Shown: positions 1-32,000 of the stretch, piece after piece | How positions within the stretch are numbered: the stretch's first letter is position 1 | How the letters are laid out: each line of letters opens with the position of its first letter | Source of the DNA: Candidatus Brocadia sp. | GTDB lineage: Bacteria; Planctomycetota; Brocadiia; Brocadiales; Brocadiaceae | Reading direction: 5' to 3' | NCBI GenBank assembly: GCA_021650915.1 | Contig: CP091279.1 | Location: 3,660,001 to 3,692,000 of the forward strand | DNA length: 32,000 nucleotides | The notes under the pieces: model-generated | What the model saw: the letters and a program-made list of their open reading frames with translations, nothing else | Databases searched by the model: none | What the model was told of the DNA's origin: nothing | Translations under genes and position numbers: made by a program

Positions 1-2394
1 AGCAGCAACGGAACGAATGCCATTGAGGTGCGGGGCGGAGGTATTACCTTAAGCCGCACCTGGGTTCCGCAAGACTTCTACTTCAATGTAACGGGGAGTG
101 GTATCCATGTATTTAGCGACGCCATATTGACAATAAACCCGGGGTCTCTGGTAAAGTTTAACGCTATGACAGGCCTTTACATCGGGTATTACAGCGCTGC
201 TACCTTGATCGCCGATGGCACGAGCGGCAATCCCATTACCTTTACCTCAAATGGGGCAACTCCTGCGCCTGGTGGCTGGGAGGGAATCGTTTTTTACAAC
301 TCCACAGATGACGCCTCAACGATTTTGGACTATTGCACCGTGGAATACGGCGGGTATGACACTTTCAATTCCAACATCAATTGCGACCAGGCTTCGCCTA
401 CCATCCAGAATTGCACCATACGGCACTCTGACGGGTATGGGATATATTGTGATAACGGCGCAGCCCCTACGCTTACAAACAATACGATAAGCAACAATGG
501 ATTATTCCCCATAAGCGAGTTCTGCAACACGCTGGACAGCAATGTGACTGGGAATACGGGGATCGGCAACACGCCAAACGCCATTGAGGTGCGGGGCGGG
601 AATATAACGTTAAGTCATACCTGGGTTCCGCAAGACTTCTACTTCAATGTAACGGGGAGTGGTATCCATGTATTTAGCGACGCCATATTGACAATAAACC
701 CGGGGTCTCTGGTAAAGTTTAACGCTATGACAGGCCTTTACATCGGGTATTACAGCGCTGCTACCTTGATCGCCGATGGCACGAGCGGCAATCCCATTAC
801 CTTTACCTCAAATGGGGCAACTCCTGCGCCTGGTGACTGGGAGGGAATCGTTTTTTACAACTCCACAGATGACGCCTCAACGATTTTGGACTATTGCACC
901 GTGGAATACGGCGGGTATGACACTTATAATTCCAACATCAACTGCAATCAGGCTTCGCCTACCATTCAGCGTTGTCTCATAAGAAATTCGGATGGCTATG
1001 GAATTCATACAACGGGTAGCGGCGCACAGCCATTGATTTCTTGTTCAACGATAACGGACAACACACATGGCGTCTATGTAGCTAGTGGTAATCCAACCAT
1101 AGAAAATTGCAGCATTGCAGGCAATACAAGTTACGGAGTTTTCACTAATACATTCATTTATGCAGAAAACAACTGGTGGGGTAATGCCAGCGGTCCATCC
1201 GGCGTTGGACCAGGCTCTGGCGATGCCGTCAGCAGCGATGTGGACTATACCCCATGGTTAAGCGCGTATAACAGTTGTCTTGAGACGATTGTTTTAAGCC
1301 CGTCATCTGAGACGAATCTTATCGGCACCCAGCATACCGTTACTGCGACCGTGACAGATGATGCTTCTGACCCAATGGAGGGTATCGTGTTATTTTTTTA
1401 CATTACCTCTGGCCCACACGCAGGGCTAAATAGTAATGTTACAACGGATTCAAATGGTCAGGCGACGTTTACCTACACGGGGACGCTGGAAGGCACGGAC
1501 ATAATTGAGGCGAGTTTTACCGATTTTCACGGGCGGACCATAACATCAGGTCCGGTCACAAAGACGTGGGAATCGTTACCACCGACTCCAACGCCAACGC
1601 CTTCACCAACGCCGACACCGGAGCCAACACCAAGTCCAACACCGTCTCCAACACCGGAGCCAACACCGAGTCCAACCCCAAGTCCAACTCCGTCTCCGAC
1701 ACCAAGTCCGACCCCGACCCCTGCAGCATGTCCTTGTCCGGACGCAGAGGCATGCTATTCCTTTGACGAAGGGAATGGGAATGTGGCTGGCGACTCGTCG
1801 GGCAATGGTCATAACGGCGCAATCGCTGGCGCAAGCTGGACCATCGGAAATGACGGCAGTGGTCTGAGTTTTGACGGGGTTGACGATGAGGTATCAATTC
1901 CGGTCCTGAACAGCGAGGAAGTCTCCTTCAGCGCATGGTTCTATAAGAATGCGAATAATCCGTTGAGATATAGTTTCATCTTCGACGGAATCAGGACGCA
2001 TTCTAATTCACAATTGAATGAAGGATTTGCTCTTAAATTCTTAAAGAGAAATCCAAACGTAGTGGGTTTTGCTGTTGTAACACAAAACTCAAACGGAAGA
2101 AGGAAGCTGAGGACTGCGTCATACGATCTGGGTAATTCCGTAGGCAGCTGGTATCACGTTGCAGGTACGTACGACAAGGCCACCGGCGAGCAGAAGTTGT
2201 ATGTCAATGGGCAGCTGGTCAGGATGGTAAGACACCCGGCAGGAAACGGCATCGTTCCGCTGACCTCTTATCCTGGCATGAAAATCGGGAATTCCTTGTC
2301 GAAGAAAGGTTGCTTCAATGGTGTCATCGATGGGGTTTGTATTTCCACTCGGGCATTGACCGAGCAGGAGGTGCTGGACATCTACAATAACTAA
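1..2394 (+). CDS. Large secreted/surface repeat protein, 5' end outside window: parallel beta-helix modules + Ig-like domain + Pro/Thr linker + C-terminal LamG/ConA-like lectin domain
   Basis: Frame 1 is open from base 1 ([14 protein letters not shown]...); the track starts it at an internal Met at 28. Two ~187-aa modules carry beta-helix style motifs ([42 protein letters not shown]). They are followed by NNWWGN..GPSG, an Ig-like stretch ([18 protein letters not shown]), a ~50-aa P-T/S linker and a LamG-like end ([24 protein letters not shown]). The last ~325 aa are identical to the 3242..6841 product. Confidence 0.85.
20..940. repeat. Intragenic tandem repeat, period 561 bp (beta-helix module)
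   Basis: 62-375 is almost base-for-base repeated at 623-936; I saw ~3 mismatches (ggtggctggg/ggtgactggg, ctttcaattcc/cttataattcc). Confidence 0.9.
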
Positions 2395-2438
2395 CGAAGG
2401 CAAGCTCTCAACGGAGGAGGTTGAGGAGCGGAGTAAAG

Positions 2439-2505
2439 ACAGGCAGGGGGCGTTTCCCGATGTTTCAGAGACATGAGGGAATTCGCCTCCTGCCTGTTTG
2501 TTTTA
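2439..2505 (+). terminator. Long imperfect hairpin plus T-rich tail 45 nt after the stop codon (candidate terminator)
   Basis: acaggcaggggg (2439-2450) pairs with cctcctgcctgt (2486-2497), 12 bp with one G-U, around a 35-nt loop that contains an inner tccc..ggga / atgt..acat hairpin. It is followed by ttgtttta. An identical copy lies after the paralogue. Confidence 0.45.
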
Positions 2506-2518
2506 TGGTAAGGGATTT

Positions 2519-2648
2519 GTACACTTTAGCTTTTTGAAAAATTCTCTCTATGAGCAATATTGTCTTGTATGGGCAGGTTTCAAACCTGCCCATACACAGT
2601 ATGGTAAACATTGTCTTTGTTGGGATTTTTCAAAAAGCTAAAGTGTCA
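2519..2648. mobile_element. MITE-like palindromic element (family E), ~130 bp
   Basis: Terminal inverted repeats acactttagctttttgaaaaat (2521-2542) and atttttcaaaaagctaaagtgt (2625-2646). Central 13-bp hairpin gtatgggcaggtt-tca-aacctgcccatac (2567-2595). The same termini recur at 8361, 20729 and 31510, and as a half copy at 21071. Confidence 0.6.
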
Positions 2649-2885
2649 TAGGGATTTTAGTCAGAGCCGTGCTGATGGCTCTGACTCTTCGTCCCGGAGA
2701 ATCTGTGTCGGGCGCTGCCATATCCATGTCCTTTCCATCGTGTGAGCAGCAACCCAGGACAGCCCGGAAACCACTGGAAGAGTCAGGAACATAGTCTTTT
2801 TCGGCTGCAGTGAGCGTTTTTCTGCAAACGCTCGTTCCTTTTACAAAGAACCGAAGGGTTCGGGATGATCTCTGTTATTTTTCTG

Positions 2886-2913
2886 TTGAAAAATAATTAT
2901 TTTAAAGTATAAT
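2886..2913 (+). promoter_or_regulatory. Sigma-70-type promoter candidate
   Basis: TTGAAA (2886-2891), 16-nt spacer, TATAAT (2908-2913). It lies ~40 nt upstream of the riboswitch-like element in an AT-rich stretch. Confidence 0.5.
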
Positions 2914-2949
2914 ATCTGTGCCTCTTTTTTATTAAGCGGCATGATTAGT

Positions 2950-3045
2950 GGTTTGATAAAGGCAAACCCTGAGCAATCAGGGGACGCAAAGGAAAGGGTC
3001 TTCCCCTGTACACGGTAGTAGAGGGGTAAAATAACGGGTTGTTAC
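2950..3045 (+). promoter_or_regulatory. Candidate c-di-GMP-I (GEMM-I) riboswitch aptamer
   Basis: AAAGGCAAACC (2958-2968). A 6-bp helix ccctga/tcaggg capped by a GCAA (GNRA) tetraloop (2967-2982). GACGCAAAG (2983-2991). Downstream CGGTAGTAGAGGGG (3012-3025) and ACGGGTTG (3033-3040). As I recall it, this parallels V. cholerae Vc2: GGCAAACC-AUUCGAAAGAGU-GGGACGCAAAG ... CGGUAGGUAGCGGGGUUACCG. I could not fold the second hairpin convincingly by hand. Confidence 0.6.
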
Positions 3046-3076
3046 GTATACGGAAATACGGGTAGCACAAAAAGAT

Positions 3077-3130
3077 AGCCTTACTGCCAAAAAATATTTA
3101 TATAAATCTTTGGCAGTAAGGCTTTTTTTT
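3077..3130 (+). terminator. Rho-independent terminator (probable riboswitch expression platform)
   Basis: Perfect 15-bp stem agccttactgccaaa (3077-3091) / tttggcagtaaggct (3109-3123), a 17-nt AT loop and a T8 run (3123-3130). It sits 112 nt upstream of the 3242 start codon. Confidence 0.8.
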
Positions 3131-3241
3131 GGCTTTTTGGTGAAATTCATTTCGTGAAAGGAGGGCAATTGCAACAAAAGGTGGACATGGAAATGGCTGA
3201 ATATCAATTTTTTTGTTTTAGAGAAGAGGAGGAAATGACGT

Positions 3242-6200
3242 ATGACGATTAATAAAAAGTCTCGAACAACACCATCGCTGTTGAGCGCCATGGTGTTCAT
3301 ATGTGCGGTTTTTATGGTGACCTTATGCGGGACAGGGGTTACCTATGGACTTACCCATAGCAGCAATATTACCAGTGATGAGACGTGGTATGCCGCTGAC
3401 AATCCCCATATCGTTACAGGAGGCATACACGTATACAACAATGCTACATTAAAGATAGAGGCGGGGTGTCTGGTAAAGTTTGATCCAGGAGCGGTCCTTT
3501 ACATTGGGTATTACAGCGGGGCTGCCCTGAACGCCACGGGTACAAGCCTTAATCCCATCACCTTTACCTCAAATGCATCAACCCCTGCTGCTGGTGATTG
3601 GCTGGGAATCGTCTTTTTCAATAGCACCGTTGATAGCTCAACGATTATGGACTATTGCACGGTGGAATACGGCGGATACTCATCATATAATTCCAACATC
3701 TATTGCGACAACGCCTCGCCTACCATCCAGCATTGCACCATACGGCATTCTGACGGGTATGGGATATATTGTGACAACGGTTCAGCCCCCACGTTGACGA
3801 ACAATACGATAAGTAACAACATCATTTACCCAATAACCTTATTTTGCAACAATCTGGACACCCATGTAACGGGGAATACGGGGACCGGAAATGGGACGGA
3901 CGCCATTGAGGTGCGGGGCCAGAATATAACGTCAAGCCATACCTGGGTTCCGCAAGATTTCTACTTTAATGTAACGAGTAGTATCCATGTATTAAGTGAC
4001 GCCACCTTGACAATAAATCCGGGGAGTCTGGTGAAGTTTAATGCTAACACAGCCCTTTTCATCGGGTACTACAGCGGGGCTACCCTGGTTGCCGATGGTA
4101 CGAGCGGCAATCCCATCACCTTTACCTCGAATGCAGCAACCCCTGCACCTGGTGACTGGGCTGGAATCGTCTTTTTCAATAGCACCGTTGATAGCTCAAC
4201 GATTATGGACTATTGCACGGTGGAATACGGCGGATACTCAACATATGATTCCAACATCTATTGCGACAACGCCTCGCCTACCATCCAGCATTGCACCGTA
4301 CGGCATTCTGACGGGTATGGGATATATTGTGACAACGGTTCAGCCCCCACGTTGACGAACAATACGATAAGTAACAACATCATTTACCCAATAACCTTAT
4401 TTTGCAACAATCTGGACACCCATGTAACGGGGAATACGGGGACCGGAAATGGGACGGACGCCATTGAGGTGCGGGGCCAGAATATAACGTCAAGCCATAC
4501 CTGGGTTCCGCAAGATTTCTACTTTAATGTAACGAGTAGTATCCATGTATTAAGTGACGCCACCTTGACAATAAATCCCGGGAGTCTGGTGAAGTTTAAT
4601 GCTAACACAGCCCTTTTCATCGGGTACTACAGCGGGGCTACCCTGGTTGCCGATGGTACGAGCGGCAATCCGATCACCTTTACCTCGAATGCAGCAACCC
4701 CTGCACCTGGTGACTGGGCTGGAATCGTCTTCTTCAATCACACGGTGGATGTCTCAACGATTATGGACCATTGCACGGTGGAATACGGCGGATACTCATC
4801 ATATGATTCCAACATCTATTGCGACAACGCCTCGCCTACCATCCAGCATTGCACCATACGTTATTCTGACGGGTATGGGATATTTTGTGACAACATTTCA
4901 GCCCCCACGTTGACCAACAATACGATAAGCAACAACAGTTTATTCCCCATACGCGAGTATAGCAACATGCTGGACAGCAATGTGACGGGCAATACCGGAA
5001 GCAATAATGGGACGAATGCCATTGAGGTGCGGGGTGGAAGTATAACGTCAAGCCATACCTGGGTTCCACAAGACTTCTACTTCAATGTAACGGAGGCTAT
5101 CTATGTATATGGTAACGCCACCTTGACGATAAATCCGGGGAGTCTGGTGAAGTTTAATGCAGGCGCAGGCTTTTACATCGGGTATTACAGCGGAGCTGCT
5201 TTGGTAGCCGATGGTACGAGCGGTGATCCTATCATCTTTACCTCAAATGTATCAACCCCTGCGCCTGGCGACTGGCTAGGGATCGTATTCTTCATTCATA
5301 CCAATAATAGCGCGACGATTATGGACAATTGCACGGTGGAATACGGCGGATACGGATCATATAATTCCAACATTAACTGCAATCAGGCTTCGCCTACCAT
5401 TCAGCGTTGTATCATAAGAAATTCGGATGGACATGGAGTTTTTACAACGGGTAACGGCGCACAACCATTGATCTCTTGTTCAACAATAACGGGCAATCAG
5501 CATGGTGTCTATGCAGAAAATAGTTCCAATCCAACCGTAGTAAATTGCAGTATTAGCGGCAATACCACGTACGGTGTTTACAATGTTACCAGCGCCATTA
5601 CCCTCGCCGCTGCGAACAACTGGTGGGGTAACACCAGCGGCCCGTCCGGCGTTGGACCAGGTGCTGGCGATGCCGTCAGCAACTATGTGGACTATACCCC
5701 ATGGTTAAGCGCGTATGACAGTTGTCTTGAGACGATTGTGTTAAGCCCGGCATCTGAGACGAATCTTATCGGCACCCAGCATACCGTTACTGCGACCGTG
5801 ACAGATGATGCTTCTGACCCAATAGAGGGCATCGTGTTATTTTTCGACATTACCGCTGGCCCACACGCGGGGCTAAATAGTAATGTCACAACGGATTCAA
5901 ATGGTCAGGCGACGTTTACCTACACGGGGACGCTGGAAGGCACGGACATAATTGAGGCGAGTTTTACCGATTTCCACGGGCGGACCATAACATCAGGTCC
6001 GGTCACAAAGACGTGGGAATCGTTACCACCGACTCCGACGCCAACGCCTTCACCAACGCCGACACCGGAGCCAACACCAAGTCCAACACCGTCTCCAACA
6101 CCGGAGCCAACACCGAGTCCGACCCCAAGTCCAACTCCGTCTCCGACACCAAGTCCGACACCGACCCCTGCAGCATGTCCTTGTCCGGACGCAGAGGCAT

Positions 6201-6841
6201 GCTATTCCTTTGACGAAGGGAATGGGAATGTGGCTGGCGACTCGTCGGGCAATGGTCATAACGGCGCAATCGCTGGCGCAAGCTGGACCATCGGAAATGA
6301 CGGCAGTGGTCTGAGTTTTGACGGGGTTGACGATGAGGTATCAATTCCGGTCCTGAACAGCGAGGAAGTCTCCTTCAGCGCATGGTTCTATAAGAATGCG
6401 AATAATCCGTTGAGATATAGTTTCATCTTCGACGGAATCAGGACGCATTCTAATTCACAATTGAATGAAGGATTTGCTCTTAAATTCTTAAAGAGAAATC
6501 CAAACGTAGTGGGTTTTGCTGTTGTAACACAAAACTCAAACGGAAGAAGGAAGCTGAGGACTGCGTCATACGATCTGGGTAATTCCGTAGGCAGCTGGTA
6601 TCACGTTGCAGGTACGTACGACAAGGCCACCGGCGAGCAGAAGTTGTATGTCAATGGGCAGCTGGTCAGGATGGTAAGACACCCGGCAGGAAACGGCATC
6701 GTTCCGCTGACCTCTTATCCTGGCATGAAAATCGGGAATTCCTTGTCGAAGAAAGGTTGCTTCAATGGTGTCATCGATGGGGTTTGTATTTCCACTCGGG
6801 CATTGACCGAGCAGGAGGTGCTGGACATCTACAATAACTAA
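3242..6841 (+). CDS. 1199-aa secreted/surface repeat protein: signal/anchor peptide, four ~186-aa beta-helix modules, terminal beta-helix cap, Ig-like domain, Pro/Thr linker, LamG/ConA-like lectin domain
   Basis: RBS gaggagg lies 8 nt before the ATG. The N-terminus has a basic stretch followed by a hydrophobic one ([26 protein letters not shown]). Modules repeat [12 protein letters not shown]...GDWAGIVFF...CTVEYGG...[26 protein letters not shown], Ig-like, PT-linker and LamG motifs as in the upstream paralogue. Confidence 0.92.
3601..4730. repeat. Intragenic tandem repeat, period 558 bp, ~2 nearly identical copies (more diverged copies extend ~3340-5400)
   Basis: 3601-4172 matches 4159-4730 with about six mismatches seen by eye. 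The ORF-track alternate-frame ORFs 4041..4355 and 4599..4913 translate almost identically. Confidence 0.9.
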
Positions 6842-6885
6842 CGAAGGCAAGCTCTCAACGGAGGAGGTTGAGGAGCGGAGTAAAG

Positions 6886-6952
6886 ACAGGCAGGGGGCGT
6901 TTCCCGATGTTTCAGAGACATGAGGGAATTCGTCTCCTGCCTGTTTGTTTTA
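6886..6952 (+). terminator. Second copy of the long hairpin/T-rich candidate terminator
   Basis: Same sequence as 2439-2505 at offset 4447. The single c-to-t change converts a G-C pair into G-U, so pairing is retained. Confidence 0.45.
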
Positions 6953-7140
6953 TGGCAAGAAATTTCACGAAGCCGCTGAAATCTCTTCTCCGTCTTGTCT
7001 GTAGACGGACAGGCCAAGAAAACCCTGAACGAGGAAATCGTTGCAACAAAGGCCTAAATATGCTATAAAGACCATTTATCCTTGATGCTCCCCTTCCGCT
7101 GGTTCATGGATCTGTTCTGCCAAGGCGCTTAATGCAGAGG

Positions 7141-7205
7141 AATTTTACAGTTGCGGTTGTAGAGCGACGAGGCTCGTTGCCCTACCTTGAATGCTAAGGA
7201 ATTTC
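7141..7205. repeat. REP-like hairpin unit (family B) with flanking aggaatttcaaa motif
   Basis: gtagagcgacgaggctcgttgccctac (7159-7185), followed by cttgaatgctaaggaatttcaaa. Related copies at 13054, 25289 and 26692. Confidence 0.7.
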
Positions 7206-7334
7206 AAAATTTTACCTTCCCCTTAACTCCTCTCAGTGAGGGTGATAACGACTGTTCCCCGCTGGCAGGGGTGAAGGGGGTGGAGTTTTGTTGAAAAAAA
7301 CGTGTAATTGCAACAAAGTCACCGGAGGCCTGAT
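7206..7334. repeat. Dispersed repeat family D, copy 1 (left arm of a ~130-bp inverted repeat)
   Basis: aaaattttacc...cagtgagggtga...ccccgctggcaggggtgaagggggtggagttttgttgaaaaaaacgtgtaattgcaacaaagtcaccggaggcctgatt is the near-exact reverse complement of 8230-8359. A third, truncated copy lies at 26753-26832. Confidence 0.85.
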
Positions 7335-7383
7335 TAAAACAAGGGTATTTTCATATACGAAATAGATTACAAGGGAGGAAGAG

Positions 7384-7704
7384 ATGAACAAGAAGATTAC
7401 TTTTGAAAAAAACAACTTTAAGGGCGTCTTATTACCAAAGGAATTTACTGCCGACATTCTGGTGGAGGGAAACAACATTTCCGGGGAGCCGTTTGTTGCC
7501 CTGAATACGAATAGCGGATTGCCCTACGTGAAGGATTATTATGTCCGCTGGGGAAAACCTGTAGGGAAGGATGAGCCTTCCGGCGTGATCCTGCTCACCG
7601 TGCGGTTTGAGGATGAGATTTTAGAAAACCATAAGCTGAAGGGGTCGCTCTCGGTAAATCTTTACGTACAGGGGGCTACCAATTACATCATCAATTGGCA
7701 TTAG
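7384..7704 (+). CDS. Hypothetical 106-aa protein (no signal peptide, no recognisable motif)
   Basis: Strong RBS aagggaggaag lies 5 nt before the ATG. The ORF is clean, with balanced composition and alternating beta-strand-like patterns (VILLTVRFED, SLSVNLYVQG). It is convergent with the cytochrome gene. Confidence 0.6.
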   Translation: MNKKITFEKNNFKGVLLPKEFTADILVEGNNISGEPFVALNTNSGLPYVKDYYVRWGKPVGKDEPSGVILLTVRFEDEILENHKLKGSLSVNLYVQGATNYIINWH

Positions 7705-7776
7705 CGCACGAAGCTTTTGATTTACAAAAACCGGTATCATTCTGTTGTTAATGCGGCAAGAATCGAAATACCGCTA

Positions 7777-8202
7777 TTATGGTCGCCGGGTTTCCGGGGT
7801 ATAGTGCGCCTGGAGGTATGCAATAATCTGCTGCGTCTCTTCCTCCGGAATCAATGCCCCGTACGTATCAATCATCTTGACGACCTCGTCTTTCCACGTC
7901 GCTGCCGGAAGCGGGGGCTGCATGGTAATGTAGGTGACGCTGTGACACAGATTGCAGTAGCCCTGTAACGCCTCTTTGCCTTCGCCCGGCGCCAGATCAG
8001 GGGTATAGAGGGGATATGTCTCCACACGGTAGACCGCATCTAATGTTTGTTTCATAGCATCGGGCTGAGGAATACTAAGCAGCGCCCCCTTACGGTATTG
8101 CCCACTAAGAACCAGTCCATGAAGATTGGTTTTGGCCAGAAGCGGGGTATTCAGGACGATTATGAGAAGAAGACCTGTCAAAACCGATAGTATCTTTTTC
8201 AT
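7777..8202 (-). CDS. Monoheme c-type cytochrome, SorB-like partner of the adjacent molybdoenzyme
   Basis: Single CNLCH haem-binding motif. I prefer the start MKKILSVLTGLLLIIVLNTPLLA (signal peptide, ATG at 8202) because the 25 upstream codons of the track ORF (to 8277) run into repeat family D. It is on the same strand as the SorA-like gene and downstream of it. Confidence 0.75.
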   Translation of the reverse strand: MKKILSVLTGLLLIIVLNTPLLAKTNLHGLVLSGQYRKGALLSIPQPDAMKQTLDAVYRVETYPLYTPDLAPGEGKEALQGYCNLCHSVTYITMQPPLPAATWKDEVVKMIDTYGALIPEEETQQIIAYLQAHYTPETRRP

Positions 8203-8229
8203 CGCAGACCTTTCTTTGGTTAGATTTTT

Positions 8230-8359
8230 AATTAGGCCTTCGGCAACTTTGTTGCAATTACACGTTTTTTTCAACAAAACTCCACCCCCTTCACCCCTGC
8301 CAGCGGGGGACAGTTATTGTCACCCTCACTGAGGGGGATTAAGGGGGAGGTAAAATTTT
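8230..8359. repeat. Dispersed repeat family D, copy 2 (right arm of the inverted repeat)
   Basis: aattaggccttcggcaactttgttgcaattacacgtttttttcaacaaaactccacccccttcacccctgccagcgggggacagttattgtcaccctcactgagggggattaagggggaggtaaaatttt. Confidence 0.85.
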
Positions 8360-8360
8360 G

Positions 8361-8627
8361 GTAACAATTTAGTTTTTTGAAAAATCCCGAAGGGATGACA
8401 TGATTATAGAAAAAACGCGTCACCATATTCAACCTCGTAGAGGTGAAATATCGAGAAAATAACGATACTATGCCACCCCTACGGGGTTAGCCATAATTGC
8501 ATAACCATGTGCTATAATCATGGCATCCCTTCGGGATTACAGAATCATTATCTTGTTCACTCGTAGTGATTGTGAGCAAAAGTATGCTGAATAGATACGA
8601 GAAATTTTCAAAAAGCTAAATTGTTAC
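8361..8627. mobile_element. MITE-like element (family E), long 267-bp variant
   Basis: TIRs gtaacaatttagttttttgaaaaat (8361-8385) and attttcaaaaagctaaattgttac (8604-8627). An internal 25-bp stem, tcccgaagggatgacatgattatag (8385-8409) / ctataatcatggcatcccttcggga (8512-8536), has one mismatch. Confidence 0.65.
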
Positions 8628-8653
8628 AAATTTTGAAATTCCTTGTCATAATA

Positions 8654-9949
8654 CTACTGCGCCGCATCAACCATCACTTCCTGCTGTTCAATCGTGTTCC
8701 ACAAATACCCCTTTGGATTCCAAAATTCTTCGCTTGTCTGAGTATTACCTTTTTCGTCGGTGGCGCGAACTGCAAGTGCATACCTGCCGGTATGTTTGGG
8801 AATCCAGGTCGTTTCCCAGGTGCGGAAAGAGTATTTTCCGTAATCGTCTCCAAGTCTGGCCTTGCTCCAGGTTTTGCCGTCGTCTTCAGAGATCTCCACG
8901 TTGACCACATGACCATAACCGCTGAAGGCAATGCCGCGCACCGTGACCGGCATCCCGACCGGAATTTTACCCGAGCCGTCAGGGGTAATAATGAACGAAC
9001 GCACGGGCATGGTTCCAACGGGAATCATTTTGACATGGCCGTCCTTAACGTCCTTTAGGGTGATATTGCCGCGCGGTGTATCGGGCACGCAATACGTCTT
9101 CGTCATCCAGAAATTGGTGTCGGGTTCCGTTAATACCCGGATCCAGGTCAGCGCCTTGATCCAATACGTTGAGAACTTACCAGGGACCACCAGGCGAACC
9201 GGGAAACCGTTCAGCATGGGAAGCGGCTCGCCATTCATTTCGTAAGCCACAATGGTTTCATGAATGACGGGATCGTTCAGATTTAAGGATTTCAGATATC
9301 GGTATGCGACACTTTCTTTTAGTCCGCGTCCCTTTTCCAGGCCTTCAAACTGTACACAGAGCGAACCCGCCTTGACCCCCGCGGCATCAAGCAAATCCTT
9401 AAGGGAAACGCCGGTGAAGAGGGCGTTGCCCATAGCCCCGTTGCCCCATTGGGCGCCAGGCACGCGGGGCTGAAAACGGCTGCGGCTGTTGCCGGAGCAC
9501 TGGTTAACGGCGGCGAGAGAAACCGGTTTATATTGTTTCATGAGGTCGGCCATCGACAAGGCCAATGATTTTCCAACATTGCCTTCCACGAGGAGTCGCC
9601 ACTCGGAGAGGTTCACAGCGCTGGGAATACCCTCCAGGTGCCATCGTACGTAAAATGCAGCGTTTGGGGTGAACGGCGTCAGGAAGTAATGTCGCGGAGT
9701 TTCCAGTTGAACCGGACGGTCGGTAAGCTGGATCAGCGGAAGTTTTTGAGGGTAAATGACAAAAGGACCCACCGCCCCCCAGTAAGGATTGACCTCGGGT
9801 CCGGTAAAGGCGGGCATTTGCTGGATAGCCTGACCGGAGACCTGTGCAATGGCCGATGGCAGCTTGTTCAAGCCCAGCCAGGCAGCCCCTCCCCCAAGCA
9901 TCTTCAGTAAGAATCTGCGCGACACGGCGCCCGTTTTTTCTGCTGTCAT
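8654..9949 (-). CDS. Tat-exported molybdopterin oxidoreductase of the sulfite oxidase/dehydrogenase family (SorA/SoxC-like)
   Basis: Twin-arginine signal [18 protein letters not shown] conserved Mo-ligand cysteine context ([13 protein letters not shown]). A C-terminal Ig-like dimerisation-domain pattern ([12 protein letters not shown]). A cytochrome c partner lies downstream. Confidence 0.85.
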
Positions 9950-9964
9950 TTCATCCCTCTCGCA

Positions 9965-10765
9965 CTAAAAAAACACGGCGCTGATAAAACCAATGAGAGC
10001 GCCAAAAACCCCGCCCCAAACCACGAGCCACCCCAAGTGTGAGCGCATCATTTCCTCCACAATTTGCTTCACCCGGCGTGGGGTAAGTTCGTTGACGGTT
10101 GTATCCACCATAACGGCAATCCTGGATCTGAATGATTCAAAATCAGTCTCCTTCTGCAGGATGGCGGCTACGTCAATATTCCGCAGGATGTCCGAGGTCC
10201 TTTTTTCAAATTCCTTTTTAAAAGGGTCACGCAACGGGGCAAGGGCTTTTTCTCCTCCAAACAAGGTAAACATACCGCCAAAAGAGGAATTTTTAATTAC
10301 CAGCACAAGGCCGTTAAACACATCATCAAAATCGATCTTGTCCAGCACCAGCTCCGGTTGTATCGTATGAGGAAGCGTATTTTGGGCAACCTTTACAAAA
10401 TTTTCTTTGGTAAAAAAATTCTGCATAATAAGAGAGCGGATGCTCTCTTTAAACTGATCGAACCTCAGGGCAACGATGCCGGAGCCATAAAGCCCTGGTA
10501 TCCTTTCAAAGAGCATATAGATGGCCAGCCAGTTCGTCAATGCCCCTGATAAGGCAAAAAGGCTGGCCAGCATGAGGGCATTCCGGCCAAAAAACTCAGG
10601 CATCCCATAAGAAATCCCAAACGCCATGGCGGCAATGCCGTTGGTCAGGAAGCTTTTATTCATAAGCGTCCTTGCTCTATGAAAATCTGCCCACGCAGTT
10701 CCTTTATCAAACGCCCCTGGCGGAAGTCTGTATGAAATTGCCTCTGATTGCTTTTCTGCGGCCAT
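9965..10765 (-). CDS. Integral membrane protein, tentatively DUF445-like
   Basis: TM segments at both ends. TNWLAIYMLFERIPG and the C-terminal HLGWLVVWGGVFGALIGF resemble DUF445 proteins as I remember them. Its stop lies 15 nt upstream of the SorA-like start on the same strand. Confidence 0.6.
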   Translation of the reverse strand: MAAEKQSEAISYRLPPGAFDKGTAWADFHRARTLMNKSFLTNGIAAMAFGISYGMPEFFGRNALMLASLFALSGALTNWLAIYMLFERIPGLYGSGIVALRFDQFKESIRSLIMQNFFTKENFVKVAQNTLPHTIQPELVLDKIDFDDVFNGLVLVIKNSSFGGMFTLFGGEKALAPLRDPFKKEFEKRTSDILRNIDVAAILQKETDFESFRSRIAVMVDTTVNELTPRRVKQIVEEMMRSHLGWLVVWGGVFGALIGFISAVFF

Positions 10766-10887
10766 GTTAACAACCCTCGTTTTGTAAAGTGTGTCTGTTG
10801 TCGTGACAATTCCTGGGACAGCATGAGGCCATGAAGTTGCCGGTACAGGTATTTCCCGGTCAACATGCCGGGTTTTCGCAAGAATAA

Positions 10888-10917
10888 ATTATATCGCACA
10901 TTCCGCCTGGCTGGCAA
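10888..10917 (-). promoter_or_regulatory. Sigma-70-type promoter candidate for the minus-strand operon
   Basis: On the minus strand: TTGCCA (10917-10912), 18-nt spacer, TATAAT (10893-10888). It lies ~120 nt upstream of the 10765 start. Confidence 0.4.
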
Positions 10918-11010
10918 GACCATTTTGCCGGCCAGCAGCTTCACACGGCTGAAGTAGCCCTCTCTCTTATCGCACCCTGCAGGTATGAAAGAATGCAAGA
11001 TCAAAAAAGG

Positions 11011-11039
11011 TTGCAATCTCTGCAGATTTTGTTTTTAAT
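11011..11039 (+). promoter_or_regulatory. Sigma-70-type promoter candidate for the bactofilin row
   Basis: TTGCAA (11011-11016), 17-nt spacer, TTTAAT (11034-11039). It is divergent from the minus-strand promoter candidate. Confidence 0.35.
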
Positions 11040-11164
11040 GTAAAATTGCGGATAAAGAGGAGTTCTCTGTCAGTTATCATGTGCTCCCGGCAGACGGATA
11101 AACAGTTTTTTAACTAGTTTCTTATGTCTAAAACATCATTCAGATAAAAAGGAAGGTACAGCCT

Positions 11165-11653
11165 ATGGGTTTATTCCGGAAAGGTGCGGAAGAGGCAAAA
11201 ATAAACGATGAGACGCAAGACGAGTCTGAAACAACCAGAGAAATCAGAAAGGAGAGGAAAATGGCTGAAGAAAAGGCATCGACACTGACGCAGGACGTGG
11301 AGATCAAGGGCACCATCAAATTTAGCAATGCCATGAAAATCGATGGTAAGTTTGAAGGGGAAATGTTAACGGAAGAAGGAGAGCTGTTTGTTGGCAAAAC
11401 CGGCAGTGTGAAAGCAAACGTTAAGGTGAAAAATGCCGTTATTGAAGGTCGTATGGACGGAAATGTTACCGCAACAGAAAAAGTCGAACTTAAGGAAAAG
11501 GCGCATCTTGTCGGCGACCTGAAAGCAAGAACCCTGATTATTGAAGAAGGGGTTGTCTTCGTTGGGAATTGCAATGTAAACCCGGATGGATTCAAGGCGG
11601 AAAATCCCAATTTCAAGGAATGGAAAAAGGAACCAAAAAAAGGCGCAGAATAA
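11165..11653 (+). CDS. Bactofilin (DUF583 polymer-forming cytoskeletal protein)
   Basis: Beta-helical bactofilin repeat pattern VEIKGTIKFSNAMKIDGKFEGEM..GELFVGKTGSVKANVKVKNAVIEGRMDGNVTATEKVELKEKAHLVGDLKARTLIIEEGVVFVGNCNV. An alternative start at 11261 (MAEEKAS) has the better RBS, aaaggagagg. Confidence 0.85.
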   Translation: MGLFRKGAEEAKINDETQDESETTREIRKERKMAEEKASTLTQDVEIKGTIKFSNAMKIDGKFEGEMLTEEGELFVGKTGSVKANVKVKNAVIEGRMDGNVTATEKVELKEKAHLVGDLKARTLIIEEGVVFVGNCNVNPDGFKAENPNFKEWKKEPKKGAE

Positions 11654-11698
11654 TTCCGCAGTGAGGAATGCGTAACTTCTACGTGATAGAATCGATTT

Positions 11699-12250
11699 AT
11701 GAGTTCTAAAGCAGGTGAATTACCGGAAACCAGAGAGATTGTATGTCCTTATTGCCATCGGAATTTTCCGGTTTCAATCCATTGCATCTCAATACCATGC
11801 CGTTACTGTAATCGCCATATCAATATCCAGGAAGCGCTTTTTCCTCCGGAAAAAAGGGAAAAACCTTCTCCCGGAGACCGGCGGATCCTGTGTTATAAAT
11901 GCGGGAAGGAAATCTATACCCACGCGAAGGCTCAGGCAATACGATGTAATCACTGCTATCATCAAAACGACATGAATGATTACACGATAAAGGTCCTGAT
12001 GGGGAAAATAATCGAGACGCACGGCACCTTATATCTGAAAAAAAAGGGAATCATAGAAATCTCCAATATCCGGGTTGGAAATGCCATTGTAAAAGGGAAA
12101 ATTCATGGCGACCTTTATGCAAGCGGTACGGTTGAAATTTTAAAGCCGGGCGAAATTTACGGCAAGATTACCTGCCGTAAACTAATCATAAAAAAGGGCG
12201 GGACATTTAACGGAAGGGTGCAGATATTGCCCGCAAACCAGGAATCCTGA
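11699..12250 (+). CDS. Zinc-ribbon / bactofilin-like fusion protein
   Basis: Two CxxC-X14-CxxC units (CPYC..CRYC and CYKC..CNHC), followed by a short bactofilin-like segment: IEISNIRVGNAIVKGKIHGDLYASGTVEILKPGEIYGKITCRKLIIKKGGTFNGRVQI. Confidence 0.75.
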   Translation: MSSKAGELPETREIVCPYCHRNFPVSIHCISIPCRYCNRHINIQEALFPPEKREKPSPGDRRILCYKCGKEIYTHAKAQAIRCNHCYHQNDMNDYTIKVLMGKIIETHGTLYLKKKGIIEISNIRVGNAIVKGKIHGDLYASGTVEILKPGEIYGKITCRKLIIKKGGTFNGRVQILPANQES

Positions 12251-12417
12251 TACAAGCAATCATGGACGGGCATTGCCCTGTTGCCAGGGGATGAAATAAA
12301 CAGAGCATACGGCAGGGCATGTGATTGTTACCGGCAGAATCTCCGGCAATCAGGCGGGGGAGGTTGACTGATGATGAGATGATGCACCACGCAGCAGATC
12401 CGCATCCCGCTGAAACT

Positions 12418-13035
12418 ATGAAAAAATTCACCGCTATTCATTGCCTCGTCCTTCTTAGCCTCTCCATTACTATTCAAAGCGCTGCGTATGGATACGGCTA
12501 TGCCAAAGAGGAAGATCCGCTTATTAAAGTATTTAAGGCCGTTATCTTTTATGGAAGACAGGCAAACTGGGAAAAGGTCTCCCGCGAAGTCAATTCGATC
12601 AGCGACCGTATTGCGGATGTGTACGCAATATTCAAAATAGACCTCAGGCCAGAGATTAACCATGCCATTCAGAAACAGGATTTCCAGTCCCTCACGAATC
12701 ACATGGCCAACCTCGTCTTTTTTGCCATCCGGGAAAAATTTTATTATAATATCCAGGAAAATCTGACGGTATATGTCCGTTCTAAAGTCCGGTTGGGGTT
12801 GGCGGAAGAATATTATCTCACCCTCCTTGCAGGAAATGTGCGGAATTATGATGCCCGTCACAAGACCACGTTACATGAAGATATTTACCGTCGGTTTGTC
12901 AGGGCCAGGGGAACCCTTGGCAGCGCGGGTTTTTTTGGCGCCGGTGCGATACCGCCTGACGTAAAGGAATTTGAGAGGATAACAAAAGAAATTGAAAATT
13001 TACTCTTCCTGGCATTTCCCTATTTTAAGGCATAG
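12418..13035 (+). CDS. Hypothetical secreted protein (predicted helical)
   Basis: I prefer the internal start MKKFTAIHCLVLLSLSITIQSAAYG (signal peptide) over the track start at 12325. It is co-directional with its neighbours. A competing 177-aa antisense ORF exists (see rejected). Confidence 0.55.
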   Translation: MKKFTAIHCLVLLSLSITIQSAAYGYGYAKEEDPLIKVFKAVIFYGRQANWEKVSREVNSISDRIADVYAIFKIDLRPEINHAIQKQDFQSLTNHMANLVFFAIREKFYYNIQENLTVYVRSKVRLGLAEEYYLTLLAGNVRNYDARHKTTLHEDIYRRFVRARGTLGSAGFFGAGAIPPDVKEFERITKEIENLLFLAFPYFKA

Positions 13036-13345
13036 GGTTTCAAAGTTACGGTTGTAGGGCGACGAGGCTCGTCGCTCTGCCTTGAAATGTATAGGAATTT
13101 CAAACTTTCTGCTTCTGCCTTACACACCCCCAACCCCCTCTCAGGAGGGGATTCAGGGGTGGGTTTAACCTTATCATAAAAAGTCGCCGAAGACCTGATT
13201 TATGTATAGGAATTTCAATGTTTGTTGTAGGGGCGAAGCATTTGCTGATATCAGATTTGAATGTCATCTTATGTCCTGGACAGCAAATGCTTCGCCCCTA
13301 CGTGTGATCGCAAACAAAGTCGCCGAAGGCCTGATTAAAACCGGC
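13036..13345. repeat. Cluster of REP-like hairpins and family-D fragments filling the intergenic region
   Basis: gtagggcgacgaggctcgtcgctctgc (13054-13080). ccccctctcaggagggg hairpin (~13135-13151). aaagtcgccgaagacctgatt (13183-13203). Long hairpin gtaggggcgaagcatttgctg (13227-13247) / cagcaaatgcttcgcccctac (13281-13301). aaagtcgccgaaggcctgatt (~13317-13337). Confidence 0.8.
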
Positions 13346-13365
13346 AAGAATACACAAGACGGTCA

Positions 13366-14622
13366 ATGATGCTCCTCTTCCAAATGAAGCGCACCACGAG
13401 AAGCGTGAAGGGAGATGGCGTGGCGGACGTTTGCTTTGTTTCGCTCTTCCGAAGGCCGGGAATTGAAGGGTTTATTGGCTTCATAATAACCCTTTGGTGT
13501 GTTGCGTGTTGTGCAGATGACCGGGTTGGCACGATTGCAGCACCTGTTGCCGGATCCGAAAGCGTATGGGAAGGACATCAGGCTGTTTCCCGAAGAGATT
13601 TTCCGGAGGATTACTCTTTCGATAGTGCGTCAATCCTTACAGAACCCGAAGGAGACGGGAAAAAACTTCAATTTCATGGATATTTTGAGGTGACGTCACC
13701 CATTCATGGCAGTGACGATGAGTCGCAGCAGTCATCTTCTCAGTTCCTGAAAGACAATGAACTTACCCTTTGGCTGAGGAAACGGATATCCCGGAGGCTA
13801 TCTTTTGGCTCAGAGATTGAGATAAAAGACGGATTCGAAACCTACGAGCTCGAACGATGTGAGTTCGATTATGAGATTATGAAGAAATTGCTGATAGTTC
13901 GTCTCGGAAAGTTCAAATATCCGCTCGGCATAGAACGGTTGGTGGAGTCTGCGCCCCTAAATAAATTGATAGATCGTCCTTTCCCCTCAACCAGAATTAT
14001 ACCGGGGACGTACTCCGACATTGGAGGGATGCTTCATGGCGCGGTTCCCTTTCCCCATGATACCAGACTGAAGTATGAATTCGCCCTGTCAAATGGCCTG
14101 GCCGGGCCTGATCACGAGGATGTGCAGCAACTCTGGGATAATAACAGAAACAAGGCCCTTGGCGGAAGGCTGGGATACGAAATCCTGCCGGGACTGGAAT
14201 TGGGTGGTTCATATTCGCGGGGAAAATATGATGAAGACGATCGCCTGAGCATCGATTTTCTGGGCGCTGATATTCAGTTCAGAAAAGGAAACCTGGAAGT
14301 GCGGGGTGAGTATATTACCAGTCAGGTAGAACAGCGTTCCGCTGACGGCGGCGATTACGACCGGAATGGCTATTACTTTCAGGTATCTTATCAACATCCC
14401 TTTCATCTCAATTATATACGATATGCGGAAGGAGTCTTTCGGTTTGATTCTGTGGACCCTAACCGGGACATTACCGATGGAAATGAAGCAGACCGAATTG
14501 CCGTTGGCATAAATTATGCCCCCACGGAACAGGTGATCTTTAAGATTGAGTATGAGGTAGAAAATGAACCGGGGGAAGAAATCCACGGGAAAGCCTTTGT
14601 CCAGGCGATATTCAGGTGGTAA
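13366..14622 (+). CDS. Putative outer-membrane beta-barrel porin
   Basis: Alternating amphipathic strands throughout (LQFHGYFEV, GGRLGYEI, LEVRGEYI, NGYYFQVSY, IAVGINYAP, VIFKIEYEV). Aromatic C-terminus ...AFVQAIFRW. The true start is uncertain: the N-terminus is odd and a GTG at about 13420 or a later start is possible. Confidence 0.55.
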   Translation: MMLLFQMKRTTRSVKGDGVADVCFVSLFRRPGIEGFIGFIITLWCVACCADDRVGTIAAPVAGSESVWEGHQAVSRRDFPEDYSFDSASILTEPEGDGKKLQFHGYFEVTSPIHGSDDESQQSSSQFLKDNELTLWLRKRISRRLSFGSEIEIKDGFETYELERCEFDYEIMKKLLIVRLGKFKYPLGIERLVESAPLNKLIDRPFPSTRIIPGTYSDIGGMLHGAVPFPHDTRLKYEFALSNGLAGPDHEDVQQLWDNNRNKALGGRLGYEILPGLELGGSYSRGKYDEDDRLSIDFLGADIQFRKGNLEVRGEYITSQVEQRSADGGDYDRNGYYFQVSYQHPFHLNYIRYAEGVFRFDSVDPNRDITDGNEADRIAVGINYAPTEQVIFKIEYEVENEPGEEIHGKAFVQAIFRW

Positions 14623-14735
14623 AGGGGTGGCAGGGGATCATGCCGTGGTATCCTTGTTTGTGCCACAGGTGCAAGGTATCGTTCGATTTGCCCGCCGATC
14701 TTTACTAAAATACGAGATAGTATTCTTTGTCGCCC

Positions 14736-16289
14736 ATGATAAATTTTCATAAAATTTTTCATCCGGAGAAATTTAACTTACTTCTTTACTACACGATAAC
14801 CAGTTTTGTTGCTATTGCTGGGATGAGTCTCGTGGTTGGATGGATCTTCCCGCGCATGGAAAGCAAAGAGCTGGTCAACCGCAGTGAGAAATACGCGCAC
14901 CAGTTTATCTCACACCTGAATTATGAAATCTACAAGGATTTTCTGCTTCCTACCCTGCAAAGCGATAAACGCATAGATTTGGAAAATAATAAAAATCAAT
15001 TGAAAAAGCTGGACCGGATCGTCCGGGAAAATCTGTATGGATTGCGCATAAAAAAACTCTACCTCTATGATTTTGAAGGGCATATTATTTACAGTACCAT
15101 TCCCGAACATATTGGCTTTACCCTGGATCGGGGGATAAATAAAAATCTGGACTCCGCCATCAGGGGAAAACCAGCGTCAGTATTACGATTGGCCGGCACC
15201 ATCGATTCAAAAGGGATGGACGTTGTGGAAACTCTCCTGGAGAGCTATTACCCTTTCTATGATATGGAGATGGAGGGCAGGAAAAAAAAACAGATTGGCG
15301 TCCTCGAGATATACCAGGATATGTCTGACCTGAAGAGACAGATCACAAAGGTCCGCGAGAAAGCAATTATCATGACCGGCTCGGCAATGGGAATTTTATT
15401 TTTCGCGCTTTTTCTTATCGTCTTTAAGGCCGCGCGGATTATCAATATGAAGACGCTCCAGCTCATAGATTCGAGAAACAGCCTTGAACAGAAGGTAGAG
15501 GAACGCACCTTTGAAATTCGCGAGGCGTATAAAGAACTCCAGCTTACCCAGCGCAAACTCATTCAAAACGAAAAACTGGCGAGCATAGGAACCCTGACCG
15601 CCGGACTGGCCCATGAGATTAATAATCCCCTGGCTTCTATTGCCAGTTGCGCAGAGGGCCTCATTGAACGGCTGAAGATCACCCCGGGTTATACAGAACG
15701 AAAAAACCCTGCAGAAAAAGCGGCTCTGGAGGTATTTCCTGAATATCTGAAAATAATCTGTGATGAAACCTACCGCTGCAAGACGATTATATCGAATCTG
15801 CTCAACTTCTCCCGGCACTCGGCGCCTGCCTTTGAAAGAATTGACGTTAACCAGGTTGTTCATGACACGCTCTCCGTTGGACAATACCAGAAAAGAGACC
15901 ATAAGATACAACTTCACCTTTCCCCTGAGGCATGCGAAGTAATCGGAGACCCGCAGCAACTCAAACAGGTCTTTCTTAATTTACTCATCAATTCACTTCA
16001 TGCAACCGAGGAAAGCGGCGGCGGCATTCTTATATCAACCATCAAAAAACCGACGGTGATGCAAGTTGTCTTTCAGGACGCTGGCGTTGGGATTAAACGA
16101 GAGCATCTGGATAAAATATTTGATCCGTTCTTTACCACGAAAGCAACAGGAAAAGGCACAGGACTTGGACTTGCAATATGCTATGGTATCATCGACGTTC
16201 ATAACGGGAGGATAGAGGCGTTCAGCGAAGGCCCCGGCACGGGCGCAACGTTTACAATAACCTTGCCCTTGTCAATAGGGGAGGGATGA
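14736..16289 (+). CDS. Sensor histidine kinase with two TM helices and a Cache-like extracytoplasmic domain
   Basis: H-box [13 protein letters not shown]-box [10 protein letters not shown]-boxes DAGVGI and [10 protein letters not shown] segments flank a ~190-aa outer domain ([20 protein letters not shown]). The track start is a TTG at 14727; the ATG is at 14736. Confidence 0.88.
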
Positions 16290-16365
16290 GGCATGGATTC
16301 GCGTGCACAGCAAGGCATGCAGGGAAAACGGGCGCACGTTTTGTCTCTGAGCGCACAAAAACAGG

Positions 16366-17715
16366 ATGAGTAAAAAACCCAATCTCATCTTAACGGATGA
16401 TGAAGATACGTTTCGAAACATTATGACAAAAGAGCTCAGCCGCATGGGCTATAACGTAGTCAGTTGCGCCAGCGGCGCTGAGGCCTTAAAAAATATCGAA
16501 GAACGGGATTTTGATATCGTCATACTCGACATCAATATGCCGGTAATGAACGGAATCGAACTTTTAAAAAAGGTAAAGGCATTGGATTCTACGACGGAGG
16601 TAATCGTTCTTACCGGCCAGGGAACAATTGAAAATGCCGTTCAGGCCATTAAGCTTGGCGCTTATGATTATGTAACAAAGCCATGCCGGTTGACTGAACT
16701 GCAGATCTTGTTACAAAAGGCATTAGAGAAGAGGCAGTTAAATAAGGAGAACGTGCATCTGAAAAGGCTGGTGAAGGATGCCCAAAAAACTCCTCTGCTG
16801 ATTGGAAACGGCGCTGCAATAACCGCAGTGCATAAAATGGTTGAAAAGATTGCCGCATCCGACGCTATTGTCTTACTTCAGGGGGAAAGCGGCACCGGAA
16901 AGGAGCTTGTTGCCCAATCGATTCATCAGCACAGTCCGCGGGCAAATAGACCCTGTGTTGTGGTGAATTGCGCCACCCTGCAGGAAACCCTCCTGGAAAG
17001 CGAGCTTTTTGGCCATGTCAAAGGGGCGTTCACGGGAGCCACGGAGCTGCGCGTGGGTCTGTTTGAGATCGCTGATGGAGGCACCATATTTTTAGATGAA
17101 ATCGGCGAGCTGTCCGTTAATACCCAGGCAAAACTGCTTCGTGTCGTTCAATCGGGTGAAATCCGGCGTGTTGGCGACAACCGGATAATCACGGTAGATA
17201 CCAGAATCATTGCGGCCACAAACAAGAATTTAGCGGCAGAGGTAAAAAATGGCCGCTTCCGGGAAGACTTGTATTTCCGCTTAAATGTGATTACGGTATC
17301 TCTTCCTCCTTTACGGGAACGGAGAGAAGACATCCCGCTTTTAATCGATCATTTTCTCCGGAACTTTTGCCGGAAGAGAGAGAAAAAGCATGTCCTTCCG
17401 GAGGCGCTAACGGCAATGACCCGGTATTCCTGGCCAGGGAACGTGCGTGAGCTGGAAAACACCGTGGAACGTCTCGTCGTGCTGGCAGAAGGCGAGGATA
17501 TCTCCGTGGATGATTTGCCGGAAAACATTCGCGGGATATCCCCTTTCCGGAATGCAGCGGGGTGCCCGGAAGGGACCCTTTCGGACGTGGAAAAGAAGCA
17601 TATCCTCAGGGTATTGCATGAAAAACAGTGCAACAAGACCCTTGCCGCAGAGGCCCTGGGCATATCGCTGAAAACGTTATACAACAAATTAAAGGTTTAC
17701 CATATCGATCTGTAA
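16366..17715 (+). CDS. Sigma-54-dependent response regulator (NtrC family: REC + AAA+ + Fis-type HTH)
   Basis: REC domain ([11 protein letters not shown]). Walker A GESGTGKE. The GAFTGA sigma-54 contact loop is present verbatim. Walker [11 protein letters not shown]-terminal [24 protein letters not shown]. Confidence 0.92.
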
Positions 17716-17761
17716 TAAATTTTTCTATACTTGACGAGTCTTAACAGCCAATCACATTGAA

Positions 17762-18505
17762 ATGGTACCCGTGCCGTACGACGATAAAAGTCAGGCGATG
17801 AATCCGGATATTTCCCTTGTTATTCCTGTCTATAACGAGGCCGAGAATATTGACCCCCTTGGTCTTTCTATCATCAGCGCCATGCAAGGTCAGAACTACG
17901 AAGTAATCCTTGTCGATGACGGGAGCACCGATGGCAGCGGTCAAAAACTGAACGAATGGTGCGCCAGATATACAAATTTCCGCACCATCCATTTCAGGAG
18001 GAATGCCGGCCAGACGGCAGCCCTGGACGCTGGTTTTAAACGCGCATCAGGGAGATGTGTGGTTTCCATGGATGCGGATATGCAGAACGATCCCGCCGAC
18101 ATTCCGAAATTGCTTGAAAAACTCAAGACGTATGATATGGTATGCGGATGGAGGCAGAAGAGGAACGACCCCTGGATCAAGCGTATCTCAGCAAAGGTTG
18201 CAAATTTCATCCGAAATAAACTGTCACAGGAAGATATTAAAGATACGGGATGTTCCCTGAAGGCATACCGGAGGGAGTGTCTCGGCCGGATCAAATTATA
18301 TAATGGCATGCATCGGTTTTTGCCAACCTTGTTCAGGATGGAAGGTTTTACGGTTGCCGAGATTATCGTAAACCACTACCCGCGGCGGTTTGGAAAATCG
18401 AAGTATGGTATATCGAACAGGGCATTCAGGGCGTTCATCGATCTGTTGGCTGTGCGATGGATGAAAAAACGTAAACTTCATTATGAGGTAGATCATGATG
18501 GCTAA
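17762..18505 (+). CDS. GT2 polyprenyl-phosphate glycosyltransferase (ArnC/GtrB/Dpm1-like)
   Basis: SLVIPVYNE, VDDGSTDGS, DADMQNDP (DxD) and two C-terminal TM helices. An alternative start at 17798 (MNPDISLVIP) is equally plausible. Confidence 0.85.
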   Translation: MVPVPYDDKSQAMNPDISLVIPVYNEAENIDPLGLSIISAMQGQNYEVILVDDGSTDGSGQKLNEWCARYTNFRTIHFRRNAGQTAALDAGFKRASGRCVVSMDADMQNDPADIPKLLEKLKTYDMVCGWRQKRNDPWIKRISAKVANFIRNKLSQEDIKDTGCSLKAYRRECLGRIKLYNGMHRFLPTLFRMEGFTVAEIIVNHYPRRFGKSKYGISNRAFRAFIDLLAVRWMKKRKLHYEVDHDG

Positions 18506-18827
18506 TCTTGCAATGCATATCAATGCATGGGTGATCTTAGGATTTCTTGGACAATTTTTGTTTGGGTCCAGATTTTTCGTGCAATGGATTGTTTCGGAGA
18601 GGCGCGGCGAAAGTATCATCCCCGAGGTATTCTGGTATCTGAGCATGGCGGGGAGCGCCATATTGCTCACCTATGCAATCTACCGGCGCGACCCTGTGTT
18701 TATCATGGGGCAATGTTCCGGGCTCTTTATCTACGTACGCAATGTCATGCTGATCTATAAAAAGAAAAAAATAGTGTCCGCGTCTGCAGACGAGGGGTTC
18801 GGATTACCAGAGACTTTTTCAAAATAA
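18495..18827 (+). CDS. Small membrane protein with lipid-A-biosynthesis N-terminal (LAB_N) domain
   Basis: GFLGQFLFGSRFFVQWIVSERRGESIIPEVFWYLSMAGSAILLTYAIYRRDPVFI matches my memory of the PF07578 pattern. Its start overlaps the GT2 stop by 11 nt, which suggests translational coupling. Confidence 0.75.
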   Translation: MMANLAMHINAWVILGFLGQFLFGSRFFVQWIVSERRGESIIPEVFWYLSMAGSAILLTYAIYRRDPVFIMGQCSGLFIYVRNVMLIYKKKKIVSASADEGFGLPETFSK

Positions 18828-18862
18828 CTTTGCTCCTGAACGTATGTCATTTTGCCGGTAAA

Positions 18863-20443
18863 ATGAGTATAAGCGCGCGTTATCTGAATTTCCGGTGCAG
18901 GATAAGCCTGCTCTTTTTGGTTTGTCTTTTATTACGGCTGTGTTTTAGCGGCAAATATCTGGACAGTTGCGATAGTATAGACTTTGCCCTGGGGCTGAGA
19001 GACTACGACCTGTCTCTCCTTCAGCCGCATTTCCCTGGTTATCCCGTCTATATATTCATCTCAGGACTTTTTTTTAAACTGCTCCATAACGATGTGTGGG
19101 CATTGGCGCTGCCCGGTGTATTGTTTGGCAGTCTTAGCGTCTATCCGCTCTCTTTTCTTGCCAGACGGTTATTTTCAGAAAAAGTAGCCACCCTGACAGC
19201 CATGCTCTATCTCATCAATCCACTCTGCTGGTTGCAGGCGGAAAGGCCAACCTCAGATGCACTGGGTTTCTTCTTCATCATGCTGTCCGCCCATTATTTG
19301 TATCAGGCACTTACGTCGCACGCCCGGACAATTCATGCCGTTCCTGGTGAGGCGCATTGCAATACGGCCATCCGTAAGGCGAGACAGAAAAAATTCCGAG
19401 TACCAAAGACGCTCATGAGGAGTTTCGCGCCTCGTGTGTGGTGTGGCGACAGAAATCTCTTTTTGGGCAGCTTGGCCTTAGGCGTTGGGTTGGGTGTGCG
19501 ACTTTCTTATTCTCCCTTTCTTGTCTTATGGATAGCGACGGTATTTGCTGTTCGGAAGAGACCTTGTCGGATAGCTGCTCTTGTGTGGCGTTTGCGGGGC
19601 CTTGCTGTTGGCGTTTGCTTGTGGTTTCTCCCGCAAATTGGTTACACAGGCTGGCGCGCCTTTTTTCAAAACGGTTTTTCATTTTCACGCGGCCATTTTA
19701 CCGATTGGGGTGGCTCGGTGTTCACCTCTCATGGATTGGAGCGGGTCGCCTCTTTTATAAAGTCTGTCTGGGTGTTCGGACTGGGCGGCTGGTGGTATGA
19801 TACCTCATGTTTACGGTTGGTCCCTTCCCTGATTATTGCGATCTCTCTTTTTTGTTTCTTTAGAAATTATCCCTTTGACCGTCGGGAGTGGTTCCTGGGA
19901 GTATATGGCGTCCCGTATCTGCTCTGGGTGATTTTGGGGCAAAATGTGGCAAATCCGCGGCATCTCCTGCCCCTTATGCCGATGCTGTGCATGATGATTG
20001 CGTACGGACTGTGCAAGGCCTGCGAAAGAGGTTGCAAAGGCGTTTCTCTCGTCTTCATCCTGTTGCTGACTTTTTGCATGGCAGTCACGTCGCTTAAATT
20101 AGTCATAAAATATTGTCATGATGTCCCGGCCCCGATACAATTAATCCGATTTTTAGAGAGACACAGTAATCCCATTTCTTCGAGAATTTACTGCAGCAAT
20201 GAGGAAAGATTCTTTGACTACTATGTCCCGCAATGGGATGTGAGAACGGTGCGGAACAGAACCGAGTTACAAAGGGATGTACTATCCTCATTGGAAACCC
20301 CGCAACAGATCCTTATCGTTCATTCCCCTGGAGAGATCGAACAATTTGGTGTAACACGCCCGCCAACAGCTACCTTTCAAGGAAATCCTTATGCCGATAG
20401 CGCACGGGAAGGATTGTTGCTTTATACCCTGACTGAGTGGTAA
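18863..20443 (+). CDS. Polytopic GT-C fold glycosyltransferase (ArnT / PMT / GT39-83-like)
   Basis: >10 predicted TM helices. An acidic first-loop motif (CDSIDFALGLRDYD) followed by HFPGYPVY. A C-terminal soluble domain. Context: GT2 + LAB_N. The track start is a TTG at 18830; the ATG is at 18863. Confidence 0.75.
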   Translation: MSISARYLNFRCRISLLFLVCLLLRLCFSGKYLDSCDSIDFALGLRDYDLSLLQPHFPGYPVYIFISGLFFKLLHNDVWALALPGVLFGSLSVYPLSFLARRLFSEKVATLTAMLYLINPLCWLQAERPTSDALGFFFIMLSAHYLYQALTSHARTIHAVPGEAHCNTAIRKARQKKFRVPKTLMRSFAPRVWCGDRNLFLGSLALGVGLGVRLSYSPFLVLWIATVFAVRKRPCRIAALVWRLRGLAVGVCLWFLPQIGYTGWRAFFQNGFSFSRGHFTDWGGSVFTSHGLERVASFIKSVWVFGLGGWWYDTSCLRLVPSLIIAISLFCFFRNYPFDRREWFLGVYGVPYLLWVILGQNVANPRHLLPLMPMLCMMIAYGLCKACERGCKGVSLVFILLLTFCMAVTSLKLVIKYCHDVPAPIQLIRFLERHSNPISSRIYCSNEERFFDYYVPQWDVRTVRNRTELQRDVLSSLETPQQILIVHSPGEIEQFGVTRPPTATFQGNPYADSAREGLLLYTLTEW

Positions 20444-20479
20444 ATCGTACATCCTTTCCGGCTTTCCGCCCGGTATTTT

Positions 20480-20522
20480 TGTAATAGTTACAATCATCCC
20501 CTGTAACTATTACATGATTTTA
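20480..20522 (+). terminator. Hairpin 37 nt after the GT-C stop (candidate terminator)
   Basis: Perfect 13-bp inverted repeat tgtaatagttaca (20480-20492) / tgtaactattaca (20502-20514), followed by tgatttta. The stem is AT-rich, so its strength is uncertain. Confidence 0.4.
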
Positions 20523-20728
20523 TCCTTCCAGCCAGTCTGGCTTCGTCAAAAGAAAAGATTGTTTAACTTTTATCTTACTCCATTTCATAGAGTTACCGCA
20601 CAACTCTTCCCTCCCTGCGTATTTCGAAAACATTCGGCACTCTCATTGCTTTTGGTGAAAAGTGCAGTTGCGTGATGCTTAAGGAAAGGAATTTTCGTTG
20701 GCGGTTGAAGGTTTAGGGTTGTACGGAC

Positions 20729-20865
20729 GTAACACTTTAGTTTTTTGAAAAATTCCAGTAATGATGCGATTATCGTACATGGTAGAGGCAATTCATGAAT
20801 TGCCTTTACCTATTGACCCTAAGGTGTTTTCAGCTATTGACATTTTCAAAAAACTAAAGTGTTAC
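20729..20865. mobile_element. MITE-like element (family E), 137 bp
   Basis: TIRs gtaacactttagttttttgaaaaat (20729-20753) and attttcaaaaaactaaagtgttac (20842-20865). The core hairpin ggtagaggcaattcatgaattgcctttacc (20781-20810) differs from the cores of the other copies. Confidence 0.65.
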
Positions 20866-20932
20866 AAAACTTCTTTTTTTGTAAGTTTTTTCACAAACCC
20901 CCTTTCAAGAGGTACCGTTTTTTATGAGTGAA

Positions 20933-21024
20933 AGATTGCTTCGCTTCACTCGCAATGACAACGTGCAGTGTGCCATCAAAGTGTATGATCGCTGTCATTG
21001 CGAGGGCCTTTTCCGAAGCAATCT
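20933..21024. repeat. ~90-bp palindromic element (cattgcgag / cgaagcaatc type)
   Basis: agattgcttcgcttcactcgcaatgaca (20933-20960) and tgtcattgcgagggccttttccgaagcaatct (20993-21024) are inverted copies separated by 32 nt. Confidence 0.7.
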
Positions 21025-21070
21025 CCCCGCTTTCATAAAGGAGATTTGGCTGCGGCTGTGTTGCGCCAGG

Positions 21071-21186
21071 CTATAAGCATGACATCCCTTCGGGAGTACA
21101 GAATTGCTATTTTGCTCACTCGTAGTGATTGTGAGCGAAGGTACGCTGAATAGATACGAGAAATTTTCAAAAGACTAAATTGTTAC
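21071..21186. mobile_element. Solo right half of a long family-E element
   Basis: ctataagcatgacatcccttcgggagtacagaattgc...cactcgtagtgattgtgagcgaaggtacgctgaatagatacgagaaattttcaaaagactaaattgttac aligns with 8512-8627 at roughly 85-90% by eye. No left partner is present. It ends 6 nt before the ATG at 21193. Confidence 0.65.
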
Positions 21187-21192
21187 GTGCGG

Positions 21193-22428
21193 ATGAAGCT
21201 GAAGAGAAACTTGAGAAAGAATAATAATCAAAAAATCATACTCGTAACAGGTGCAACGGGTTTCCTGGGAGGTTGCATAACAAGGAAACTTTTTGAGGCA
21301 GGGTTTCACCTGAAACTCCTTGTCAGGGATTCACATCAGGTAAAAGCGCGGGAGAGAATTTCCGAAATTATCCCGTCATTGAGAGGCGCGAAGCCGTTCT
21401 CTGACCGTGTGGAGTTGGTCGATGGGGATATCTCTCATAAGTATTTCGGGCTAAACGCGAAGGATTATGTGCGGTTATCAGACATGGTTGATGAGGTATT
21501 CCACTGTGCTGCGGCAACGAAGTTTTCCTATGAATCAGACAATATGCTGGTGCAGACGAATGTCTATGGCGCCGAACACGTAGCATGGTTTTGCCTATCA
21601 GGCAAAAGAAAAAGGCTTCATCACATGAGTACGGCATACGTGGCAGGAGCAAGGCGCGACACCGTTTTTGAGCACGAATTAGAGCAGAATCAGATCTTTA
21701 ACAACAATTACGAAAAATCGAAATTTGAAGCCGAGAGATTGCTGCAACAGTTTATTGCCCGCTATCGTCTCCCGGTAACAATCTACCGGCCAAGCATCAT
21801 TGTTGGCGATTCCATGACGGGTGTTACCCGTAATTACGACAATATCTACGTGTTTGGTAAGGGATTGCATCACCTGAAAAATTATGAAATGCGAAAGAAC
21901 AGCAGAGACACGCCAGGGAACAACAAAAAGAGCGCGGGCTATTTGTCATCCCTGAGGATCCCTGGCGATAAACATGCCACGATCAATTTGGTGCCGGTGG
22001 ACTATGTCACTCAGGCAATCGCTGCCATCTCCGGACAGGAACAGAGCATACACAAGACCTTTCAGATTGTAAATCCATCCCCGCCCACGCTTGGTGAACT
22101 AGCGGAGTGGATGTCGGTTGCAACAGGGATTCATCGGGTGAGGATCGTGCCCAGGCACGAATTCCAAACGCAGCCGGAGACGGCAGAGGAAGCAATGTAT
22201 TTAAAAGGGACGGAAACATTTCAGCCCTACATGTTTGGAGAGCCTCAATTTGATTCCACTAATACCAGGAGTATGTTAAGCGGCACAACGATCGAATGCC
22301 CTTTCATTACCCAGGAAAGCATCAACCGCTTTATTCAGTACGCCCTTTCCACCAATTGGGGTAAGAAATTGCCCGTCACGGAAAAAGAATGGTCGCCCAG
22401 GCACGTTGAAAGTATCAAAGCCCCATGA
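21193..22428 (+). CDS. Extended SDR of the thioester-reductase / fatty-acyl reductase type (NAD_binding_4-like)
   Basis: Rossmann motif ILVTGATGFLGG. GDISHKYFGL..DYVRL...VDEVFHCAA. Catalytic YEKSKFEAE (YxxxK). IYRPSIIVGDSMTG. The track start is a GTG at 21187; the ATG is at 21193. I see no obvious SD sequence. Confidence 0.8.
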   Translation: MKLKRNLRKNNNQKIILVTGATGFLGGCITRKLFEAGFHLKLLVRDSHQVKARERISEIIPSLRGAKPFSDRVELVDGDISHKYFGLNAKDYVRLSDMVDEVFHCAAATKFSYESDNMLVQTNVYGAEHVAWFCLSGKRKRLHHMSTAYVAGARRDTVFEHELEQNQIFNNNYEKSKFEAERLLQQFIARYRLPVTIYRPSIIVGDSMTGVTRNYDNIYVFGKGLHHLKNYEMRKNSRDTPGNNKKSAGYLSSLRIPGDKHATINLVPVDYVTQAIAAISGQEQSIHKTFQIVNPSPPTLGELAEWMSVATGIHRVRIVPRHEFQTQPETAEEAMYLKGTETFQPYMFGEPQFDSTNTRSMLSGTTIECPFITQESINRFIQYALSTNWGKKLPVTEKEWSPRHVESIKAP

Positions 22429-22456
22429 CAATTTTTCAAACGCCAACGATGCATCC

Positions 22457-22822
22457 ATGAATAAAAGACCGGAAATCCCTGAAAATATTACGCATGCTGA
22501 GTACTTTAATCGCTTGTTAAAAGACAGGGTGAACCATGCTCCAATCTCTAAAATATCCGGTCTCGACGCTGTCATCCAATTTGAGATAACGGACGGGGAA
22601 AACGGAATATGGTGCGTCGTGGTCGAAAACGGTTTCGTTACCGAAGTGACAAAGGAGACGCTTGTGAAGCCCACCTGCGCCTTTATCCTGGACAGCAATA
22701 CGTTTCTCTCTATTCTCAGGCGGGAAATAACGCCTCAAAAGGCTTTTTTCCAAGGTAAAGTTGCCATTAAGGGCAATATGCTTCTGGCTCTCAGAATGAA
22801 TATTTTAGTCAATTACCTGTAA
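22457..22822 (+). CDS. SCP2 sterol/lipid-carrier domain protein
   Basis: AVIQFEITDGENGIWCVVVENG...ILDSNTFLSILRREITPQKAFFQGKVAIKGNMLLALRM is the typical SCP-2 end. The start at 22457 (MNKRPEIP) avoids overlap with the upstream gene; the track start is 22406. Confidence 0.75.
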   Translation: MNKRPEIPENITHAEYFNRLLKDRVNHAPISKISGLDAVIQFEITDGENGIWCVVVENGFVTEVTKETLVKPTCAFILDSNTFLSILRREITPQKAFFQGKVAIKGNMLLALRMNILVNYL

Positions 22823-22900
22823 TTATTCTACCAACGACGCTGATTTGTATTATGCAAAGCATTCTGTTGTGAACAAAAGAAAAAACCAGAGGTTTTCATC

Positions 22901-25216
22901 GTGAAGCAATACGTTCATATTCTCCTTAAATTCAGAATACTAATCTTAGTCTGCATTGTCATCATAACGGCAATATTTGGTTACTATGCCAGGGAAATGA
23001 GGACCGATAATTCCATCGAGATATGGCTTTCAAAGAATGACAAGGACCTGGAATATTATAAGACCTTTTTAAAGAATTTTGGAGACGAGGAGTTTTTCAT
23101 CGTAGCATTCAGCGCCCCTGATATTTTCACGAAAGACTCTATCCAGTATATTAACGCCATTGCGGAAAAACTGAAAGTACTGGAAGGCGTTACAGGGGTA
23201 ATTTCTCTGGCCGATGTATTCAAAGACAAGATCACCTCCCCTGTTTTCAAGGAAAAAATCCAGACTCAACAGGGTCGCTCTGTAATGAACGTCTTCAAAC
23301 AGCAATTGCTCGCAGATGCAGGGTATCAAAATACGATTGTTTCTAAAAACGGCAAAACTACCGCCATCATTGCCACCATACAATGTGCAGGCCCGGAATC
23401 GAGGAAACAATTAATAAGCAAGGTCAAGAAGGCGCTTGATGAAATGCCCGTTGGACCAATGGACACAAAGCAGAAAAAACGAAATTATCATTTAGCCGGC
23501 CCGTCCGTGGTAAATGTTGAGCTTGATCAGATGTCAAAAAAAGACATGGACAAATTTACCCCCCTCATGTTTGCATTATCAATTATCGTGTTAGGATGCC
23601 TGTTTCGGAATTTTTCCGGTGTCATCATCCCTTTGCTAACGGTTGGAGTTTGCATCATCTGGATTACCGGTTGTTTTGTGTTGTTTGGACAGACGATGAA
23701 CATGATTGCAAACATGCTTCTCCCGCTGACCTTTATCATTGCCCTTTCAGCCTCGATTCATCTGATCAGTCATTATTACCACGAGAGTAAAGTATCCATC
23801 CGGAAAGAAGATGCCATTTGCCAGGCCTTACGGCAAGTCGGTATTCCGATTCTTATGACCACGATCACCACGGCAATTGGGTTTGTTTCACTGGCAACCA
23901 GCAGCATTCCTCCCGTTTTCATCACCGGTTTATTTATGAGCGGGTGTGCATTGCTTACGTTTATTATCAGCATGACGTTTATACCCATACTGCTTTCCTT
24001 TGTCCCATCTTTCACGGTTGCATATCCGGGAAATAAAGCTTCAGCGAGAAACGATTCTGCAAGGCATCCGGACGGAGAGCGAGGCATCGGACTTCTCCTC
24101 CTTCGCCTCAGTCGCCTGATGGCAAGACACAAGGCGCTCATCCTTTCCTGTGTTCTTGGCATGGGATTATTCTTTGCCTGGGGTATCTCAAAACTTCAGA
24201 TTGAATCGGATCTCATGGCATCCTTCCCCGCAAAGAGCCAGATAGCAAGGGACACCGCCTATATTGAAAAGCGCCTGATGGGTTTGCTGCCGGTGGAAAT
24301 CGTTGCCGAAACAACCAATGGCATGAGCATACTTCAGCCAAACCTGCTGAATAATCTGGTCGGTCTCCAGCGCTATCTTCGTAAAATACCCGAAGTGACA
24401 GGTTCGACTTCCATTGCAAATTATATCCAGAAGACCCATCAAATCGTAAATCACGATAATCCTCGGTATTACTCTATACCAGACACACAAAAAGAGGCCA
24501 CAGACTATTTAAAAATGGCTTCTGTATATGGCGACAAATATATTCATTGCCTGTATACACAAGACTACACTGATGCACGGATATCCGTACGAATGAAGCA
24601 GGTTGGTTCAAATCGCTATCAGTCAGTTATACGGTCGATAAAGGAATACATCCGCAAGCATCTTGATACAACCGCATTGTCATGGCATATTACCGGGATC
24701 GTTCCCCTGTTAATCAATGTTCAGGACAACATCCTCCGGAGTGAAATACAGTCCTTTTCCCTGGCCTTTTTTCTAACGTTTCTTTCTACGGCAGTGGTAT
24801 TAAAATCCTTTAAAATCGGGCTTATTTGCATCATACCGAATTTGTTGCCTGGCACGATAACCCTGGGTCTGATGGGATTCACCGGCATGAAACTCGACGC
24901 AGCGACCATCATGATTGCCAGCATTGCGCTGGGAATATCCGTCGACAATACCATCCACATCTTTTACCGGTTTAAAAACGAATTGTCTGTTGACGGAGAT
25001 TATTCAAAGGCGGTTTGCCGTACCTTGCAGGGAGCCGGGAAAACCGCCTTGTTTACTTCCCTGTCGGCAGCCTTTGGGTTTATGGTCTTTTCCTTTTCAA
25101 GCTTTAAACCGGTGCAATATTTTGGTGTGCTCACCAGTGTGACCATGATAAATGCGATCGTATCTGATTTATTTATTTCCCCCTGCTGTCTGTTGTTATT
25201 TAAACCAAGGTTTTAA
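22901..25216 (+). CDS. MMPL/RND-superfamily lipid exporter (HpnN/MmpL-like, two 6-TM halves)
   Basis: 771 aa with an N-terminal TM helix, a periplasmic domain and a 5-TM bundle, and then the same arrangement repeated (sterol-sensing-like segments). GTG start with RBS agagg. Typical MMPL size and topology. Confidence 0.8.
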   Translation: MKQYVHILLKFRILILVCIVIITAIFGYYAREMRTDNSIEIWLSKNDKDLEYYKTFLKNFGDEEFFIVAFSAPDIFTKDSIQYINAIAEKLKVLEGVTGVISLADVFKDKITSPVFKEKIQTQQGRSVMNVFKQQLLADAGYQNTIVSKNGKTTAIIATIQCAGPESRKQLISKVKKALDEMPVGPMDTKQKKRNYHLAGPSVVNVELDQMSKKDMDKFTPLMFALSIIVLGCLFRNFSGVIIPLLTVGVCIIWITGCFVLFGQTMNMIANMLLPLTFIIALSASIHLISHYYHESKVSIRKEDAICQALRQVGIPILMTTITTAIGFVSLATSSIPPVFITGLFMSGCALLTFIISMTFIPILLSFVPSFTVAYPGNKASARNDSARHPDGERGIGLLLLRLSRLMARHKALILSCVLGMGLFFAWGISKLQIESDLMASFPAKSQIARDTAYIEKRLMGLLPVEIVAETTNGMSILQPNLLNNLVGLQRYLRKIPEVTGSTSIANYIQKTHQIVNHDNPRYYSIPDTQKEATDYLKMASVYGDKYIHCLYTQDYTDARISVRMKQVGSNRYQSVIRSIKEYIRKHLDTTALSWHITGIVPLLINVQDNILRSEIQSFSLAFFLTFLSTAVVLKSFKIGLICIIPNLLPGTITLGLMGFTGMKLDAATIMIASIALGISVDNTIHIFYRFKNELSVDGDYSKAVCRTLQGAGKTALFTSLSAAFGFMVFSFSSFKPVQYFGVLTSVTMINAIVSDLFISPCCLLLFKPRF

Positions 25217-25223
25217 CCGGAAG

Positions 25224-25403
25224 GCAGGGGCAGGTTTGAAACCTGCCCCTGCAATAATGTAATGCTAAGGAATTTCAAAGTTGTGGTTGTAGAGCGACGA
25301 GCCTCGTCGCTCTACCTTGAAATGTATAGGAATTTCAAACACCCCCCATAATCCCCCCGTAAACGGAGGGAAATGTTTTTTGCTCCCCCCAGTTTACGGG
25401 GGG
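25224..25403. repeat. REP-like hairpin cluster directly after the transporter stop
   Basis: gcaggggcaggtttgaaacctgcccctgc (25224-25252). gtagagcgacgagcctcgtcgctctac (25289-25315), flanked by ggaatttcaaa motifs. ccccccgtaaac (25353-25364) / gtttacgggggg (25392-25403). Confidence 0.85.
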
Positions 25404-25452
25404 AAACAGGGGGTAGAGTTGCCAAAGGCATAATTCATAAATTACGGGAACT

Positions 25453-26661
25453 ATGATGATACGTACCGGAATCAATAACAATTCTGCAATCAATACTGAT
25501 CTTTTCACGAAGAACGGAAACATCCGATTTGATCAATATCCGAGCAAGCCCATCATTCAGGATGCTGAATGGTTTGGTATGCCAATAGATCCCTGGCTGA
25601 GGCACATCATTGCAATTCATTTTAACCCTGACGTTGGCTCACCCTATTGGCTCCGGAAGGAAAAGGAATTGGGCATCGACGCAAGAAGGGATATTTCTTC
25701 GATGGAAGATTTACCGATCCTCGGACCGATGGAGGAGGAAGACCTTCGACGGTATCCATTGGAATATTTTATCCCAAAAATTTACCTGGAGAACAAGGCA
25801 TCGTTTATTCTGGGTGAAACGGCAGGGACAACCGGTCTCCCAAAAACAACCGCTTACCTGAGAGAAGAGTTCTCCGTCACCTTTGTTGAGTGGTTCCGGT
25901 ATATCGCAGAGTACCGGGGATTTCCTCACGACGCGCAGTGGCTATGGGTTGGCCCCGGTGGCCCGCATATTATTGGCAAGGCGGTAGGGCCGGTAGCGCA
26001 GAGCATGGGAAGTATGGATCCGTTTTCCATTGATATGGATCCGCGATGGGTGAAAAAACTCAAACCCGATTCCCTGGGATATAAAAGGTACATCAGCCAC
26101 ATCCTTGAACAGGCGATGGATATCGTGAACCGGCAGCACATCGAAGTAATCTATTCAACGCCACCCCTGCTGCTCAAACTGGCTGAGATGATGCAGCGTC
26201 GTCAAAGGATGCAGATCCGTGGGATTCACTATGGCGGAGTGGCCATTGAACAGGAACAACTCAAAAGGTTTCGTGGCGAACTCTTTCCGAACGCCGTTCA
26301 TATTGCCGGCTACGGAAATACCCTGTTTGGTCTGTGTATGGAAATTGAAGAATCTGCAAGTGGCGATCTTGATTATTATCCTCCCGGTCCTCGTATGGCC
26401 GTTCAGGTTGTTTCCACGGAAGACGGCATTCAACCTGACAAAAATCGTCTTACCCAGCTCGTTAAATACGGTGAAATAGGTCAGGTCGTGTGCCACCGGT
26501 TGGATGCATCTTTTTTCATCCCTAATATGTTTGAAAGGGACGAGGCTGTACGGATTGCAGCCACGGAAAAGGTACAGTCACTTGGTATTTACCAGGACGG
26601 CGTCAGAAATCCGTCGCTGTTGAAGGGACTAGAAACAAATGCGAAGGTAGGGGTATACTGA
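25453..26661 (+). CDS. Adenylate-forming enzyme, PaaK / coenzyme-F390-synthetase / CapK-like (ANL superfamily)
   Basis: P-loop-like GETAGTTGLPKTT in place of the canonical SSGTTGxPK. The size (402 aa) and layout resemble phenylacetate-CoA-ligase-family proteins. GYGNT motif region (IAGYGNTLFG). Confidence 0.65.
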   Translation: MMIRTGINNNSAINTDLFTKNGNIRFDQYPSKPIIQDAEWFGMPIDPWLRHIIAIHFNPDVGSPYWLRKEKELGIDARRDISSMEDLPILGPMEEEDLRRYPLEYFIPKIYLENKASFILGETAGTTGLPKTTAYLREEFSVTFVEWFRYIAEYRGFPHDAQWLWVGPGGPHIIGKAVGPVAQSMGSMDPFSIDMDPRWVKKLKPDSLGYKRYISHILEQAMDIVNRQHIEVIYSTPPLLLKLAEMMQRRQRMQIRGIHYGGVAIEQEQLKRFRGELFPNAVHIAGYGNTLFGLCMEIEESASGDLDYYPPGPRMAVQVVSTEDGIQPDKNRLTQLVKYGEIGQVVCHRLDASFFIPNMFERDEAVRIAATEKVQSLGIYQDGVRNPSLLKGLETNAKVGVY

Positions 26662-26669
26662 CATGAATT

Positions 26670-26832
26670 AGGCCTTCGGCGACTTTTTGATGTAGAGCGA
26701 CGAGGCTCGTCGCTCTACAACCGTGGCTTTGAAATTCCTTGAACGTTGAATTGGGCCTTCGGCGACTTTGTTGCAATTACACGTTTTTTCAACAAAATTC
26801 CACCCCCTTCACCCCCGCCAGCGGGGGACAGT
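26670..26832. repeat. REP-like hairpin plus family-D copy 3 (truncated by the IS)
   Basis: ttaggccttcggcgactttttga (26669-26691). gtagagcgacgaggctcgtcgctctac (26692-26718). tttgaaattcctt. Then gggccttcggcgactttgttgcaattacacg...gccagcgggggacagtc (26753-26832), which stops where the other copies continue with gttatcaccctcactgag. Confidence 0.8.
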
Positions 26833-26838
26833 CTCATA

Positions 26839-28351
26839 GCTGGTTCAATCTTGTAGATTGAACCATAAGTTTTGAACCGAAACAGGAGCTTGGACTAGCG
26901 CTATAACATGAAGACGTATCAAATGTTTAGTAGCGTTGTCAAGTGGAGACCTGAGAAAAGTCCTCCAATGTATAGTTGTCACGCATCAAAGCCGTTGTAG
27001 TAATAGGCAAGCCGAATTTTGGTAACGTTCAGCGCCCCAGCAACACTCCATTTGCTCACATTCACCCGCAGGTTAACCGTACGCATGACGCGCTCTACTT
27101 TACTTGTCGTTCTGCCATTGAGCCTCTTTTCTATCGCCGTAAACATATCAGGCCTGGCATTCTCAAGATAGGATGCGGTATGAGCATATCCCTTCGACAA
27201 ACAATGCTGAATCACCGCATCCAATCGTTTCCTCTTGGACTCTATCATTTTCTCGATGGTCTTCTGACAATCAACCAATGGCCGTATCGCACAGACCTCC
27301 ATAAGCTCCGACATCACCTCCAGCCATTCTTTCCCCTTGCTCTTGACCCCATCTTGCCACAATACATACTTTGCCTGATACGGAATATGCCACAAACATC
27401 TCTGTACAAGCACCTTGATCTTACCTTTCAAACTATCCAAAATAGAGGTGTCTCCATCGGTTATCAAAAGAAACCGGGAAAACTTCCTGAACACCTTAAC
27501 ACTCTTACCAAAAAGCTTATCCCAACTACCGTTGTAATCCCCTATGTCAAGCCCTGCCACTCTCACCCCTCCACCGCTCTTGTATTGCACAAAGACCTTG
27601 AGTTCCTTGCCTCGTTTGGCTATCCCCTTAATCCCTACCCCTGTCCCGTCTGCTTCTCCCAGGGGAAGTCCCTTCTCGTCGAGTTGAAAATCTATCTCTG
27701 CTGCCGTCTTTTGTACCGATTTCCATATCGTCATCTTGTCTACTGTCCAGCCAAACATCGACACGATCTTCTTCGCTACCCGGTAGGTCGTTAACGATCC
27801 TACCAGCCCAAGCTTCCGATACGTCTCCGGTGGTATTCGCTTCATCCGCTCCATCCCCAGAAGCTTTCGCGTTATATACATCTTATGACCGCACCTCTTG
27901 CACTGCACCTGCAACTGCTCTAATCTCAACCACTGAAAGACCGTCAGTATCTTCGTCTCTTTTCCATGCCTCGTCTTCCAGATAAACTCCTTGTCATTCC
28001 CACATTCGTCGCAGCAAAATGGCTTCCGTGATTGCGCCATCGCACTCTCACCAAAACCAACCACGATCTTCTGAATAAAATCCCTTAATATCTCCGGCAG
28101 TATCTTGCAAAATGCCTTGAGAATCGACTCCAGGCTGCCGTCCTTTAATTCAACCCGAATTTGACAACCAAATTCTATTGTGATACCATCTGTGCATGGG
28201 GTTGCTCCCATATAGCCCTCCTTTTCTTTATGGTTTAGTTTCTTGTATCAAAACTATTTTTTACCATATTTGGAGGGCTTTTTCTTTAACCAAGTCTCTC
28301 TTTTTCTACTCTACCAAATGTTTAGGTTCAATCGAGGACGATTGAACCAGC
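26839..28351. mobile_element. Insertion sequence, 1513 bp, single transposase gene
   Basis: The ends are gctggttcaatcttgtagattgaacc (26839-) and ggttcaatcgaggacgattgaaccagc (-28351). These are imperfect inverted repeats, and each contains its own 9-bp hairpin ggttcaatc/gattgaacc. No unambiguous target-site duplication (flanks ..gtctcata / aaatagac..). Confidence 0.75.
26979..28211 (-). CDS. Transposase (probable DDE type with N-terminal zinc finger; family not assignable by eye, possibly ISLre2/ISKra4-like)
   Basis: 410 aa. CCDEC..CKRCGH zinc-finger-like pair. Candidate acidic triad contexts EADGTGV, LLITDGDTS and TSKVERVMRTVNLR. RBS aaaggaggg upstream. Bounded by the inverted repeats. Confidence 0.75.
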   Translation of the reverse strand: MGATPCTDGITIEFGCQIRVELKDGSLESILKAFCKILPEILRDFIQKIVVGFGESAMAQSRKPFCCDECGNDKEFIWKTRHGKETKILTVFQWLRLEQLQVQCKRCGHKMYITRKLLGMERMKRIPPETYRKLGLVGSLTTYRVAKKIVSMFGWTVDKMTIWKSVQKTAAEIDFQLDEKGLPLGEADGTGVGIKGIAKRGKELKVFVQYKSGGGVRVAGLDIGDYNGSWDKLFGKSVKVFRKFSRFLLITDGDTSILDSLKGKIKVLVQRCLWHIPYQAKYVLWQDGVKSKGKEWLEVMSELMEVCAIRPLVDCQKTIEKMIESKRKRLDAVIQHCLSKGYAHTASYLENARPDMFTAIEKRLNGRTTSKVERVMRTVNLRVNVSKWSVAGALNVTKIRLAYYYNGFDA

Positions 28352-28393
28352 AAATAGACACGTTTACCGTAATTTTTCAGATGAAAGGATCGT

Positions 28394-30442
28394 ATGAAAT
28401 TATCCGAAACCAAACTTGAACTTCTGGCGCCTGCCGGCCGCTGGGAGGCGTTGACAGCGGTAATAGAAGCCGGCGCTGATGCGGTATATATTGGCGGCAA
28501 ACGCTTCAACATGAGGCTTCACCGGTCTGACTTCAATTTCACGGATGAACAGATTGCAGAGGCCGTGCGATATGCCCATGCAAACGAAGCAAAACTGTAC
28601 GTCACGGTAAACAATCTGCTCGGTAATGACGAACTGAACGAGATAGCGCATTTCCTTACTTATTTACAGGAAATTCAGGTGGACGCGGTCATCGTCCAGG
28701 ACCTGGGTGTCTTGCATCTGATCAGGAAGACGGGCATTTCCATCCCGGTCCACATCAGCACGATGATGAATATCCATAACGTTGAATCCGCATTAACGCT
28801 GAAGGAATTGGGGGTGAGCCGCATTGTTACCTCCAGAGATATTTCCCTTGCTCAGGTGAAGGAAATACAGGAAAAGACCGGTATTGAAGTCGAGTATTTT
28901 ATCCATGGAGACCTGTGTGTATCCCAGAGCGGGCAATGTTATTCCAGCGGCGTGCTTTTTGGCAAGAGCGCCAATCGTGGAGAGTGTATGAAGCCGTGCC
29001 GATGGCACTACACCCTTGTGGAAAGCGCTTCCGGGCAACCCATAGGCGATCTGCCCTCAGGACACCTCCTTGCGATGAAGGATATGTGTCTCCTGAGACA
29101 TATCCCTGACCTTGTTCATGCGGGAATATGCTCATTGAAAATAGAGGGCCGCATGAGACACGCTGATCTTCTTAGAGAAATTGTCGGCGTTTATCGTGAG
29201 GCAATAGATGCCTATCGTGATAACCCTGCCGCTTATTACATGAATTTCGCGGCCTACGAGAAACTGTATAACCATCGGGTGCGAGAATTTACCACGTCCA
29301 TGGCATTTACACCGGCGTCTGCTTCTCTCGTCGATATCTCAGGGAGCCGTGAACCCCTCTTTTTAAGCCGCGCAGCAAAAGAGACGTCCCTCACGAAAGA
29401 AGATATTTATCATGATCCCTTTGAATCATTAAGCACAAAAAACACCGGGAAAGAAAAAATGATGAATTTTCGGATGCTGCGATTAAGAGCGGTAAAGCCC
29501 TTATTATCCGTAAAAATAAGCTCCCTGAATGCCCTGAAGGCGGCGTTGGATGCGGGCGCAGACCGCATCTATATGAGCGGAGAGGTCTCGCCGTTGAAAA
29601 AAGAGTTTTGGACAAAGGCATTGTATCGGGAGGCCTGTAACAGGGTGCATGATGCTGGTAAGACCATAGGAATGGCTACGCCACGCATAAATACCTCCCG
29701 CGAAATAGCTGATATGACGTGGTTGTTCGAGCAGGCCGCATCGTTGCCGGTCGATTATGTCCTGGTTCATAATCTGGGCGCAATGCGTCTTGCAAGGGAA
29801 TTTGAGCTAAAAATTCTGGCAGACTACTCGTTCAATGCCCTCAACGTGCGAGCTTTAAAACTTCTGAAAGAATTGGGGATCTCGGGGGCCACGGCATCCC
29901 TGGAATGTTCCTATAGCCATTTGAAACAACTATCTGACTATGCGTCATTGCCCCTGGAGTGTGTTGTCCACGGACCTGTTCCCGGTATGATACTTGAACA
30001 TTGTATCCCGGCCATGGTGATCTCTAAGTCGCACAAAAAGGAACACTGCAGACAGGTGTGTCAATATATGGGATACAGCCTCAGGGACGAACGGGGTGAA
30101 GTGCGACCCATCGAAATAGATCAATATTGCCGCAACCATCTCCTGCTTGCCAGGGATATATGCCTGCTGCCCTATCTTCAATCATTTATCCAAACAGGGG
30201 TAAAGGTGTTCAGGATCGAGGCGCAGTATTATGAAGATTCATTGGTAAAAACCCTGGTCGGTCTGTATCATAAGTATTTAAGCATATATGCAGAATATCC
30301 CGATATTTCATTACCGATACAAGAGAGTGAATGGGACATGTTGACCGAAAATAGTCCAAGGGAATTTAACCTCGGCGGCTATGGACAGGATATAACCCAC
30401 TCAAAAAGCACTGCAGCGGTGATGAAGAGTATCAGAGGGTAA
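28394..30442 (+). CDS. Double-domain peptidase-U32-family protein (RlhA/TrhP/UbiU-UbiV-type, probable Fe-S enzyme)
   Basis: N-terminal U32 TIM-barrel pattern (LELLAPAG..EALTAVIEAGADAVYIGG). Exact Cys motif C-X6-C-X15-C-X3-C (CVSQSGQC...GECMKPC). The second half repeats the fold (LLSVKISSLNALKAALDAGADRIYMSG) with C-X13-C-X14-C-X3-C. RBS aaagga. Confidence 0.85.
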   Translation: MKLSETKLELLAPAGRWEALTAVIEAGADAVYIGGKRFNMRLHRSDFNFTDEQIAEAVRYAHANEAKLYVTVNNLLGNDELNEIAHFLTYLQEIQVDAVIVQDLGVLHLIRKTGISIPVHISTMMNIHNVESALTLKELGVSRIVTSRDISLAQVKEIQEKTGIEVEYFIHGDLCVSQSGQCYSSGVLFGKSANRGECMKPCRWHYTLVESASGQPIGDLPSGHLLAMKDMCLLRHIPDLVHAGICSLKIEGRMRHADLLREIVGVYREAIDAYRDNPAAYYMNFAAYEKLYNHRVREFTTSMAFTPASASLVDISGSREPLFLSRAAKETSLTKEDIYHDPFESLSTKNTGKEKMMNFRMLRLRAVKPLLSVKISSLNALKAALDAGADRIYMSGEVSPLKKEFWTKALYREACNRVHDAGKTIGMATPRINTSREIADMTWLFEQAASLPVDYVLVHNLGAMRLAREFELKILADYSFNALNVRALKLLKELGISGATASLECSYSHLKQLSDYASLPLECVVHGPVPGMILEHCIPAMVISKSHKKEHCRQVCQYMGYSLRDERGEVRPIEIDQYCRNHLLLARDICLLPYLQSFIQTGVKVFRIEAQYYEDSLVKTLVGLYHKYLSIYAEYPDISLPIQESEWDMLTENSPREFNLGGYGQDITHSKSTAAVMKSIRG

Positions 30443-30475
30443 CGAACAAAAGGTATCCGGAGGAATAACACTGTC

Positions 30476-31510
30476 ATGGCCACTCAAAAGAGAACGCTTC
30501 TCTCATCTTGTTTTACCTGGGGAAAACTCATTTTCATCCTGCTTTGTGTCTCTTTTTTCTGCCTGGAATCCTATATTTTGCTCGTTCAACATTTTGAGGG
30601 CAATAAGGATGTAAGCCACTTATCAGGCAATTTTCCGCAGAATAGAGGTGCCTTATCGCAGGAGAAACAAAGGGATGAATTCAGTTTCGCAGTTGTAGGA
30701 GATACAAAGAGTTCCGGGACATTTGAAAGGATAGCCGAGAAATTGCGCAAAGAACCCTTGTCCTTCATCGTTTTTCTGGGTGATTTTGTTTATAAGGGTA
30801 CCGAAGGCGAACACAACTTCTTTAAGGCTGAATATGCAACCGAGTTTTCCTTTCCCTATCCAGCGTTTTTTGTCCTGGGAAACCATGACGTTGACAGCAA
30901 GAATTTCCCGATATCAAGATTCGAAGAAGTGTATGGCCCCAGCATCTTCTCATTCGAATATCAGGAATGTCTCTTTGTTGTCCTCCGTATCCTGGACAAC
31001 CCGTACCCGAATGAAGAAAGCCTCCGGTTTTTAGAGAAGTTAATTTCAGAAAAGGCCGCATCCCATTATCAGAAGACATTTGTCTTTATGCATATCCCGC
31101 CTCCCATATCTTCTGACTTCAGCGCCAGGTCGTTTGAAGGCTCTGACGAGATTGTTTCTTTAATCGAAAAACTGAAGCCGACCTACGTCATAACAGGTGA
31201 TTACCATGGATACGCGAGAATTAAAAGGAAAGGCACCGTGTATTTAGTAACCGGTGGAGGGGGTGCGCACCTTGAAGCAAAAAAATTTGGCAGTTTTCAT
31301 CACGCCATCGTTTTGAGGGTAGTGAAGGATGATGTTTCTGAAAGGATACTCGTTGTTGACAGGGACGAGGACCTCGAGGACCGGATTGAAAGATTTGCAT
31401 TAGCCAGCGCATATCCATGGTTAAAGGACAATTTGCTTGTGACAGCTTTTTTAAACAGTGTTGTACTAGCAATTTTAGTACTGTTATGTAGACGTATTTA
31501 CCAAAATTAG
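30476..31510 (+). CDS. Membrane-anchored calcineurin-like metallophosphoesterase
   Basis: Motifs FAVVGDTK, FLGDFVYKG, VLGNHD, FMHIPP and TGDYHGY. An N-terminal TM helix and a C-terminal hydrophobic tail. RBS ggagg. Confidence 0.85.
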   Translation: MATQKRTLLSSCFTWGKLIFILLCVSFFCLESYILLVQHFEGNKDVSHLSGNFPQNRGALSQEKQRDEFSFAVVGDTKSSGTFERIAEKLRKEPLSFIVFLGDFVYKGTEGEHNFFKAEYATEFSFPYPAFFVLGNHDVDSKNFPISRFEEVYGPSIFSFEYQECLFVVLRILDNPYPNEESLRFLEKLISEKAASHYQKTFVFMHIPPPISSDFSARSFEGSDEIVSLIEKLKPTYVITGDYHGYARIKRKGTVYLVTGGGGAHLEAKKFGSFHHAIVLRVVKDDVSERILVVDRDEDLEDRIERFALASAYPWLKDNLLVTAFLNSVVLAILVLLCRRIYQN

Positions 31511-31638
31511 TAACCATGTAGCTTTTTGAAAAATCCCAATAAAGGCGATGTTTACCCCGTGTAGGGGCAGGTTTCAAACCTGCCCCTACAAGACAATAGT
31601 ATTTATGGAGAGAATTTTTCAAAAAGCCAGATCGTTAC
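31510..31638. mobile_element. MITE-like element (family E), 129 bp
   Basis: TIRs gtaaccatgtagctttttgaaaaat (31510-31534) and atttttcaaaaagccagatcgttac (31614-31638). Core hairpin gtaggggcaggtttcaaacctgcccctac (31561-31589). Its first base is the last base of the upstream stop codon. Confidence 0.6.
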
Positions 31639-31658
31639 AAAAACAGAAAGATTTTATC

Positions 31659-32000
31659 ATGACAACAAACCATATCGGCCCTGATGCCATTCTTCAAAAA
31701 AAGCAGGAATATCTGATTCCCTGCGTTTACCATTTTTACAGGAAACCGATGCAGATCGTCAGGGGCAAGATGCAGCACCTTTATGACCATACGGGCAAGC
31801 AGTATCTGGATTTTTATGGCGGGGTGTCGGTAATGAATGCCGGGCACTGCAACCCGGAGGTGGTGGAAAAAATTTGCGAGCAGGTAAGAACGCTTCAGCA
31901 CACCACGGCTATCTATCTCACCCAGCCCATAGTAGACCTCGCAGAGAAACTGGCGCAGATTACCCCCCGGTCACTCAAGCGGTCTTTCTTTTGCGCCAGC
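31659..32000 (+). CDS. Class-III pyridoxal-phosphate aminotransferase, 3' end outside window
   Basis: Not in the ORF track because it has no stop codon in the window. My translation is MTTNHIGPDAILQKKQEYLIPCVYHFYRKPMQIVRGKMQHLYDHTGKQYLDFYGGVSVMNAGHCNPEVVEKICEQVRTLQHTTAIYLTQPIVDLAEKLAQITP.. The pattern YLDF.GG..V...GH.(N/H)P.V is typical of the family. 114 codons without a stop. Confidence 0.8.
   Translation, partial: MTTNHIGPDAILQKKQEYLIPCVYHFYRKPMQIVRGKMQHLYDHTGKQYLDFYGGVSVMNAGHCNPEVVEKICEQVRTLQHTTAIYLTQPIVDLAEKLAQITPRSLKRSFFCAS

Follow-up and report, generated by a model that had tools for sequence, protein, structure and literature searches.

Within the window, i.e. the whole 32,000-nt stretch of DNA that was analysed, a gene for a 1199-aa protein is preceded on the same strand by a 5′ leader in which an aptamer and an intrinsic terminator lie between a promoter and the start codon (Table 1). 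The protein begins with an N-terminus that by eye resembles a signal sequence. It continues with four parallel beta-helix modules of ~186 aa and a Big_1 Ig-like domain, followed by a long Pro/Thr/Ser-rich linker and a Laminin_G_3 domain. Together with the NosD assignment in Table 1, this layout agrees with the beta-helix/LamG protein described in an earlier note on this DNA. Judging from its domains, the product is most likely a secreted surface protein. Adhesin-like and surface-protein-like domains are typical of GEMM regulons. An exact look-up of the 1199-aa protein gave no entry on record, and the source was assigned from four neighbouring proteins, whose sequences match Candidatus Brocadia fulgida entries exactly. 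Behind the gene stands a terminator-like hairpin (ACAGGCAGGGG / CUCCUGCCUGU) with a T-rich tail, which marks the gene as a single-gene (monocistronic) unit; an identical copy of this hairpin is found behind an upstream paralog.

The two tandem beta-helix/Big_1/LamG paralogs (window 28-2394 and 3242-6841) are 86% identical overall. Their last ~360 aa are 100% identical, as are the 3′ flank and terminator (~2395-2507 = 6842-6954), and the pair suggests a recent duplication or gene conversion. The upstream paralog's own leader falls outside the window. The surroundings also contain MITE-like repeats with terminal inverted repeats TTTAGYTTTTTGAAAAAT, at 2521-2646, 8358-8630, 20736-20858 (possibly to 21179) and 31517-31631. 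The TTTAGYTTTTTGAAAAAT pattern has nine matches in the window against 0.02 expected, and all copies are intergenic. Copies that are 88% identical occur in two related loci (L025 and L020). A long hairpin (-102 kcal/mol, z -11.3) is predicted for the copy at 8360-8640; it accounts for weak matches resembling plant miRNAs and sRNAs in a permissive Rfam scan.

The putative promoter matches the sigma-70 consensus at 11 of 12 positions and is the best promoter-like site between 2000 and 8000. The earlier note had read TTGAAA-16-TATAAT at this place, and the motif AAAGGCAAACC, which it had put about 45 nt downstream, indeed begins 45 nt after the -10 hexamer. At the other end of the leader, the spacer between attenuator and start codon contains a candidate upstream ORF (3187-3252) of 21 codons, with a GGTGG ribosome-binding-like site and an end 10 nt past the main ATG. 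An analogous ORF of 18 codons is found in the leader from Brocadia sp. WS118, where its stop overlaps the main start codon (ATGA). Both upstream ORFs could be due to chance. An antisense ORF running across the leader (2977-3300, minus strand, 107 aa) was rejected as spurious, since it overlaps a conserved structured RNA.

Table 1. Features of the leader, the regulated gene and related riboswitches (window coordinates unless a related locus is named)
Feature	Position	Strand	Description or basis
Sigma-70-type promoter	2886-2913	+	TTGAAA 2886-2891, 16-nt spacer, TATAAT 2908-2913
c-di-GMP-I (GEMM-I) aptamer, complete	2951-3091	+	RF01051 covariance model
P1 5′ strand UUUG	2952-2955	+	Pairs with CAAA 3088-3091; direct reading
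AAAGGCAAACC	starts 2958	+	45 nt past the -10 hexamer
G20 equivalent	2961	+	Rfam alignment
First hairpin	2962-2987	+	RF01051 alignment, sequence reading
GACGCAAAG	2983-2991	+	Sequence reading
A47 equivalent, first A of the AAA linker	2988	+	Rfam alignment
Second hairpin 5′ strand AGGAAAGGGUC	2990-3000	+	Rfam alignment
Distal insertion in second hairpin	3001-3073	+	73 nt; Rfam alignment
Second hairpin 3′ strand GAUAGCCUUACU	3074-3085	+	Rfam alignment
C92 equivalent	3087	+	Rfam alignment
Intrinsic terminator (attenuator)	3077-3130	+	5′ arm 3077-3091, loop 3092-3108, 3′ arm 3109-3123
Spacer, attenuator to start codon	3131-3241	+	Direct reading
Regulated gene, 1199 aa	3242-6841	+	Beta_helix, NosD, Big_1, Laminin_G_3 domains
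Terminator-like hairpin ACAGGCAGGGG / CUCCUGCCUGU with T-rich tail	6886-6953	+	Direct reading
Intact riboswitch	L002 3746-3839		Directly upstream of homolog, Brocadia sp. WS118; Rfam scan
Intact riboswitch	L002 6442-6535		Upstream of small ORF, same WS118 locus; Rfam scan
Intact riboswitch	L001 5352-5445		Upstream of another gene, B. carolinensis; Rfam scan

Aptamer architecture and ligand pocket

Comparison of the whole window with 4227 Rfam families yields a single match at gathering level. It is to RF01051 (c-di-GMP-I), with 55.1 bits against a gathering score of 35, an E-value of 2.4e-8 and an alignment over the full model (positions 1-87 of 87). This score and the full-length match indicate a resemblance far beyond chance. 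A permissive scan of the window (E ≤ 5) gives zero matches to the control family RF01786 (c-di-GMP-II) and none to other riboswitch families. The GEMM-I aptamer claimed in the earlier note is thus recovered by the covariance model, and all elements of the signature layout listed there are present where it had located them.

The first hairpin is composed of a 2-bp GC/GC outer helix (2962-2963 with 2986-2987), an AAA internal loop and a 6-bp inner helix CCCUGA/UCAGGG (2967-2972 / 2977-2982). The inner helix is closed by a GCAA tetraloop at 2973-2976, as had been described, and the hairpin is joined to the second one by an AAA linker (A2988-A2990). Relatives were collected by a pattern scan of a metagenome collection, which found at least 112 stretches with the same aptamer type; the matches listed provide 109 unique copies, 99 of them with an identifiable 3′ strand. 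Among 78 distinct relatives from the matches listed, 98.2% of the cells of the first hairpin are paired, and double-sided changes occur in five of its six pairs (48 such cells); none of 500 shuffles equals these values. Helix P1 is CG/CG in most relatives and UG/CA in the window, in the orthologous locus L025 and in one other, i.e. a double change from C-G to U-A.

In the Rfam alignment the pocket positions are canonical. They are G2961, A2988 and C3087, which we take to be the counterparts of G20, A47 and C92 in the numbering of the solved Vc2 structures. In crystal structures of Vc2, G20 contacts one guanine of the ligand, A47 intercalates between the two ligand bases and C92 is Watson-Crick paired to the other guanine; the base at position 20 is A in cGAMP-selective variants. 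The equivalent of C3087, a position left free in the search pattern, is kept in nearly all relatives among the matches listed. The G20 and A47 positions were set by the pattern, so that their conservation across the family is circular and was unused as evidence. The c-AMP-GMP variants are set apart by one nucleotide of the pocket. The earlier note had assigned this role to the base directly before CAAACC (G2962), one position off the true base, G2961, which lies two bases before it; the conclusion in favour of c-di-GMP holds, both bases being G.

The pocket also bears on the possibility that the RNA senses another ligand, either 3′3′-cGAMP, as do the GEMM-Ib riboswitches of Geobacter, or both dinucleotides promiscuously. 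The scaffold of these cGAMP-sensing variants is the same as that of the window, but their discriminating pocket base is A whereas the window has G2961 at the G20 equivalent, and a GEMM-Ib reading was rejected on this basis. The window also scores slightly higher on RF03167 (c-di-GMP-I-GGC, 57.5 bits) than on RF01051 (55.1), which suggests a clade somewhat apart from typical members. However, 57.5 bits is below the gathering score of 59 for that family. Moreover, position 47 is A2988 in the window, and the relatives share this A (GACGCAAAG), whereas the RF03167 consensus has G (GACGCGAAG). Membership in RF03167 was rejected for these two reasons. The RF03167 model includes the closing helix P1, a likeness to the window, and the leaders of two Brocadia paralogs score above its gathering threshold. 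Independently of the pocket, c-di-GMP is reported to go along with EPS production and aggregation in anammox sludge. A ligand other than, or in addition to, c-di-GMP is consequently quite improbable, and by its residues the window carries a standard GAC-type aptamer.

Collectively, the segment 2951-3091 qualifies on sequence grounds as a genuine class I c-di-GMP riboswitch aptamer and as an ordinary member of the class. All sequence-level defining features of c-di-GMP-I are present, and binding of the ligand is predicted. With Vc2, the RF01051 riboswitch of Vibrio cholerae, it shares the two-hairpin core, the signature GGCAAAC...GNRA...GACGCAAAG, the AAA linker, the bulged A and AG in the second hairpin, the three pocket bases and the location in a 5′-UTR. 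Unlike Vc2, it has a GCAA tetraloop and no 11-nt receptor, a second hairpin enlarged by a 73-nt insertion with two hairpins, and a terminator that overlaps the aptamer directly.

Second hairpin and distal insertion

The second hairpin, which could not be drawn by hand in the earlier note, exists in the covariance-model alignment, where nine standard pairs and one G-A mismatch join 2990-3000 to 3074-3085. The bulges typical of the class, A in the 5′ strand and AG in the 3′ strand, are present. Two motifs reported earlier from this region, CGGTAGTAGAGGGG and ACGGGTTG, do occur; as strands of the second hairpin they have to be discarded, for they lie inside the distal insertion. Evidence for the helix comes from the covariance model. 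Neither single-sequence folding nor RNAalifold recovers it, its covariation within the clade is almost zero, and conservation of its 5′ strand is partly circular, this strand having been set by the search pattern.

For the aptamer-only RNA, an alternative fold is 11 kcal/mol better than the aptamer fold. In both RNAalifold and single-sequence folding, AAAGGC (2958-2963) preferably pairs with GCCUU (3078-3082), or GCCUU(A) up to 3083. The pocket strand would in this way associate with the shared 3′ strand, which may be a fold of the ligand-free RNA other than the terminator. Since thermodynamic folding misses the second hairpin, the aptamer fold must rely on tertiary and ligand energy, a situation that is usual for the c-di-GMP-I class.

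The distal insertion covers ~71-73 nt versus 17 nt in the RF01051 model. Folding predicts two hairpins in it, hairpin A at 3003-3026 (loop ACGGUA) and hairpin B at 3045-3060 (loop ACGGAA), and hairpin A shows two compensatory pairs among seven sequences. The two halves of the insertion align with a score of 3, versus -8.8 ± 3.8 for shuffled sequences (5 of 2000 shuffles are as good), and the insertion is probably a tandem duplication of a ~40-nt unit. Across the relatives among the matches listed, the distal segment varies from 7 to 194 nt; the 73 nt of the window represent one state of a hypervariable segment. Stems of variable length in the second hairpin were already noted in the original description of the class (Weinberg et al. 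2007, PMC1950547). In addition, a UAC-A(N)GGNA-GUA stem-loop recurs distally in 18 of the 86 unique inserts among the matches listed, including window positions 3009-3020 and 3046-3059; the commonest 6-mers in these inserts are GAAGTA and ACAGGG.

An insertion of 73 nt might impair folding, and the riboswitch could then be a decaying relic, disabled by the insertion, with a constitutive or inactive terminator and a gene unresponsive to c-di-GMP. Several observations go in this direction: the insertion is four times as long as in the model, it holds a second copy resembling the 5′ strand (AACGGGUUGU, 3033-3042) that could mispair with 3074-3082, and a related copy in WS118 is split by an ISL3 element, so that loss does occur in this gene family. 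However, all conserved core positions of the window aptamer are intact. The L025 ortholog, with a leader that is 92% identical, keeps all aptamer stems and ligand-contact bases, and its two substitutions in the insertion fall in one hairpin loop and one linker. Furthermore, relatives with insertions of 73-194 nt among the matches listed have perfect cores and terminators, and members of the class are known to differ in the length of the distal second hairpin (PMC1950547). Decay is, on this balance, improbable.

Terminator overlap and direction of control

The perfect 15-bp stem followed by T8 that the earlier note had seen upstream of the gene is confirmed, with an energy of -23.3 kcal/mol. 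The eight T occupy 3123-3130, of which T3123 still belongs to the stem, and 111 nt separate their end from the start codon at 3242. The leader as a whole has a folding z of -6.5, and its minimum-energy structure includes this terminator. No nucleotide of the 5′ arm (3077-3091) falls outside the aptamer: the arm takes up 9 of the 12 bases of the second-hairpin 3′ strand, G3086, C3087 and the P1 3′ strand. Since the 5′ arm of the terminator and the 3′ strands of the aptamer are the same nucleotides, the two folds are mutually exclusive. For the RNA 2945-3126, the unconstrained minimum-energy fold, with the terminator, has -59.9 kcal/mol versus -33.5 kcal/mol for the aptamer-constrained fold, which makes the terminator the default fold. 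Competition of terminator and aptamer for the same RNA, which the earlier note had proposed to look for, is thus predicted.

The overlap is conserved in the relatives. A copy was counted if a hairpin begins in its aptamer 3′ strand and the 9 nt behind this hairpin contain at least 5 T. An overlapping terminator of this kind is present in 82 of the 99 analysable unique copies among the matches listed, with a median stem of 20 pairs and a median energy of -24 kcal/mol; several of the remaining 17 copies fail only by the strictness of the definition. In the same set of listed matches, the terminator 3′ arm compensates changes in the shared strand. At 3083, A-U is replaced by G-C in five copies and by G-U in four, and at 3086, G-C is replaced by A-U in eight copies.

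Such an arrangement has precedents. In 78 of 322 GEMM RNAs, the terminator shares sequence with the 3′ side of P2, and for these it was proposed that the ligand raises expression, and GEMM RNAs were reported to be common in Planctomycetes (Weinberg et al. 2007, PMC1950547, Fig. 2B for the overlap). The window has the identical architecture, with the terminator 5′ arm set against the second-hairpin 3′ strand, and the same predicted logic. The one distinction is that its overlap also takes in C92 and the 3′ strand of P1; otherwise there is no difference in principle. A further parallel is Bc2 of Bacillus thuringiensis (PMC4933901), a class I c-di-GMP riboswitch of the cap collagen adhesion gene, which it is reported to keep repressed at basal c-di-GMP. 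Like the window, Bc2 sits in the 5′-UTR of a gene for a large surface protein; unlike it, the host belongs to the Bacillota and the adhesin family is different.

Promoter-like sites are a recurrent feature of the family. Sites with at least 10 of 12 consensus positions lie upstream of 28 of 104 aptamers among the matches listed versus 7 of 104 shuffled controls, often 44-50 nt before AAAGG, and the orthologous leader in L025 has TTGCAA-16-TATAAT. In the window, transcription most likely starts near 2920, as predicted from the promoter.

These features point, with good confidence, to a c-di-GMP-I ON switch that would act by blocking a terminator in a single-gene unit of Candidatus Brocadia fulgida. 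The promoter at 2886-2913 would direct transcription from about 2920 onwards. In the absence of ligand, the weak aptamer helices would lose to the 15-bp terminator stem, and RNA polymerase would stop at ~3130 after a transcript of ~210 nt. With c-di-GMP bound, the aptamer would keep 3077-3091, the terminator would be blocked and read-through into the 1199-aa gene would follow, so that high c-di-GMP would turn the gene on. The arrangement is that of an ON-type switch, with a 5′ arm within the aptamer, a 15-bp stem and eight T. Since the ligand-bound fold excludes the terminator, ON logic is the most likely direction of regulation, a view drawn from the structure. The original reading of a riboswitch plus terminator gains support, at the level of sequence, from the RF01051 match and from the gene domains.

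The opposite direction, an OFF switch, or action on translation rather than on transcription, is highly improbable. OFF-type c-di-GMP-I riboswitches do exist, Vc2 for instance, and about eight relatives among the matches listed have a separate downstream terminator with possible OFF logic. In the window, however, the terminator 5′ arm is entirely in the aptamer, the bound aptamer leaves no terminator, and a separate anti-terminator is absent. Concerning translation, the Shine-Dalgarno sequence GAGGAGG (3226-3232) lies ~95 nt past the T-run, i.e. outside the switch, and is not complementary to the aptamer. Control of translation by the aptamer is therefore unlikely, and this option was rejected, the ribosome-binding site being far from the switch.

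Sister elements and significance in anammox bacteria

Homologs of the 1199-aa protein are found in other Brocadia assemblies, and three intact riboswitches were located at loci of Brocadia sp. WS118 and B. carolinensis (Table 1). Each of the three uses AGCCUUAC(A)UGCC twice, as 3′ strand of the aptamer and as 5′ arm of the terminator. The Rfam scan of the B. carolinensis locus (L001) shows its homolog of the regulated gene to be without a riboswitch; upstream of this homolog, L001 1100-1640 contains repeated palindromic units of the CCCCCCGTAAACGGGGGGAAACAG type. In another WS118 locus (L003 2304-3875), an ISL3-family element sits within the distal insertion and splits the riboswitch upstream of a homologous beta-helix gene. 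The terminal inverted repeats of the element are perfect, and its target duplication, CAATTAAA, is 8 bp long. The terminator and hairpin B (CGUAUACGGAAAUACG, the same sequence as window 3045-3060) are retained in the 3′ half, and the split has the appearance of a natural sensor knock-out. In L025, the region orthologous to window 3131-3160 is expanded (1486-1976), with ~490 nt between the terminator and the orthologous gene; this insert includes a copy of the MITE-like element.

Other relatives differ in the number or the wiring of their units. In eight loci (L023, L052, L086, L094, L099, L107, L112 and L116), the terminator is separate and lies further downstream; its 5′ arm, AACCUUACU..., imitates the 3′ strand of the aptamer. 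In these loci the aptamer strand, when free, could serve as an anti-terminator, giving OFF logic with the same aptamer. Tandem complete units, 220-300 nt apart and on anammox-type contigs, occur as three copies within 1.7 kb in L036 and as two copies each in L028, L048, L049, L080, L102 and L121. Tandem c-di-GMP-I arrangements are already known (Weinberg et al. 2007, PMC1950547). The first ORFs after 51 sister riboswitches among the matches listed are diverse and encode Ig-like repeat, RCC1-repeat and N_methyl/DUF1559 pseudopilin-like proteins, as well as an M6 peptidase, glycosyltransferases and a sigma-54 activator. They fit the environment, membrane and motility genes described for GEMM regulons (Weinberg et al. 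2007, PMC1950547).

Both the ON architecture and the presence of GEMM RNAs in Planctomycetes have been known since 2007, and to these the window adds one member; for RNA biology it is a routine representative of a well-studied class. A broader proposal is tentative and rather doubtful: Brocadia-type anammox bacteria would have multiplied a near-invariant unit of GEMM-I aptamer and overlapping terminator before >100 unrelated genes, with an additional function residing in the distal segment. The genes behind such units may mostly code for surface, secretion, glycosyltransferase and signalling proteins. Together, as genes switched on directly by c-di-GMP, they would make up a very large regulon, possibly the basis of granule formation. 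The distal segment with its A-N-G-G-N-A loops, two of which are in the window, may be a substitute tertiary dock or a protein-binding site and not a neutral expansion.

In anammox granular sludge, c-di-GMP is reported to correlate with EPS production and aggregation, in a source that refers to work on Candidatus Jettenia. Within an incomplete coverage of the literature, no paper on c-di-GMP riboswitches or riboswitch effectors in anammox bacteria was found, and a search for riboswitches in anammox bacteria, Brocadia and Kuenenia returned nothing relevant. In this context, the present locus names a concrete effector-target pair, namely a predicted c-di-GMP RNA sensor and a 1199-aa beta-helix/Ig-like/LamG protein. 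In an anammox bacterium, c-di-GMP and a surface protein would thereby be linked directly, in a way open to testing. The sister elements sketch a candidate regulon, for which metatranscriptomes could serve as readout if coverage on the two sides of each attenuator is compared; this needs no genetics in these uncultivable bacteria.

Follow-up and report, generated by a model that had tools for sequence, protein, structure and literature searches.

An EhpF-family ligase and a stand-alone thioester-reductase-type SDR in a conserved anammox locus: a candidate carrier-free route for acid activation, reduction and export

The window, i.e., the whole 32,000-nt stretch of Candidatus Brocadia sp. DNA analysed here (GCA_021650915.1, contig CP091279.1, positions 3,660,001–3,692,000, forward strand), may carry the 5' portion of a conserved locus for tailoring and exporting an envelope metabolite, in which a carboxylic acid would be activated, reduced and exported without a carrier protein. 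Judging from sequence comparisons, we give this reading an even chance. The co-location of the genes is not a matter of chance: across 54 anammox and 31 non-anammox loci, the same neighbours are kept in 40–50 of the former and in most of the latter. We found no published or curated description of this cluster.

Domain composition of the locus

Four co-directional open reading frames are present where the original prediction had placed them (window coordinates, forward strand unless stated), and Pfam and NCBIfam matches bear out its typing of the first three products as a reductase SDR, an SCP2 protein and an MMPL exporter. The reductase (413 aa; 21187/21193–22428) is a stand-alone thioester-reductase-type extended SDR (R-SDR) that matches PF07993 (NAD_binding_4, E=1e-51), the thioester-reductase domain TIGR01746 (E=7e-49; 167 bits, short of the curated cutoff of 213) and the FAR-like PRK07201. 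It carries the motifs TGATGFLGG and Y175-x3-K179, and residues T21, G22, G25, G28, S148, T149, Y175 and K179 are conserved among 57 homologues. Its closest PDB relatives are MxaA and PKS terminal reductase domains and the R-domains of carboxylic acid reductases (CARs). The SCP2 lipid-binding protein (PF02036, 3e-15) also matches UbiT weakly (1e-5, below cutoff). Its reading frame opens at 22406, and the true start is likely the ATG at 22457, giving a 121-aa product (22457–22822) of the same length as in Kuenenia and Loosdrechtia. The third gene (22901–25216) encodes a 771-aa HAE3/MMPL-type RND exporter matching PF03176 (MMPL, 2e-37) and TIGR00921 (HAE3, 3e-67, below cutoff), with weaker matches to HpnN and sterol-sensing-domain models.

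The fourth product (402 aa; 25453–26661) is, by sequence and fold, an EhpF-family truncated ANL enzyme, consisting of an ANL N-domain and a C-terminal stub of ~40 residues with a terminal G-x-Y. It aligns over nearly its full length with EhpF (PDB 3L2K/3HGU; E=8e-32, 29% identity), and Foldseek ranked EhpF top (TMt ~0.8) for its AlphaFold model (pLDDT 87), with PaaK as the next-nearest fold (TM 0.55–0.63); a phmmer search with the ligase did not detect PaaK. The original description as a PaaK/F390-synthetase-like adenylating enzyme holds for the adenylating type, with PaaK a more distant likeness than EhpF. The supposedly unusual P-loop, GETAGTTGLPK, is ordinary within the EhpF family (consensus ETGGTTGxPK; EhpF itself, ESGGTTGAPK). 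The enzyme groups with EhpF and not with CapK-type, sugar or amino-acid enzymes, and Pfam LuxE returned no match. G125, G128, Y287-G288-N289, E361-R362-D363 and Y402 are invariant, and the family is rare: in a set of 1.84e9 proteins it forms 599 clusters at 50% identity. Annotated relatives comprise EhpF and the RefSeq entries 'arylcarboxylate reductase' and 'phenazine biosynthesis protein', and after EhpF the nearest folds belong to PaaK and ClxA, adenylating enzymes for aryl acids/arylacetate.

Extent and conservation of the locus

The four-gene extent proposed earlier is too small, since a double-U32 protein and a class-III aminotransferase, conserved beyond an insertion sequence, also belong to the unit. 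This ISH6-like element (26831–28359, reverse strand) is bounded by 20-nt terminal inverted repeats and separates ligase and U32 genes in the window; its transposase (26979–28211) matches the ISH6 model NF041731 at 6.5e-57, short of the 240-bit curated cutoff. In all other anammox loci the ligase is followed by U32 after a gap of ~3 to 720 nt, and U32 and aminotransferase lie directly 3' of the ligase in Kuenenia, Loosdrechtia, Scalindua and Anammoxibacter. The U32 protein (682 aa; 28394–30442), a candidate O2-independent hydroxylase, matches PF01136 in two stretches (6.5e-105), TrhP (6e-60) and, below curated cutoffs, UbiU (4e-54) and UbiV (2e-25). Its N half is closer to the N-domain of E. 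coli RlhA (41% identity) than to UbiU (31%), and its C half aligns with a U32 domain and not with the RlhA C-terminus.

The aminotransferase is cut by the window end (N-terminus, 31660–32000) and is 80% identical over 111 aa to the Kuenenia cluster aminotransferase. Its orthologues are Aminotran_3 proteins that match neither HemL nor canonical ArgD, and a match to the PigE transaminase model (5e-77) was obtained for the cluster aminotransferase. U32 was found in 49 of the 54 anammox loci and nine non-anammox loci; the aminotransferase, located 3' of ligase/U32, in 40/54 and 22/31, respectively. Cluster type B has no aminotransferase, and most clusters of aerobic lineages lack U32. Both are accessory and might act on something other than the product of the reductase, a point against the pathway proposed below. 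A membrane-anchored calcineurin-like phosphoesterase (30476–31510; Metallophos 1e-12) lies between U32 and aminotransferase in the window, in six Brocadia/Loosdrechtia-type loci and in no other locus; it is a lineage-specific insert whose cluster membership is uncertain.

Neighbourhood conservation, which the original prediction had named as a check, holds for all sampled anammox genera and for five or more lineages besides. The genes for reductase, SCP2, ligase and exporter occur together in Brocadia, Kuenenia, Jettenia, Loosdrechtia, Wunengus, Scalindua and Anammoxibacter, and the core is also present in Desulfobacterales, Syntrophales, Lentisphaerae, Gemmataceae, Phycisphaerae, Sumerlaeia-like bacteria and one actinomycete MAG. 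The recurrent core consists of these four families and a small alpha/beta-hydrolase, the most constant partner outside anammox (28/31 loci). The minimal core of cluster type B, in which YceI-like proteins are also found, comprises reductase-SCP2, ligase, hydrolase and exporter. The MMPL exporter occurs in 46/54 anammox and 12/31 other loci, with ABC-2 or MacB/FtsX exporters elsewhere; some exporter is present in nearly all loci, in line with the export originally proposed.

Gene fusions tie these parts together. SCP2 is fused to the reductase in ~17 loci (five Pfam-confirmed as NAD_binding_4+SCP2) and, in a different clade, to the ligase, as expected from the earlier idea that SCP2 serves as substrate chaperone; further ligase fusions involve the alpha/beta-hydrolase (P0136) and the aminotransferase (Aminotran_3 with an EhpF-family ligase, P0184). 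No PP-binding domain was found among the cluster proteins scanned or with precomputed Pfam lists, and in locus L071 the genes overlap end to end and an ACP gene is absent. Conserved neighbours, fusions and compact clusters with no room for an ACP gene favour the split, ACP-free reductase system first envisaged. No prenyltransferase, FAS, PKS or other scaffold-forming gene was present in the clusters examined, which counts against the pathway favoured below.

Upstream of the reductase, a glycosyltransferase module (17762–20443) encodes, by Pfam/NCBIfam, an ArnC-like GT2 (17762–18505), a LAB_N small membrane protein (18495–18827) and an ArnT-like PMT_2 glycosyltransferase (18830–20443). In B. 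pituitae and two other Brocadia, the GT2-LAB_N pair is found within the cluster itself, where it separates SCP2 from MMPL; PMT_2 neighbours the cluster in Kuenenia, Scalindua and Anammoxibacter. On the basis of this synteny, which is what links module and cluster, GT2/LAB_N/PMT_2 appears to be an anammox-specific companion, possibly glycosylating the exported product.

Proposed pathway and related systems

We propose that the EhpF-family enzyme would adenylate a hydrophobic carboxylic acid and that the stand-alone SDR, with NAD(P)H, would reduce the activated carboxyl group to an aldehyde without a phosphopantetheinyl carrier, while SCP2 would hold the greasy part of the substrate and ferry it from one of these enzymes to the other. 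The class-III aminotransferase of this genome would turn the aldehyde into a primary amine, the double-U32 protein would hydroxylate without O2, and the HAE3/MMPL pump would extract the product from the inner membrane, after which, in anammox bacteria, the ArnC/ArnT-like module may glycosylate it. From the observed domain identities, synteny, fusions and absence of carrier genes, we infer every chemical step, the step order and the substrate. As the unit contains U32 and a class-III aminotransferase, an amine, probably hydroxylated, is a more likely end product here than the alcohol originally suggested.

The closest parallel is EhpF/EhpG from the D-alanylgriseoluteic acid (phenazine) pathway of Pantoea agglomerans (PDB 3L2K, 3HGU, 3HGV), whose ligase is homologous to that of the cluster and shares its truncated ANL architecture, P-loop and fold. 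In 2010 Bera et al. reportedly proposed a scheme in which EhpF and the separate reductase EhpG convert a carboxylate to an aldehyde without a carrier protein; the ANL subfamily of the cluster ligase would be the only one for which such delivery to a separate reductase has been proposed. EhpG is recorded as an aldehyde dehydrogenase family protein, and a haloarchaeal ligase homologue adjoins a gene of that family, which together provide the precedent for a carrier-free ligase and reductase pair. However, EhpG has a catalytic Cys, whereas the partner here is a thioester-reductase-type SDR. SDR thioester reductases normally act on CoA or phosphopantetheine thioesters, and the thioester-forming domain is missing from EhpF-type enzymes, which counts against the carrier-free scheme. 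The cluster further differs in adding SCP2, an RND exporter, U32 and a transaminase, in its presumably more hydrophobic substrate, and in being a widely conserved locus, including core-like anammox genomes, rather than part of an antibiotic cluster.

LuxCDE likewise combines an alpha/beta-hydrolase, an ATP-dependent acyl-activating enzyme of ~370–400 aa and an NAD(P)H reductase to form an aldehyde without ACP or CoA, but the families are unlike and the Lux reductase is ALDH-like, not an SDR. Conservation analysis found no invariant Cys in the R-SDR (57 homologues) or the EhpF-family ligase, and the covalent acyl-Cys relay of Lux thus has no counterpart. The series of adenylation, thioester-reductase-type SDR and class-III transaminase recurs in TamA/TamH (tambjamine YP1), for which acid-to-amine conversion is established (PMC9594044), and in PigE (prodigiosin). 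In those systems, however, the acyl group is ACP-tethered and the transaminase is fused to the reductase, whereas the cluster has no ACP and SCP2 is the fusion partner of reductase or ligase. CARs, NRPS/PKS terminal R domains and the myxobacterial ElbD share a homologous R-SDR and the order of ATP activation and hydride reduction, but each of them unites, in one chain, the reductase with a phosphopantetheinylated carrier domain and a complete two-domain adenylation enzyme, and the cluster has neither of these last two.

The pairing of an SCP2 protein with two U32 domains mirrors UbiT/UbiU/UbiV, on which the proposed hydroxylation is based; here, both U32 domains reside in one protein, and the greater closeness of its N half to RlhA than to UbiU counts against hydroxylation. 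Menaquinone, not ubiquinone, has been reported from anammox bacteria. Clusters with U32 come mainly from lineages that we take to be anaerobic. Finally, an MMPL-family RND pump gene beside genes for its presumed cargo resembles the HpnN, MmpL and BstA arrangements, and TPR and lipoprotein partners beside the cluster in some lineages recall BstC, although the cluster pump matches hopanoid and sterol transporter models weakly.

Substrate and alternative explanations

The original prediction had a fatty or other carboxylic acid activated and reduced; the idea of activation and reduction is supported, but a fatty acid is no better supported than an aryl carboxylate. We lean tentatively, a little short of an even chance, towards a lipophilic aryl acid, for which 1,4-dihydroxy-6-naphthoate, an intermediate of the futalosine route to menaquinone, is the most plausible source. 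This leaning derives from the EhpF-family precedent, every annotated ligase relative being tied to aryl acids, from an MqnD-like gene, and from the U32 hydroxylase and YceI proteins. In 22 loci, from Planctomycetota, Sumerlaeia-like bacteria and an actinomycete MAG, the MqnD-like gene is part of the cluster or divergently adjacent to it, and on a Streptomyces plasmid an MqnD paralogue adjoins an EhpF-family 'arylcarboxylate reductase' among mqnA/C/E paralogues; its absence from the anammox and deltaproteobacterial versions speaks against this leaning. The SCP2 protein, FAR-like reductase, small serine hydrolase and lipid-type exporters would fit a fatty acid equally well, and an ordinary or host-specific fatty acid is a credible, if unlikely, substrate; some other compound is less likely still.

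Taken as a whole pathway, a fatty-acid route is conceivable but rather improbable. In the manner of LuxD, the hydrolase would release a fatty acid from acyl-ACP or a lipid, the ligase and SDR would take the LuxE and LuxC roles, and the aminotransferase would yield, as with TamA/TamH, a long-chain amine exported by MMPL as an outer-membrane lipid. It would account for the hydrolase in 28 of the 31 non-anammox loci and its ligase fusion, for a reductase resembling fatty acyl-CoA reductase-type proteins and PKS terminal reductases, for the lipid handlers (SCP2, MMPL/HpnN-like, ABC-2, MacB/FtsX, YceI) and for clusters devoid of scaffold-building genes, as expected for a common primary metabolite, and thioester reductase and class-III transaminase are documented to convert a fatty acid to an amine (PMC9594044). 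Yet the annotated ligase relatives all act on, or are named for, aryl acids, and the recurrent MqnD-like gene would be left without a role. Known U32 hydroxylases target aromatic or heteroaromatic carbons, which also speaks against it, and we know of no long-chain amine lipids from taxa carrying the cluster.

The narrower reading offered originally, a four-gene anammox pathway turning (ladderane) fatty acids into alcohols for alcohol- and ether-linked lipids, is very unlikely. The type B core without aminotransferase would suit it, as would the relation of the reductase to MxaA, its best PDB relative, which we take to be alcohol-forming, and a B12-radical-SAM gene adjoining the cluster in Anammoxibacter (just under the TIGR04072 'rSAM_ladder_B12' cutoff) and in one Scalinduaceae MAG. 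However, aminotransferase and U32 accompany the cluster in every anammox genus, and its presence in many non-anammox bacteria argues against a ladderane-specific pathway and leaves the alcohol/ether-lipid link without specific support; Gemmataceae, Desulfobacterales, Lentisphaerae and the other carriers are, to our knowledge, not ladderane producers. For bacterial alkyl ethers, the literature favours ester-bond reduction over free alcohols, a further point against this reading. A comparison of candidate ladderane genes makes no mention of U32, SCP2 or aminotransferase, and its sole acyl-CoA-ligase-like gene sits in a FASII cluster (Rattray 2009).

It is more improbable still that two unrelated neighbours are involved, reductase-SCP2-MMPL as a lipid export module and ligase-U32-aminotransferase as a separate one, with U32 an RNA hydroxylase like RlhA/TrhP and the aminotransferase serving amino-acid metabolism. 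The identity of the U32 N-domain to RlhA, the generic class-III matches of the aminotransferase, the insertion sequence between ligase and U32, and the 236-nt MMPL-ligase spacer would fit this. That spacer contains REP-like hairpin repeats (25226–25413; related copy 3' of the ligase, 26682–26740), measures ~65 nt in B. pituitae, and gave no call for a T-tract terminator. Against such a split, the families remain together although their order is shuffled among lineages, fusions join SCP2 to the reductase as well as to the ligase, and the hydrolase and an aminotransferase to ligases, and the second U32 domain is unlike the RlhA architecture.

Promoter region and regulators

The locus, for which we prefer the carrier-free tailoring and export reading, is probably under sigma-54 control, as suggested by a conserved -24/-12 element and an adjacent activator. 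The element, CGGCACTCTCATTGCT (20635–20650), is the only match in the window to TGGCAC-N5-TTGC with one mismatch; it sits in an aligned conserved block and is also found 5' of the reductase gene in Brocadia, Kuenenia, Loosdrechtia, Jettenia and some Scalindua. The adjacent two-component system consists of a sensor histidine kinase (14727–16289; HisKA + HATPase_c) and an NtrC-type sigma-54-dependent response regulator (16366–17715; Response_reg + Sigma54_activat + HTH_8). The pair adjoins the cluster in Loosdrechtia, Anammoxibacter, Scalindua and several non-anammox loci, and the regulator family occurs in 23 anammox and six non-anammox loci. Between promoter and reductase, the window contains ~440–500 nt of palindromic/MITE-like repeat DNA (20680–21180) with a perfect 23-nt inverted repeat (20729–20751/20843–20865). 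B. carolinensis and B. pituitae lack this insert, and their promoter-to-reductase distance is 111–114 nt. The insertion sequence and repeat insertions in the window may have disturbed expression.

Sequence and predicted fold place the cluster ligase among EhpF-type adenylating enzymes

The adenylating enzyme of the cluster, consisting of 402 amino acids (positions 25453–26661), is co-directional with the other three ORFs of the original prediction, all of which are present, and contains the motif GETAGTTGLPK (residues 121–131). A phmmer search of the PDB returned EhpF (3L2K/3HGU) as its only significant sequence match (E = 8e-32; query residues 49–370 on residues 24–338 of the 366-residue chain), covering nearly its whole length, with 29% identity by BLASTP; the only Pfam match, to AMP-binding, was sub-threshold. 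When the AlphaFold model of the ligase (pLDDT 87, pTM 0.85) was compared with known structures using Foldseek, EhpF again ranked first (E = 4e-26; TMt 0.80–0.82), followed by a second tier of PaaK-type aryl-acid ligases comprising PaaK, BT_0428 and ClxA (E ~1e-15; TM 0.55–0.63). The PaaK/F390-synthetase identity initially proposed was therefore rejected: PaaK is a second-tier fold, and the label holds at the superfamily level only. No LuxE or ALDH Pfam match was found in the cluster.

Past the invariant E361-R362-D363, presumably the A8/hinge motif, the protein continues for just ~40 residues and ends in an invariant G-x-Y; consequently, the usual ANL C-terminal domain (~110 residues, with the A10 lysine) is absent. 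By its sequence, modelled fold and architecture, the ligase is thus assigned to the EhpF-type truncated ANL adenylating enzymes. It shares this truncated form and the P-loop with EhpF, a phenazine-pathway enzyme, and its P-loop, originally regarded as unusual, is ordinary within the family. This family is rare: a set of 1.84 billion representatives yields 599 clusters of it when grouped at 50% identity. The host is an anammox bacterium of the Brocadia lineage, and the closest homologues of the ligase come from Ca. Brocadia (82% identity). The partner protein of EhpF, EhpG, belongs to the aldehyde dehydrogenase family; a haloarchaeal homologue of the ligase adjoins an aldehyde dehydrogenase gene, and Streptomyces homologues are annotated as 'arylcarboxylate reductase' or 'phenazine biosynthesis protein'. 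Carboxylate adenylation by the cluster enzyme would feed a separate reductase making an aldehyde, the coupling of ligase and reductase seen here being genomic.

A thioester-reductase-type SDR, an SCP2 protein and an RND exporter precede the ligase

The reductase gene (21187–22428) encodes an extended SDR of 413 aa containing TGATGFLGG and Y175-x3-K179. It matches PF07993 (NAD_binding_4) with E = 1e-51 and the thioester-reductase domain TIGR01746 with 7e-49, the latter below its curated cutoff, and the nearest solved structures are MxaA and PKS terminal reductase domains together with CAR R-domains. Across 57 homologues, T21, G22, G25, G28, S148/T149, Y175 and K179 are all conserved residues, so that both the TGxxGxxG motif and the Ser/Thr-Tyr-Lys triad characteristic of thioester-reductase SDRs are found. 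An HpnA identity was discarded, since the thioester-reductase match is stronger than that to HpnA by 30 orders of magnitude.

The SCP2 protein (PF02036, 3e-15) is encoded by an ORF at 22406–22822, in which an ATG at 22457 gives 121 aa, the same length as in Kuenenia and Loosdrechtia. The exporter, of 771 aa (22901–25216), matches PF03176 in two stretches above the gathering score (2e-37) and the HAE3 model TIGR00921 below its curated cutoff (3e-67). Judged by its domains and length, it fits the MMPL/HAE3 RND lipid exporter class, which is defined by MMPL domains in a 12-TM protein of ~750–850 aa. Where the MMPL gene is missing from related clusters, ABC-2 or MacB/FtsX exporters and YceI-like proteins replace it.

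Cluster proteins are fused in several lineages and lack a carrier domain

NAD_binding_4 and SCP2 form a single polypeptide in ~17 loci, Pfam-confirmed in five, and in another clade SCP2 is joined to the N-terminus of the ligase. Two further homologous proteins unite the ligase with the alpha/beta-hydrolase family of the cluster (P0136) and with a class-III aminotransferase (P0184). An apparent MMPL–ligase fusion in locus L084 (7877–11095, a 1073-aa ORF) was set aside because its MMPL part was unconfirmed by Pfam; an error in sequencing or assembly may account for it.

No PP-binding domain was detected in any cluster protein that was scanned or had a precomputed Pfam list. At locus L071, the genes overlap end to end, with no ACP gene and no room for one. 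In this respect the cluster differs from carboxylic acid reductases and NRPS A-PCP-R systems, which have a phosphopantetheine carrier of their own, although CoA or a housekeeping ACP may intervene between ligase and reductase. It also differs from LuxCDE, in which a LuxE synthetase acts with an ALDH-like LuxC through acyl-Cys intermediates. Since neither the 78 ligase sequences nor the 57 reductase sequences share an invariant Cys, a covalent thioester relay of the Lux or EhpG style is unlikely, and a Cys relay of the LuxE/LuxC/EhpG type was rejected. These comparisons provide independent support for the carrier-free activation and reduction, and for the roles of SCP2 as chaperone and of the MMPL protein in export, that had been proposed.

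The cluster extends downstream to a U32 protein and an aminotransferase

In Kuenenia, Loosdrechtia, Scalindua and Anammoxibacter, the ligase gene is directly followed by the U32 gene and then by the aminotransferase gene. The boundary originally drawn, of four genes, is too narrow. In the window, an ISH6-like insertion sequence (26831–28359; transposase at 26979–28211 on the minus strand; 20-nt terminal inverted repeats at 26831 and 28340) separates the ligase and U32 genes. The contiguity of these genes in the four genera identifies it as an insertion into a conserved array. In this Brocadia strain, the genes beyond it may have lost their coupling to the upstream promoter.

Beyond the insertion sequence lie a gene for a 682-aa protein with two U32 domains, a phosphoesterase gene, and the start of a class-III aminotransferase gene that is cut by the window end (from 31660). 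The N half of the double-U32 protein shows 41% identity to RlhA versus 31% to UbiU, and RlhA orthology was rejected because the N-domains alone align. Scores stayed below the curated cutoffs for UbiT with the SCP2 protein (25.5 bits vs 46.9) and for UbiU (184 vs 440) and UbiV (90 vs 275) with the double-U32 protein. The locus combines two U32 stretches with an SCP2 gene, and Cys clusters, possible counterparts of the UbiU/V ligand cysteines, are visible in both U32 halves of the translation. A HemL/ArgD identity was discarded for the aminotransferase, which has no HemL match and an argD score below cutoff.

A conserved sigma-54 element lies upstream of the reductase gene

Genes for a porin, a sensor kinase, a sigma-54 activator and an ArnC-like GT2/LAB_N/ArnT-like PMT_2 trio are located upstream of the reductase gene, and the GT2–LAB_N pair lies inside the cluster in some Brocadia. 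Between the PMT_2 and reductase genes, at position 20635, the element CGGCACTCTCATTGCT is the only match in the window to the sigma-54 consensus with 1 mismatch, and five genera of anammox bacteria retain such an element ahead of the reductase gene. In the window, ~440 nt of palindromic repeat DNA are inserted between this element and the reductase gene.

Short palindromic repeat families, such as AGGGGCAGGTTTGAAACCTGCCCCT, GTAGAGCGACGAGCCTCGTCGCTCTAC and GTAACACTTTAGTTTTTTGAAAA, occupy the spacers of the locus, with intergenic repeats at 20680–21180, 25226–25413, 26682–26769 and 31507–31641. They resemble mobile REP/MITE-like elements, as the same spacers lack them in other Brocadia. The hairpins between the MMPL and ligase genes were considered as terminators, and a terminator scan called no T-tract terminator there.

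The cluster is conserved within and beyond anammox bacteria

A locus scan with one genome per species returned 80 loci, using a 13-sequence alignment because a 42-sequence alignment was too diverse. Gene families were counted by tblastn and ORF clustering on 85 loci (54 anammox and 31 non-anammox) plus the window. The reductase/SCP2 pair was found in 44 of the 54 anammox and 26 of the 31 non-anammox loci, the aminotransferase in 40/54 and 22/31, MMPL in 46/54 and 12/31, and U32 in 49/54 and 9/31, a shorter U32-like gene being present in two further non-anammox loci. The ~220-aa alpha/beta-hydrolase was present in 28/31 non-anammox loci and captured in 19/54 anammox loci, fewer because in Brocadiaceae it sits 8–9 kb downstream of the ligase. 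A predicted lipoprotein was counted in 1/54 and 13/31 loci, respectively.

The neighbourhood is kept across anammox genera and in several other lineages. Non-anammox carriers include Desulfobacterales, Syntrophales, Lentisphaerae, Gemmataceae, among them the cultured Frigoriglobus tundricola, Phycisphaerae, Tepidisphaerales and an actinomycete MAG, and a second search revealed a Sumerlaeia-like cluster type. The cluster is neither restricted to ladderane producers nor strongly enriched in them, homologous clusters occurring in these other lineages. With the cluster common among bacteria that are not known ladderane makers, the suggested link to the alcohol- and ether-linked lipids of anammox bacteria loses its basis, and the cluster leaves the list of ladderane-specific candidates. 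It lay outside the coverage of the comparative study of ladderane candidates by Rattray (2009).

Several further genes accompany the cluster. A conserved predicted lipoprotein, 'X683' (~370–680 aa, with a lipobox), occurs in ~17 loci (for example, L071 15116–16771, L079 13234–14508, L088 18095–19696 and L005 15010–17061). It has the core motifs YAPVxVQE, WYPEHPK and NCGCYYKVFP, matches nothing in Pfam or NCBIfam, and often adjoins a TPR (TatT/RMD1-3-like) protein and the exporter. The SCP2 and MMPL genes of Kuenenia and several Brocadia (L001 6995–7561; Brocadia loci L007, L010, L011, L013 and L050) have between them a gene for a secreted DUF5666-like protein of ~188 aa with a C-terminal CNFCH, which is not found in the window. 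Genes for B12-binding radical SAM proteins lie on the flanks of the cluster in two deltaproteobacterial MAGs and in two deep lineages of anammox bacteria (L005 17195–18610; L028 ~16033–17439; L052 4039–5427 and 14630–16081; L054 6391 and 16541), and the Anammoxibacter copy, with a score of 353, falls short of the 360 cutoff of TIGR04072 ('rSAM_ladder_B12').

Proposed pathway and candidate substrates

The protein identities, synteny, fusions, lack of a carrier gene and conserved sigma-54 element are observed, and we infer the chemical steps from them. The ligase would adenylate a hydrophobic acid, whose activated carboxyl the SDR would reduce to an aldehyde, with SCP2 acting as a non-covalent carrier. 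The aminotransferase would then turn the aldehyde into an amine, by analogy with PigE and with TamA/TamH (PMC9594044). By analogy with UbiU/UbiV/UbiT, TrhP and RlhA, the double-U32 protein would hydroxylate without O2, and the MMPL protein would export the product. The weak point of this mechanism is an acyl-adenylate as the input to an SDR thioester reductase.

The acid may well be an aryl acid, although we stop just short of calling this probable. Every annotated relative of the ligase is tied to aryl acids, and 22 loci, from Planctomycetota, Sumerlaeia-like bacteria and an actinomycete MAG, have a gene for a cytoplasmic MqnD-like protein within the cluster or next to it. This protein belongs to PF02621 and is closest in the PDB to AF1704 (1e-53) and Thermus thermophilus MqnD (1e-38). 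These relatives, the lack of a signal peptide and a Pfam match beginning at residues 5–7 led us to reject a periplasmic BstB-like lipid binder. The distributions of the MqnD-like and U32 proteins are almost complementary, a single locus, L083, carrying both. On plasmid p1 of Streptomyces angustmyceticus (L092, 419577–432521), a secondary-metabolite region contains a ferredoxin, an alpha/beta-hydrolase, and mqnA, mqnC, mqnE and mqnD paralogues, the last a '1,4-dihydroxy-6-naphthoate synthase' adjoining an EhpF-family 'arylcarboxylate reductase', a gene content that suggests a natural product derived from reduced 1,4-dihydroxy-6-naphthoate. A fatty acid, to which SCP2, the FAR-like reductase, the constant serine hydrolase and the lipid-type exporters would be suited, appears rather unlikely to us, even with no scaffold-forming gene within the cluster. 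Some other substrate, neither aryl nor fatty, is doubtful.

Two further observations also speak for an aryl acid. The cluster has cytochrome b and multihaem cytochrome c genes as neighbours in 33 of 54 anammox loci, 4–10 kb downstream of the ligase in L001–L004 and many others, and in three non-anammox loci (L051, L052 and L078), where the multihaem genes are related ones. In Brocadiaceae, the genes between the aminotransferase and the hydrolase encode a cytochrome b in split form and two or three cytochromes c of the multihaem type. YceI-like proteins, which bind polyisoprenoids and quinones, are found in one cluster type. It is conceivable, if improbable, that the cluster is a new branch of the futalosine/menaquinone pathway making an exported amino/hydroxy-naphthoquinone lipid or shuttle. 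The 6-carboxyl of a 1,4-dihydroxy-6-naphthoate-type intermediate would be reduced by a carrier-free EhpF-type ligase/SDR/SCP2 system, in which SCP2 would stand in non-covalently for the phosphopantetheine arm; the aldehyde would be transaminated and the ring hydroxylated without O2. In anammox bacteria, and in a few MAGs that are deltaproteobacterial or unclassified, the product would serve the adjacent cytochrome b and multihaem cytochrome c.

The chemistry proposed has known analogues in EhpF/EhpG, LuxCDE, CAR and TamA/TamH. No analogue is known for the architecture, which combines an EhpF-type ligase and an SDR with SCP2 as the substitute for a carrier and adds U32, a transaminase and an exporter. 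None of the unit's proteins scores above the cutoff of an NCBIfam equivalog model, their source names are generic, and a full-text literature search returned neither a description of the cluster nor an origin for the RefSeq name 'arylcarboxylate reductase'. If the mechanism is correct, carboxylic acids would be reduced in a new way, with an SDR of the thioester-reductase type and an adenylating enzyme in truncated form working together through the non-covalent lipid chaperone SCP2 and not a phosphopantetheinyl carrier. This would be of interest to enzymologists and to engineers of acid-to-aldehyde and acid-to-amine cascades. The exported metabolite, an amino lipid or a modified naphthoquinone, would be common to anammox bacteria, sulfate reducers, syntrophs and planctomycetes and apparently sigma-54-controlled, and in anammox bacteria its genes are interleaved with those of respiratory cytochromes. 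Cultured carriers such as F. tundricola are available for testing.

Other features of the window

Two large paralogues with beta-helix, Big_1 and Laminin_G_3 domains (28–2394 and 3242–6841) are probably surface- or S-layer-associated and share identical short DNA (such as 256–270 with 817–831 and 1648–1662 with 6095–6109). A tandem pair of bactofilin genes is located at 11165–12250, and on the minus strand (8654–10765) a sulfite-oxidase-type molybdopterin oxidoreductase (Oxidored_molyb and Mo-co_dimer) is encoded beside a DUF445 protein.
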